DNA from: Scyliorhinus canicula
Lineage: Eukaryota
Assembly: GCF_902713615.1 (NCBI RefSeq)
Contig: NC_052158.1
Coordinates: 12,830,546 to 12,894,545, forward strand
Length of the DNA: 64,000 nt
Reading direction: 5' to 3'
Shown: one piece after another, positions 1 to 64,000 of the stretch
Position numbering within the stretch: the first letter of the stretch is position 1
Layout of the letters: each line of letters begins with the position of its first letter
Program-made: the position numbers and the translations under genes
The notes under the pieces: generated by a model
The model's database searches: none
Seen by the model: only the letters and a program-made list of their open reading frames with translations
What the model was told of the DNA's origin: nothing

Positions 1-615
1 AAGATTAGTAACAATCCTGTTTCATGTTGGAGATTAGCAACAATCCTGGTCTGTGTTTGAGATTAGGAACAATCTTGTTCCCCCTGTGCCTGAGATTACT
101 AACACTCCTGTTCCGTGTTGGAGATCAATAACAATCCTTTTCGGTGTTTGAGATAAGTAACAATCCTTTTCTGTGCTGGAGTTTAGTAACAACCCTGTTC
201 CCTCATACCTGAGATTAGTAATAATCCTGGATCTTGTTGGAGATTAGTAACAATCATGCTCCCCTGTGCCTTAAATTAGTAACAATCCTGCCCCCTGTGT
301 CCGAGATTAGTAACAATCCTGTTCCCCCTGTGTCTGAGATTAGTAGCAATCCTGTTGGTATTTCAGTTAAATAACATCCTGTTCTGTGTTGGAGATTAGT
401 GACAATCCTGTCCTGTGTAGGAGATTATAACAATCCTATTTGGTTTGAGATTATAACAATCCTATTCGGTTTGAGATTAGTAACAATCCTGTTCAGCGTT
501 GGAGATTAGTAGCCATCCTGTTCCATGATAGGGATTATAACAACCTTGTTTTGTGTATGAGATTAGTAACAATCTTGTTCTATGATTGAGATTAGTAACA
601 ATATGGTTCAGTAAT

Positions 616-965
616 GGGCAGCACGGTAGCACAGTGGTTAGCACAATTGCTTCACAGCTCCAGGGTCCCAAGTTCGATTCCCAGCTTGGGTCACTATCTG
701 TGCGGAGTCTGCAAATTCTCCCTGTGTGTGCGTGGGTTTCCTCCGGGTGCTCCGGTTTCCTCCCACAGTCCAAAGATGTGCAGGTTAGGTGGATTGGCCA
801 TGTTAAATTGCCCTTAGTGTCCAAAATTGCCCTTAGTGTTGGGTGGGGTTACTGGGTTATTATAGGGTGGAGGTGTGGACCTTGGGTAGGGTGCTCTTTC
901 CAAGAGCCGGTCCAGACTCGATGGGCCGAATGGCTTCCTTCTGCACTGTATAAATTCTATGAAAT
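616..965 (+). mobile_element. tRNA-derived SINE (shark HE1-like, CR1-type tail)
   Basis: GGGCAGCACGGTAGCACAGTGG head, box B-like GTTCGATTCC, V-SINE-like core, TTCTATG tail. Confidence 0.9.
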
Positions 966-1346
966 CAGTATTGAGATTAGTAACAATACGGTTCAGTGAT
1001 TGAGATTAGTAACAATATGGTTCAATGATTGAGATTAGTAACAATACGGTTTGGTGTTTGAGGTTAGTAACAATCCTGTTTGGTGTTAGACATTAGTGAA
1101 AATTCTGTTCGTGTTTGAGGTGAGTAAAAAATGCTGTGTTTTAGATTAGTAATAATCCTATTCCCAGCATGTTTGACAAGACTAACAATCCTGATCCCAC
1201 TAAATTTGGGATTAGCTAGAATCCTGGTGGATGTTTGAGATTAGTAACAATCCTGTTCTGTGTTTGAGATCAGTAATAATCCTGTTCCGTATATGAGATT
1301 AGTAACAATCTTGTCTGCTGTTTGAGATGAGTAAGAATCCTGTTCT

Positions 1347-1560
1347 GGGCAGCACGATGGCGCAGTGGGTCGCACTGAAGCCTCGTGCGCCGAGGTCCCA
1401 GGTTTGACCCCTGTCCATGTGGAGTTTGCACATTCTCCCCGTGTTTGCGTGGGTTTCGCCCCCACAACCCAAAGATGTGCAGGGTAGGTGGATTTGCCAC
1501 ACTAACTGCCCCTTAATTGGAAAAATGAATTGGGTACTCTAAATTTATTGGAAAAAAAAT
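1347..1560 (+). mobile_element. tRNA-derived SINE (short family with AT-rich tail)
   Basis: GGGCAGCACG head, shared core, ends TTGGGTACTCTAAATTTATT + A-run. Confidence 0.85.
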
Positions 1561-3600
1561 CCCATTCTGTATTTGAGATCAGTAATAATCCTGTTCCATG
1601 TATGAGATTAGTAACAATCCTGTTCCCTGTCTGAGATTAGTAACAACCCTATTCTGTGCTCTAGATTAGTAACAACCATGTTCCCTGTTTGAGATTGGGA
1701 ACAATTATTTTCCTAGCATGTTTCAGACGAGTAACAATTTTGATCCCAATGTGTTTGTCATTACTAACAATCCTGTTCCCATTTTATATAGGATTAATGA
1801 CAATCCTGTTCGATGTTGAGATTAATAACAATCCTGTTCTGTGTCTCAGATTAGTAAGAATCATGTTTCATGTTTGAGATGAGTAACAATCATGTCCCCA
1901 TGTGTTTTCGATCAGTAACAATCATTTTCCTAGTTTGAGATTAGTAACAATCATGATCTCACAGTTCTTGAGATTAGTAACATGACTGTTCTGTGTCTGA
2001 GATTTGTAGCAAACCTGTTCTGTTGATGAGATGAACAACCATCCTGTTCTCTATCCTAGATTAGTAATAATCCTGTTCTCACATGTTTGAGATTAGTAAC
2101 AATCCTGTTCCCTCTACTTGAGATTATTGCAAAATCTGTTCCATGGTTGAGATGAGTAACAATTGCGATCCCAATTTTCACACTAGTAACAATCCTGTTC
2201 ACACCGTGTTTGAGATTACCAACAATCTGTTCCCATTTTATATGGGATTAGTGACAATCCTGTTTGATGTTTGAGATTTGTAGCAATTCTGTTCTGTGTC
2301 TCAGATTAGAAAGAATCCTGTTTTGTATTTGAGATGAGTAACAATCATGTTCCCCTGCGTTTTCAATCAGTAACAAACCCTTTCCTACAGTTTGAGATTG
2401 TAACAATCATGTTCCCACAGTTCTTGAGATTAGTAATATTCTTGTTCCATGCCTGAGATTAGTAACAGTTCTGTTCAGTGTCTCAGATTAGTAGCAAACT
2501 TGTTCTGTTTATGAGATTAGTAACAATCCTGTTCTGTGTCTAGATTAGTAACAGTCCTGTTTCCACTCTGTTTGAGATTTGTAACAATACTATTCCCTCT
2601 GTATTTGAGATTATTGCAAAATTTATTCCTTGTTTGAGCTGAGTAACAATTGTGTTTCTAGTTTTGAGATTAGTAACAATCTTGTTCACACTGTGTTTGA
2701 GGTTAGATGCAATTTTGTTATCAACATATTTTTAGATGAGAAACAATCCTGTTCTTATAGTTTTTGAGATTAATAACAATCCTGTTCCCATGTGTTTTCC
2801 ATTAGTAACAATCCTGAGCCCACCATTTGAGATTATTATCAATCACTTTCCCACAGTTTTTGAGATTAGTGATGGTCCTATTCCGTATCTGAGATTAGTG
2901 ACAATCCTGGTCCATGTTTGAGGTAAGTAAGCAATGCTTTTCCATATTTTAGATTAGGAACAATCCTATTCCCAATGTCTTTGACATTACTAACACTCCT
3001 GATCCCACTATATTTGGGATTGGTGACAATCCTATTCGTTATTTGTGATTAGTAATAATCCTGTTCTGTGTTTGAGATTAGGAGCAATCCTGTTCTGTGC
3101 CTGTAATTAGTAACAATCCTGTTCTGTGTCCTAGATTAGTAATAGTCCTGTTCCGTGATTAAGATTCATAACAATTCTGTTGCATGTCTGAGATTAGTAA
3201 CAATCCTGTTTCGTTTATGAAATCAATAACAATCCTGTTCTGTGTCCCAGATTAGTAACAATCCATTTCATGTCTGAGATTAGTAACAATCCTGTTCCAT
3301 GTCTGTGATTAGTAACAATCCTATTCCCACTGTTTTTGAGATTAGTTACAATCCTATTCCATGTCTGAGATTAGCAACAATCCATTTCTATGTCTGAGGT
3401 TGATAACAGTCCTGTGCCGTGTCAGAGGTTACTAAAAATCCATTTCCGTATTTGAGATTAGCAACAATCCTGTTCCATGTTTGTCATTAGTAACAATTGT
3501 TCTGCCACTCTTAGAAAGCGAGCAGTCAATTCTAGCCCCACATGCCAAGGAGTCACAACACAAGTGAATTAACTAATAATTCTTATCAAAATACCCGTCC

Positions 3601-6170
3601 TTAACAAGGTCTTTAAGGAATTCTATGAGATGTTGTACAGTTGTGAACCACCTGGGAGAGACCGGGAGATGCAGGAATTTATAGATGGGCTGGAGTACCC
3701 GAGGTTAGGGGAGGGGGACAGGGCTACATTACAAAGGGCGATAGTGGAGCAGGAGATAAAAGATGCGATTGGGAGGATGCAGTCAGGGAAGGTGGCAGGG
3801 CTGGATGGGTTTCCGGTGGAATATTATTTTAAAAATTCAAGGATTAGCCGGCACCGCTGATGGTGGGTATGTTTGAGGAGGTGATAGGGAAGTGGGTGTT
3901 GCCACAAACTTTGGGGCAGGCATTGATTTCCCTGTTTCTTAAAAAAGACAAGGATCAGACGAGTGTGGATCAAATTGGCCCATATCACTTTTAAATGTGG
4001 ACACAAAGATATTGGCGAAGATACTGGCAGGTAAACTGGTGGAGTGCTTCCCAAAGGTGATGGGTGAAGATCAGATGGGATTTGTGAGAGGGAGGCAGCT
4101 CTTTTCGAACATTAGGAGGGTATTGAATGTGGTTATGGCACTGGCGGAGGGGAAGGAAACGGAGGTGGTTGTGGCATTGGATGCCGAGAAAGCGTTTGAC
4201 TGGTAGAATGGGGGTACTTGATGGCAGTTCTGGAGCAGTTTGTGATTGGACCATGATTTGTGGACTGGGTAAAGCTACTGTACAAGGAGCCGAGGGCGAG
4301 TGTCTGCACAAATAACGTCAGCTCAGGATACTTTTTTCTCCACTGTGAGACCAGGCAGGGATGTCCTATGTCACCTCTGCTGTTTGCACTCGCAATTGAG
4401 CCATTGGCCATCGCGTTAAGTTTTGGGGTATGGAAAGGAATAGTGCGGGGTGGGGGGTGTAGAGTATAGGATGCCCTTATATGCTGATGACTTGCTGTTA
4501 TACATGTTGGAATCAAGTGTGCCAATAGGGGGAATATTGGAGCCGCTTCGAGTGTTTGGGTCTTTCTCATGGTACAAATTAAATCTGGGCAAGAGTGAGT
4601 ATCTTGTGGTGTCTCGGACAGGGGTGGATGAAGGGATGGGGGGGCGGAGGGGGGCCTTCCGTAGGGCTGGGACTCACTTTAGATATTGGGGGGTGCAGGT
4701 TGCTCTGGATTGGGAGGGGGGCCTCCATAGGTACAACATTTCTAGTTTGGTGGGGAGGATGAAAGCTGATCTGGCAAGGTGGGATCAGGGTCAGGTCATG
4801 ACGGGTCAGGTACAGGTGGTTAAAATGAACATGTTGCCGCGATTTTTATTTATTTTCCAATGCCTGCTGATTTTCCTGCCAAAGGCTATTTTTAGAGAGA
4901 TTGAAGGAATTATTACCTCGTTCATATGTGGAGGGAAGGTGGCCAGAATTAGAAAGGTGTTGCTACAGAGGGGAAGGCAGGCAGGGGATTTGGGTCTTCC
5001 GAACCTGATGTATTACTACTGGGGAGCGAATGTAGAGAAGGTACGGAGCTGGGTCGGAGGGGTTGATTCCCAGTGGGTCAGAATGGAGGAGAGTTTGTGT
5101 AGGGGTCGGGATTGAAGGCGCTAGCAACAGCGCCGTTCCCAGGGACATACTCAGGGAGTCCGGTAATAATAGCTTCATTGAGAATTTGCAGGCAGTTTTG
5201 CCAGTTCTTTGGATTGGGGCAGGGTCAAGGGAAATGCCAATTCGGGGGAACCACAGATTTGAGCCAGGGAAGTGGGATGGAAATTTTCAGAGATGGGAGG
5301 ACAAGGAAATTAGGACACTAAAAGATTTGTTTCTTGGGGGTCGGTTTGCAGGACTGAAGGAGCTGGGAGTGAAGTATGGGCTCAAACAGGGGGAAAATGT
5401 TTAGATACATGCAGGTTTGAGATTTTGCCAATAAGGAGATAGGAGTTTCCCGGTGGAGCTGGCCTCCACGTTGCTGGAAGAGGTGCTGACGACAGGGGCT
5501 CTTTGAGGTGGTAGAAGGTGTTCGTGAACATTACGGGGAGGGCTCCGCAAACCACTTTTATATGTTTTGGTCCTATCCAAAGCTGGAGATTACTGGAAGG
5601 AGGTTTTAGGGTAATCTCTAAAGTGGTGCATGTGAAACTGGACCCGGGCCCTCGGGAGGGCATATTTGGGGTATCAGACCAGCCGGGGTTGGAAATGGGT
5701 GCAGGAACAGATGTTGTAGCCTCGCCTCGTTGATTGCCCGAAGGCAGATCCCGTTGGGATGGAGATCAACCTCTCCACCCTGTGCCCTTGGTGTGGCGGA
5801 GGGACCTGCTGGAATTCTTGACGCTTGAGAAGGTTAAGTTTGAACTGAAGGAAAGGATGGAGGGGTTTTACAATTCATGGGCGTTATTCATTACGCACTT
5901 TAGAAAATTGGATTACATTGAACATTAGGGGGGCGGATCGGAGGGTTGGGGGGAGGGGGACTGAATGTGTTAATGGTGATTGTGGGGGATTCCTTATTCC
6001 TTTTTGTTTATGTTAACATGCGGGTTGTTGTTTGGGGGTTGGGTGGGAGGATGGGATTGTTGTTATTGATATGCGGATTGACATTGCATTTGTTATTGAT
6101 TATTATTTGTTAGTGGGTGTAAATTTGGAAGAAATTGTGAAAAAGAATAAAAAATTGTGTTTTAAAAAAA
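3601..6170 (+). mobile_element. 5'-truncated, frameshifted L1-clade LINE (ORF2 reverse transcriptase and 3' UTR)
   Basis: ORF fragments GKVAGLDGFPVEYY, LDAEKAFD, QGCPMSPLLFALAIEPLA, YADDLLLY; G-rich 3' UTR; AATAAA at 6146 followed by an A-run. Confidence 0.9.
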
Positions 6171-6258
6171 ATTCCTGTCTTTGGCCCTCGGCTGCCCAAT
6201 AATTACAGTCACCAGGTTTGTAAGTTGAAGCACAATTACTGTTTATTTATGACACAGG

Positions 6259-6526
6259 TAAATAATAATCTTTATTGTCACAAGTAGGCTTGAAAAGCCC
6301 CTGGTCGCCACACTCCAGCACCTGTTTGGTTACACAGAGGGTGAATTCAGAATGTCCAAATTACCTAACAGCACGTCTTTGGGGACTTTTGGGAGGAAAC
6401 CGGAGCACCCGGAGGAAACCCACACAGACACAGGGAGAGCGTGCAGACTCCACAGACAGTGACTCAGCCAGGAATCGAACCCGGAATCCTGGCGCTGTGA
6501 AGCCACAGTGCTACCCACTGTGCTAA
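6259..6526 (-). mobile_element. tRNA-derived SINE (family ending CCTACTTGTGACAATAAAGATTATT)
   Basis: Reverse complement of the SINE head and core with an (ATT)n tail. Confidence 0.85.
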
Positions 6527-9135
6527 CATGGGTAATGCTGAAATATGCAATAATTCCAACTGAATAACAAACAAGGTAACCTACTAACCCCTTTAACTGT
6601 CCCATCCTTGACCAACATAGACAAGACCAACAGACACAGAGGATGTGGTTGGGCGGGAGGTGGGGGAGGGGTGGAAATAGTAAGGACGAAGATCAAAGAT
6701 GAATCTTTGCTTTTAATGGTTATTCTGTAGCAGGCGTTCCTCGCAGAACGTTGGTTGATCAAAGCCTTTGGTACACAGCTGGTGATGGTCTTCTTTGCAG
6801 ACTCATTCAATCAGTACAGTATACAGGCAGCAGGCCTTCTAGAGGGTCACTTTAGTTGTTATCAAACTGGGCCTTCAACTCGAGGCTCGCACTCAGGCTT
6901 ATTTTTTCTTGAGACACTACATTTCACATCAAACCCCTGCTTCCAGCTCCTGGTTTGACGTCATGCCTTTGCAGCCTCGATAAAATGGTACCCAAACTTA
7001 CTGGAAAGAGTGAATGTCCTCATGGTGGCCTTCTGAAGAGAGTTTAGCTGGATCTTCTGGGTGAGAAATAATTAGAACCTCCATTAAAGCTGCAGAATCA
7101 AAAGTGAAACCAAAAACCCTTGAAGCTCTACAACAGTCCAGTGGGGTGAGATCCAATGACCATCTGTTACCGGGCAGAGCACAGCTTTTTGGGCCAATTC
7201 GTTGGCCAGCAGCACATCAATCAAACCAATTCATCACTGAGGCCATCTAATCTCCAATCACCACAGCACAGCCTTATGTATGAATTAAAGGTACAGGTTG
7301 TTTAGCCTTAATTTCACAAGTCCATTAAACATCCAGGGATCAAAAATGCAACAACAAAAATAAGAGAAAGGGGAAACAAGGGATCAAACAAGGAAAACAC
7401 AGGATCAAACAGGAAGGACCTTTACACAATCCTGTTCTCAATGTTTTTGAGATTAGGTGCAATCCTGTTCCATGTCTGAGATCAGTAACAATCCTGTTCC
7501 ATGTTCATGATTAGTAACAATCGTGTTCTGAGTCTGATATTAGTAACAATGCTGTTCCAGGATTAAGAGATTAGTAACAATTCCATTCTACGTTTGAGAT
7601 TAATTACAATCCTGTGCCACGTCTGATATTACTCACAATCCATTTCCATATCTGAGATTAATTACAATTCTGCTGCGTCTGAGATTAATAATAATCGTGT
7701 TCCGTGTCTGAGATTCATAAAAATCCTGTTCCATGCCTGAAATTAGTAACGATCCTGATCCATGTCTGAGATTAGTAACTATCCTGTTCCGAGTCTGAGA
7801 TTAGTAACGATCCTGTTCCGAGTCTGATATTAGTAACAATCCTGCTTCGGGTCTGACATTAATAACAATCCTGCTCCGGGTCTGAGATTAGGAACAATTC
7901 TGTCTAAAATTAGGAACAATCTTGTACCCTGTCAGTGATTATGAACAATCTATTTCCGTGTCTGAGATTAGTAACAACCCTGTTCCTTGTCTGGTCCATT
8001 AAACATCCAGGGATCAAAAATGCAACAACAAAAATAAGAGAAAGGGGAAACAAGGGATCAAACAAGGAAAAAACAGGATCAAACAGGAAGGACCTTTACA
8101 CAATCCTGTTCTCAATGTTTTTGAGATTAGGTGCAATCCTGTTCCATGTCTGAGATCAGTAACAATCCTGTTCCATGTTCATGATTAGTAACAATCGTGT
8201 TCTGAGTCTGATATTAGCAACAATGCTGTTCCATGATTAAGAGATTAGTAACAATTCCATTCTACGTTTGAGATTAATTACAATCCTGTGCCACGTCTGA
8301 TATTACTCACAATCCATTTCCATATCTGAGATTAATTACAATTCTGCTGTGTCTGAGATTAATAATAATCGTGTTCCGTGTCTGAGATTCGTAAAAATCC
8401 TGTTCCATGCCTGAAATTAGTAACGATCCTGATCCATGTCTGAGATTAGTAACTATCCTGTTCCGAGTCTGAGATTAGTAACGATCCTGTTCCGAGTCTG
8501 AGATTATTAACAATCCTGTACCATGTCTGTGATTACTAACAATCCTGCTCTGTGTCTGAGATAAGGAACAATCCATTTCTGTGTGTGAGATTTGTAATAA
8601 TCCAGTTCCGTATTTGTGATGAGCAACAATCCTGTTCCCACTGTTCTTTAAGATTAGTTGTATTCCTGTTCCATGTCTGAGATTAGTAACAATCCTGTTC
8701 TATGTCTGAGATTAGTAACAATCCTGTTCTGTGTCTGAGATTAGTAACAATCCTGCTCCATCTTTGTGATTAGTAACAATCCTGTTCCCACCACTTTTGA
8801 GATTAGTTGCAGTCCTGTTTGATGTATGAGATGAGTAACAATCCTGTTCCATGCCTGAGTTAAGTAACAATCCTGTTGCGTGTCTGATTAGTAACAATTC
8901 TGTCCTGTGTCTGAGTTTAGTAACAATCCTGATCCGTTTAGGAGGTTAGCAACAATCCTGTCCCATATATGAAATCAGTAACAATCAAGTTCTATGTATG
9001 ATATTAATCACAATCCTGTTCCATGTATCAGAGTCGGAACAATTGTGTTCCATGTCAGAAATTAATAACAATACAGTTCCATGTTTAAGGTTAGTAACAA
9101 TCCAGTTCCCTGTATGAGATTAGTAACAATCGTGT

Positions 9136-9870
9136 TTGGCTAATGGTAAGATTCTTGGTAGTGTGGATGAGCAGAGGGATCTCGGTGTCCATGTACATAG
9201 ATCCCTGAAAGTTGCCACCCAGGTTGATAGGGTTGTGAAGAAGGCCTATGGTGTGTTGGCCTTTATTGGTAGAGGGATTGAGTTCCGGAGCCATGAGGTC
9301 ATGTTGCAGTTGTACAAAACTCTAGTACGGCCGCATTTGGAGTATTGCGTACAGTTCTGGTCGCCTCATTATAGGAAGGACGTGGAAGCTTTGGAACGGG
9401 TGCAGAGATTTACCAGGATGTTGCCTGGTATGGAGGGAAAATCTTATGAGGAAAGGCTGATGGACTTGAGGTTGTTTTCGTTAGAGAGAAGAAGGTTAAG
9501 AGGTAACTTAATAGAGGCATACAAAATGATCAGAGGGTTAGATAGGGTGGACAGTGAGAGCCTTCTCCCACGGATGGAGGTGGCTAGGACGAGGGGACAT
9601 AGCCTTAAATTGAGGGGTAATAGATATAGGACAGAGGTCAGAGGTAGGTTTTTTACGCAAAGAGTGGTGAGGCCGTGGAATGCCCTACCTGCAACAGTAG
9701 TGAACTCGCCAACATTGAGGGCATTTAAAAGTTTATTGGATAAGCATATGGATGATAATGGCATAGTGTAGGTTAGATGGCCTTTAGGTTTTGACTTCCC
9801 ATGTCGGTGCAACATCGTGGGCCGAAGGGCCTGCACTGCGCTGTATCATTCTATGTTCTATGTTCTATGT
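9136..9870 (+). mobile_element. CR1 LINE 3' fragment (ORF2 C-terminus and 3' UTR)
   Basis: 211-aa ORF with LVRPHLEYCVQFWSPHYRKD and FFTQRVVRPWNALP; (TTCTATG)n tail. Confidence 0.92.
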
Positions 9871-10009
9871 TCCATGTCTGTGATTAGTAATAAACCTGTT
9901 CCATGTACGGGATTAGTGACAAGCCTGTTCCATGTCTACGATTTTTAACAATCCTGTTATTTATCTGAGATTAGATATAATATTGATTTGTGTTTGAGAT
10001 CAGTGTAAT

Positions 10010-10313
10010 ATAATAATCTTCATTATCACAAGTAGGCTTACATTAACACTGCAAAGAAGTTACTGGGAAAAGCCCCTAGTCGTCACACTCCGGCGCCTGT
10101 TCGGGTACACGGAGGGAGAATTTAGAATGTACAAATTACCTAACAGCTCGTCTTTCAGGACTTGAGAGAGGAAACTGGAGCACCCGGAGGAAACCCACGC
10201 AGACACGGGGAGAACGTGGACTCCAGACAGACAGTGACCCAAGCCGGGAATCGAACCTGGGACCCTGGAGCTGTGAAGCAACAATGCTACCCACTGTGCT
10301 ACCGTGCTGCCCA
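10010..10313 (-). mobile_element. tRNA-derived SINE
   Basis: Same family as 6259-6526, full length. Confidence 0.85.
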
Positions 10314-11730
10314 CAACTTTCCTGATCCCACCGTCTTCGAGATTACTAATTCTCCTGTTCACACAGGGTTTGAGTTTAGTAACAATCCTATTTCCCAGTG
10401 TGATTGTGATAAGTAACAATCCTGTTCCCATCCTGTTTGTGATTAATAACAATCCTGTTCCATGTATGAAGTTAGTAACAATCCCGTTCCATGTATCAGA
10501 TTAGTAACAATCCTGTTCTGTGTATGAGGTTAGTAACAATCAAGTTCTAAGTATGATATTAATAACAATCCTGTTTCACGTATGAGATTAGGAACAAACC
10601 AATTCCATGTATGAGATCAGCAATAATCGTATTCCATGTCAGATATTAGTAACAGTTCTGTATATGAGGTTAGTAACAATCTTGTTCCATATACGGAATT
10701 AGTAACAATCCTGTTCGGTGTCTAAGATTCGTAACAATCCTGCTCCGTATTTGAGATTAGTAAAAATCCTGTTCCACATTTTGAGATTAGTAACAATCCT
10801 GTTCCTTCCATGTCTGAGATTAGCAACAATCCTGAGCCGTGTTTGGGATTAGTAACAATCCTGTACCCACCACATTTGACATTAATAACAATCATGTTCC
10901 TACTGTGTTTGAGTCAAGTAGCAATTCTGTTCTATGTTTGAGATTAGTAACGATCCTCTTACCACCTTGTTCGAGATTAGTAACAATCCATTTCTGTGTC
11001 TCAGATTGCAAACAATCCTTTTCACACTGTTTTTAAGATTAATAATAATCCTGTTGTCGCAGTTTTTGACAATGATTAATAATCCTGTTGCTTCCCCAAG
11101 TTTGTGATTAGTAAACTCACTTTTTAAAAATAAATTTAGAGTACCCAATTCATTTTTCCAATTAAGGGGCAATTTAGCATGGCCAATTCAGCTAGCCTGC
11201 ACATCTTTGGGTTGTGGGGGCGAAAGAGATTAGTAAACTCACTTGATGACAAATTAATCAGGCAATAAGAGTGATTGCAAAATTTGATTGTATTCGATAA
11301 GCAGGCGAAGATCGTGCCCAATATTATCCTCCGAGCTGAACTGAACAACCATCGCAAAACTGCATAAAAACCACACATTCAATCCTTTAAATTTAACTAG
11401 AGTGATTGAGAGCCCAGCATGCAAAACACAAGCTCACAAGATGGATTTGCAGGGTTACTGGGAGCAGACAGGTCAATCTGTGCTGGAGGGGTAGCAGACA
11501 GACCAGGTCCTGTACTAACCGGGGTCAGTTACCTGCTCAGCTCCCATTGGGAACTGACTTAGCAGCAGAACTATTACCCTAAGCCTGTACTGAATGCAGG
11601 CTGGGCCCCAACTGGAGGGTGGGAGGGGGAGGGTAGAGCGGATAACTGGTGACCTCCACTCTCCACCTGTGCCCAAATTGACAGGGCACCTGAAGAGGGA
11701 AAAGATGTTTGGGTAAAGATGGCAGAGAGA

Positions 11731-11955
11731 GGGCAGCACGGTGGCGCAGTGGTTAGAGCTGCTGCCTCACGGCGCCAAGGTCCCAGGTTCGATCCCGGCT
11801 CTGGGTCACTGTCCATTTGGAGTTTGCACATTCTACCTGTGTTTGCGTGGGTTTCGCCCCCACAACCCAAAAGATATGCAAGGTAGGTGGATTGGCCACG
11901 CTAAATTGCCCCTTAATTTGAAAAAATGAATTGGGTACTCTACATTTAAAAAAAA
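11731..11955 (+). mobile_element. tRNA-derived SINE downstream of ZBTB12-like copy 1
   Basis: SINE head and core; flanking direct repeat AAAGATGGCAGAGAGA (TSD). Confidence 0.88.
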
Positions 11956-12075
11956 GATGGCAGAGAGAGGTGCAGATGCTGTGTGTCTTTACAGGAGGGC
12001 GGGTCCAATTTGCGTTTCCGGGACTGTTGAAGAACCCCCCCCCCCCCACACACCACTGCCCGACCCCCACACGGG

Positions 12076-13314
12076 CTAGGGAATCACCACGTTGATCTCG
12101 GCCAGCTTGCTCTCAGTGGAGTTCTTGCCGGTGGTCTTGCCATGTTGGTCACGCAGGTGGACCCGCAGGGTGTTGTAGTGGGTGAAGCGCATGTCGCAGT
12201 AGTTGCAGCAATGGGGCGAGTCGCCGCTGTGTACATTCATGTGGTCCTTGAGCGAGCGGTTCTGGGTGAATGTCTTGCCGCAGATGGCGCAGCAGTACGG
12301 CTTGAAGCCGGTGTGCACGTTGATGTGCTGGGCCAGCCGAGCGTTCTTCTTGAAGACCTTGCCGCACAGCAGGCACATGTAGAGCTTGTGGACCACCATG
12401 TGGGCGGCCAGGTGCTCGCGGTGCTCAAAGGGAGCGCCGCACTCGGAGCAGTGCACTGGCTCGGGTCGCCCGGGGGCTTCTGCCCTGGTGCCTGCTGCTG
12501 ACGCCGACTCTTCCCCGGGCCGGTAGAAGCCACCATAGAAGCCACCGGTGCGGTACTCCTCGCTGGCCGAGCTCTCGTAGTCTTCCTCTTCCTGCAGCTC
12601 TTCCTGAACCACTACGAATCCCTCGTCCTCCATCCCCTCGGCCTTGGCACGCTCCGGATAACCCAGGGCCCCTTCGCAACCCCGGCTGCCCTCTACCGTG
12701 GAGTGTATGCGACAGTCAGTCTCCAGGTAGGCAGCAGCGCCTTCCTGCTCTCCGGGGAGACCCGGGTGTGCCGGCTCAGTCTCCACCTTTACTGGCTCAC
12801 CTCCGGGCACTGCACCCTTGCCCGTCGGCCAGCCAGGGAGGCTCTCCGGCTCGGACGCTAGCCGTTCTGAGGAGCTGGCGATCTGCGGTGTGCCTGGGCG
12901 CCCTTCCCCCTCGCCCTCCTCGGTGATCAGCGAGGCCACACAAGGCGACAGCGACTGCCGGCACTTCTCCACCACGTGCTCCATCTGGAGGCAACTGGCC
13001 GCCGTCAGGTAGTCCACGATATCCCGGAATGGGAATTCCAGCCTCCCAGTATAGCAGGAAAGCAACAGTTGCAGCACCACCTCCGATGCAGCCATGGGGA
13101 AGACCTGCACCTCTTGCGAGGGGTTCATGTGGAAGCGGTCCCTCAGGAAGGGGGAGCAGGCTGCCAGCACCACCCGGTGCCCGGGGAACCGCAGTCCCCC
13201 CACCAGAATGGTCACATCGCAGAACCACTCCTCCAAACGCAGCTCGTTCATCTTCTTCATCGTTGCCCCATCATGGTCGGGAAATTGGAATCGCAACAGC
13301 TTCCCCGTCGCCAT
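12076..13314 (-). CDS. ZBTB12: ZBTB12-like BTB/POZ zinc-finger protein, copy 1 (412 aa, single coding exon)
   Basis: BTB domain ([36 protein letters not shown]...LLLSCYTG...[17 protein letters not shown]), four C2H2 fingers, and ZBTB12-type C-terminus QHGKTT...AEINVVIP. The start is placed at ATG 13314 because a polypyrimidine/CAG acceptor (13327-13326) lies 11 nt upstream. Some finger residues resemble ZBTB26. Confidence 0.85.
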
Positions 13315-13477
13315 CGTTCTCCCAGCTGAAAGGGGAAAGATAGATGGAAGTTTTAGGATGTTGTTAGGTTGCATTGTTGCTACGCAGGTATCGGACGGTG
13401 GAAAGCCAACTGACCACGTAAAGATTCTCCTTCATTTATAGCAGCGCAAGGCTGAGGGCCGAGTTGATGGATAATTC

Positions 13478-13915
13478 AGAGGGAACTTTACTCTGTATCT
13501 AACCCGTGCTGTATCTGTCCTGGGAGTGTTTGATGGGACAGTGTAGAGGCAGCTTTACTCTGCATCTAACCCCATTCTTTACCTGTCCTGAGCATGTTTG
13601 ATTGGACAGTGTAGAGGCAGCTTTACTCTGCATCTAACCCCATTCTTTACCTGTCCTGAGCATGTTTGATGGGGACAGTATAGAGGGAGTTTTACTCTGT
13701 ATCTAACCCCGTGCTGTACCTGTCCTGGGAGTGTTTGATGGGACAGCGTAGAGGGAGCTTTACTCTGTATCTAACCCCATGCTGTACCTGCCCTGGGAGT
13801 ATTTGATGGGACAGTGCAGAGGCAGCTTTACTCTGTATCTAACCTGTGCTGCACCTACCCTGGGAGTGTTTGATGGGACAATGTAGAGGGAGCTTTACTC
13901 TATCTAACCCGTGTG
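13478..13915. repeat. ~65-bp minisatellite (~6-7 copies) in the ZBTB12-like copy 1 intron
   Basis: Repeated GGGAGCTTTACTCTGTATCTAACCCCGTGCTGTACCTGTCCTGGGAGTGTTTGATGGGACAGTGTAGA. Confidence 0.9.
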
Positions 13916-15221
13916 GTCTGAAAGCAGTGATTGATGTAATGCAGCAAACACATCAAGCAATGCACAATGTACACCAAATTCTACAAATAGTAAATGAGAT
14001 CACAATTTTTTAACCAATCAGCTCCCCGGCTCATCTTTTATCGGTGCCCACCACAGTGACCATTAACATTAACCTGAAAGGACAGATGGGCAGTCTGCAA
14101 ATATTTAACTCCTGGTTTCTGCCTGGATAATTAAAATAAACAACTGAGGCACTGGTGGAACTGGGGGTGAGGGTGGGAAGGGATAATCCGGAAAATGAGG
14201 GGCCGCCGGAAATCCACTCAATATGTTTTTAAAAATGTGTTCATGGGATGTTGCCGTCACTGGCTGGGCCAGCAGTTATTGGGCCTTCCCTGAGGGCTTT
14301 TAAGAGTCAACTACATTGTGGTGGAGCTGGAGCCACATGTAGGCCAGACCAGGTAAGGATGACAGATTTCCTTCTCGAAAGGACATGAGTGAACATGATG
14401 GGATTTTACGACAATTGTTTCGCTGTCATTAGACTTTTAATTCCAGAATTTATTTCCCCATCTGCCATGGGAGGATTCGAACCCGTTCCCCACAGTATTA
14501 CCCTGGGTCTCTGGATTACTGATCCAACAACAATACCACTGCCTCCCCATGAGGAGCAACCTTCAGGGCCACTTCTTCTATCGGGGCAAATCATGCCGCC
14601 GCACCCTGGAACTCTACACCAATCGATTTTTAAAAAAACATATATTCAGAGAGAAGTGGCAAATGACCCAGCTGAAGCCTTTCCAGATAAGCCCCCACGC
14701 ACCCCACCCTGCTCACAGACTGCCTGCACCTCACAAATGTGGCACTACTCCTTTAATTAAAGGGACCCGGCATAGGACACTCCTTCACTTGCAATCTTTC
14801 TACACCCCAAAGAACAGCCTTCACAGCTGAGGGATGGCGCTGCCCATTTAAGAAGATGCCAACATTTAACGGGACCCCAGCCCCACCCGCGAAGCTATCA
14901 ACCTAACAGGTTGTTGCCCCTTTAAGACACCAACATTTAAAGGGGCCAACATCCGACTCCCATCTCCATTTTTTTCTTGCAGCCAGCATTGAGTCTGTGG
15001 AGTGGGGAGGGTACTGCGTCTTTAAGATATTTAAAGGACCCAGCATCCAAATTCATTTCACCCCCCACCATAATAAATCGCCTGTCCAAGGGGGAGGGCA
15101 GTGGTCCCTTTAAGAAGGGGTGGATTAAAGGGATGGGCACCTCCCGGAGTTTGGGGGGTGGAGGGGTGAAGTCCGGGATCCCCTCCCACGCCCCCCGATG
15201 CCCACCCGGCCCCGGACTCAC

Positions 15222-15360
15222 CGGGCAGAGCGGGAGCGGCTCCCAATTGCTGCAGTCTCCGGTGGGTGGCCGACCAAGGTTCATGTTTCCCCCCACCACC
15301 GCCGCAAATTCCTGACAACAGACGGGCCGACCAGTAGCAGCTCCGGAGTTTGCAACCAGA
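15222..15360 (-). promoter_or_regulatory. Probable 5' non-coding exon / promoter region of ZBTB12-like copy 1
   Basis: GC/CpG-rich unique sequence ending in a strong minus-strand donor CGG|GTGAGT (GT at 15221-15220). It would splice to the acceptor at 13326. The 5' limit is unknown. Confidence 0.5.
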
Positions 15361-15639
15361 GGGGGCCCAAGAAAAACCTGTTTTAAAAATGTGGAAAATG
15401 TCTGGTACTGGTTCCATACTAGAATGCTACATATGTAAGGTGTACAAAGCCGGTTCAGAACAGTACCTGACATTTCCAAATGTTACTGGATTTTCCGCCC
15501 GCGACCCCAAATCGGACATAACAGTGGAGGGGACGCCCTGACCTCAAAATGAAATGGCCAATCCAACTGCTCAACCCACTCCATGTCAATCACCACAGCC
15601 TCAAACAGGCCCTTCGGCCCACCATGTCTCCTGCTTCTT

Positions 15640-15999
15640 GAGCAGTCCCTCGGGGTTGAAGATGACTTGCTTTTACTGCGCAGAGTTGGGTTCTGCAGTG
15701 ACTGAATAGTCCAATCCTGATCCACAGACTCTGCCACAGGTTTGGCAGGTGGTGTTTGATGGATGGTGGAACGCTCTATATTATGCATTCTCCTTCCACT
15801 GTTTACGCATGGCCTCAGCTGGCTCCACCCTGTGACGTTAAAAGGGATTGATGCATTCATGGAATGCTTCTCCAGTTCTTAGGCAAGGGATTCCCACTTG
15901 GTGATGGGGATGTTGCAATTATTTAGGGAGGCTTTCAGAGTGGCCTTGTAGGGTTCCCTCTGACATCCTCGTGATCGCTCTCCATTGCGGAGCTCAGAG
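15640..15999 (-). mobile_element. RTE-clade LINE 3' fragment
   Basis: Translates to SELRNGERSRGCQREPYKATLKASLNNCNIPITKWESLA, resembling the RTE ORF C-terminus. Confidence 0.7.
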
Positions 16000-16950
16000 T
16001 CCTCCCTCAGTACTGACCCTCTCACAAGGTAGCACTCCCTCAGTGCTGACCCTCTGACAGTGCAGCACTCCCTCAGTACTGACCCTCTGACAATGCAGCA
16101 CTCCTTCAGTACTGACCCTCTGACAATGCAGCACTCCCTCAGTACTGACCCTCTGACAGCGCAGCACTCCCTCAGTACTGACCCTCTGACAATGCAGCAC
16201 TCCCTCAGTACTGACCCTCTGACAAGGCAGCCCTCCCTCAGTACAGACCCTCTGACAGTGCAGCACTCCCTCAGTACTGACCCTCTGACAGTGCAGCCCT
16301 CCCTCAGTACTGACCCTCTGACAAGGTAGCCCTCCCTCAGTACAGACCCTCTGACAGTGCAGCACTCCCTCAGTACTGACCCTCTGACAAGGCAGTCCTC
16401 CCTCAGTACAGACCCTCTGACAGTGCAGCACTCCCTCAGTACTGACCCTCTGACAGTGCAGCACTCCCTCAATACTGACCCTCTGACAGTGCAGCACTCC
16501 CTCAGTACTGACCCTCTGACAGTGCAGCACTCCCTCAGTCCTGACCCTCTAACAGTGCAGCACTCCCTCAGTACTGACCAACAGTGCAGCACTCCCTCAG
16601 TACTGACCCTCTGAAAGTGCAGCCCTCCCTCAGTACTGACACTCCAACAGTGCAGCACTCCCTCAGTACTGATCCTCCGACAGTGCAGCACCCTCAGTAC
16701 TGACCCTCTGACAGTGCAGCACTCCCTCAGTCCTGACCCTCTCACAGTGCAGCACTCCCTCAGTACTGACCCTCCAACAGTGCAGCACTCCCTCAGTACT
16801 GACCCTCTGAAAGTGCAGCCCTCCCTCAGTACTGACACTCCGACAGTGCAGTGCTACTTCAGTACTGACCCTCCAACAGTGCAGCACTCCCTCAGTACTG
16901 ACCCTCTGACAGTTCAGCACTCCCCCAGTCCTGACCTAACAGTACAGCAG
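16000..16950. repeat. 33-bp minisatellite (~28 copies)
   Basis: Unit CAGTACTGACCCTCTGACAGTGCAGCACTCCCT. Confidence 0.95.
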
Positions 16951-16983
16951 TCTCTATCTACTGCATATGTCAGCCTAGAGTAT

Positions 16984-18468
16984 GGCCGGAAATCTCCATT
17001 TGGAAGTCTAATTGTTCCCGTCGAGACTGAATTGCATGTGATCCATGTTTCCATTGGGGGTATTCGGTAGCAAGTCAGGACATGCAAAGAGGCCAGCACT
17101 CTGCCAACAATAATTAAAATCAACTCCTGCCCCAGCGGGTGTTGTAACCGCTGAGGCCGGAATTAGAGCCAAAGAGACTGACGGCTGGCACTTTTTAAGC
17201 GCTCCACTTACCACACACTCACTGCAGCCACAAAGATCTGCCCCCTGAGATCAGGGGTCTGAGAAGGACCCACTGCTCCATGTCTGTGAGAAGAGGAGGG
17301 ACACCCTCTTCCCCAGGGTGGGCCGCAGACTGAAGCCCACCCTCCTGAATGGCATCTGAGGGGTGGTGTTTGAGGCAGTCAGCGCTGCCAGCCTCACCAG
17401 GAGGAGATAGGCCGTGATCCTGAGGTGTGGGGGTCACCGGTGAGGTCTCTGCCCTGAGAGGGGCGGAGAACCAGGGAGGTTTTCAAAGGCCACAGTGCAG
17501 GTGTCTTTGGTTTGGAGTGAGCTCTGCTGGTCCCCTGCTTCCTCTGCAGTGGGGCAGGGCTTCTGAGGAACACCAATAACCGGTGGGCCACTCTCATCCA
17601 CTTGATGACACAGCTGAGGTTTGAGGGTTTCCCGAGGGACAGCCTGGTTCGGCTCCCAGATGACCAGTGGCTCTCTGGACATTTACAGGACACAATGAGC
17701 ACTCAGCAGTCTGGAGGTGGCACCAAAGGAGTGTGTTTAAATCACATTCTGCAGCAATGGAGTTCTGAGCCAAGTCACCCAGGTCCTGAGGTGGACACCC
17801 CGAGTCCACGAGGACCAAGTTGTTCCCTGCTACTGGCCTCGGCCCGCGCAGCCACCTCCTCAAAAACACCGACAATCTTTGAGGCTTTTTCAGAGTTTTT
17901 TTTAGCCTTCCGCCCCCCCTCCGCCAAAGAGGCATGGAGCATCGTGGGGAAGGGGAGGGCGGGGGGGGGGGGGGGGGGGGGGGGGGGTGGAGCATGGAGT
18001 GTCCAAAACCATACATTATATTGAAATCCATACAATTGATGGTTTGCATGGTCTCGCTGGCACGGGACACAAGCTTTCATTTATTTGTTTTTAAAAAAAT
18101 TTTTAATTTAGAGTACGCAATTAATTTTTTCCAATTAAGGGGCAATTTAGCGTGGCCAATCCACCTATCCTGCACATCTTTGGGTTGTGGGGGCGAAACC
18201 CACACAGACACGGGGAGAATATGCAAACTCCACACGGACAGTGACTCAGAGCCGGGATCGAACCTGTGACCTCGGCGCCGTGAGGCAGCAGGGCTAACCC
18301 ACTGCGCCACCGAGCTGCCCTGACACAAGCTTTGATAACGCCAGCGAGGGACTGGAGCACGGTGCCAGAATCGGCTCCGGGTACAAAACAGATTTATTTT
18401 CCATTTCCAGCAATTCTCCACCTGATCACAATTCCAGCTGCCGGCACTCGAGGCGAAGAATTTGGCCC
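16984..18468. mobile_element. Possible non-autonomous DNA transposon (PIF/Harbinger-like termini) with nested SINE
   Basis: Starts GGCCGGAAATCTCC and ends GAAGAATTTGGCCC (imperfect inverted match), similar to the termini at 24558-25135. No clear TSD. Confidence 0.35.
18078..18321 (-). mobile_element. tRNA-derived SINE with 12-bp TSD
   Basis: TSD GACACAAGCTTT at 18066-18077 and 18322-18333. Confidence 0.9.
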
Positions 18469-18494
18469 CATATGTTTCTTGAGATTGATGTCTT

Positions 18495-18722
18495 TTTTTA
18501 AATACATTTAGTGTACCCAATTAATGTTTTCCAATTAAGGGGCAATTTAGCATGGCCAATCCATCTAGCCTGCACATCTTTGTGTTGTGGGGCTGAAACC
18601 CACGCAAACACGGGGAGAACGTGCAAACTCCACACGGGCAGTGACCCAGAGCCGGGATCGAACCTGGGACCTCGGCGCCGTGAGGATGCAGGGCCTAACC
18701 CACTGCACTACCGTGCTGCCCG
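18495..18722 (-). mobile_element. tRNA-derived SINE
   Basis: Reverse-complement SINE head, core and AT-rich tail. Confidence 0.85.
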
Positions 18723-19496
18723 ACTGATGTCTTTCTGACTGAGAAAGGAAATTGCTCCTCCTTACACGTTGATGGATAACATAGGAATAAAGGATGATCA
18801 GGAAGAGAAGATAGGGGATGTTTAGAGAGCATGTGAGGTTGTTACCCGGCCGGTGGTGTAACTGGAGCTGCCGAGAATGGAGAGAGGAAGTGAGGAAAGT
18901 GACAGCTCCTTCTGGGAGGTTGGGGACCCCCGGAGGTCCCACAGTGACCTCGTCCATGAGCAACTCTCTTTCCTTTCCTCTCACCCGTCTCCATGCCGAC
19001 GCTTGAATAGGCTGCATATCTCCAAATCTTTCTCTGCCACTGTGTTCAATGTGGAACAACTCTGCAGAGGTTCTATTGTGCAGGCTCTTCCAGTCAATAG
19101 GTCATGAGTTCTAGGCCATGGTTTGAACTCGTAACCCAGACTGACAATCCAGGGCACTGGGAGATTTGGGAATAGTCAGGAATTCAGGAAGTGTTGTGAT
19201 GACCTTAGAACATAGAACTGTACAGCACAGTACAGGCCCTTCGGCCCACGATGTTGTGCCGAACTAGTCTGAAACTAAGATCAAATCAACAATAAAATAT
19301 TTTCTAAAACAAAGTATCAGATTTCAGCTCAAATACATTCTGATTTCTGAAAAACGAAATGTCGGTACAACATACATTTAGTCCCCGCAACATGGTAAAA
19401 CATCCCAAGGTACTTCGGCCAAACAAAATTCGACAATGAGGCAAGGTGCACTGAGAAACAGCGATGAAGGTTTACTGTATGAAATGGGTAATCATA

Positions 19497-20150
19497 CACA
19501 TAGAACAGTACAGCACAGAACAGGCCCTTAATGTTGTGCCGAGCCATGATCACCCTAGTCAAACCCACGTATCCACCCTATACCCGTAACCCAACAACCC
19601 CCCCTTAACCTTACTTTTATTAGGACACTACGGGCAATTTAGCATGGCCAATCCACCTAACCCGCACATCTTTGGACTGTGGGAGGAAACCGGAGCACCC
19701 GGAGGAAACCCACGCAAACAGGGGGAGGACGTGCAGACTCCACACAGACAGTGACCCAGCCGGGAATCGAACCTGGGACCCTGGAGCTGTGAAGCATTTA
19801 TGCTAACCACCATGCTACCCTAAACACCTGTAAGCATCCTTTGTTCAATGTGCTGCATCTCACCTCACAGCTCCCCAGCGGATCTGAACCATGAGGGGTG
19901 GGTTAAATGGCATTATGGGAGAGGCTGAAGGTGGGCAGCATGGTAGCAGAGTGGTTAGCACAGTTGCTTCACAGCTCCAGTGTCCCAGGTTTAGATTCCC
20001 GACTGGGTCATTGTCTGTGCGGAGTCTGCACGTTCTCCCCGTGTGTGCGTGGGTTTCCTCCGGGTGCTGTGGTTTCCTCCCACAGTCCAAAGATGTGCAG
20101 GCTAGGTGGATTGGCCATGCTAAATTGCCCATAGTGTCCAAAAAGGTTAA
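19497..20150. mobile_element. Two HE1-like SINEs in opposite orientation (19497-19820 minus; 19933-20150 plus)
   Basis: SINE head and core on each strand. Confidence 0.85.
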
Positions 20151-21379
20151 GTGGTACGAACCATTGAGGTGAATAGCACAGGAGGCCATTCGGTCATCAC
20201 TGCCCTGCTGACATTTCTTGATCAAATCTACATCAGTCATCTGACATCAGTCCAAATCTATCTCTCACCTTAACCCGATATCAATTGCAGACTCATTCCA
20301 CAGCCCCGCCTTAGGGCCCTGAATCAATCCCAAACAAATTCCACTGTTTCCCTCTCATCCAATAGCCTCTTGGCCAGGAGAATTCTTTGGCAGGGTTTCC
20401 CGTCCCACCAACTATAGAGTTGATTAGCTGCTGGCAGGTCTTCCATCCCTCTCCCGGGAGGACATCCTGTGTTCGAGAGCTGCCAGCCACGTGATTGTAC
20501 CTGCAGAACCCCAGCCCCTGCAGCGACAGGGACTGCAATGGACAGACGAGGAAGTTCTTGGAGATGACAGAGCCCAAATCCCAGGACTGGACAGAGAGGT
20601 AGGTTGGAGATCCTCCCACCCACTCAAAAAAGTGAGGCTGGGAGGGAAACAGTCCTTGAGTGGCCAGTAAAGGCCACTTAAAGGCCGCAACTGGAGCCTG
20701 GGCAAATGGCCCTTCAGAGGTCCTGTCCGCCCCAGTGTAAATTCACTGTGAGTTTGAGAAGCCCAACAGGAAGCCTGTTCCTTGTTTCAACCCCCCCCCC
20801 CCCCAGCCCTCTTCCCAAAAGCCCACTGAAGGGGGTAAATTCAGGCCTATATAATTCTCCATTGCAAATATTTACCTAATTTTTCTCTGAATCGATGGAA
20901 TGTTCCTCGCTGCAACCACCTTACTCTGCCAATTCCAACAGTCCTCGGCAGGTAGAAATTTCTAGAAATCTCGCTCCACATTGCCACAGTGAGCATTTTT
21001 GCTTGTCATCGTCGGTCTGTCCCTCAATTCAAGGTTGACTTCTCCAGGTCTGGAGTCAAGTTTTTAATGATGAGTTTGAATTGAAGTTCCAAACTGGGCC
21101 TCTGGATTAAGAGTCCAGTGATATTAGTCCACCATCTCCAAACAACACCCTTAAAAAGGACTTCATGAAACACTTTTGAGACATTGCGAAAGGTGCTGAC
21201 AGAAATGCAAATCTTCCTTTTGTTAGACATGCAATAAACCGTGCACTATTCTGCTTGTTGTTATTCTCCTGCTAATTGCTCAATAATTACTTCCTCATTC
21301 TTAAAGCTTTTCACGCTGAGCAGGAGGCTGCTTCTCAGTTACCCTGTGGGAGCGGCAATTTCCCTCGGGGTTCAGTGGA

Positions 21380-22055
21380 ATCGCTACAGCACAGAAGGAG
21401 GCCATTTGGCCCATCGAGTCTACACTGACCCTCTGAAAGAGCACACTATCTAGGCCCAATCACCCACCCTATCCCCATAATCCCACCTAACCTGCACATT
21501 TTTTGATGGTGGGAGGAACCCGGAGCGCCCGGAGGAAACCCAGGCAGACATGGGGAGAACGTGCAAACTCCACAGTCTGAATTGAAGCTCCCTGGTGCTG
21601 TGGGGCAGCAGTGCTAGCCACTGTACCCCGAGCCGCGGAGGTTGCACATTATCACCTGTGTTCAGTGAATATCTAGTAATGTAGTTCCTGGGAGAGCAGT
21701 CTTTTCGTATTGCCCCCCCCCCCTTCCCCAGAGCAACAGAACAACACCCAATATTGGTGGTGAGGAGAACGGAAGCAACAATATAACTGTTGTACATTTT
21801 ATATTTTGGCTCCATGGAGAAATGACACCCCAGCTTACATGTGTGTAGGAACTTTATTTACAGTGCACTAATTTACAGGGCTGGTTTAGCTCACTCAGCT
21901 AAATCGCTGGCTTACCAAGCAGGCTAGCGGCACGGTTCGATTCCCGTACCAGCCTCCCCGGACAGGCGCCGGAATGTGGCGACTAGGGGCTTTTCACAGT
22001 AACTTCATTGAAGCCTACTCGTGACAATAAGCGATTTTCACTCATTTCATTTCAA
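21380..22055. mobile_element. Degenerate HE1-like SINE (21380-21630, minus) and short SINE GGGCTGGTTTAGCTCA...(TTTCA)n (21878-22055, plus)
   Basis: tRNA-like heads with GTTCGATTCC. The second family recurs at 41335-41512 and 47290-47470. Confidence 0.8.
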
Positions 22056-22249
22056 TGTACCCTCGGTGCTTCTGCTCTGGCTTCCAGCTCCTTGTACATT
22101 TCTTTTGTTTTTCTGAGTCCACAGCCAGGCTTAACCAATCAAGCACGGTGAGCACCAATAGTAAACAGACTCACATAATCAAATATGGAAAAAATGAACA
22201 TTGCACTAACTGAGACCAAACTCGCACCCTTCCAACAGGGCTTACCAAC

Positions 22250-22427
22250 TGCAGAGGAGATTTACCAGGATGTTGATTGGGCTGGAGAGTTATAGCTATG
22301 AAGAGGGTTTGGATAGACTGTGGTTGTTTTCTTGGGAACAGAGAGTGAGGGGGAACATGACTGAGATATATAAAATTAGGAGGGGCAAAGAGTAGACAGG
22401 CTTTTCCCCTTGGTGGAGGGGTCAATG

Positions 22428-22459
<32 letters not shown>

Positions 22460-23060
22460 CGTAGATTTGAGGTAAGGGGCAGTAGGTTTAGAGGGGATGT
22501 GAGGAAAAATATTTTCTGCAGGGTGGTGGGAGTCTGGAACTCTGCCTGAAAGGGTGGTGGGAGGCAGAGACCCTCATAACATTTAACATAGGACATACAG
22601 TGCAGAAGGAGGCCATTCGGCCCATCGAGTCTGCACCGACCCACTCAAGTCCTCACTTCCACCCCATCCCCGCAACCCAATAACCCCTCCTAACCTTTTG
22701 GACACTCAGGGCAATTTAGCATGGCCAATTCACCTAACCTGCACGTCTTTGGACTGTGGGAGGAAACAGGAAGACCCAGAGTAAACCCACGCAGACACGG
22801 GGAGAACATGCAGACTCCGCACAGACAGTGACCCAGCGGGGAATCGAACCTGGGACCTGGCGCTGTGAAGCCTCAGTGCTAGTCACTTGTGCTACCGTGC
22901 TGCCCATTTAAGAAGTATTTAGATGAGCACTTGCGATGCCAAGGCATACAAGGCTATTGGCCAAGTGTTGGAAAATTAGATTAGAATACTGAGGTGGTTG
23001 TTTTTGACTGGCACAGACGCAATTGGTAATGCGCCCTTTCTGTGCTGTAGATTTCTATGA
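22250..23060 (+). mobile_element. CR1 3' fragment with nested minus-strand SINE (22585-22905)
   Basis: Degenerate CR1 ORF2 end and TTCTATG tail, split by a full SINE. Confidence 0.7.
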
Positions 23061-23193
23061 CTTTATAACTGACTAATTCCCGAGTGGTCTCTCCAAGATC
23101 AACCAAATTCGATCCGACTGCAAGGGGGAAGTTCGTAGGTCAGTTTTTTAAAATATATTCTTGGGTGCCTCACAGGCAAGGCCGATGTTTATT

Positions 23194-23430
23194 AATAAAA
23201 GCAAATTACTGCGGATGCTGGAATCCTAAACGAAAGAGAACATGCTGGAAAATCTCAGCAGGTCTGGCAGCATCTGTAGGGAGAGAAAAGAGCTAACGTT
23301 TCGAGTCCAGATGACCCTTTGTCAAAGCTAACAGAGAGAGTGGGAAATATTTATTCTGTGGAGTGAGAATGAAAGATGAGCCATAGCCACAGAAACCCAG
23401 GGAAACCGAGTGCTAATAGCCACAGTTTAT
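23194..23430. mobile_element. Penelope-like element fragment
   Basis: ACTGCGGATGCTGGAATC...CAGCAGGTCTGGCAGCATCTG...AACGTTTCGAGTCC...GACCCTTTGTCA, flanked by GGCC(G/A)ATGTTTATT direct repeats. Confidence 0.6.
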
Positions 23431-24557
23431 GGCCAATGTTTATTGTGCACCCCTAATTGTCATTGAGAAGGTGGTGTAAGCCACCTACTTAAATCGCTGC
23501 AGTCCATGTGGTGAGGTTGTGGGAGGGAGTTGTGGTGACGATGAAGTAACAATTATATATTTCCAAGTCAGGATGGTGTGTGGCTTATAGGGGAACCTGT
23601 AGATGGTGTTCCCTTGTGTCTGCTGCCCTTGTCCTTCTCAGAGCTAAAGCTTACGGGCTTGGAAAGTGCTGTCAAAGGAGTCTTGGTAAATTATTGCAGT
23701 GCATCTTCTATATCGCACACACTGCTACCACTTTGCATTGATGGAGGAGGGAGTGAATGTCTAAGGTAGTGGATGGGATGCCAATCAAGCGCGCTGCTTT
23801 GTCCTAGATTGTGTCAAGCTCCTTGAGTATTGTTGGAGCTGTACTCATACAGGAAAGTCACACCCTTAACTTGTGCCTTGTGCGTGATGGACAAGCCTTG
23901 GGGAGTCAGGAGGTTGTTGCAGAATTCCTAGTCTCTGACCTGCCCTTGTCATCACAGTATTTATATAGCTGGTCCATTTTGTTTCTGGTACTCGATAGAC
24001 CAGAATGAGGGGCCATCAACATCTGACAGTCAGTAATAAATCCAACAGGGAATTCAGGAGAAATTTCTTTACCCACAGAGTGGTGAGAATGTGGAACTCG
24101 TTGCAAAAGGCAGTGTTTGAAGTGAATAGAATGGATGGCTGCTTCCATGGGCATGAGGTTACTACTGTGTTAATTAGTAACAAACTGATTTGTGTGTGAA
24201 CAGATCAGTTTGTTTAGACTATTGACAGTCTTTCACACCTCTGTGCATAGAACATAGAACAGTACAGCACAGAACAGGCCCTTCGGCCCTCAATGTTGTG
24301 CCGAGCAATGATCACCCTACTCAAACCCACGTATCCACCCTATACCCGTAACCCAAACAACCCCCCCTTAACCTTGTTTTGGTCTCCCATGGTAAAGGAA
24401 GGATCAATTTGCATTGGAGACAGCACAGTGCAAGTTCACGAGGTTGGTCCCTGGGGTGAGATGCTGAGTAAATTGGGCTTATATTCTCTGGGGTTTTATA
24501 GAATGAAAGGTGGGGCAGAAAATCGGCCTGGGCTGGCGTAAATCCCACCCCCGCCGT

Positions 24558-25135
24558 GGCCGGAATTCTCCGCCACCCGGGAATTGGTGGGGGCGGGAAT
24601 CACGTTGCGCCGATCGGCATGCCCCCCGTGGCGATTCTCCAGCCTGCGATGGGCCGAAGTCCCGCCGCTGACAGGCCAATCCCACCGATATGGTTTCAAC
24701 CACCTCTGGTGGCGGCGGGATTGGCGGTGCGAGCAGGCCCCCGGGGTGATCGGACCCCGGGGGGTGCCCCCACGGTGGCCTGGCCCACGATCGGGGCTCA
24801 CCGATTGGCAGGCAGGCCAGTGCCGTGGGTGGCCTCCACCATGGCAGTGGCGGAAGAGACACCCCCTACCGCGCATGCGCCGGTGGTGACGTCAGTGGCC
24901 GCTGACACACCGGCACATGCGGGAACCGGCGAAGGCCTTTCAGCCAGCCCCGACGCCGGCCGGCGGGCGCCAAAGGCCGTTGGCACCGGTTTTGGCGCCA
25001 GCCACTCCGGCGCGGGCCTAGCCCCCAAAGGTGCGGAGAATTCCGCACCTTTGTGGAGGCCCGACGCCGGAGTGGTTGGCGCCACTCCGCAACGCCGGGA
25101 CCCCCCGCCCCGCCGGGTTGGGAAGAATCCCGGCC
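24558..25135. mobile_element. GC-rich MITE-like element inserted among CR1 fragments
   Basis: Imperfect terminal inverted repeats GGCCGGAATTCTCC / GGAAGAATCCCGGCC; very CpG-rich interior. Confidence 0.55.
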
Positions 25136-26135
25136 GTGATCTCATGTTGGCCTTCATAGCGAGAGGATTTGAGTACAGGAGCAGGGACGTCTTGCTGCAA
25201 TTATACAGGGCCTTGGAAAAGTGTGTGCAGTTTTGGTCTCCTTATCTAAGGAAGGATGTTCTCGCTCTGGAGGGAGTGCAGCGTAGGTTTACCAGACTGA
25301 TTCCTGGGATGACAGGACAGATATACGCGGAAGGATTGAGTCAGTTAGCATTATATTCGCTGGAGTGAGAAGAATGAGGTGGTGGGAGGGGTGGGACTCA
25401 GAAACTTATAAAACACTAACAGGACTAGACCGGGTAGATGCAGGAAGGATTTTCCCGATGGTGGGGGTGTCCAGAACCGGGGGTCACAGTCTGAGGATAC
25501 GGGGTAGACCATTTAGAAAAGAGATGAGGAGAAATTTTGTCACCCAGAGGGTGGTTGGCCTGTGGAATTCATTACAACAGGAAGTAGTTGAGACCAAAAC
25601 AATGTATGTTTTCAAAATGCAGTTGGATATAGCACTTGGGGCGAAGGGGATCAAAGGATGTGGGGGGAAAGTGGGATCAGGCGTTTGAGTTGGATGGTAA
25701 TCCCTGATCAAAATGGATGGCGGAGCAGGCTCGAAGGGCTGAATGGCCTCCACCTGCTCCTATTTGCAATGTACATATGAACCTACAAGATTCTGAGGGG
25801 GCTTTATAGGATGGAGAGGTTGTTATTGCTGGTCGGGGAATCTAAAACACGGGGCCCAGGCTTAGCATAAGGGACAAATCATTTAGGACTGAGGTGAAGA
25901 GAAGTGGTTTCACTCAAAAGGATATGAATCTTTGCAATTCTAAACCCCGAGGGGTTGTGGATGCTCCGTCACTGAACACATGCGAGTCTGGAACAGATAG
26001 ATTTTTGATCCCTCAGGAAATGAAGGGGGCGACCGGGAAAGTGGAGTTGAATTCCATAATCAGCCATGATCATGTTGAATGGTACAGTAGGCTTTGCGGG
26101 CCGAATGGTCTAATCCTGCTCTTCCCTCTTGTTCT
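25136..26135 (+). mobile_element. Two CR1 3' fragments
   Basis: CVQFWSPYLRKDVLALEGVQRRFTRLIPGM and FVTQRVVGLWNSL motifs. Confidence 0.85.
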
Positions 26136-26647
26136 CTGGTGTACTTTCAAAGATATTTAGGCAGTCCAGCGAGAGGCTATATTCGACAAACTTGCCATTC
26201 CGGCTTACAATTCCACCAGGAAAGAATGCTGGAAAAAGTTTTCATTACGGACTTTTGATAAATTAATTCTCGGGATATGGGAGGCCATCAAGGGGGAATT
26301 TGATTGCCCCGAGCAGAACGAGCAGTGGTCACCAATATTTAATAATGTAATGGTGCAGAGGACAGCTCGACTGCTTGGTTGTGGGTCTGGACTCACGTAC
26401 AGGCTCAGAGTCAGGGAAGGATGGCAGACTTCAAGATTTGGGAGTGATTTGAACTGTGAGGAACAGTGATAAGTGCGAGCAATGGTCATCTCCAACAAGA
26501 GAGGATCTAATCATCTCCCCATGACATTCAATGGCATGACCACTGCTGAATCCTCCACGATCAACATCCTGGGGAGTTCCAGTGACCAGAAACTGAATTG
26601 GACTAGCCACATTAATACTGTGGCAACCAGGGCAAGTCAAAGGCTAG

Positions 26648-27218
26648 TGTCATGAGAATGTACCTTTAAGAAATGTGTGTTTATCAGTGATGTCAGAGTG
26701 TGGGTGGAGCTGGGCTGTCTGTCAGCTTTTTACTTTCGTTTTAGGCTGTTTGCTGCATGGTGTGTTTTAGTTTTGTTTTCAGTGTTGGAGCTGAAGCCAG
26801 GCAAGGCAGGTGTACTGTTGATCTCTCTGCCATGAAAAGACTATCTCTTGATCATTTGGTGAATTCAGAATTGTAAATGATCTCCGTAGTGAATGCAAAC
26901 CTAATGTGCTTCTGTTAAAAGGTGCTTCTTTTGTCTTCTGGATGTTGTTTGGGAAGTTATTAAGGATTACTTAGTGTTGTATTCTTTGGGGGTTGTATTT
27001 GAATTGATGGTTGCTAAGATGTTCACTGTATGTTTTAAAAAAGGTTAACTTGAGTTCGTAGAATAAACATTGTTTTGCTATAAAAAATACTTTTCCATTT
27101 CTGCTGTACCACACCTGTAGAATGGTTCATGTTCTCCCACACCACAATCTATTAAAAGTTATGGGTCAGGTGAACTCCATGATACACTTGGGGGTTCACT
27201 AAACCCTGGCCCATAACA
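26648..27218 (+). mobile_element. Solo LTR (571 bp, Gypsy/ERV-like) inserted in a CR1-like LINE fragment
   Basis: TGTCATG...CATAACA termini, 4-bp TSD CTAG (26644-26647 / 27219-27222), internal AATAAA near 27062. The LINE sequence is continuous across it. Confidence 0.85.
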
Positions 27219-28533
27219 CTAGGAATCTTGGAGCAAATAATTCACCTCCTGACACCCCAAAGCCTATCCACTATCTACAAAGCACAAGTTAAGAGCATGA
27301 TGGAATACTCTCTACTTGCCTGGATGAGTACAGCTCAACACTCAAGAAGCTCGAAGTCATCCAAGATAAAGCAACCCGCTTGATTGCTCCCCCTTTCACC
27401 AACATTCAAACCCTCCACCTCCGACGAAAAGTGGCAGCCTTGTGTACCATCTACAAGATGCACTGCAGGAAGTCGCCAAGATCCCTGAAGCAGCACCTTC
27501 CAAACCCACCGAGGACAAGAGCAGTAGATATCTGGGAACACCATCACCTGGAGTTTCCCCTCCATGTCACTCACCATCCTAACTTGGAAGTATATTGTCA
27601 TTCCTTCACTGTCGCTGGACCAGACGCCTGGAGCTCCCTCTCTAATACCACCTTGGGTGTACCTACACATCAGGGACTGCAACGGTCCAAGAAGGCAGCT
27701 GACGTCCATCTCCTGAAGGGCAGCCAGAGGCGGGCAATAAATGCTGGCCTAACCAGTGATGCCCACATCCCGTAAATGAATAAAAATAAACTTCAAAAGG
27801 ACACAGAAAGGCTGGTGGAATGGGCAGACAAGGGACTGATAAATACAAGAGAAACAATATAAAATAAATGGTATTATTATAAATGGGGGGGGGGGGGTGC
27901 AGGAGCAGAGGGCCTGGGTGTATATGTGCACAAATCATTAACTGTGGCAGGCCATGTTCATAGTGTGGTTAATAAAGCGTACAGATTCCTAGGCTTTATT
28001 AATAGTTACATTGAGTTTAAAAGCAAAGACGTTATGTTAAATCTGTATAAAACACAGGCTCACCCTCACCCGGAGGATTGGGGGCAGTTCTGCACACATT
28101 AGGAAAGATGTGAAGACTTTAGAGAAGGTGCAGAGTTGCAGACATGATTCACAAGCATGGTTCCAGGGATGAGGAACTTCACAGACTGGAGCGGCTGGGA
28201 CTGTTTTCCTTGGGGAATGAAGACAAGGAGATTTGATAGAGGCGTTTTAAATCATGAGGGCTCTGGCCAGAGAAGAAAGTGTGGAAGGACGGAGAACGAG
28301 AGTGCTCAGATTGAAGGTAATTGACAAACGGAACAATGGCAGCATCAGGAAAACTCTTTACGCCTAGCGAGTGGGTGAGATCTGGAATGCACTGACGGAG
28401 AGTGTGGCGGAAGCAGGGTTGACTGAGGCTTTCAAATGGGATCAATTTGCAGGGCCTGGGGAGTAGGCAGGAGGTGAATTACTCCTTCAGGGGCCAGCAC
28501 AAACAGAACGGACCCACGACCACCTAGGACAAG

Positions 28534-28735
28534 ATGTGGAGATGCTGGCGTTGGACTGGGGTGAGCACAGTAGGAAGCCTTACAACACCAGGTTAAAGTC
28601 CAACAGGTTTGTTTCAAACACTAGCTTTCGGAGCACTGCTCCTTCCTCAGGTGAATCTGAGGAAGGAGCAGTGCTCCGAAAGCTAGTGTTTGAAACAAAC
28701 CTGTTGGACTTTAACCGAGTGTTGTAAGACTTCTT
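28534..28735. mobile_element. Penelope-like hairpin element
   Basis: Perfect 60-bp inverted repeat (28591-28650 / 28657-28716) with 6-nt loop; 12-bp TSD ACCTAGGACAAG (28522-28533 / 28736-28747). Confidence 0.75.
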
Positions 28736-29079
28736 ACCTAGGACAAGGGCCGCAGGTACCTGGAAACACCACCGTCTGGAGGTACCCCATCAAGCCACAC
28801 ACCATCCTGACTTGGAAATATATCGGCCGTTCCTTCACTGTCGGTGAGTTAAAATCCTTGAACTCCCTTCCTATAACAGCAATATGGGTGTACCTACACC
28901 ACAGGAACTGTAGCGGTTCAAAAAGGCAGCTCACCACCAGCTTCTGAATGGCAACAAGGGACAGCACCAAATGCTGGTATAGACTGCGCCACCCACATCC
29001 CTTAAGTGAATTTAAAAAAAGAATGGATTGTAAGATTTCCTCCCCTGAGGCGACATTAGTGAATCAGTTGAGGTTGATG

Positions 29080-30265
29080 GGGCGGCAGGGTAGCACAGTG
29101 GTTAGAACTGTTGCTTCACAGCGGCAGAGACCCTGGTTCGATTTCCGCTGAGGTCACTGTCTGCGTGGAGTCTGCACACTCTCCCCGTGTCTGCGTGGGT
29201 TTCCTCCCACAAGTCCCGAAAGACGTGCTGTTAGGTATTTTGGACATTCTGAATTCTCCCTCTGTGTACCCGAACAGGCGCCGGAATGTGGCGACTAGGG
29301 GCTTTTCACAGTAACTTCATTGCCCTGTTAATGTAAGCTTACTTGTGACACTAATAAAGATTATTATTATTTTAACAAGAGATTCACATTCACTTTGAAT
29401 GACAACTTTGGGTTTTAATCGTTTAATTTTTATAAATCAATTAAATTGAAGTTGAATTCTGAAGCTGACACGCTAACATTGGAATTCCCGCTCTCTGGAT
29501 GGTTCATCCAATGACAAAACCTAAAACACCTCGGGTTAAAGAGGAAAGAAAATGGAGGGAGTGGGTATTAAACCTCTGGAACTGCAGTAAAAAAAATTGA
29601 AATTGGGGATGACATAAATACTGGTCAAGGATTACCACAATTAACAACATGTAATTTAACAACAATAATCGATTTAACGGCCAATCATTGATGAATGGAG
29701 CACACGGATGAATCTACACCCACAAGTACCTCCCATTGAAACAGGCACCTGAAGGAGCTGGAAAATGTTCTGACAGCGTCAAATGCCAACGGGGCCATAG
29801 TGGCTGGCACTGCTGCCTCAGGGTATGGAGGGTGAGGACCAGCTTTGAGCCCAAAAATTCAGGCTAACCCTCCCAACTGCAGTACTGAGGGAGCGCCGCA
29901 CTGTCTGAGCTGCCTTCTTTCGAACTGGGGGGGATCTCCCTCGCTCAGTGGACTACAGAGCAGAAAGAGGCCATTCGGCCCATTGAGTCTGCACCATCCC
30001 TCTGAAAGAGCGCCTGTCTAGACACCCACCCCACCCTATCCCTGTAACCCAGTAACCCCACCTATCCTTTTGGACACTTGGGGGCAATTTATAGTGGCCA
30101 ATCCTATACATCTTTGGGCTGTGGGAGGAAACCGGAGCACCCGGAGGAAACCCACGCAGACACGGGGAGAACGTACAAACTCCACACAGACAGTCAGTCG
30201 AGGCCGGAATTGAACCCGGGCTCCTGCAGCTGCGAAGCAGCAGTGCTAACCAATGTTCCACCGAG
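29080..30265. mobile_element. tRNA-derived SINEs (29080-29372 plus; 29953-30265 minus)
   Basis: SINE heads, cores and tails as in other copies. Confidence 0.8.
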
Positions 30266-30714
30266 CCACTTTTGGATCAAATGTAGAACTGGAGCCCTCC
30301 AGTTTGCCTTCTCAGTTTGACTGTTCAGAAGAGGAGTGAGGGTGTAAACCCCCCCCCCCCCCACCCACCCCCCAACCCCACTGTGTATGGACCGAAGTAC
30401 AGAACCCTCCGTCAACTTCACTGAAAAAAATCAGCGCATCATCTGGACATTGTCACTTTGCAGCATTTCTCTCATCATATCAGTCACTTCTTTTACGAAG
30501 AGATTATTCAATGCTTTTTTTTAAAGAAAGAATTATTTGATTGGCTGTGAAGCTCTTTGGGATGTCCTGAGGTTGTGAAAGGAGAAATAAAAATGAAAGT
30601 TTCTCGGTCTCTCTTTATAAACTTCTGCTTTCTCCACATAGAAAAAAAACTCATGGCCCCTTTCTGGAAGAGGAACTGTTCGAGAGAAGCCGACAGAGAA
30701 GCCTACTGATCCCG

Positions 30715-32560
30715 GTGACCACAGAACGAGGGAGATCCCCCAGCACCAGTCCACAGAGCGAGGGAGACCCCCCAGCACCAGTCTGCGGAGCGAGGGGGAC
30801 ACCCCACACCAGTCCACAGAGCGAGGGAGACCCCCTCCAGCACCAGTCCACAGAGCGAGGGAGACCCCCAGCACCAGTCCACTGAGCGAGGGAGACCCCC
30901 AGCACCAGTCCACAGAGCGAGGGAGACCCCCTCCCGCACCAGTCCACAGAGCGAGGGAGACCCCCCAGAACCAGTCCACAGAGCGAGGGAGATCCCCCCC
31001 GCACCAGTCCACTGAGCGAGGGAGACCCCCCCAGCACCAGTCCACAGAGCGAGAGAGACTCCCCTTCCCGCACCAGTCCACTGAGCGAGGGACACCCCCA
31101 GCACCAGTCCACAGAGTGAGGAAGACCCCCCCCCCACAGAGCGAGGGAGACCCCCCAGCACGTCCACAGAGCGAGAGAGACCCCCCTTCCCGCACCAGTC
31201 CACAGAGCGAGGGAGACCCCCCAGCACCAGTCCACAGAGCGAGAGAGACTCCCCTTCCCGCACCAGTCCACAGAGCGAGGGAGACCCCCAGCACCAGTCC
31301 ACAGAGCGAGGGAGACCCCCCCCAGCACCAGTCCACAGAGTGAGGGAGACCCCCCAGCACCAGTCCACAGAGCGAGAGAGACCCCCCCCCCGCACCCGTC
31401 CACAGAGCGAGGGAGACCCCCCAGAACCAGTCCACAGAGCGAGGGAGACCCCCCCAGCACCAGTCCACAGAGCGAGAGACTCCCCTTCCCGCACCAGTCC
31501 ACTGAGCGAGGGACACCCCCAGCACCAGTCCACAGAGCGAGGGAGATCCCCCCAGCACCAGTCCACAGAGCGAGAGACTCCCCTTCCCGCACCAGTCCAC
31601 TGAGCGAGGGACACCCCCAGCACCAGTCCACAGAGTGAGGAAGACCCCCCCCCCACAGAGCGAGGGAGACCCCCCTCCCCGCACCAGTCCACAGAGCGAG
31701 AGAGACCCCCCTTCCCGCACCAGTCCACAGAGCGAGAGAGACCCCCCTTCCCGCACCAGTCCACAGAGCGAGGGAGACCCCCAGCACCAGTCCACAGAGC
31801 GAGGGAGACCCCCCCAGCACCAGTCCACAGAGCGAGAGAGACCGCCCCCCCCGCACCCGTCCACAGAGCGAGGGAGACCCCCCAGAACCAGTCTACAGAG
31901 CGAGGGAGACCCCCCACCACAAGTCCACAGAGCGAGGGAGACCCCCAGCACGTCCACAGAAGGAGGGAGACCCCCCAAACCAGTCCACAGAGCGTGGGAG
32001 ACCCCCTCCCGCACCAGTCCACAGAGAGGGAGACCCCCCCAGCACCAGTCCACAGAGAGAGGGAGACCCCCCAGCACCAGTCCACTGAGCGAGGGAGACC
32101 CCCCAAACCAGTCCACAGAGCGAGGGAGACCCCCCCAAACCAGTCCACAGAGCGAGGGAGACCCCCAGCCCAGTCCACAGAGCGAGGGAGACCCCCAGCA
32201 CCAGTCCACAGAGCGAGGGAGACCCCCAGCCCAGTCCACAAAGCGAGGGTGACCCCCCAGCACCAGTCCACAGAGCGAGGGAGACCCCCAGCACGTCCAC
32301 AGAGCGAAGGAGACCCCCCAGCACCAGTCCACTGAGCGAGGGAGACCCCCAGCACCAGTCTGCGGAGCGAGGGAGACCCCCCAAACTAGTCCACAGAGCG
32401 AGGGAGACCCCCCCACAGAGCGATGGAGACCCCCCCCACACCAGTCTGCGGAGCGAGAGAAATGTTGGTGAGATTGTAACAGAGCGATGGAGACCCCACC
32501 GCCAGACTTCAGAGCGAGGGAGACCCCAGTGGGTCTCCACAGAGCGAGGGAGACCTCTAC
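30715..32560. repeat. ~31-34-bp GC-rich minisatellite directly downstream of the ZBTB12-like copy 2 stop codon
   Basis: Unit CCAGTCCACAGAGCGAGGGAGACCCCC(C)AGCA, more than 50 copies. Confidence 0.95.
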
Positions 32561-32566
32561 AAGAGC

Positions 32567-33691
32567 TCAGTGTCCGAGCTCGGCTAACTTGCAGTTATCA
32601 GCTGTGGTCTTGCCGTGTTGCTCTTTGAGGTGCCTGCGGAGAGCAGGCTTGTGGGCGAAGCTCATGTTGCAGTAGTGGCAGTGGTGAGGCCTGGCGCCGC
32701 TGTGCAGGTTCATGTGATCCTTCAGCGACCGGTTCTGGGTGAATGTCTTGCCGCAGACGGTGCAGAGGTAAGGCTTGATACCCGTATGCACATGGATATG
32801 CCTGGCCAGGTTGACCCGCTGGCTGAACACCTTGCCACACCTGGGGCACATGAAGAGCTTGTGGGCCTTCATGTGGGCCACTAGGTGCTCTGGGTGCTGG
32901 AAGGCCTGTGCGCACTCGCTGCAGTGAATGGGCTGGGGGCAGGGGGCAGCCGGGTTCACCCGGGTGCTGGGGGGTGTCCGGGGCCTGATGGGAAAGGCAG
33001 CCCTGCACTCCTCACTGGCTGAGCTGTCCTCATCCTCGGGGTAGGCACCGCTGATCAGCATACAGCCCTCCTCCTCGTCTGTCGCCTCGGAGAGATCGGG
33101 GTAGGCTGGTTGCTGGCTTCCAGAAGGTTCTGCCGCTGGGCTGTCGGTATCGATGATTACATAAACATCGTCGGCCTCTTCGTTGTCCTCGGACTCCGAC
33201 TTGACCTCGGCCTCCCGCTGGGCCCGTGCCTGAATTTGGGCCTGGGACTGGATTTGGGCCTGGGTGCGAACCTCTGGCCCGCCGCCGTCCTCCTTGATCT
33301 TGATGCGGGGGTCAATGTATCTTGACAGTGCCCGCCTGCACTCCTCCACCACGTGGTCCATCTGCAGGTAGCTGGCTGTTGTCAGATAGTTCACCACCTC
33401 CTTGAAGGGGAAGTGCAGCACCCCCGTGTAGCACGAGAGCAGTAGGCGGGACATCATCTCCGCGCTCTCACTCAGTGCCACCTGCACCTCCTTGGACGGG
33501 TTGAGGAGGAACTGGTCACGCAGGAAGGGCGAGCAGGCCGCCAGCACCACCCGGTGCCCGGAGAACCGCACCTGCTCCGTCACGATGGTCACGTCGCAGA
33601 AACGCCTCTCCATCCGCAGCTGGTTCATCTTCTTCAGAGTCGTTGACTCATGATGAAGAAACTGGAACTGAAGAACCTCTCCCGATGCCAT
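32567..33691 (-). CDS. ZBTB12: ZBTB12-like BTB/POZ zinc-finger protein, copy 2 (374 aa, single coding exon)
   Basis: MASGEVLQFQF...RFCDVTIV...[17 protein letters not shown]...LLLSCYTG...YIDPRIKIKED and fingers ending SGARPHHCHYCNMSFAHKPALRRHLKEQHGKTTADN closely match recalled ZBTB12. Acceptor AG at 33704-33703, 11 nt before ATG. Confidence 0.92.
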   Translation of the reverse strand: MASGEVLQFQFLHHESTTLKKMNQLRMERRFCDVTIVTEQVRFSGHRVVLAACSPFLRDQFLLNPSKEVQVALSESAEMMSRLLLSCYTGVLHFPFKEVVNYLTTASYLQMDHVVEECRRALSRYIDPRIKIKEDGGGPEVRTQAQIQSQAQIQARAQREAEVKSESEDNEEADDVYVIIDTDSPAAEPSGSQQPAYPDLSEATDEEEGCMLISGAYPEDEDSSASEECRAAFPIRPRTPPSTRVNPAAPCPQPIHCSECAQAFQHPEHLVAHMKAHKLFMCPRCGKVFSQRVNLARHIHVHTGIKPYLCTVCGKTFTQNRSLKDHMNLHSGARPHHCHYCNMSFAHKPALRRHLKEQHGKTTADNCKLAELGH

Positions 33692-34069
33692 TGCTTTTCA
33701 AACTGTTTCAAATCAAGAAACAAAAAAAGTCTGTTAAGCTACTGCTGATAATTATACCGCACTGGATAAACACAGAGAGAGGCCATTCGGCCCAACTAGT
33801 CTGTACTGGTGTTTATGTTCCACCTGTGTCAAAATGTATTTAAATCTATCATCGGTAATCCTCTTTTCTCTTCTCCCTCACATACCTGTCGAGCCTCTGC
33901 TTAAATACATCGACGCTATTCACTTCAACCACTCCCTGTGGTTGAACATCCCCACCTCTCTTTGTTGACGAAATTTCTTCTGAATGCCCGACTGAATTTT
34001 CTTGTAAATTCTATGATTTATGCGAGGGATATTGGTGTCGCTGGCCAGGCCAGTATTCCTTTTTAAAAA

Positions 34070-34630
34070 TAAGTTTAGAAGACCCACATCTTTTTTTTTT
34101 CCCAATTAGGGGGGAATTTGGAGTGGTCGCTCCACCTACCTTGCACATCTTTGGGTTAGAACATAGAACAGTACAGCACAGAACAGGCCCTTCGGCCCTC
34201 GATGTTGTGCCGAGCAATGTTCACCCTACTCAAACCCACGTATCCACCCTATACCCGTAACACAACAACCCCCCCCTTAACCTTACTTTGTTTTAGGAAA
34301 CTACGGGCAATTTAGCATGGCCAATCCACCTAACCCGCACATCTTTGGACTGTGGGAGGAAACCGGAGCACCCGGAGGAAACCCACGCACACACGGGGAG
34401 GACGTGCAGACTCCGCACAGACAGTGACCCAGCCGGGAATCGAACCTGGGACCCTGGAGCTGTGAAGCATTTATGCTAACCACCATGCTACCGTGCTGCC
34501 CCACTGTGGGGTGAGACCCACACAGACACGGGGAGAAGGTGCAAACTCCACACACACAGTCACCCAGGGCCAGGATTGAACCCGGGTCCTTGGCACCGTG
34601 AGGTGGCAGTGCTAACTGCCCCGCCGCCGA
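34070..34630 (-). mobile_element. SINE containing a nested younger SINE (34158-34500)
   Basis: The short-family SINE is split at CTTTGGGT|TGTGGG by a complete HE1-like copy. Confidence 0.8.
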
Positions 34631-35158
34631 CACTGCAAATTCCTAATTGCCCTTGAGAAGGTGGTGTTGGTGATCTGCCTTCTTGAACCGCTGAAGTCAC
34701 TTGTGGTGTAGGTGCACCCACAGTGATGTTATGGAGGGAGGTCCAGGATTTTGTCCCAGCAACAGTGAAGGAGCGGACGATTCTACCAAATCTCCCCCGA
34801 GCCCTCTCTGTTCTAAGAAAACTACCTCAGCTTCTCCAGTCTCTCCACATGCCTGAAGGAAGCCCCTCGTTTCAGTACTATTTAATCCAAGCCCTGAAAT
34901 TGAATGGCTCTGCCTCTTGCCAACAACATCTGGATCCACGATGCAAGGCTTGAATCTTGTCCAAAGATGTTTGGTGAATTGGTCATGCTAATATTGCCCA
35001 AAGGTTAGGTGAGGTTACAGGGATAGGAGTGGGTGATTGGGCCTAGGTAGGGTGCGCTATTGGAGTAAGGATCGGTGCGGACTTGATGGGCAGAATGGCC
35101 TCCTTCTGCACTGTAGGGATTCAATGATAATCCTTTTGGTCATTTGTTAGGACAACTT

Positions 35159-35917
35159 AAGTATTGCTGAAGAAAAAAAGAGACATGCAATCAAAGCTTT
35201 TTATCTTGGACTCATCAGGCTAGCTCGTAGTAAATTACCAACACTAACGAAGGAACAACAATTTATACAGCATGAAAAGAGAGTGTTGATCGGTTTTGGC
35301 AAGTAGACTCTGATTGGTGGAGGCATTGCCATGGAGAATGCAGCGGGGAACAGTTAACTGTCCACCTTTGTTCAAATTCAAACCGGGCAGGTCGACACTG
35401 AATAGTCAAGACATTAGTCTGTGGAATGAACCAGGGAATGTCTGTTTTCTAAGCTTTTGTTGAGTTGAAAAAGGTGCAATGTGTGGAAATGTTCCTTCTC
35501 ACTGCATGGACAGGGTCCTGTGTGTGAAAAGATGCTGCTTCTAGCTCACGTAAAGGAGTCATACTGTGAGCCCGACTGGTAATCTTAAATTGGTTTTCAG
35601 TACAATTCTTAGCACAATCAGGATTGTTTGGTGAGTGATTCTCACTCACGGAATCCCAACTATTGTTGGACACTATATTTTGAGTTTTGCAAGCACGGAC
35701 TGTGAGGTACGGTCACTTCTTTGCCTGTTGGCAAACAGTTGAAGGGGCTGCTGTTTGATATTCAATCAAAGTCAACTTGCCAGCCAATCAGCATGCCTTT
35801 TCTTCTGTGGTATAAATTACTGTGGCAGTTTGAAATTTGGCATTTTTGCATTTGACCTGATGAGTGCAAAACTCAAAGCTTCAGCAACACGTCTCTCTTT
35901 TCAGCAATATTCAAGTT
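35159..35917. mobile_element. Penelope-like element with inverted terminal arms
   Basis: 35159-35330 is an imperfect reverse complement of 35750-35917. Both arms carry CTGATGAG...AAAGCTT hammerhead-like remnants. Confidence 0.55.
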
Positions 35918-35919
35918 CT

Positions 35920-38900
35920 GGCCGAGACTGGAAGCAAAATAGCAAAAGGTAATTCAATAGTTAGGGAAGTAAACAGTCATTTCTGCAGCCGCAGATATGA
36001 AACCGGAAGTGGGGTGTTGCCTCCCTGGTGCCAGGGTCAAGGATGTCACTGAGGGCCTGCTGAGGGGGGAAAGGGTGAACAGCCGGCCTCCGTGGTCCAC
36101 ATCGGGACCAACAAAATAAGCAGAAAGAGGGATGCGGTCCTACGGTCGGAATCTAGGGAGCTAGGTAGGAAATGAACAAGCAGGATTTCAAAAGTAGCAA
36201 TCTCTGGATCACTCCCAGTGCCGATAGGAGGATAAAACAGATGAATACGTGGCTGGAAAAAGAGTCCAGGATGGAGGACTTTAGATTCTTAGGACATTAG
36301 GATCATGCCTTGAGGAGATGGAACCTGTGCAGCCTGAACAGTTTGCTCCTAAATAGAGCTGGGTCTGAGTTCCTTGTGAGCCAGTTTTCTAGTCCTATTG
36401 CAGAGGGTTTAAACTAACTTGGAAAGTATGTGAATGTGGATGTGGGTGTGGATGTACACAAAGGGGCTTTTCATAGTAACTTCATTGAAGCCTACTCGTG
36501 ACAATAAGCGATTTTCATTTCATTTTTTCATTTCATGTAATATTAGAGAAGTGGACTAAGGTGCACAGAATGCTGGGAGAGATGGAAAGCACTAAGCAGG
36601 AAATGTTAGCAATTAGATGAGTTCAGAGTAAGAGAAAAGGTAATAATATTGAAATCAGGGTTACTTTGAATTATATGTGCATGCACAGAGTGTGATACAT
36701 AAGGTTGGTGAGTTACAGGTTGCCATGTGGAACATATGATGTTGTGGCGATAACAGAGACCTGGCACTTGGAAGGGCAGGACAGAGTGTAAAATATTTTG
36801 GGTACAAGGTATTCAGGAAAGACAGGAAAGGAAGAAAAGGGAGAAGACTTCCAATATTGATTAAATATAGCATTGCAGTGATGGAGAGGGAGGGTATGCC
36901 AGAGGAGTCAAGGACAGAATCTGTTTGGCTAGATCTAAGAAACAAAACAGGTTCAAAGACATTGTTCGGTGCTGCTTTTACGCCACCACTCATTCGTTTT
37001 TAGTGGCGTATAGACTTATTGTTGACCTATAGATTTAGACTTTTTAAAATCACCTCAGGACCAGGAACCCTGGAGTGGCAGAAAATCATTCTGGAACCCA
37101 ACGGAGGGCCGAAGAAAAAGACACCAAATTGTGGGAAAGATGTAGAGGAGTAAATTGGCAAGGCTACAGAAGTATAAGAATAACGGAGCACAAGCAAGAG
37201 TGAGACTTGGGCAGCACGGTGGCACAGTGGGTTAGCACTGCAGTCTCACGGCGCCGAGGTCCCAGGTTCAATCCCGGCACTGGGTCACTGTCCGTGTGGA
37301 GTTTGCACATTCTCCCCGTGTTTGCGTGGGTTTCGCCCCCACAACCCAAGGGTAGATGGATTGGCCACACTAAATTGCCCCTTAATTTGGAAAAAATGAA
37401 TTGGGTACTTTAGATTTATATTAAAAAAAGAAAGAGCGAGACTGAGAGCGGAGCTGGGAGGAAAAAAGAGTGCGAGAAAGAGCGAGACTGAGAGCGGAGC
37501 CAGGAGATAAAGGAGTGTGAGAAAGAGCGAGATTGAGAGCGGAGCCAGGAGATAAAGGAGTGTGCAAAAGAGTGAGATTGAGAGCGGAGCCAGGAGATAA
37601 AGGAGTGTGCGAAAGAGAGACGGAGAGCGGAGCCTGGCGATAAAAGTGCGAGAAAGAGTGAGACTGAGAGCGGAAGCAGGAGATAAAATAGTGCGAGAAG
37701 AGGGGCAGTGTATTGAGATGGATAGAAAATTGGTTGGCAGACAGGAAACAAAGTGTAGGAATAAGAGGTCTTTTTCCAAATGGCGGGCAGTGATTCATGG
37801 GGTACCGTAAGGATCAGTGCTAGGACCACAGCTATTCACAATATATATTAGTGACTTAGATGAGGGAATCAAAATTTTATACCTCCAAATTTGCAGATTA
37901 CACAAAGCAGGATGGGAGGGTGAGCTGTGAGAAGGATACAGAGATCCTTCAGTGTGATTTGGACAAGTGAGTGGGCAAATGCATGGCAGATGTAGTATGT
38001 GAGTTTATCCACTTTGGTAGCAAAAATAGGAAGACCAGAAGGAGTGCAGTGAAGGTGGGACTGACATATGAAGAGAGTTGAGTCGGTTCAGATTATATTC
38101 ACTGGAGTTCAGAAGATAGAAGGGGATCTCATAGAAACCTATAAAATTATAACAGGACTAGACAGGGTGGATGCAAGAAGGATGTTTCCAATGGCGGGGA
38201 GTCCAAAATCAGGGGTCACAGTCTCAAGATACTGGGTAAATCATTTACATGGGAACAGGATTATACCATTCAGCCCCTCGAGCCTGTACTGCCATTTAAT
38301 GAGATCATGGCTGATTTGTGGCCTAACTTCATATTTGGCCCATATTCCTTAATATCTTTGATTCACAAAAATAGCTCAGATTTAAAATTAACCACTGTTT
38401 TAGCTTCAACTGTTGTTTGTACTCCCCTTTGAGTGAAGAAGTCCTTCTGAACATCTCTCTTGAATGGTGTAGCCCTAATTTTTCAACTATGCCCTCAAGG
38501 TTTAGAACCTCCAACCAGCGGAAATAGGTTATTTTTATTATCTACCCTGTCAATATCTTCAATCAGATAACCCTTTAACCTTCTAAATTCCAGCAAAAAC
38601 AAGCCTAATTTGTGTTATCTCACCTCGTAATTTAACCCCTCTAGTTCAGGTATAATTTTAGTAAACCAACGTTGCACTCCCTCCGAGGCCAATATATCCT
38701 TCCGAAGACGTGGTGCCCAGAACTGCTCACAGCACTCCCAAGTGGGGTCTAATCAAGGTTTTATATAACTGCAGCATAACCTTTGTGTCAATATATTCAA
38801 TCCTCTAGATGTAAAAGCTTGCATTCCATTAGCTATTTTGATTATTTTCTGCACTTGTTCGCGGCACTTTAAGGATCTATGCACCTGAACCCCAAGTCTG

Positions 38901-41900
38901 TTTGGACATCCATTGTACCTAACCTCTTCCCTTTTTTTGGTCCAAAATGGACAACTTCACACTTGCTTGCATTGAATTCCACATGCCACAATTTTGCCCA
39001 ATGATCTAGTCTGTCAATATCTCCTTGCAATCTTATGCTACCATCTAGGCTGTCTACAATGCCACCTAACTTTGTATCATCTGCAAATTTGGATATGTGA
39101 CTTTCAATGCCATCATCCAAGTCATTAATAAATAATGCGAATAATTGAGGCCCAATGTACCCTGTGGTACATCACTAGTCGCATTCTGCCAATTAGAATA
39201 ATTGCCCATTATCCCCACTCTCTGTCATCTGCCACTCAACTAATTTCCTAACCATGTCAATAAGCCGTCAACTCCGTGGCTTCCACCTTAGTTAACAATC
39301 GCTTATGTGGGACTTAATCAAATGCCTTCTACAAGTCCATGTAAAGTACATCCATAGACATTCCCCTGCCCACGACCTGAGTCACCTCTTCAAAAACATT
39401 CAATAAGATTAGTTAGGCATGACCTTCCCTTCACGTATCCATGCTGGCTCTCGCTGATCGACTGAATTTTTTTGAGATGTTCAGTTACCTCATCCCTGAT
39501 TATAGACTCCAGTAGGGCAGCATAGTGACCCAGTGGCTAGCACTGCCGCGTATCGGCGCCGAAGACCCGGGTTCGATCCCGGCTCTGGATCAATGTCCGT
39601 GTGGAGTTTGCACATTCTCCCAGTGTCTGCGTGGTTCTCACCCCCACAACCCAAATATGTGCAGGATAGGTGGACTGGCGATGCTAAATAGCCCCTTAAT
39701 TGGAAAAAAAAGAATTGGGTACTCTTTAAAAAAAAGTGGAGTGACATGTGCAATTTTCCAATCCAGAGGTACTACATCTGAACCTAAGAACCGTGAAAGA
39801 TGATGAGAAATTTCTTCACGCAAACAGTGGTTAGCCTGTGGAATCACTACCACGAAAGCAATTGAGGCCAAAACATTGCATGTTTTCAAGAAGGAGTTAG
39901 ATATAGCTCCTGGGGTTAAAGGGATCAAAGGACGATCAGCGATGACTATAATGAATGGCTTGAAGGGACGAATGGCCTAATCCTGCTCCTATTTCCTATG
40001 TTTCTAATCATTGAGCAGTCAGAATGGAACACTTCAATCACCAAATATAGATGAAGATTACAGTAGTGTAATGGGAAGAGGGGCAAGAGTTCCTCGAGTG
40101 TGTTCAGGAGAATTTTCTACAGCAGTAGATATATTTTCAGTCTAATCTGAAAGGAGTCACTGGTAGATCTGGTTCTTGAAAATGAGATGGGCCAAGGGAA
40201 TCAAGTGTCAACAGCGGAACACTGAAGGAACAGTGATCATTTAGGTTGTCTATGAAAAAGGACATAGAACAATCTGGAGTAAGAATAATTAACTGGGCGA
40301 AAACCAACTTCAATGGGGTAAGAATCGACCTGGCCTAGATAAACTGGAATCAAAGATTGTCAGGAAAAACAGTGGATTAAAGGGATTCCTTTAAAGAAGA
40401 GGAAGTTGAGGACACAGTCAAGGTGTATTCCCATGAATGCAAAAGGCTGGGCTAATAAATCCAGAGCTCTCTGGATGACAAAAGAGAAAGAGATCCAGAT
40501 GAAGCAGTAAAAGTGCGCCTGTGACAGATGTCAGGGGGATAATACAACTGAGAACCAGGCTGAACATAGACGGCTCAGAGGAGAAGTGAAAAATTAAATC
40601 AGAGAAGCAAAGTCAGAGTATGAGGAGAGACCAGCAGCTAACATAAAAGGGGATGCCAAAATCCTCTGCCGACAAATAAATAGTAAAAGTGTGGGAAAAG
40701 GAAGAGTGGGGCTGATTATGCATGGCAGAAGAGAAAACCGCTAGGGCAGCACGGTGGCGCAGTGCGTTAGCCCTGCAGCCTCACAGCGCCAAGGTCCCAG
40801 GTTCGATCCCGGCTCTGGGTCACTGTCTGTGTGGAGTTTGCACATTCGCCCCCTGTTTGCGTGGGTTTTGCCCCCACAACCCAAAGATGTGCAGGGTAGG
40901 TAGATTGGCCATGCTAAATTACCCCTTAATCGGAAAAAATGAATTGGGTACTCTAAATTTATTTTAAAAAAGAGGAATCAGTTGATTTTAATACTTTACA
41001 AAAAAGATCCTACCTGGGTCATGACGAAAGAAGAGGGAGTTCAGAAACTGGAAGGGTTTAAAATTGATAAGGAGGAAGCATTGAATAGGCTGCCTGTACT
41101 TAAAGTTGATAAGGTACCAGGATTGAGTGAGATGCATCCAAGGATAATGAGGGAAGTGAGCTTGGAAACTTCAGGGGATGGTGCCAAAGGACTGGGGAAT
41201 TGTAAATGTTACACCCGTGTTCAAAAAGGGTGTAATGATCAGTCCAGGAACGACAGCTCAGTCAGTTTAACTTTGGTGGTGGAGAAATATCTAAAGGCAA
41301 TAATTCTGGGTAAAATTAATCGTCCCATGGGCAAATGAAATGAAAATCGCTTATTGTCACGAGTAGGCTTCAAATGAAGTTACTGTGAAAAGTCCCTAGT
41401 CGCCACATTCCGACGCCTGTTCGGGGAGGCTGTTACGGGAATCGAACCGTGCTGCTGGCCTGCTTGGTCTGATTCCAAAGCCAACGATTTAGCCCTGTGC
41501 TAAACAGCCCCTATTGAGGGTTAATTAAGGAAAGGCAACATGGATTTCTGAAGGGAAAATGATATTTAACTAACTTGCTAGAGTCTTTGAAGAGGTGACA
41601 AAGGGCCATCAAGGGTAATGCTGTTGACGGGTTGTACACAGAACATACAGTACGGAAGGAGACCATTTGGCCCATCGAGTCTGCACCGACCCACTTAAGC
41701 CCTCACTTCCACCCTATCCCCGTAACCCAATAACCCCTCCTAACCTTTTTTGGTCACTAAGGGCAATTTATCCTGGCCAATCCACCTAACCTGCACGTCT
41801 TTGGACTGTGGGAGGCACCCGGAGGAAACCCACGCAGACACGGGGAGAACATGCAGACACCGCACAGACAGTGACCCAGCGGGGAATCGAACCTGGGACC

Positions 41901-43570
41901 CTGGCGTTGTGAAGCAACAGTGCTAATCACCCTGCTGCCCGGGACATAGGACTTACAAAAGGCATTTGGATATAATGCCACACAATAGACTTGTATGAGA
42001 AAAGTTATAGCTCATGGAATAAAAAGGACAACAGCAACGTGGACACAAAATTGGTGGACTGACAGTAGACACTGCTGGTTAATGGGTAGTTTTTGGACTG
42101 GAAGAAGGTTTGAAGTGGGGTTTCACCCAAGGGTTGGTGCTGGGATCCTTGGTCTTCCTGATACGTAATAATGACCTCGGCCTTGGGTGCGCAGGGTCCC
42201 ATTTGTGCGTGATACAAAACTTGGAAGTATTGACATCTCAAGAACTACAAAAGGACATAGGCGATGGAATGGGCAGACAAGTGGCAGATGTTGCTCAAAT
42301 GCAGAGAAATGTGAGGCGATTTTGGTAGGCAGAACACGAAGGGACAATATAAAACTATGGATACAATTCTAAATGGGGTACATGAACAGAGGGACCTGGG
42401 TACAGTTTTTGAAAAATAAAAGAAATATAAAATAGAGGGTGCCATCGACCGGCCTCATTGCGCTGAACTCGGTGTAACGGCAAGGCCATTAAATCGCGCG
42501 AGAGGGACGGCATGTGGCGCAGTGGTTAGCACTGGGACTGCGGCACTGAGGATCCCGGCCCTGGGTCACAGTCCGTGTGGAGTTTGTACATTCTCCCCAT
42601 GTCTGCGAGGGTTTCACAACCCAAAGATGTACAGGTTAGGTAGATTGGCAACGCTAAATTGCACGTTAATTGGGAAAAACAAATAACAATAATTGGATAC
42701 TTTAAATTTAAAAAAAAACCTCTGCATTTGAGCGCCATCATTTTTTTGCAGGCATGAAAAGGAAATAAACTCTTGTGCAAATGGGCACGAGGGTCTGGTG
42801 GTGGTGGCGGGTCTACAAAGAGGTGGTTCATTTGCAGAGATAGTGTCAGAGTGGTCGCCAGACTAGTAGTCCAGAGGCCCAGTCTCCTGCTCTGTGGACT
42901 GAATCAAACCCTACGATGGCAGCTGGTGGAAATTAAACTCAAACAATAAAATCAGGAATTGAAAGTTTGATTCATTAACGGTGACCATAAAACTATCATC
43001 GATTGTGGTTAAAAATCCATCTGATTCACTGATGTTCTTTAGGGAAGGAAATCTGCTGCCCTCACCTGGTCTGGCCTACATGTGACTCCAGCGCTGCAGT
43101 AGGTTGATACAGGGGTTGGCAGGACTGTCCTATCAGGAGAGACTGGTTCGGCTGGTCCTGTATTTACTTGAGTTTAGAAGAAGAGAGGAGATCTGATTGA
43201 AATGTATAAAATCCCAACAGGGCTGGACTGCCTAGATGCAGTGAGCATGTTTACTCTGGTTGGGAAATCTAGAACCAGGGGTACAGTCTCAGGGTACAGG
43301 GTAGATCGTTCAAGACTGAGATGAATAATATTTCTTCACTCCAAGGGTAGTGAACTTGCGGAATTCTCTACCACAGAACACTGTGGAAGCCAAGTCACTG
43401 AATGTATTTAAGAAAGAGATAGATCATTTTTAAAGCTTTTAATGGCATCAAGGGGTATGGGGAGAAAGCCGGAGTGTGGCGCTCAGATCGAGGATCAGCC
43501 ATGTTCATATTGAATGTCAGAGGAGACTCGAAGGGCTGAATGGCCTACCCCTGCTCCTCGTTTCTATGAC
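35920..43570. mobile_element. Cluster of degraded CR1 LINE fragments on both strands with SINE insertions (37209-37430, 39514-39735, 40743-40970, 41335-41512, 41640-41940, 42505-42720)
   Basis: Fragments such as SKFADDTKLGGIVD, KVDKVPGLSEMHPR and DLIETYKIITGLDRVD; SINE heads. Confidence 0.75.
37430..37700. repeat. 45-bp purine-rich tandem repeat (~5-6 copies)
   Basis: GAGAAAGAGCGAGACTGAGAGCGGAGCCAGGAGATAAAGGAGTGT. Confidence 0.85.
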
Positions 43571-43599
43571 TCTTAACTTTCCTCTGGAATGGCCTTGAA

Positions 43600-44282
43600 A
43601 GCCTAGGTGTGAACATCACCAACAGTTTTTCCTGGTCCACCCACGTCGACACTGCCACCAAGAAAGCACAACAGCGCCTATACTTCCTCAGGAAACTAAG
43701 GAAATCTGGCATGTCCACATTGACTCTTACCAATTTTTACGCATGCACCATAGAAAGCATCCTATCGGTTGCATCACAGTCTGGTATGGCAACTGCTCGG
43801 CCCAAGACTGTAGGAAACTACAAACAGTCACGGACACAGCCCTGTCCATCAGATGAAACCATCTCCCATCCATGGACTCTGTCAATACCTTATGCTGCCT
43901 GGGAAAGGGGCAGCATAATCAAAGACCCCTCCCACCTGGGTTATTCTCACTTCCAACTTCATCCACCAGGCAGGAGATATAAAAGTCTGAGAACACACAC
44001 AAAACAGATTCAAAAACAGCTTCTTTCCCTCTGTTACCAGACTCCTGAATGACCCTCTTGTGGACTGAACTTATCTCTCCACGCATATTCTCTACTGAGT
44101 AGCACTACACTCCGTATGCTTCACCCGATGTCTGTGTATTTGCATTATATATTTATCGTATGTCCTATGTTTTTTTCAGGATGATCTGTCTGGACTATGC
44201 GCAGAACAATACTTTTCACTGTACCTCGGTACAGTGCCCATCTACAGCGTACCGAGGTATATGTGATAATAAATCAAATCCA
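43600..44282 (+). mobile_element. Rex1/Babar-clade LINE 3' fragment
   Basis: KKAQQRLYFLRKLRK...NFYACTIESIL; tail AATAAATCAAATC. Confidence 0.8.
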
Positions 44283-44356
44283 TAACTACTCAGTTCAAGA
44301 GCAATCAGAGATGGGCAACAAATGTGGGCCTTGTCAATCCCATGAAAGCATAAAAT

Positions 44357-44695
44357 GGGCAGCACAGTAGCATACTGGTTAGCAAAGTTGCTTCACAACT
44401 CCAGGGTCGCAGGTTTGATTCCCGGCTTGGGTCACTGTCTGTGCGGAGTCAGCCCGTTCTCCCTGTGTCTGCGTGGGTTTTCTCCGGGTGCTCCGGTTTC
44501 CTCCCACAGTCCAAAGATGTGCAGGTGAGGTGGATTGGCCGTGACAAATTGCCCTCAGTGTCCAAAAACCTTGGGTGGGGTTACTGAGTTACAGGGGTAG
44601 GGTGGAGGTGTGGGCTTAAGTCGCGCGCTCTTCCCAAGGGCCGGTGCAGACTCGATGGGCCGTGCAGACTCCTTCTGCACTGTAAATTCTATGAA
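44357..44695 (+). mobile_element. HE1-like SINE immediately upstream of the EHMT2 promoter
   Basis: Full head, core and TTCTATG tail. Confidence 0.88.
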
Positions 44696-44699
44696 ATTG

Positions 44700-44808
44700 T
44701 GGGGGACGCTGCTGCTTTAAGAGCGCCTGCCCTTTAAGGATAGGCCCCGCCCCTCCCGCCGCTACACCCCGCCCCGTCGCTGCGCCATGACGTCACGGGC
44801 CGGGAGCC
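44700..44808 (+). promoter_or_regulatory. CpG-rich promoter of EHMT2 with GC boxes and a palindromic CRE
   Basis: CCCCGCCC at ~44745 and ~44767, TGACGTCA at 44788-44795, two CTTTAAG motifs, Kozak GCCATGG at 44809. Confidence 0.7.
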
Positions 44809-44829
44809 ATGGCTTCCCTGGATGCTGAG
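44809..44829 (+). CDS. EHMT2: EHMT2/G9a coding exon 1 (MASLDAE)
   Basis: Strong Kozak context, 21 nt, donor GAG|GTGAGA, phase 0. Resembles the short first coding exon of EHMT1 (MAAADAE). Confidence 0.75.
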
Positions 44830-45968
44830 GTGAGAGAGTCGCTGAGGGGAGGGAATTCCTCTTTCCAAGTAAAAACCACCGCCCCTCCTCCCGTCACCCG
44901 GGTCGCTCGGACTCCTCTTCACCCCCATCCTCGTCAAATCCCTTTCCGGCTTACATCTAAAACCGAGGCCTTATCCTTTTCGCCTGCCCCGCTCCTTGCT
45001 GCTCCGTTGGCTCCGAGTCCACGGCGGCCATGGGTCTGGGCGCTTTGTGAGGCGGAGAGGTGGATGGAGGGCGGGGGGAAGAGGAGGCGGGTGATTGACA
45101 GCTGGTACCCCGGTTCCTGTGTTGCTCATTGGCTCCCCTTCGCGTTGGCTTGCGAGGGAATGCCGTATACTGCTTTAGGGGCGGAGGGTAACGGGACGAT
45201 CGATTGCCGAACCCCACCGTCTGAGTAAGACATCGTCTCTCACTCCCGTTGGCTTGCAGGGATTGCGTTATACAGGGTTAGGGGTGAGGCAATGTTGATT
45301 GACTGCTGTGCCCCGCAACCTGTGCAACGTATCCATGGCCCACCATTGGAATGTGAAGGCATATGTTATGCAGATTGGGGGCGGGCTCCGCCGCGAGGTG
45401 GTGGACGGTTTACTTCCGAACCCCGTAAACTGTGTAAGGCATTAGCTTTCTCCTGTGGGCGGTGTGTGGGCTATGTGTTATACAGGGGTTCATGTGGGGG
45501 CGCTGTGTAGTGTGATTGACGACCGATCCCGTAACCTGCATAGTATATTAGGCTCCACTCCTTTGTTTGTGATATATGCGTTATCCAGGGTTTGGGGTGC
45601 GAGCCCGGCCAACCCCCGAAGCGAGAGACATGCTGCCTTGTTTCTGTGCAAATTTTTTATTCCCGTACGTACATTTAACAATAAACTTGCAAGCTTGGGG
45701 TTCCGGTCAGTTACTTTCGCTCCAGCTCAAAATAAAACTTCCATTTTATGTAGTCCTTCAAAGCGCTGTATTATCATTTTTTAAAAGTACATTTTCTTTG
45801 GCGTTTTAAAATGCAACCCTATATGGAAACTTGGTACATTGCATTGTCCATTGCTCCACTGGGCATGTTCCAATTCTGTTTACCAACTTTGCAGGCCCTT
45901 CACATTGGACTTCGAAATAGGAGTAGTTGTCGTCCCTTAACATTGCTGAATCGCCTATCAACATCCTT

Positions 45969-46033
<65 letters not shown>

Positions 46034-46364
46034 CTACTGACCAGAAAATTAACTCGACCAGTCGCTGTGCTGCAAGTGCAGATCAGAGACGAGGAGTTCT
46101 GCAAGAGTGTGACTCGCCTCCTGACCTCCCCAAAGCCTGTTGACCATCTAAAAGGTGCTGTATGTGGCACAGGCAGCATTGCAGGGCCGAATGGCCTTCC
46201 TCTGCACTGTAGGGAATTCTATTGTCACTGAAGTCAGGAGTGTGATGGAATGTCCTCTACCTGCCTGAATGAGTGCAACACCATCCAGTGCACAACAGCC
46301 TGCTCGATTGGCACCCCAACCAACACCTTAAATATTCACTCCCTTCACCACTGGTGCACAGTAA

Positions 46365-49300
46365 CAGCACGGTAGCACATTTGGTTAGCACTGTTGCTTC
46401 ACAGCACCAGGGTCCCAGGTTCGATTCCCTGCTGGGTCGCTGCCTGTGCGGAGTCTGCACATCCTGTGTCTGTGTGGGTTTCCTCCGGGTGCTCCGGTTT
46501 TCTCCCACAGTCCAAAGACGCGCAGGTTAGGTGGAATGGCCATGCTAAATTGCCCTTTGTGTCCAAAAAAGGTTAGGAGGGGTTATGGGGATAGGCTGGG
46601 TGAGGGCTCAAGTGGGTCGGTGCAGACTCGATGGGCCAAATAGCCTCCTGCACTGTATGTTCTACGTATCTATGTGTACCATCTACAAAATGCACTACAA
46701 TTCACCCAGGCTCCTTCAACAGTGTTCCCTCCCAATCCACACACCATCCTGACTTGGAACTGTATCACTGTTCCATCATTGCCACTGGGTCAAAATCTTG
46801 AACGCACCCCCCCCCCCCCCCAGCACTGTGGGTGTACTTGCAACATGTGGATGGCAGTGTTTCAAGAAGGCTGCTCACCACCACCAAAGGCAATTATAAG
46901 AATGGGCACTAAAAGTGCTGGCATCGCCAGTGATGTCCACAACCTTTGAAATAATTTTTAAAGCCCTCTCAGTATCCACCCCATCAAGCCTCCTGCAGGA
47001 TCTTGTATGTTTCAATAAGATCACCTCATTATTCTAAACTCCAATGGGTAAAGTATTCAACCGCTCTTGCATTTTATCCTGTCTGTCAGAATGTATTGGG
47101 TCAAATGCAAAACTTTACATGGCAGTTGACTTATTAAGTTGGTAAATGGTGTTTATCCTCTTCTGGGGCAGGGAGGTGGGGGTGCTTAATCAGTCAGGCT
47201 TCTTGCTGTTGGTCATTGTCAATGACTCCAACAGTACAGGAGCTGTACTTTAGTAAATCTCCTTTGTACCCCTCCCTCGTGTGATGAAAAAAATGAAATG
47301 AAAATCGCTTATTGTCACGAGTAGGCTTCAATGAAGTGACTGTGAAAAGCCCCTAGTCGCCACATTCCGGCGCCTGTCCGGGGAGGCTGGTACGGGAATC
47401 GAACCCTGCTGCTGGCCTGCTTGGTCTGCTTTAAAAGCCAGCGATTTAGCTGAGTGAGCTAAACCAGCCCTCCTAATGACATTCCTCCTGTAATCACATC
47501 CCTCCTGTAATGTAGTGGCTAGAACTGCACACTGCTCTGGCTGCAGTCTATCTAGTGTTTCGTACTGTACGAGCCATAACCTACCTTCTCATTTCATATG
47601 AGATTTACATTTGATAAACAGCACAGAAAAATGCCGTTCAGCCCAACCAGTCCATGCTGGTGATTACGTTCCATTCGAGCCTCCTCCCATCTTTCCTCGT
47701 TTAAATTCTCATTGTAGGGGCAGCACGGTGGCGCAAGTGGTTAGCACAGTTGCCTCGCGGCGCCGAAGTCCCAAGTTCGATCCCGGCTCTGGGTCACTGT
47801 CCGTGTGGACTTTGCACATTCTCCCCGTGTTTGTGTGGGCTTTGCCCCCACAACCCAAAGATGTGCAGGGTAGTTCTATTGGCCATGCTAAATTGCCCCT
47901 TAATTGGAAAATATTAATTGGGTACTCTAAATTTATAAAATAAAATTCTCATTGTGACCCTCTATTCCCTTCTCCCTCATACAGTTATCTAGTTTTCCCT
48001 TGAGTACATTCACTACGCATACATATGTGTTATATATTTGTTGTATCGTCGCAGACTTACTGCACTGTAACCTTTCAATGGTAGTGTGGTTAAAAAAGCT
48101 TCCTTTGAATTCCCTATTCTTGCTGACTATCCTATGTCGGTGGCCTCTAATTTTGCTCTTCCCTACAAGTGGAAATATTCTCTCTGCGTCCACTCAAAAG
48201 GCCTTTCATCGTTTGTAAAACCTCTATCAGGTCACACCTCGGCCTTTTTTCAAGAGAGAAAAGACCCAGCCTGTCAATCCTTTCCTGATGCGTACACCTA
48301 CGTATATCTGGTATCACCCTCAGGATTAATATAATTTCCTTTTCAATTCTATCACTCTGGCAGTGAAACCTATTGCTTGGCTTGCTTTTCTCAAGTCCCG
48401 GCAACAACTTTAGTACATCTCCTTTGTACCCCTTCCTAGTGTGATCACATCACTCCTGTAATGTAGTGGCTAGAAATGGCCTTGCCAGTCTGTAGCATCA
48501 CTGTTAGTGACTGCTGTAATTTTACTCTGAGGTTTCCTTGGACCTCTGTCCCAACCAGACTTGCACTTTGCAATGACTGATCTCCCTATTCCTCCTACCA
48601 AAATGTACCATCTAACATTTATATGTGTAATTTATTGCAGACTTCCTCAGTATTGAATACACCCCCCCCCCCCCAAAACAATTTGCTGTCATCCGTAAAT
48701 GTAGAAATTTTAATTTGGGTCCAAATTCCAAATCGTTAATGTACATTGTGAGATTGTGAGGTCCCAGCACTGATCCTTGTCGAATACCACCTTCCGCCAC
48801 TCTGAATAACAGACTCCCTCTGCTTTCTGTCTCAAAGCCAGCTAGCGATCCGCTTTGCCACTTGTCCCCTCACTCCCATCACTCTACTATATCTGACCTT
48901 ATTCATTAGTCTGTTATGGGGCATCTTCTTAAAGGTCTTTTAGATAAATTATCATTCTCTATTCCCTCTGTTTCCCCCCTCAAAAAATTCTGAATGGTTG
49001 CTCAAAGAAGATTTTCCCTTTTGAGATCCATGCTGACTCTTTCATTGTTACATTTCTCAATTTTAGATGTTGTTTGAGTCTATCCTTTAGTCGGAATTTC
49101 ATTGTTTTTCCTACCATAAGACATAGGTACAGAATTAGGCCACTCGACCCATCGATGTTAAGCCACCTGGTCTCCAATGACCTAAACCAGTTCTGTCTCT
49201 CCTACCCGCCCCCCCACCCAATCTCTCTTCTCCCCCCTTCCCCCCGCCGGTCCTTTGGCAGGCACCATTTTCTAATTAATAATTAAAACTGTGCTACAAT

Positions 49301-50305
49301 GTTTCTGTTATCTCTCCCCGAGATTCTTCAGGAACTCTAAGCCTTGACCAGTTAAGCAAAGTACCCCGTTAGCCTCTTGACCACCTTGTCTTCTTGTCAA
49401 ATCACTGTCAGGAATCTGCAGGCACATTCTTTAATATTCCTCTGATCCCCTCCACTCTCAGCATCTTCACATCTCTTGTCTATTCCCTTGTCTTGTTAGC
49501 CTTCCCCATATTCGTTACCTCACAATAGATTAGATTCTATTGGCCGAACGGCTGGGAGGTTTGAGCTCATCGAAAGAGAGCAAATCAGTTAACAAGTGGC
49601 CGAATGTTCTAAGGCGCTGATTAGCACAGTTGCTTCACAGCGCCAGGGTCCCAGGTTCGATTCCTGGCATGGGTCACTGTCTGTGCGGAATTTGCACTTT
49701 CTCCCCGTGTGTGCGTGAGTTTCCTCCGGGTGCTCCGGTTTCCTCCCACAGTCCAAAAATGTGCAGGGTAGGTGGATTGGCCATGCTAAATTGACCTTAA
49801 TGTCCAAAAAAGGTTGGGTTGGGGTTGCTGGGTTACGGGGATAGAGTGGGGGGTGTGGGCTTGGGTAGGATCCTCTTTCCAAGGGCTGGTGCAGGCTTGA
49901 TGGGCCGAATGGCCTCTTTCTGCACTGTAGATTCTATAAATTCTATGATTAATGCGCCAGTCTGCAGGAGCCTGAATCTAATACTGCCATTGCTAGAGAT
50001 GGGTGAGTTTTATGGCAGCAGGCGCCAGGGACCTGGGTTCGATTGCGACTTTGGGTGACTGGAGTTTGCACTTTCCCCTCGTGCCTGCCTGCGTTTCCCC
50101 CGGGTGCTCTGCTTTCCCCCCACAGTCCAAAGATGTGCAGGTTAGGTAGGTTGGCGATGATAAATTGGTCCTTAGTGTTAGAAAGGTTAGTTGGGATTCC
50201 GAGGATAGGGCGGAGGAGTGGGCCTAGGTAGGGTGCACTTTCGGAGGGTTGGTGCAGACTTGATGCGCCGAATGGCTTCCTTCTGCGCTGCAGGAATTCT
50301 ATGAT
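46365..50305. mobile_element. SINEs (46365-46675, 47290-47470, 47717-47945, 49610-49950, 50010-50305) and degraded minus-strand CR1 in EHMT2 intron 1
   Basis: SINE heads and cores; CR1 motifs GIRQGSVLGP and RLGLFSLEKR. Confidence 0.75.
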
Positions 50306-51629
50306 GAAGCGAATATCTTGAAGCCTTTTTGTCAGTGGCCTCAAGGATACTAATGGGCAGCATTACATTGAGTTACCACAGTTACTAGGTGGCACATTGG
50401 CGGAGTTTTATATCCAGCTGATGTTCCTCCTAATGTAAACCCAAATCTCCCAGCGTCCTCATTGTGTTGTTGTTACATTCAGTAGTTTTAAAAACCTATT
50501 TGATCACCCCCCAACCTTCTATTTTCAACAGAAAAGAGACTCAGCCTGTCAGTCCCTTCCCGATATCTGTACCCACACTTTTCTTCTATCCTTGTAAATC
50601 TTCTACTTTTTTACAACATGTCAACTAGCAATGTATGCTGCGCTCTTTCGTTGTGGTCCAACCACGGTTCAATACAGGTTTAGTGTAACCTTCCTACTTT
50701 TCAGTTCAGAATTCGGGCTCATATAGGAGAATCACAAAAAAAAAATCCAATCGGGAATTCAGGAGAAACCACTTCACCCCGGAGAGGAGTGAGAATGAGG
50801 AACTCCCACAGGGAGAGATTGAGGCAATTAGCAGAGACTTGTTGAAGGTGAAGTCAGATAAACTCATGAGGGATAAAGCAACAGAAGGATATTTTAATAG
50901 GGACGGTGAAGAGGGTGGTGAAGAACATATAACTAGATGTGCTGCATGGCCTTTTTCTGTGCTTTAATACTTTGTTCAATATTGGGATCATTAAAATCAA
51001 ATTAAAAGTGAAACTTTTTCCAACTGTAGCATGGTTGTCCAGCAGCTGTTGTTACTTGTCTTGCCTCGGGGACTTTACAGCGTAGCATTCTCAAAGCAGA
51101 TGATGGTCTCGCTTGATACTGTCAAGGGCCAGATTAACCCCTTTGGTCACTTCCCATTGCGCAGCTGCTTGGAGCTCCCTCCCCCAACACTAACACTCGC
51201 CCAGCTGAAAGTAGGAAAGTGTGTGATACAAAGGGATGGGGATAAGAACATAAGAACTAGGAGCAGGAGTAGGCCATCTGGCCCTCCGTGCCTGCTCTGC
51301 CATTCAATGAGATCATGGCTGATCTTTTGTGGACTCAGCTCCACTTTCCGGCCCGAACACCATAACCCTTTATTCCTTTTTGGATGTGGAAAGCAGAGAT
51401 CTGGCCTTATCTCTGGGCTGTACGTCGATTGATGTTGGCTTAAAAGGCTGGCTGGAAGGCTCAAAAGCAGAGAAGGGGGCAATGTTCGCATCTCCTCTCA
51501 CTCCAATCTCAGGATTCAAAACCCCCCCCCCCCCCCCAACCCGGATCTCACCCCTGCACAAACCACCCCACCTCTCTATTCCCCCCAACCGCATCTTCAC
51601 CCTAGCCCCCGGACATCGCCCTCACCCCA

Positions 51630-53340
51630 GCCTCTGACCTCGCCCCTCCTCAGACTTCACCCTCGCCCCCTCCTTAGACTCCACCCTCACCCCCTCCTCA
51701 GACTTCACCCTCGCCCATTCCCCGAACTTTCTCCTCCTCAGACTCCACCCTCACCCCCTCCTTAGACTTCACCCTCACCCCCTCCTTAGACTCCACCCTC
51801 ACCCCCTCCTTAGACTCCACCCTCACCCCCTCCTTAGACTTCACCCTCACCCCCTCCTTAGACTTCACACTCACCCCCCCTCATACCTCACCCTCACTCC
51901 TTCCTCAGACTCCAGCCTCATTCCCTCCTCATACCCCAGCGTCACTCCCTCCTCATACCCCAGCCTCACTCCTTCCTCTGACCCCAGCCTCACTGCCTCC
52001 TCAGACTCCAGCCTCACTCCCTCCTCAGACCCCCACCTCACTCCCTCCTCAGACCCCAGCCTCACTCCTTCCTTAGACCCCAGCCTCACTCCTTCCTCAG
52101 ACCCCAGCCTCACTCCTTCCTCAGACCCCAGCCTCACTCCTTCCTCAGACCCCAGCCTCACTCCTTCCTCAGACCCCAGCCTCACTCCTTCCTCAGACCC
52201 CAGCCTCACTCCTTCCTCAGACCCCAGCCTCACTCCTTCCTCAGACCCCAGCCTCACTCCTTCCTCAGACCCCAGCCTCACTCCTTCCTCAGACCCCAGC
52301 CTCACTCCTTCCTCAGACCCCAGCCTCACTCCTTCCTCAGACCCCAGCCTCACTCCTTCCTCAGACCCCAGCCTCACTCCTTCCTCAGACCCCAGCCTCA
52401 CTCCTTCCTCAGACCCCAGCCTCACTCCTTCCTCAGACCCCAGCCTCACTCCTTCCTCAGACCCCAGCCTCACTCCTTCCTCAGACCCCAGCCTCACTCC
52501 TTCCTCAGACCCCAGCCTCACTCCTTCCTCAGACCCCAGCCTCACTCCTTCCTCAGACCCCAGCCTCACTCCTTCCTCAGACCCCAGCCTCACTCCTTCC
52601 TCAGACCCCAGCCTCACTCCTTCCTCAGACCCCAGCCTCACTCCTTCCTCAGACCCCAGCCTCACTCCTTCCTCAGACCCCAGCCTCACTCCTTCCTCAG
52701 ACCCCAGCCTCACTCCTTCCTCAGACCCCAGCCTCACTCCTTCCTCAGACCCCAGCCTCACTCCTTCCTCAGACCCCAGCCTCACTCCTTCCTCAGACCC
52801 CAGCCTCACTCCTTCCTCAGACCCCAGCCTCACTCCTTCCTCAGACCCCCGCCTCACTCCCTCCTCAGACCCCAGCCTCACTCCTTCCTCAGACCCCAGC
52901 CTCACTCCTTCCTCAGACCCCAGCCTCACTCCTTCCTCAGACCCCAGCCTCACTCCCTCCTCTGACCCCGACTCACTCCCTCTGACCCCTGCCTTGCTGC
53001 CACCTCAGACCCCAGCCTCACTCCCTCCTCATATCCCAGCCTCACTCCCTCCTCAGACCCTAGCCTCACTCCCTCCTCAGACCCTAGCCTCACTCCCTCC
53101 TCAGACCCCAGCCTCACTCCCTCCTCAGACCCCAGCCTCACTCCCTCCTCAGACCCCAACCTCACTCCCTCCTCAGATCCCAGCCTCACTCCCTCCTCAG
53201 ACCCCAGCCTCACTCCCTCCTCAGACCCCAACCTCACTCCCTCCTCAGACCCCAACCTCACTCCCTCCTCAGACCCCAACCTCACTCCCTCCTCAGACCC
53301 CAACCTCACTCCTTCCTCAGACCCCACCCTCGCCCCTCAT
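51630..53340. repeat. 24-bp pyrimidine-rich VNTR-type array with a nearly perfect core
   Basis: Unit CCTCAGACCCCAGCCTCACTCCTT, homogeneous from ~52080 to 52940 with degenerate edges. Confidence 0.97.
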
Positions 53341-53491
53341 CAGACTGTCCCAGTCTCCCCTCCTTCTCATGGGCCATTCCTGTCCCAACAGGGTGCCAGG
53401 TTGGAGGAAATGGTGAGGAGAATGAATTAAATTGAAACCAGTTTGTTTTTCTGTTGAAGCATATTCAGGAATTATGCTTGTCTTTATCCAG

Positions 53492-53576
53492 GGGGAGGCT
53501 AATAGAACGGGTCAGGCCACAGCAGAACCAGAGCTCCTGGGGCTGGATCCAAGCCCCAGCAGTGAAGTAAACCAAG
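53492..53576 (+). CDS. EHMT2: EHMT2 coding exon 2 (GEANRTGQATAEPELLGLDPSPSSEVNQ)
   Basis: Acceptor TCTTTATCCAG, donor AAG|GTAAGG, 85 nt. Phase 0->1 bridges exon 1 and exon 3; starts GEA like recalled EHMT2. Confidence 0.72.
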
Positions 53577-54636
53577 GTAAGGTTAACCCATTCAAAATGG
53601 CCACCGTTCTGTTGGCAAAGCTGGCAGCCATTTTGCACACAGCGTGATCCTGCAAAGAGCAATGAGAGGAAAGGCACTGTGATCTGTTTGAGAGAGAGGG
53701 TTGTTGGCCAGTACAGTGTTGGGAGAACTCTTTCAACACTGCTCAGTGAACTTTTGTCAAGGACTGAGCCAGGTCAAAAGGCAGAGAGGTGGCAGTGAGG
53801 TTCAACTTGGTATAAGCGCAAAGTCAATGAGATAGGACAGGAGTGGTGAGAATCAACGTGATGTGGCAACATGCCTGATGCAAGGTAGCAGGAGGTGGTT
53901 CAAACCAGTCGTGTGGTCTCGGTAGGCAGTAGCTGTGACTTTCAAGCCTCAAGGAAGGGATGAGGTGTGATGAGGGGGAAGATCTCAGGAGGAGGTGAGG
54001 GGTCGAGGTGTGAGGGGAGATCTGAAGGAGTAACATTAAATTCGACTGAGCGTTGATGAGGCCAGACCTGGAGTTGTTTAGTGTTGATCTCTTGTGTTGA
54101 AAAATGGTGCAGAATTATTGGAGGGAATTCAGGAGAGGCCTGGAAAGCTGAGTCTAGGAGAGTGAGTTACAAGGAGGATAGCTTGGGGAAGAGGAGGATA
54201 GGGGTGCCAGGAGCTGGTGGATAGAGAGTTCTGAGGCACAGTGATGTTGGATGCAGATGTTTTCAGGACACGGGTATTGGGCACTGTTTAGAGGGAAATT
54301 TAGGCAACCGTTCCCATTTTTGAATGCAGAGGGTATTGAAATTGTGGGGGCCATTCACGTTCGGGCGGTGATGCAGAAAACCATGATAGGGAGTTGAAAT
54401 AAAGGACAGAGTGTATTCTTAAAAGTCAAGGTAGGAATCTGAATGGTGCAGGAGGGTTTGCCAGGAGCAGCACCAGCCGTACCTAATAATGAGATGTCAA
54501 CATTGTGAACCCACAAGATAGTACTGCTTGTGTGCCAAACAGTGGAAGCAGTATGTGATAGACAGCTAAGTGACCCCCGCAACCAACTGATCAGGTCTAA
54601 ACTCCGTAGTCCTTAATCAACTCACAGAGGCTACAT

Positions 54637-55326
54637 CAGGGGTGGGCAAACTTTTCCGTGCAAGGGCCACATTCAGAAATTCACAATTTTAAAGGGCCGC
54701 ATAGGGCCTCACGGTAGCATGGTGGTTAGCATCAATGCGTCACAGCTCCAGGGTCCCAGGTTCGATTCCCGGCTGGGTCACTGTCTGTGCGGAGTCTGCA
54801 CGTCCTCCCTGTGTGTGCGTGGGTTTCCTCCGGGTGCTCCGGTTTCCTCCCACAGTCCAAAGATGTGCGGGTTAGGTGGATTGGCCATGCTAAATTGCCT
54901 GTAGTGTAAGGTTAATGGGGGGATTGTTGGGTTACGGGTATACCGGTTACGTGGGTTTAAGTAGGGTGATCATTGCTCGGCACAACATCGAGGGCCGAAG
55001 GGCCTGTTCTGTGCTGTACTGTTCTATAGTATATTAAGTAAAATAATTACTTCACCCGGTTATGATTCTGGGCGCCTCATATAGAACATAGAACAGTACA
55101 GCACAGAACGGGCCCTTCGGCCCTCGATGTTGTGCCGAGCAATGATCACCCTACTCAAGTCAACGTATCACCCTATACCAGTAAGTAATCCAACAGCCCC
55201 CCCCCCATTAACCTTGAAAAAAAAAATATTAAAAAAAATTTTTTTTTTTTTTAATGACTTGGTGGGCCACATAAAGACCTTTGGCGGGCCGCATGCGGCC
55301 TGCGGGCTGTAGTTTGCCCACCCCTG
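54637..55326. mobile_element. hAT (Charlie-type) MITE with nested SINE
   Basis: 16-bp TIR CAGGGGTGGGCAAACT / AGTTTGCCCACCCCTG; 8-bp TSD GGCTACAT (54629-54636 / 55327-55334); SINE at ~54705-55026. Confidence 0.9.
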
Positions 55327-55339
55327 GGCTACATAAATA

Positions 55340-56625
55340 TGCTCATCCTCAATTTGCACATTAGTGCAAATGACCAGGCTGAAGCATTTGCAACAATCTT
55401 CAGCCCGACGTGCCGAGTGGATGATCCATTTCAGCTTCGTCTGGAGAGCCCAACATCACAGATGTCAGTCTTCGGTCAATTTGATTAACTCCACATGGGC
55501 GGCACGGTAGGACAATGGTTAGCACTGTTGCTTCACAGCGCCAGGGTCCCGTTCGATTACTGCTTGGGTCACTCTGTGGAGTCTACACCGCCGTGTCTGT
55601 GTGGGTTTCCTCTGGGCACTCTGGTTTCCTCCCACAAGTCCCGAAAGACGTGCTGTTAGGTGATTTGACATTCTGAATTTTCCCTCCGTGTACCTGAACA
55701 GGCGGCGGAATGTGGCGACTAGGGATTTTCACAGTAACCTCATTGCATTGTTAATGTAAGCCTACTTGTGACAATAATTTAAGATTATTATTATTATCAA
55801 GAAATGACTGAAGGCACTGGATAATGCTAGGGCTACAGATCCCTAACAATATTCCGGCAATAGAACTGAAAATCTGTGCTCCAGAACTTGTCGCGACTCT
55901 AGCCAAGCTGTTCCAGTACGGTTACAACACTGGCATCTACCTGGCAAGATGGAAAATTGCCCGGCTATATCCTATACACAAAAAGCAGGACAAATTCAAC
56001 CCGGCCAATTATTTCCCAGTCTGTCTACTCTCCATCATCAGCAAAGTGATGGAAGGGGTCATCGACAGTGCTATCAAGCTGCACTTACTCAGCAATAACC
56101 TGCTCACGGACACTCAGTTTGGGTTCTGCCAGGATCACTCATCTGGACCTCATCAGAGCCTTGGTTCAGACATGGACAAAAGAGCTGAGCTCCAGAGGTG
56201 AGGGGAGAGTGACAGTCGTTGGCATCAAGGCAGCATCTGATCGAGAATGGCATCAAGGAGCCTGAGCAAAACTGGAGTCAATGTGAATCGAGGTGGGGGT
56301 GGAGGGGAGACACTCCGCTGGTTGGAGTCATACCTGGCACTAACGAAGATGGCTGCAGATGTTGGAGGTCAGTCATTTCAATCCCGGGACATCGCTGCAG
56401 GAGTTCCTCAGGGTAATGTCCCTGACCTGACCATCTTCACCTGCTTCATCAATGACCTCCCTTCCAACATAGGATCAGAAATGGGGATGTTCGCTGATTA
56501 CTGCACAATGTTCAGCACCATTCGCGTCTCCGCAGATACTGAAGCAGTCCATGTCCAAATGCAGCAAGACCTGGCAATGTGCCAGGCAATGACCATCTCC
56601 CAACAAGAGAGAACCTAATCATCTC
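55340..56625 (+). mobile_element. CR1-like LINE RT fragment with nested SINE (55497-55797)
   Basis: WKIARLYPIHKKQDKFNPANYFPVCLLSIISKVME...QFGF; GVPQGNV...FINDL...MFADY. Confidence 0.8.
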
Positions 56626-57804
56626 CCCATAATAATAATCTTTATTGTCACAAGAAGGCTCACATTGACACTGCAATGAAGTTACTGTGAAAAGCAACTC
56701 CTTACCGTTTCCTACTGCTACTGTGTGTGGTTATGTGAGTGGTGGTGTCCACTAACAGAAAAATTTCAGGCTCCCTATTTCTTCTCCAGCCCTATAACCC
56801 ACCAAAATCCTGGCACTCTTTCAATTCTGGCCTCTTGACTAACCCCAGTTATAATTGCTCCAACATTGGTGGTCATACCTTCAGCTGCACAGGCCCTAAA
56901 CTCTGGACTGCCCTCACTAAATCTCTCTGTCTCCCTTTTGTCCTTCAATTCCTTTACTCTGACCAAACGTTTAGTCATCTGTCCTAATATCTCCTCGTGG
57001 GTCAGTGGGTTCCTTTGGACATTTTACCTCAGACTTTACTTTGGCTGTTTACATACAAAAGCAAATTGTTTCTTATTCATTCATGAGACTTGAGCATCGC
57101 TGGCTAGGCCAGCATTTATTGCCCCTCCCTAATTGCCCTTGAGAAGATGGTGGTGAGCTGACTTTATGAACCGCTGCAGTCCCTGAGGTGTAGGTACAGT
57201 CACCGTGCTGTCAGTGAGGGAGTTCCAGGGTTTTGACCCAAATGTTGATGTGATGCTGAGGTTGTACTAAAAGGGAAAGAGTGAACAGGCCAGGGACCCT
57301 TTTCTCTAGAAAAGGGAAGACGGAGGGATGACCTGATCGAGGTCTTCAAAGGTATGAAAGAATTTGATAGAATAGACATAGGGAAGTCATTCCTACTGGC
57401 GGGCAGGGACCATCAATATAAGATGAATACAACAGGAGTAGTGGGAATATAAAACTCTATCACGCAGAGCGGTTGAGGTGAATAGTATAGATACCTTTAA
57501 AGGGAAGCTGGGTAAACAGGAGGGAGAAAAGAACGGAAGGATAAGTTGATGGAATGAGATGAAGGAGGGGCGTGAGGAGGCTTGTGTGAAGATTAAACAC
57601 CAGCATGGATCAGTTGGGTGGAAAGGCTGGTTTCTGAGCTGTGAACACTTTTGCAATGGAGAGTGCGGTTTGTTAATTTGACGCGTTTCCTTGCTCATCG
57701 CAACCGTCATGCCTCGGGACACTCACCCTTGCTCGAATGTGCGGTGGGAGGTGGGAAGTGCAATGCAACCCGGGAAATAAATGTGGCGTGGTTTTATTTT
57801 GCAG

Positions 57805-58134
57805 GGATCGGCGAAGCAGCAGAACTGTCCCCCAAGAAACTGGGGCAAGTGTCAAATCCCGTGGCGGGTGCTGTAGGTGCAATGGGAAACATCGCCTTGC
57901 AGAATAACGCTGAGGTACCGTGCTCTGGGACCAGCCAAGAGATCGCGGCGAAGGCCCCTGATCCTGAAACCGCGACGGTTACAGATGCCCGAGGGGAAGA
58001 GTCGGCAAGCAGCGGCGAAGCACAGGGCAAATCTGGTGAGCCCTATCTGGGCTCGGAGTGCTCGTCCTCTGATGGTGCAGCTGTCAGCCGGCTGGGATCT
58101 CAACCCGGACCTCTTCCTGTCAAGGGCCTCTCAG
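57805..58134 (+). CDS. EHMT2: EHMT2 coding exon 3 (low-complexity N-terminal region)
   Basis: Acceptor TTTTATTTTGCAG, donor CAG|GTAACT, 330 nt, phase 1->1, open frame. Confidence 0.75.
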
Positions 58135-58744
58135 GTAACTATTCCCTGGTGTTTACGTCACCTCGGTTGTAAGTAGGTTGTCCAAGAGATATGTGGTGGC
58201 AGGGAGAACTTTGGGAATCCTCATGGAGTCAGTAAGTAACAATTGGGGGCAGGGGGGGGGGGTTGACAGCCGGGGCCTTCGCTTTAATTGACAAGAATCA
58301 GACGGGGTGAGGTGTCACGTTCTTTGACGCAGCAGAATGTTGTGGTCCAAAATAGCCGGCACTCTACAATTCTGACCTCTTGTGCATCCCAGATTCTATT
58401 TGCTCCACAATTGGCTTTCAGTTACCCGGGCCCTAAAAGCCCTGGGATTGCCTCCCTAAAACCCCTCCTCTTTTCTCTTTTAAGGCCTCCTCAAAACCAA
58501 TGTGGCTCTGTCAGATTTTAAAGTGCCTTGGGGCATTTTACTGCTTTGAAGACATGATACAACTGCAACTTGTTGTTGAAAGACTCGTGGGAGCAGATTC
58601 AACAATAGCTTTCAATGGAGGTTTGGGTGAATATTTGGAAGAGCAAAATGAAATTGTCGGACTAAGGGGAAGGAGCAGAAGAGGGGATTTCGAAGGGTTC
58701 AATGATCTCTTCTTGCCCTCTTCACTTGGATTTCAATTGGATTG

Positions 58745-59755
58745 GGTTGGATTTTGTTTGTTGCCACGTGTACCGAGGTACAGTGAAAAGTATTTTTCTG
58801 CGAGCAGCTCAACAGATCATCAAGTACATGAAAAGGAAATAAAAGAAAATACATAATAGGGCAACACAAGGTAAACAATGTAACTACATAACACCGACAT
58901 CAGGTGAAGCATACAGGGTGTAGTGTTAATGAGGTCAGTCCATAACAGGGTGTTTAGGAGTTTGGTAACAGCGGGGAGGATGCTGTTTTTGAGTCTGTTT
59001 GTGCGTTTTCTCAGACTTCTGTATCTCCTGCCCAATGGAAGAAGTTGGAAGAGTGAGTAAGCCGGGCGGGAGGGGTCTTTGATTATGCTGCCCGCTTTCC
59101 CCTGGCAGCGGGAGGTGTGGATGGAGTCAATGGATGGGAGGCAGGTTCGTGTGATAGACTGGGCTGTGTTCACGATTCTCTGAAGTCTTGCGGTTTTGGG
59201 CCGAGCAGTTACCATACCAGGCTGTGATGCAGCCAAATAGGATGCTTTCTATGGTGCATCTGTAAAAGTTGGTAAGAGTTAATGCGGACATGCCGAATTT
59301 CCTTAGTTTCCTGAGGCACTACAGGCGCTGCTGTGCTTTCTTGGTGATAGCGTCGACGTGGGTGGACCAGGACAGATTTTTGGCGATGTGCACCCCAAGG
59401 AATTTGATACTGCTAACCATCTCTACCTTGAGCCGTTGATGCTGACAGGGGTGTGTACAGGACTTTGCTTTCTGACGTTAATGGCCAGCTCTTTAGTTTT
59501 GCTGGAATTAAGGGAGAGATTGTTGTCGCTGCACCACTCCACTAGGTTCTCTATCTCCCTCCTGTATTCTGACTCGTCATTATTCGAGATCCGGCCGACT
59601 ATGGTCGTATCGTCAGCAAACTTGGAGATGGAGTTGGAACCGAATTTTGCCACGCAGTCATGTGTGTATAGGGAGTATCGTAGGGGGCTAAGTACATAGC
59701 CTTGCGGGGTCCCGGTATTGAGGCCTAGTGTGGAGGTGATGTTGTTTATTCTTAC
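58745..59755 (-). mobile_element. Rex1/Babar-clade LINE 3' portion
   Basis: SKFADDTTIVGRISNNDESEYRREIENLVEWCSDNNLSLNSSKTKE; LLPLGRRYRSL. Confidence 0.88.
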
Positions 59756-59811
59756 TGATTGTTAACTGTTCTTAACTGATTCTCACTTGTATTGATGATT
59801 TCTTCCCTCAG

Positions 59812-60071
59812 GTCATGCTGCCAAAACATTCCCCGCCTCCCCCACCAAGGCCCCAGGGGCCAACAGGGCTAAGATGACACTAACCGGGGTCAGCAAGTCT
59901 CCAAATTCCATTCAGAGCCTTGCCATGAAACTGCTGAGTGTGCCGACCGGCCGGGCAGGGAATGAGGTAGCGGCGGTCCCGGTGGAGGCGCAGAGGCCGG
60001 TGGCAGCTCCGGACGACAAGCCCAAGATCCACAAAGCTCGGAAGTCGATATCCAGATCCAGCGCCAGTCAG
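59812..60071 (+). CDS. EHMT2: EHMT2 coding exon 4 with the H3K9-mimic motif
   Basis: GHAAKTFPASPTK...RAKMTLTGVSKSPNSIQSLAMKLLSVP...KPKIHKARKSISRSSASQ aligns with recalled G9a GHATKSFPSSPSK...RAKMSMTGAGKSPPSVQSLAMRLLSMP...QPKVHRARKTMSK. Acceptor TTCTTCCCTCAG, donor CAG|GTACCG, 260 nt. Confidence 0.92.
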
Positions 60072-60284
60072 GTACCGAAGGGGGTGGTCTGCCTATGAGC
60101 TGTGCTTGCACGGAGGGATGAGCACTTGCATTGCCGCTGCGTTTGCCCCACCTTGGCCAGGCTGTGAGGATGAGGAGGGCGATGAGCTGAGGAAAAGTCG
60201 CTTGTCCCTTAAATCCTGTGACTCAAAGATGAGAGGAGTGGTCACAACTGACACGAGTGCAAAAGCCAGACTCACCCTCCCTGT

Positions 60285-60580
60285 ACTGCACTGAGGTGGT
60301 GCTGTCTGTCAGATGAGATGTTAAATTGAGGCCCCCATTTGCCTACTTGAGTGGATGTTAAAAAAAAAAAAATCCCTTGACACTATTTTGAGAAAGAGCA
60401 GGGGAGTTTTCTCCGGTGTCCTGGCTAATATTTATCCCTCAAATTAACATTACAGTAACACTATCTGGTCATTATCGCATTGTTATTTGTGGGAGCTTGC
60501 TGTGAGTAAATTAGCTGCTGCCTTTCCTACGATACAACAGTTTGAAAAGTATCGGCTGTAAAGGGCTTGCTGAGGTAGTA
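60285..60580 (+). mobile_element. DeuSINE (SacSINE1/AmnSINE-like) fragment
   Basis: AGATGAGATGTTAAA...GAAAGAGCAGGGGAGTT...GGTGTCCTGGCTAATATTTATCCCTCAA...TGTGGGAGCTTGCTGTG core. Confidence 0.7.
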
Positions 60581-60801
60581 AAAGATTCCCCATAACCAGC
60601 CTGGATGGTGCCAAGGAAATTTGGGATTTGCATGACGAGGGGTGGATGTGGACAAGAAAATGTGACCTGAGATTGCTTGCACTAGATTTTTGCGTTCTTA
60701 ACTCGGCAGCCATTCAGTTAAAGCTCACTTTGCTCAAAAATATTGCATCCCCCCCCCCCCACCCAAAAAAAATTCTCCTCTTCTTTGCGGCTTTTACACA
60801 G

Positions 60802-60954
60802 AGATTGCCTACAGAACTGGGGACCTTGCCCACCGACCGGGCAAGCCAGGCTCCTGGAGCGGCGGCAGAAGTGGAGCACGTAGTCCCGGCTCAGGACGAG
60901 AATCAAGAGGTGCACAGAGCAAGGAAGTCGATACTGAAAGGCAGCTTCAGTCAG
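60802..60954 (+). CDS. EHMT2: EHMT2 extra exon A (duplicate of the exon 4 3' half; second ARKS)
   Basis: Acceptor CTTTTACACAG, donor CAG|GTACGG, 153 nt, phase 0-0; RLPTELGTLPTDRA...QDENQEVHRARKSILKGSFSQ. Confidence 0.8.
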
Positions 60955-61446
60955 GTACGGTGAGCGTGGACCCCTTTGGACCGGCCAGCCAGCTATAGTA
61001 AATAAGGGGAAGCTGACGTGTGCTGTCTTGCCAGTTTTTTTAAAAAAAAGTATCTCCCACCCGAAAGCCTCTTCGGAATTAACACCCCAACTGCTCCCTG
61101 ACGGCCGTCTCACACTTTGGGTGAGTTTTGAGATTGCTCTGAGTTTGGAGGCACGACCAGTAACCCTGCTGTTGCCGTCCCACCAGTTCACTCTTCTCCG
61201 TGTGTGTGTCTCTCTCATGACCCACAAGGAAGAAGACTCCAGTCCTACTTGTAGGTGGCCATTCGGCCCATTTTCATATTGACTTGATGGCATTTGTTTG
61301 GGTTGGGGAGGAGGCGGAGATGGAGAATTGGGCCAGCAGACAGCAGGGAGCAACACGCTAAAGGTCTCGATGGCAAATGACAGGTGAGTAGGTATGCCAG
61401 GAGCTCCTTGAGCATCTTTCCCCGCATGCACTGCTGCTGTGTGCTC

Positions 61447-61755
61447 GGGCAGCATGGTTGCACAATGGTTAGCACTGTTGCTTCACAGAGCCAGGGTCCC
61501 ATGTTCGATTCCTGGCTTGGGTCACTGTCTGTGCGGAGTCTGTACATTCACCCTGTGTCTGCGTGGGTTTCCTCCGGGTGTTCCAGTTTCCTCCCACAAT
61601 TCTCGAAAGACATGCTGTTTGCTGAATTGGACATTCTGAATTCTCCCCGTGTACCTGAACAGGCGCCGGAATGTGACGACGAGGGGCTTTTCACAGTAAC
61701 TTCATTGCAGTGTTAATGTAAGCCTACTTGCGACAATAAAGATTATTTATTTATA
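61447..61755 (+). mobile_element. tRNA-derived SINE
   Basis: Head, core and GACAATAAAGATTATT tail. Confidence 0.85.
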
Positions 61756-61929
61756 TTTGTAGTAAAATGGAGAAGAGTATACAATTCTTGAGCTCCTTGG
61801 ACGGATGAGCAACAGTCTGTCCTTCCCTGGGCTGGCTTGTCCCCTTCTTAAAATTTCACTTTCAATCCTGGTGTAAACGCAGCTTTTCTTGGCAGGTTGC
61901 TTCGTGGTGCGGTTGTTCGCGGCTCTAGT

Positions 61930-62310
61930 CATGGCCCAGTGGGTAGCACTCTCTCTTCCTGTGTGCTATAAGTCGCCCTCCTCGGTTCCAGTACAGGGGA
62001 AAAGCTGCATTGTCAGGGATGCCATCAATCGAGGGAGCCTTGCTTCTGCCCCCTCAGGTGGTTGTGACAGATCCACCATTTGGAAAGAGAGCGGGGGAAT
62101 TTTCCCTGCTGCCCAGATCCAATATTTATCCCTTAACCAACACCACGAAAGGCCGTTATCATATTACTGTTTGTGGGGAGTTTACTGTGCACAAACTCCT
62201 GCCACATTTCCTACATTACAACCGTCACTACATTTCAGAAAGGACTTCATTGGCTGTAAAGCCATTTGGGACATTTTGAGGCTGTGAAAGGCGCTCTGTA
62301 AATGCATCGC
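61930..62310 (+). mobile_element. DeuSINE-like fragment
   Basis: Similar to 60285-60580; ends TTGGCTGTAAAGC...GTGAAAGGCGCTCTGTAAATGCA. Confidence 0.65.
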
Positions 62311-62868
62311 CGCCTTCTTGAAGCCTATCAGTCGCCTTTTACTACCCCTAATGCTCCTTTTAACTGCCGCCGGGTACTTGAATAGAAGCGTACATTTGAC
62401 TAAATCTGCCTCTTCTGCAGAAAGCTGGATTTTATTAAGTGCAGTGTGATTATAACACTGCTAACAGCTCCAAGGGCAGCACGGTAGCACAGTGATTGGC
62501 ACAGTTGCTTCACAGCTCCAGGGTCACGGGTTCGATTCCCAGCTTGGGCCACTTGCCTGTGCGGAGTCGGCAGCTTCTTCCCGTGTCTGTTCTTTCCAAG
62601 AGCCGGTGCAGACTCGATGGGCCGAATGGCCTCCTTGTGCACTGTAAATTCTATGATTCAATGAACAGCTTTTTGTGAAGTGGATGGGGCGGATTACGTG
62701 TCAAAGTTGCACTTTTTGGGTGGTTTGGTGCAGTGGGAGGTATAAAATGGTGAACACGCACAAATAGTCCCATTGGCAGCAAGTCCGCCATTGTGTGTGA
62801 AGCAAAGTATTCCATTCCGCGACATCCGATTGCTTGTTTGTGACTGATTTATGCCTCACTCCACACAG

Positions 62869-63018
62869 AGCTTGGCGGAGAAGTTGGCGAGCTTGCCCAT
62901 TGGACGGGCAGTTGGTGATGCTGCTGGGGGAACGGCAGAGCAGGCCGCACAGCCTCAAGACGAGAACCAGGATGTTCACCGAGCCAGAAAGTCCATCCTG
63001 AAAGGCCCCTTCAGTCAG
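62869..63018 (+). CDS. EHMT2: EHMT2 extra exon B (duplicate of the exon 4 3' half; third ARKS)
   Basis: Acceptor CTCCACACAG, donor CAG|GTAAAG, 150 nt, phase 0-0; SLAEKLASLPIGRA...QDENQDVHRARKSILKGPFSQ. Confidence 0.82.
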
Positions 63019-63329
63019 GTAAAGAGAGAAAAGCCCTCACTTAGCTTTTGCAAATTGATGGCCAAATCGGAAAAATATTAAAATGCTGGGGTGATTACGG
63101 TCTCCATTATAATTGTGTAAATAAGGGACTTCAAACTTTACGGCAGAGGTAGACAGATTCTTCACTAACAAAGCAGTCAAGGGATACGGGGAGGAGGGGG
63201 GACGGATGGCGTAGGTAAGATTGTGTTGAGGCCACAATCAGTTCAGCTGTTATTGAACTTTGGGGAAGGTTCCTGTTTCTAATTTGGATGTTCATTTGCA
63301 CACAAGAGGCTGATTGGAAGATTTAATAC

Positions 63330-64000
63330 CCTCCTCGCTCTGCCCCTCCCCTCCTCGCTCTGCCCCTGCCCCCCTCGCTCTGCCCCTGCCCCCTCGCTCT
63401 GCCCCTCCCCACCTGCTCTGCCCCTCCCCCCTCGCTCTGCCCCTCCCCTCCTCCCTCGCTCTGCCCCTCCTCCCTCGCTCTGCCCCTCCCCTCTTCGCTC
63501 TGCCCATCCCCACTCGCTCTGCCCCTTGCCCCTCCCCCTCGCTCTGCCCTCCCCCTCGCTCTGCCCCCCCCTCGCTCTGCCCCCCCCTCGCTCTGCCCCT
63601 CCCCCTCGCTCTGCCCCTCCCCCTCGCTCTGCCCCTCCCCCTCGCTCTGCCCCTCCCCCTCGCTCTGGCCCCCCCCCCTCGCTCTGCCCCTCCCCCTCGC
63701 TCTGCCCCTCCCCTCGCTCTCTGCCCCTCCCCTCGCTCTGCCCCTCCCCTCGCTCTGCCCCTCCCCCTCGCTCTGCCCCTCCCCCTCGCGCTGCCCCTCC
63801 CCCTCGCTCGCCCCCCCTCGCTCTCCCCCTCCCCCTCGCTCTGCCCCTCCCCCTCGCTCTGCCCCTCCCCCTCGCTCTGCCCTCCCCCTCGCTCTGCCCC
63901 TCCCCCTACTCGCTCTGCCCCTCCCCCTCGCTCTGCTGCCCCTCCCCCTCGCTCTGGGCCCCTCCCCCTCGCATCTGCCCCTCCCCCTCGCATCTGCCCC
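63330..64000. repeat. ~18-bp C-rich tandem repeat, runs off the right edge
   Basis: Unit CCTCGCTCTGCCCCTCCC(CC). Confidence 0.95.

Follow-up and report, generated by a model that had tools for sequence, protein, structure and literature searches.

The histone mimic of G9a, with which a writer carries a copy of its own substrate, is a textbook example, and its physiological role is debated. In mammals the motif leaves catalysis unchanged and matters for the HP1-dependent coactivator function; the automethylation site of mammalian G9a was reportedly described as a "histone mimic" by Sampath 2007 and Chin 2007. The locus analyzed here raises the question whether the G9a of the shark Scyliorhinus canicula carries this motif in several copies and, if so, how these copies arose and what they may do. 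The original prediction, deduced from the letters of the window (the whole stretch of 64,000 nucleotides that was analyzed), had named the gene as G9a/EHMT2 with a triplicated ARKS motif built by exon duplication.

The gene in the window is the 5' part of S. canicula EHMT2 (G9a, KMT1C). A spliced model with the ATG at 44809 as start codon was identical to the N-terminus of the RefSeq protein in 333 of 333 positions. Its first three coding exons are:

44809..44829, + strand: EHMT2 coding exon 1 (ATG, MASLDAE), from sequence, model translation and RefSeq match.
53492..53576, + strand: EHMT2 coding exon 2, from tblastn with shark EHMT2 and the stop-free spliced model (333/333 to RefSeq).
57805..58134, + strand: EHMT2 coding exon 3, spanned by RNA contigs of X1, X3 and X4, which join 58134>59812.

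In a Pfam scan the full-length protein showed the EHMT Cys-rich region (CRR), ANK, Pre-SET and SET, and the catalytic SET domain is retained (E = 2e-189 and >90% identity over 282 residues against human EHMT2, 4nvq). The elasmobranch five-motif proteins described below are sister to bony-vertebrate EHMT2 in a full-length ML tree, with 100% SH-aLRT versus EHMT1. By this tree the gene is neither EHMT1 nor an additional paralogue particular to the lineage ("EHMT2-like" in RefSeq), and the G9a/EHMT2 call is borne out by RefSeq match, domain composition and phylogeny.

Three consecutive exons of the model, U1 to U3, carry the motif:

59812..60071, + strand: U1 exon (GHAAKTFP...SLAMKLLS...KIHKARKSISRSSASQ), the ancestral exon, with K223; starts in phase 1 and ends in phase 0.
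60036..60047, + strand: U1 ARKS codons GCT CGG AAG TCG.
60802..60954, + strand: U2 duplicated exon, 153 nt, phase 0-0, ending EVHRARKSILKGSFSQ, with K274; from homology and RNA contig joints.
60919..60930, + strand: U2 ARKS codons GCA AGG AAG TCG.
62869..63018, + strand: U3 duplicated exon, 150 nt, phase 0-0, ending DVHRARKSILKGPFSQ, with K324; from homology and RNA contig joints.
62983..62994, + strand: U3 ARKS codons GCC AGA AAG TCC.

The three exons have the C-terminal end H(K/R)ARKSI...SQ|GTA in common, and their splice sites consist of an AG acceptor and the donor AGTCAG|GTA in all three cases. Each unit comprises ~50 aa, with a SLAxKLxSLP-like block at its N-terminus and the H(K/R)ARKS block at its C-terminus, separated by a variable linker. 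The U1 exon is the ortholog of the single-HRARKT exon of other vertebrates. The three predicted ARKS positions with their synonymous codon differences were all found again, and the numbering of the lysines as K223, K274 and K324 was reproduced by the spliced model. A degenerate ARKS-coding pattern alone is uninformative, with 7 matches versus 6.15 expected on both strands of the window, which is not above chance; the significance of the array was therefore taken from homology and RNA evidence.

The RNA evidence for U1 to U3 derives from assembled contigs of three independent studies, which contain the joints 58134>59812, 60071>60802 and 60954>62869, all GT..AG, and extend past 63019 into exons outside the window. 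The consecutive joining of U1, U2 and U3, for which the original prediction had looked to junction reads, is hence present in the assembled mRNA of all three studies, and these joints rule out that U2 and U3 are unspliced pseudo-exons.

The array continues beyond the window. Two more symmetric exons, U4 and U5, with the ARKS lysines K373 and K425, are located ~2.0 and 2.5 kb beyond its end, giving a total of five units. The proposed triplication is accurate for the three units in the window, but the full array is five-fold, and the suspicion that more copies may lie further downstream proved right. The inclusion of U4 and U5 is seen in RefSeq models only; a tblastn search of the whole window with shark N-termini detected no further degenerate unit copies in introns.

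U2 to U5 each occupy one exon of their own, symmetric in phase 0-0 and 147-156 nt in length. At the DNA level U1, U2 and U3 can be aligned over ~150 nt, at a mean column identity of 75%; for the alignment of all five units, which reaches from ~9 nt before the acceptor through the donor GTA, the value is 70%. At the protein level, the second half of U1 shares 43% identity with U2 and likewise with U3. This DNA homology from just before the acceptors to the donors, the symmetric exons and the one-to-one orthology in sharks and rays substantiate the postulated exon duplication, and an origin of the array by tandem exon duplication is supported. As to the course of events, a segment reaching from inside the ancestral exon into the following intron may have been duplicated in tandem, whereby the Gln codon CAG of ...NSIQ|SLA... 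would have turned into a new 3' splice site; the Thr-to-Ser change would have come before the duplications. The conversion of CAG into an acceptor is suggested by its position and by a 7-of-9 match (TCCAyxCAG) in U3 and U4, two matches which are not independent, since U3 and U4 are paralogs. The array would then represent a clean case of new exons that stem from the duplication of part of an exon, in which a coding CAG has apparently taken on the role of splice acceptor.

Because of the phase and length of U2 to U5, any subset of these exons could be skipped in frame. They might accordingly be cassette exons, so that tissue or stage would decide, through alternative splicing, how many mimics a molecule carries, from one to five; we regard this as improbable. 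Minor skipping isoforms are compatible with the contig data, as assembled contigs hide rare isoforms, and the listed joints leave out 10. Nevertheless, the dominant transcripts of the three studies include U1, U2 and U3 consecutively, with no unit-skipping joint among those listed, and 64 further RefSeq isoforms from clusters (19 elasmobranch species in all) retain all five motifs despite variation elsewhere, with none lacking a unit; for rare isoforms the power of both comparisons is low. The raw-read RNA run X20, in which the exons are covered at a depth <1 and a single read spans a junction, is too shallow to quantify skipping.

The distribution of the motif was determined by regex counts in 127 proteins and 65 further proteins, 64 of which are the isoforms from clusters. 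Five ARKS motifs were present in every elasmobranch EHMT2 sampled, covering 19 species of sharks, rays and skates. Every complete EHMT2 sampled from coelacanth, lungfish, ray-finned fishes and tetrapods contains one HRARKT, a few partial models having none; teleost and lamprey proteins were absent among those returned for this sampling. The EHMT1 proteins sampled, including those of elasmobranchs, likewise carry a single HRARKT, apart from a few partial models with none. The comparison of ARK[S/T] counts that the original prediction had proposed for sharks, rays, chimaeras and bony fish accordingly yields five for sharks and rays and one for bony vertebrates; EHMT2 of chimaeras (Holocephali) was sought, and none was returned by protein searches and a whole-library HMMER search.

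Within a tree of the individual units, U1, U2, U4 and U5 are each monophyletic, with shark and ray sequences in the same clade. For U3 the tree gives paraphyly with respect to U2, with low support, which makes these two the youngest pair. Because units of the same position fall together in sharks and rays, the four duplications predate the shark-ray split; recent duplication or concerted evolution, under which a clustering by species would be seen, is ruled out. By our own estimate the split is a few hundred million years old, and the array has been fixed for that long.

It is mainly the motif block on which purifying selection acts. Between U2 and U3, the last 21 codons show a pN of 0.06 and a pS of 0.73, and the remaining codons a pN of 0.40 and a pS of 0.53, the linkers between the motifs being almost neutral. 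An alignment of 17 sequences shows H[KR]ARKS without variation in each of the five units, and no unit of any species sampled contains a stop or has lost the motif. Selection on the peptide, as claimed from the codons of the three copies, is confirmed by these values, and the stops in orthologous copies that had been named as contrary evidence were encountered in none of the species. That the repeats expanded neutrally in a disordered linker, or result from faulty annotation, and have no function of their own is very improbable and largely refuted. Such an expansion would suit a region predicted to be disordered and of low complexity with near-neutral linkers (pN 0.40 vs pS 0.53 for U2/U3), but the exons are real by RNA evidence, their copy number and order are fixed across 19 species on both sides of the shark-ray split, and purifying selection on the motif block is strong.

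The array is part of the N-terminal arm, and the Pfam scan detected no domain in residues 1-748 of S. canicula EHMT2. AlphaFold2, based on a shallow 17-sequence alignment, returned a mean pLDDT of 48, a pTM of 0.13 and almost no secondary structure, which is only suggestive of disorder. The only helix predicted in the array is the SLAxKLxSLP block. Since this second conserved block is present in each unit, ARKS is not the sole target of selection, and the units could be kept for a function other than methylation, be it as partner-binding SLAxKLxSLP helices, as basic nuclear-localisation patches or as methylation-independent kinase sites (R-K-S-hydrophobic). We consider this unlikely, though worth weighing. 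R-K-S-I/M/F of the units fits the basophilic kinase consensus and was counted for this explanation, and the SLAxKLxSLP helix lies within the region that constitutes an autonomous coactivator activation domain in human G9a (residues 1-280; PMC8541646). Conservation, however, is strongest on H[KR]ARKS itself, which occurs in every sequence counted and is precisely the motif methylated by G9a and read by chromodomains (PMC2175347, PMC3325965); moreover, the putative writer resides in the same polypeptide, with a SET domain nearly identical to the human one.

K185 of human G9a is automethylated and binds HP1 and CDYL, with Aurora B phosphorylation of T186 acting as a switch (PMC8541646); ARKS and ARKT peptides have a similar kcat/Km with G9a, and K239me3 anchors HP1 (PMC2175347). 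The statements on mammalian G9a in the original prediction agree with both sources. In addition, the ARKS/T motif is a ligand of the Cbx3 chromodomain (PMC3325965), and G9a prefers A-R-K followed by a hydrophilic and then a hydrophobic residue (PMC8541646). The five units match this G9a/GLP histone-mimic rule with an A-R-K-[ST] core, His-Arg/Lys before it and, except for U4 of rays and skates, a hydrophilic residue at +1 and a hydrophobic one at +2 from the lysine. Position +2 is I/M/F/L, and H in the exceptional unit. K-S-H of U4 in rays is off the preferred context, and U4 has no basic residue at +4, which weighs against the functional reading because mutation of the +4 lysine in mouse G9a (K243A) lowered K239 methylation (PMC2175347).

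Overall, we think it probable, with considerable reserve, that the five-fold array of elasmobranch EHMT2 originated by partial-exon duplication and that its ARKS units are methylated, dock readers and are phospho-switched. Each ARKS lysine would be a substrate of the G9a/GLP SET domain, be it in cis or in trans, the methylated motif would dock the chromodomain readers HP1/CBX1,3,5, CDYL and MPP8, and Aurora B phosphorylation of the adjacent Ser would switch this docking off. In place of the single mammalian mimic there would be a disordered segment that serves as a five-valent docking arm with phospho-switches. For the shark units, methylation, reader docking and phospho-switch are suggested by motif identity and conservation.

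Comparison with known systems enables a more precise placement of the array. The mammalian G9a site (human K185, mouse K239) resides in the orthologous protein and exon with the same core, (V/I)H(R/K)ARK[ST], preceded by GHA.K...RAKM..TG...SLAM(K/R)LLS, and the SET domains are >90% identical. Elasmobranchs differ in having five motifs instead of one, with the extra copies on four new exons, and in carrying Ser after the lysine in all five, as in H3K9 and H3K27, where mammals have Thr. GLP/EHMT1, with automethylation at K205 and an Aurora B switch at T206, contains the paralogous HRARKT at the same N-terminal position (PMC8541646), but as a single copy in all species sampled, including sharks and rays with a five-fold EHMT2. 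SETDB1 (K1186/K1194) is likewise an H3K9 methyltransferase with more than one H3K9-like motif and known automethylation, and its motifs are needed for the partners HP1gamma, CDYL and SUV39H1, not for catalysis (bioRxiv 10.1101/2025.10.22.683908); its two nearby lysines, however, are situated in the catalytic domain, with no duplicated-exon array and an unrelated sequence origin. ATF7IP (mAM) is a non-histone protein with an ARKT mimic written by G9a/GLP and read by the MPP8 chromodomain (PMC6172828, PMC2175347); it is a different protein with a single site. The histone H3 tail (K9, K27) has the identical A-R-K-S core and a methyl/phospho switch on adjacent residues (PMC8541646), whereas the surroundings differ (the core lies between H-R and I/M/F in shark units, between Q-T and T-G in H3K9) and the shark motif sits on the enzyme, that of H3 on the nucleosome.

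A multivalent docking of dimeric HP1 or other H3K9me readers had been put forward, as an inference, by the original prediction. Tentatively, the array may serve as a valency device, in which five ARKS motifs spaced by ~50 residues along a flexible arm would enable one G9a/GLP complex to bind several dimeric HP1, CDYL or MPP8 readers at the same time, or to engage its own or neighbouring ankyrin-repeat methyl-lysine readers. If this were true, cooperative, switch-like retention on chromatin or condensate formation would be expected, without a counterpart in single-motif G9a, as well as a joint release of all sites upon mitotic phosphorylation of the five serines by Aurora B.

No description of a multi-copy G9a/EHMT2 motif was found in the literature covered, which excluded most subscription journals. 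The elasmobranchs represent a natural experiment, in which the motif is five-fold and more histone-like (Ser for Thr) and the other sampled vertebrate lineages have one copy. As the five-fold array is held fixed in elasmobranchs and the motif is single elsewhere, it can be argued that the motif and its valency are under selection. The units offer ready-made 1x to 5x constructs with which reader multivalency can be related to G9a/GLP targeting, HP1 recruitment and mitotic release.

Based on RefSeq identity, domain content, SET similarity and phylogeny, the gene could be assigned to G9a/EHMT2, as originally predicted. The spliced model of the window, composed of three upstream exons and U1 to U3 (the first three of five homologous units of about 50 residues in the N-terminal arm, each with one H3-like ARKS motif, the histone mimic), is open over 333 aa with the motif lysines at 223, 274 and 324. 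It is identical (333/333) to the first 333 residues of the Scyliorhinus canicula EHMT2-like isoforms X1-X3, which assigns the window to this species; exons U1-U3 are already modelled in RefSeq. A phmmer search of the whole protein library with U1 returned eight proteins, four with 4-5 matched stretches, identified as shark and ray EHMT2 by additional searches and by cluster look-ups, and four mammalian G9a fragments with one. The full-length catshark protein comprises the EHMT Cys-rich region, ankyrin repeats, Pre-SET and a SET domain with >90% identity to human EHMT2 crystal structures. A tree of full-length sequences places the elasmobranch proteins as sister group of bony-vertebrate EHMT2, separated from the paralogue EHMT1 (GLP) with 100% SH-aLRT. 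The features are as follows (L001, the EHMT2 gene locus, has its own numbering; window coordinate = L001 + 43808):

44809-44829, 53492-53576, 57805-58134: EHMT2 exons upstream of U1, spliced to U1-U3 in the model
59812-60071, + strand: U1, the ancestral exon, phase 1 start and phase 0 end, terminal peptide KIHKARKSISRSSASQ
60802-60954, + strand: U2 exon, 153 nt, phase 0-0, terminal peptide EVHRARKSILKGSFSQ
62869-63018, + strand: U3 exon, 150 nt, phase 0-0, terminal peptide DVHRARKSILKGPFSQ
L001:22209-22355: U4 exon, 147 nt, phase 0-0, about 2.0 kb beyond the window end
L001:22653-22808: U5 exon, 156 nt, phase 0-0, about 2.5 kb beyond the window end
59916-59945 (U1), 60802-60831 (U2), 62869-62898 (U3): conserved SLAxKLxSLP block

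Within 59700-64000, each of U1, U2 and U3 has a polypyrimidine tract and CAG on its 5' side and GTA directly 3' of its end. Their DNA aligns over about 150 nt plus the splice-site surroundings with a mean column identity of 75%, and protein identity to the second half of U1 is 43% for both U2 and U3. A degenerate search of the window for ARKS-coding DNA gave 7 sites against 6.15 expected, so that the tetrapeptide is uninformative by itself; the significance of the three sites lies in their placement in homologous units.

RNA-derived contigs from three studies were compared with 57600-63100: one of 4185 nt (study X1), one of 2041 nt (X4) and two in X3. They contain the joints 58134>59812, 60071>60802 and 60954>62869, all GT..AG and with 153 nt on the shorter side, and extend past 63019, in X1 by 3178 nt. 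The predicted joints from U1 to U2 and from U2 to U3 are present in contigs from all three studies, which establishes U2 and U3 as genuine exons of the major mRNA. The exon phases permit skipping, by which splicing could set the number of mimic copies per molecule, but this is without support in the RNA contigs and in 64 further isoform models read from clusters. No exon-skipping joint occurs among the joints listed; contigs, however, suppress rare variants, and the lone raw-read run is nearly empty at the locus.

Interspersed repeats in the introns at about 58700-59650, 61440-61750 and 62470-62650 (the last two, at least, being SINE-like and tRNA-derived) reached summed RNA-contig depths of about 10^4 to >10^5, with many variant letters and loose ends in the contigs. 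This deep cover is genome-wide repeat transcription and not expression from the EHMT2 locus. A large minisatellite (51643-53346; 24/48-nt unit, about 34-72 copies, 92-93% matches) lies in the EHMT2 intron that separates coding exon 1 from coding exon 2, and the intron 3' of U3 contains a C-rich 18-nt minisatellite (CCTCGCTCTGCCCCTCCC, about 36 copies, 63333-64000) continuing past the window end. Upstream of the EHMT2 start, positions 1-44000 are mostly transposon debris with many SINE copies, reverse-transcriptase-like ORFs (e.g., 3573-5400, 9127-9768) and a tandem repeat (16033-17067, 33-nt unit) whose translation consists of HSLSTDPLTVQ repeats.

The original prediction described a triplicated mimic and suspected more copies beyond the window. 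The three copies are real, but the array has five in total, since U4 and U5 were found downstream of the window end; the S. canicula lysines are K223, 274, 324, 373 and 425. In the five-unit DNA alignment, homology spans from about 9 nt 5' of the acceptor through the donor GTA. Every elasmobranch EHMT2 contains five motifs spaced by about 50 residues, in 19 species and all 64 further isoform models. The sharks are Scyliorhinus canicula, S. torazame, Mustelus, Cetorhinus, Carcharodon, Rhincodon, Chiloscyllium (two species), Stegostoma, Hemiscyllium, Heterodontus and Heptranchias, the rays and skates Hemitrygon, Mobula (two species), Narcine, Amblyraja, Leucoraja and Rhinoraja. Exactly one HRARKT was found in EHMT2 of Latimeria, Protopterus, Polypterus, Acipenser and Amia, of caecilians, newt, many frogs, turtle, alligator, birds and mammals, and in all complete EHMT1 proteins sampled, those of the same sharks and rays included; the few models lacking the motif are either short or partial. 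A single copy is therefore ancestral and the expansion is confined to elasmobranch EHMT2. Since no chimaera, teleost or lamprey sequence was among the proteins retrieved, the shark-ray ancestor is a lower bound for the expansion. In Rhinoraja longicauda, the adjacent "uncharacterized" loci LOC144602501 and LOC144602500 each encode only the EHMT2 N-terminal part with a complete five-ARKS array, representing either a local duplication or an assembly/annotation split. A Heptranchias EHMT2 N-terminal fragment bears the incorrect name "nucleolar and coiled-body phosphoprotein 1-like".

The tree of 71 units resolves U1, U2, U4 and U5 as one group each, with sharks as well as rays in every group; U3 comes out as paraphyletic to U2, and U1 adjoins the bony-vertebrate single units. 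This grouping by position indicates that the duplications are older than the shark-ray split and that concerted evolution has been absent since. The H[KR]ARKS motif does not vary in any of the five units of 17 aligned sequences; the linkers are variable, with indels. Comparison of U2 with U3 of the window gives pN 0.06 and pS 0.73 for the last 21 codons and 0.40 and 0.53 for the remainder, and the ARKS codons of U1-U3 differ only synonymously. The low pN and the invariance place selection on the peptide motif block, in agreement with the original prediction; a neutral repeat is contradicted by this conservation.

Within the ancestral exon, the homology between units sets in immediately 3' of the Gln codon of ...N-S-I-Q|S-L-A..., and the 3' limits of the extra units coincide with that exon's end. 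Comparison of the acceptor-side stretches (59900-59915, 60787-60801, 62854-62868 and L001:22194-22208) revealed that the 9 nt 5' of the U3 and U4 acceptors, TCCACACAG, resemble the coding counterpart (S-I-Q) in U1, TCCATTCAG, a short match in which U3 and U4 are not independent. It is plausible from these sequences that a segment reaching from mid-exon into the intron was duplicated in tandem and that the coding CAG was co-opted as 3' splice site of the new exons. All five copies carry Ser after the motif lysine, single-copy proteins Thr; one Thr->Ser substitution ahead of the duplications would be the simplest account.

Mammalian G9a automethylates K185 (mouse K239), the methyl-lysine is bound by HP1 proteins and CDYL, phosphorylation of T186 by Aurora B counteracts this binding, and catalysis is unaffected (PMC8541646, PMC2175347). 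The sequence preferred by G9a has a hydrophilic and then a hydrophobic residue after A-R-K (PMC8541646), ARKS and ARKT peptides are methylated with similar efficiency (PMC2175347, Table 2), and mouse K243A, at the +4 lysine, reduced K239 methylation (PMC2175347). The shark units read A-R-K-S-(I/M/F/L) with a basic residue at +4 in 4/5; U4, with K-S-H in rays and without a basic residue at +4, is the weakest candidate site. In the AlphaFold2 model, the SLAxKLxSLP-like block, retained at the N-terminal side of each unit, is the only helix, and the rest is extended at low confidence (pLDDT 48), so the array is predicted to sit on a disordered arm. Considering the G9a literature, the unit sequences, this predicted arm and the near-human SET domain, the array is most likely a five-valent, methylation-dependent, phospho-switchable docking arm: the ARKS lysines would be methylated, chromodomain readers would dock, and phosphorylation would switch docking. 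The SLAxKLxSLP block is conserved to mammals (there SLAMRLLSMP) and may be a partner-binding element duplicated along with the ARKS motif. The function of the array may instead lie chiefly in this helix, in kinase sites or in nuclear import, and such a function could coexist with docking.

RefSeq already contains the array sequences, modelled automatically; no account of a G9a mimic in several copies was found in the literature searched, most subscription journals being outside its scope. The nearest precedent is SETDB1, an H3K9 methyltransferase with several H3K9-like automethylation motifs (preprint, bioRxiv 10.1101/2025.10.22.683908), but these are two lysines inside the catalytic domain and of unrelated origin. 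The elasmobranch array is of solid interest to chromatin biology and a neat example of exon birth.

What the first reader, a model, noticed from the sequence alone, without database searches (positions are those of the whole stretch)
59901..62870. New splice acceptors appear to be a recycled coding Gln codon (partial-exon duplication)
Seen: the extra exons correspond only to the last 156 nt of exon 4, starting right after an internal CAG codon (cca aat tcc att CAG|agc ctt gcc, P-N-S-I-Q|S-L-A; CAG at 59913-59915). Exon B's acceptor reads cct cac tcc aca CAG|agc ttg gcg (P-H-S-T-Q|S-L-A) and exon A's reads gct ttt aca CAG|aga ttg cct. Inference: former coding sequence became intron and the Gln CAG became the 3' splice site. 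Exons A and B share QDENQ.VHRARKSILKG.FSQ, so one arose from the other after a first duplication from exon 4.
Basis: partly seen in the sequence, partly recalled or inferred. Interest (0 to 1): 0.7.

Follow-up and report, generated by a model that had tools for sequence, protein, structure and literature searches.

The report
Shark G9a exons reuse a codon
In a catshark's EHMT2/G9a gene, extra copies of the end of exon 4 are spliced in at an AG that matches an in-frame Gln codon inside exon 4, so the claim that coding sequence was recycled into a splice acceptor holds up as a well-documented example of a known way of building repeats.

Summary
Exon 4 (59812-60071) is followed by two phase 0-0 exons, A (60802-60954) and B (62869-63018). 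Both are homologous only to the last 156 nt of exon 4 and start exactly where that stretch starts, just after the CAG at 59913-59915.

RNA contigs from three studies join 60071|60802 and 60954|62869 with GT..AG ends. The translations match RefSeq Scyliorhinus canicula EHMT2-like exactly, so these exons are already annotated.

- The 13 nt before exon B's acceptor resemble the 13 coding nt before the exon-4 CAG. Matches are 7/13 in this window (p=0.045), 8/13 in Chiloscyllium (p=0.006) and 10/13 in Heptranchias (p=0.0002, reading P-N-S-T-Q).
- Exon A shows only a weak trace of this, and exons C and D show none.
- The exon-4 coding sequence has a CTAAC branch-point-like motif and a 65% pyrimidine tract before the CAG, so it could act as a latent acceptor.
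- The array has five units, not three. Units C and D lie beyond the window.
- All 14 elasmobranch species sampled keep all five units. Coelacanth and mammals have one.
- The unit tree suggests one acceptor birth, then serial exon duplication before sharks and rays split.
- I could not tell whether the first copy began inside exon 4 or included all of it.

Interest is modest.

The parts
57805..58134 (+). EHMT2 exon 3. It ends in phase 1, and its last G plus the GT of exon 4 make a Gly codon.
   Evidence: AG|..|GT borders. Joint 58134|59812 in RNA contigs of 3 studies. Translation is exact in RefSeq S. canicula EHMT2-like.
59812..60071 (+). EHMT2 exon 4, the parent exon. Its head (59812-59915) is unique. 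Its tail (59916-60071, 156 nt) is repeat unit 1 and carries K-A-R-K-S.
   Evidence: The tail groups with the single unit of coelacanth and mammals (100/97) in the unit tree.
59880..59884 (+). CTAAC inside the coding sequence (codons for T-L-T), about 32 nt before the internal AG. It matches the branch-point consensus, so it could serve as a latent branch point.
   Evidence: The pyrimidine fraction at -20..-4 before the CAG is 0.65, within the range of the real acceptors here (0.59-0.76).
59900..59915 (+). Coding P-N-S-I-Q stretch ending in the Gln codon CAG (59913-59915). The repeat unit begins right after it.
   Evidence: This is the counterpart of the 13 nt + CAG before exon B.
60799..60801 (+). 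cag acceptor of exon A.
   Evidence: Joint 60071|60802, GT..AG, in 3 contig runs and 1 raw read.
60802..60954 (+). Exon A, repeat unit 2. It is 153 nt, phase 0-0, and carries H-R-A-R-K-S-I-L-K.
62853..62868 (+). Intronic remnant of the coding sequence (13 nt, reads P-H-S-T in frame) plus the cag acceptor of exon B.
   Evidence: 7/13 matches to the window's exon 4 (p=0.045) and 9/13 to Heptranchias or Chiloscyllium exon 4 (p=0.001-0.002). The stretch is conserved among three shark orders.
62869..63018 (+). Exon B, repeat unit 3. It is 150 nt, phase 0-0, and carries H-R-A-R-K-S-I-L-K. Its mRNA continues about 3.2 kb into exons beyond the window.

Best explanation
The window holds the 5' part of the catshark EHMT2 (G9a) gene. 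In an ancestor of sharks and rays, a tandem genomic duplication copied the 3' part of exon 4 together with its donor site and some downstream intron.

The copy also carried at least about 13 nt, probably more, of coding sequence upstream of an in-frame Gln codon (CAG). That coding stretch already looked like a 3' splice site: it has a CTAAC branch-point-like motif, a moderately pyrimidine-rich tract and a CAG.

The CAG sits on a codon border and exon 4 ends in phase 0. Splicing from the exon-4 donor to this AG therefore inserts a 52-codon, in-frame unit. The upstream codons became intron and the Gln CAG became the acceptor.

The new exon, now with its own acceptor, was then duplicated serially as a whole exon. 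This gave four extra exons in the order exon 4-A-B-C-D, with A and B the youngest pair. Each unit carries one H3K9-like H-R-A-R-K-S motif, and all five units are included in the mRNA.

What is shown: the exon borders, the splicing, the homology, the five-unit array in 14 species, and the similarity upstream of exon B. What is inferred: that the acceptor arose only once, the order of the duplications, and that the latent site was competent when the duplication happened.
For: Gene identity:
- The exon-4 peptide hits elasmobranch EHMT2 proteins and mammalian G9a-like fragments.
- The exon 3, 4, A and B translations are exact in S. canicula EHMT2-like, a gene model with EHMT1-2_CRR, Ank and Pre-SET domains listed; SET (PF00856) is recorded for its 90% cluster representative P0034.
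- A BTB-ZF neighbour is conserved.

Splicing: the joints 60071|60802 and 60954|62869 have GT..AG ends in contigs of 3 studies.

Homology begins at the first exonic base, and the preceding NAG is kept in every unit of 5 genomes (CAG, or TAG in two Heptranchias units).

Similarity upstream of exon B to the exon-4 codons: 10/13 (p=0.0002), 8/13 (p=0.006) and 7/13 (p=0.045). The null was 4847 acceptor-like sites. A right-anchored score test gave p=0.0013.

Latent site: CTAAC lies about 32 nt upstream and the tract is 65% pyrimidine.

The parent exon is undivided in mammals. Gene-model fragments P0005, P0006 and P0008 read through both flanking introns but are continuous across S-V-Q|S-L-A. Coelacanth and mammals have one unit.

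Unit tree: A, C and D are clades by position. Support is (A,B) 96/83, (A,B,C) 99/85, and exon-4 tail with the outgroups 100/97.

All 57 full-length isoforms from 14 species carry five ARKS motifs.
Against: - Upstream similarity is significant only for exon B, and only in sharks. Skates are not significant. Exon A is marginal in one species. Exons C and D show nothing.
- The three shark values are not independent, because the exon-B flanks are orthologous.
- Exon B is not the earliest-branching unit, so its better-preserved remnant needs either chance retention under splice-site constraint or later gene conversion from exon 4.
- Concerted evolution among units does occur. Heptranchias A and B are 92.6% identical over 175 nt including intron, and ray B units group with A units.
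- No homology is detectable further upstream, so the 5' breakpoint is unmapped.
- Use of CAG 59915 as an acceptor was not seen.
- No holocephalan or ray-finned fish sequence was obtained, so the direction (gain in the elasmobranch line versus loss in bony vertebrates) rests on parsimony.
Confidence: 0.72

Rival explanations
1. Whole-exon duplication with later intron loss. Under this reading the repeat unit was once a separate exon preceded by a phase-0 intron at S-I-Q|S-L-A. It duplicated in the ordinary way with its own acceptor, and the intron between the exon-4 head and unit 1 was then lost. The CAG in exon 4 would be the scar of an old exon end rather than the source of the acceptors.
For: Every unit ends in ..Q (CAG)|gt, and the exon-4 head also ends in ..I-Q (CAG). 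The internal site therefore looks like an exon-exon junction.
Against: Mammalian fragments that retain both flanking introns are continuous over S-V-Q|S-L-A, and coelacanth has one unit in one stretch. The intron loss would therefore have to predate the split of bony and cartilaginous fish, and bony vertebrates would also have to lose four exons. This reading does not explain why the intron before exon B matches the exon-4 codons P-N-S-x. The exon-4 head is not detectably related to the units: its HMM score is no better than shuffles.
Confidence: 0.06
2. A new acceptor arising by chance. Under this reading the duplication breakpoint lay at or after the CAG. The acceptors arose afresh from the intron sequence at the junction, and the resemblance of the exon-B flank to P-N-S-I-Q is convergence imposed by splice-site needs.
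For: Exons A, C and D, and exon B in skates, show no significant similarity upstream. The matching stretch lies in the constrained interval between branch point and AG, which is conserved among sharks.
Against: The null set was itself made of pyrimidine-rich [CT]AG sites, and it reached 10/13 matches in only 0.02% of cases. The shared letters include purines (g..aa) that a pyrimidine tract does not call for. A breakpoint falling exactly on an in-frame NAG would be a coincidence.
Confidence: 0.1
3. Secondary gene conversion. Under this reading the acceptor may still go back to the CAG, but the P-N-S-T-Q trace before exon B was written later, in the shark stem, by conversion from exon 4 into exon B. 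It would then not be a relic of the founding duplication.
For: Conversion between units is documented here (Heptranchias A/B; ray B with A). Shark B shares G-R-A-x-G with the exon-4 tail, while ray B shares E-R-x-S-Q with A. The trace is absent in skates.
Against: In the tree, shark B units do not group with the exon-4 tail. The first-half nucleotide identity of B to exon 4 (0.59) is no higher than that of A (0.61) in the window. A conversion tract reaching past the CAG still needs homology there.
Confidence: 0.12

Closest known systems
Tandem exon duplication (ordinary kind: whole exon with both splice sites, as surveyed in animal genes)
   Same: Neighbouring homologous exons have lengths divisible by three and symmetric phase. 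Duplication is serial, and units show concerted evolution.
   Different: The founding copy lacks the first 104 nt of the parent exon and its acceptor. The acceptor maps to an internal codon of the parent. The copies are all included together, not mutually exclusive.
Intron gain by tandem duplication of coding sequence with a proto-splice site, followed by intronization of one copy (model discussed in PMC2891723, Lehmann et al. 2010)
   Same: Duplicated coding sequence supplies a splice signal, and part of a coding copy becomes intron (for the model; for this locus).
   Different: In that model both donor and acceptor come from a duplicated AG|GY motif, and the mRNA is restored. Here only the acceptor comes from coding sequence, the donor is a copy of the native exon-4 donor, and the result is an added exon and a longer protein.
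G9a/GLP automethylation site, the H3K9 'histone mimic' (reviewed in PMC2887955; primary papers Sampath 2007 and Chin 2007 are cited there)
   Same: Same gene and same position in the N-terminal region. The motif is H-R-A-R-K followed by S/T.
   Different: Mammals and coelacanth have one A-R-K-T site. Elasmobranchs have five A-R-K-S sites, one per unit. Methylation of the shark sites was not tested.

Membership tests
EHMT2 / G9a orthologue | The N-terminal exons belong to a protein with cysteine-rich region, ankyrin repeats, pre-SET and SET domains. | tested here: met
   The window's exon 3, 4, A and B translations are exact substrings of RefSeq S. canicula EHMT2-like X1-X3. The X1 gene model lists EHMT1-2_CRR, Ank and Pre-SET among its Pfam hits (list truncated); SET (PF00856) is listed for P0034, the representative of its 90% cluster. 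The domains themselves lie outside the window.
EHMT2 / G9a orthologue | Conserved neighbourhood: a BTB zinc-finger gene next to the 5' end. | tested here: met
   A BTB + C2H2 ORF lies at 12079-13431 on the minus strand. The same neighbour is found in Heptranchias and Amblyraja. Equating it with ZBTB12 rests on my memory of the human map.
Tandem exon duplication | Adjacent exons of one gene are significantly similar, in the same phase, and each is spliced into mRNA. | tested here: met
   E = 1e-9 to 3e-18; joints.
Tandem exon duplication | The copy includes the parent's own acceptor and upstream intron. | tested here: not met
   Homology starts 9-13 nt before the internal CAG, not at the exon-4 acceptor. 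There is no match to 59812-59899 or to intron 3. Decay of an originally longer copy cannot be excluded.
Mutually exclusive or cassette duplicated exons | Alternative inclusion of the copies. | tested here: not met
   Contigs of 3 studies contain 4-A-B in series. All 57 full-length RefSeq isoforms of 14 species keep five units. Rare skipping was not testable, because there were too few raw reads.
Proto-splice-site duplication / intronization | A splice signal of the new intron maps onto parental coding sequence, with residual similarity of the intron flank to those codons. | tested here: met
   The exon starts exactly after the CAG in all units. The exon-B flank matches at 10/13, 8/13 and 7/13 (p=0.0002-0.045). 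This is not met for exons C and D, and is marginal for A.
Proto-splice-site duplication / intronization | Both donor and acceptor derive from one duplicated AG|GY motif, and the mRNA is restored. | tested here: not met
   The internal site is CAG|AG, not AG|GY. The donors are copies of the native exon-4 donor (CAG|gtac in nearly all units). The protein is lengthened.
G9a histone-mimic automethylation site | The lysine in A-R-K-[ST] is methylated by the enzyme itself and bound by HP1-type chromodomains. | not testable with these tools
   Only the motif is seen. The function is known for the mammalian site.

The most novel reading that the evidence does not exclude
A single intronization event turned codons of EHMT2 exon 4 into a splice acceptor. 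This allowed serial exon duplication before sharks and rays split. Elasmobranch G9a would then constitutively carry five automethylatable copies of the H3K9 sequence A-R-K-S, against one A-R-K-T in bony vertebrates. Such an array would form a multivalent methyl-lysine platform for HP1/MPP8-type readers, with different heterochromatin-recruiting behaviour.
Probability: 0.35. Interest if true: 0.6.

Novelty: new member of a known kind. Interest (0 to 1): 0.35.

Why it matters
This is an unusually traceable example of how a repeat-bearing protein segment can be built. The parent exon, the recycled codon, the surviving coding remnant in the intron and the later whole-exon copies can all be seen and dated to before the shark-ray split.

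It shows that a duplication need not include an exon's own acceptor to give a working exon, provided the coding sequence contains a latent in-frame 3' splice site.

The product also matters biologically. It multiplies five-fold the one site through which G9a is known, in mammals, to recruit HP1-type readers.

The exons themselves are already in RefSeq models, and the mechanism combines known processes, so the gain is illustrative rather than conceptual.

Tried and rejected
- My first guess from R-K-S-I-L-K was a PP1-binding SILK motif, as in KNL1.
- Pfam finds nothing in the exon 3 or exon 4 peptides.
- I tested whether the exon-4 head (H-A-A-K..S-I-Q) is an older 'unit 0' related to the repeat. 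An HMM of 72 units scores it no better than 2000 shuffles, so I rejected the idea.
- A possible match of exon B's branch-point region (tgactaat) to the coding ACTAAC with a 12-nt gap cannot be told apart from convergence on the branch-point consensus. I make no claim for it.
- Self-BLAST for homology further upstream or deep in the introns found only transposon and minisatellite repeats. The exceptions were a few bases past the donors and the Heptranchias A/B conversion tract.
- I tried to fetch genomic DNA for S. canicula (units C and D), Heterodontus, Carcharodon and Narcine. No DNA was served for any of them. Non-longest isoforms were not on record.
- Three protein searches found no chimaera or ray-finned fish counterpart of this region. 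That is a blank, not an absence.
- The raw oligo-dT run gave almost no reads on these 5' exons, with one read across 60071|60802. Rare skipping or cryptic use of CAG 59915 therefore could not be assessed.
Full report
**What is in the window.**

The + strand from about 53 kb onward carries the 5' part of a vertebrate gene. SINE and LINE debris fills its introns.
- Exon 3 is 57805-58134 and exon 4 is 59812-60071.
- Exon 4 read in frame gives H-A-A-K-T-F-P-A-S-P-T-K...S-P-N-S-I-Q-S-L-A-M-K-L-L...K-I-H-K-A-R-K-S-I-S-R-S-S-A-S-Q.
- Two more open stretches follow, 60802-60954 (exon A) and 62869-63018 (exon B). Each is preceded by cag and followed by gt. They are 153 and 150 nt long and are read in phase 0-0.

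**Gene identity.**

A full HMMER search with the 86 residues of exon 4 found eight cluster representatives.
- Four are cartilaginous-fish proteins. One is a 1515-residue protein that RefSeq names EHMT2-like (Hemitrygon akajei).
- Four are mammal-type G9a N-terminal fragments (for the names).
- The translations of exons 3, 4, A and B occur without any change in the three RefSeq isoforms of Scyliorhinus canicula EHMT2-like. That gene model lists EHMT1-2_CRR, ankyrin and pre-SET domains. SET is listed for the representative of its 90% cluster.
- A BTB zinc-finger gene lies upstream on the other strand (12079-13431). The same neighbour is present in Heptranchias and Amblyraja.
I tested that here and it holds.

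**The observation.**

- The tail of exon 4 after the CAG at 59913-59915 is 156 nt.
- Codon-aligned nucleotide identity is 63% (tail vs A), 56% (tail vs B) and 67% (A vs B, 77% in the 3' half).
- BLASTN self-comparison gives E = 1e-9 to 3e-18 for these pairs. The alignments stop 6-9 nt before the exons and 4-10 nt after the donors.

**Are the acceptors real?**

I laid Logan contigs from three independent RNA-type studies and one raw run on 57750-63250.
- One contig per study (4185, 576+390 and 2041 nt) joins 58134|59812, 60071|60802 and 60954|62869. All joints have GT..AG ends.
- The longest contig continues 3178 nt beyond exon B, outside the window.
- One raw read crosses 60071|60802.
- No listed joint uses CAG 59915 as an acceptor, and none skips A or B. 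Contigs drop rare forms and the raw run barely covers these exons, so this is silence, not absence.
- A joint 58134|59916 would shift the frame, because 104 nt would be removed. It would be expected to be rare in any case.

The shark and ray proteins carry five H-[RK]-A-R-K-S units in a row: the exon-4 tail and then four extra units.
- In S. canicula, units C (A-H-P-K-R-M...) and D (G-L-T-R-S-R-P...H-R-A-R-K-S-M-F-K-P-N-P-A-Q) follow exon B. They must lie beyond base 64000.
- All 57 full-length isoforms retrieved, from 14 species of sharks and rays, keep all five motifs.
- Ray isoforms differ elsewhere, not in the array.
- Coelacanth EHMT2 and the mammal fragments have a single unit with A-R-K-T.
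- Three mammal fragments read through the introns on both sides of the exon yet are continuous across S-V-Q|S-L-A. The parent exon is therefore undivided there and has the same borders as in the shark.

**History of the units.**

A maximum-likelihood tree of 72 units (52 columns, so limited resolution) was built.
- Units A, C and D are recovered as clades by position across sharks and rays (98/95, 96/95, 100/98).
- A and B are joined (96/83), then C (99/85). D is separate.
- The exon-4 tails group with coelacanth and mammal (100/97).
- The array therefore predates the shark-ray split, and A and B are the youngest pair.
- The tree also means the extra exons most likely go back to one founder copy.
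- Concerted evolution blurs this picture. In Heptranchias the 3' halves of A and B plus 71 nt of intron are 92.6% identical. Ray B units group with A units.

**Is the acceptor a recycled codon?**

I fetched genomic loci for four other species: Heptranchias perlo, Chiloscyllium punctatum, Rhinoraja longicauda and Amblyraja radiata. Five observations bear on the question.

1. In every unit of every genome the exon starts at the base homologous to the one after the exon-4 CAG. It is preceded by CAG, or by TAG in two Heptranchias units. The exception is unit C, where the start has slid in some sharks.

2. The intron before exon B still reads in frame M-P-H-S-T-Q (window), M-P-N-S-T-Q (Heptranchias) and M-P-D-C-T-Q (Chiloscyllium). 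Exon 4 reads S-P-N-S-I-Q.

3. I compared the 13 nt before each acceptor with the 13 nt before the exon-4 CAG of the same genome. The null was 4847 pyrimidine-rich [CT]AG sites from these loci.

| Unit | Genome | Matches | p |
|---|---|---|---|
| B | Heptranchias | 10/13 | 0.0002 |
| B | Chiloscyllium | 8/13 | 0.006 |
| B | window | 7/13 | 0.045 |
| B (window flank vs Heptranchias exon 4) | cross-species | 9/13 | 0.002 |
| B | Rhinoraja, Amblyraja | 6/13, 3/13 | not significant |
| A | Heptranchias only | 7/13 | 0.03 |
| C, D | all genomes | - | not significant |

An earlier right-anchored score test gave p=0.0013 for Heptranchias exon B. A test confined to the window gave p=0.02 at the most favourable length. 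The shark values are not independent, because they are orthologous flanks. After allowing for about 18 tests, the best value still stands.

4. The matching stretch lies in the interval between branch point and AG. That interval is the only part of this intron conserved among the three shark orders. This explains why a remnant could survive so long.

5. The exon-4 coding sequence upstream of the CAG is a plausible latent 3' splice site.
   - CTAAC at 59880-59884 lies about 32 nt before the AG.
   - The pyrimidine fraction at -20..-4 is 65%. The real acceptors in this window range from 59 to 76%.
   - CAG is the only in-frame NAG there with a favoured -3 base.
   - Exon 4 ends in phase 0 and the CAG is a whole codon, so a copy spliced at this AG is automatically in frame.

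**Conclusion on the interpretation.**

The reading that former coding sequence became intron and the Gln CAG became the 3' splice site is the best explanation (about 0.7). Four points need amending.
- The event probably happened once, and the acceptor was then inherited by A, B, C and D through whole-exon duplications.
- It cannot be decided whether the first duplicated segment began inside exon 4 or contained all of it, with splicing then settling on the internal CAG. Nothing upstream of about -13 is recognisable any more.
- The exon-B trace might have been refreshed by gene conversion from exon 4 in the shark stem.
- Gain in the elasmobranch line, rather than loss in bony vertebrates, rests on parsimony. 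No chimaera or ray-finned fish sequence of this region was retrieved.

**Rivals.**
- Whole-exon duplication plus loss of an intron at S-I-Q|S-L-A needs extra events and does not explain the exon-B flank.
- A new acceptor with convergent similarity is made unlikely by the null distribution, which was itself made of acceptor-like sites.
- The idea that the exon-4 head is an older degenerate unit was tested and rejected.

**Comparison with what is known.**

The locus is a tandem exon duplication whose founder lacked the parent's acceptor.
- The nearest described mechanism is intron gain by tandem duplication of coding sequence containing a proto-splice site, with intronization of one copy (PMC2891723).
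- Here only the acceptor is drawn from coding sequence, and the outcome is a new exon rather than a restored mRNA.
- Functionally, each unit repeats the G9a automethylation site that mimics H3K9 and recruits HP1 in mammals (PMC2887955). The sharks have A-R-K-S, the histone's own letters, five times.
- I found no paper on this array. A search for 'EHMT2' with 'elasmobranch' returned one unrelated paper.
- The exons are already present in automatic RefSeq models.

**Verdict.**

This is a new, clean example of known processes. Interest is modest for the splice-site origin itself and higher for the five-fold histone mimic, which is the subject of a separate finding.

Noticed in passing
window 12079-13431 (-); L001 5633-6931 (-); L003 224-1162 (-): A BTB/POZ + C2H2 zinc-finger gene lies head-to-head with EHMT2 in catshark, Heptranchias and Amblyraja. 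The gap to EHMT2 is about 40 kb in the catshark window but only about 3 kb in Heptranchias. From memory of the human MHC class III map, it looks like ZBTB12.
   Followed up: partly
L001 17329-17503 and 19013-19187: In Heptranchias the 3' halves of exons A and B plus 71 nt of the following introns are 92.6% identical. This points to recent gene conversion within the array. Ray B units also group with A units in the unit tree.
   Followed up: partly
unit C of the array (outside the window; L004 16282, L001 19420, L002 20561, L003 26994): The start of unit C differs among species (A-H-P-K-R-M, A-K-R-M, G-T-A-K-R-M, R-M-A-G, G-L-A-K-K-M, A-L-A-M-K). Its acceptor has therefore slid by a few codons in several lineages. 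Heptranchias uses TAG for units C and D.
   Followed up: no
RefSeq names of P0001 and P0002/P0023: N-terminal EHMT2 fragments are misnamed. The Heptranchias one is called 'nucleolar and coiled-body phosphoprotein 1-like, partial'. The two Rhinoraja models are called 'uncharacterized protein'.
   Followed up: no
window 61447-61561 and 62474-62589: Two SINE copies (80% identical) lie in the intron between exons A and B. RNA contig depth on them is enormous, and the many chimeric joints there come from other copies in the genome.
   Followed up: no
window 63340-64000; 51600-53430; 15880-17070: There are three long minisatellites. One is a CT-rich unit (about 17 nt, ...ctcgctctgcccctccc...) in the intron after exon B. 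One is a unit that reads as P/S/L-rich peptide in all frames. One reads as ...TVRGSVLRECC... . The first would block read-laying past 63.3 kb.
   Followed up: no
window 58820-59760 (-), 55810-56620 (+), 9127-9768 (+), 3570-5110 (+): Reverse-transcriptase-like open stretches (LINE fragments) are present. One fills most of intron 3, right up to about 50 nt before the exon-4 acceptor.
   Followed up: no
window 58027, 59998, 60029: Single-letter differences occur in exonic RNA contigs of different studies (G>A, C>T, C>T). They are probably alleles among individuals.
   Followed up: no
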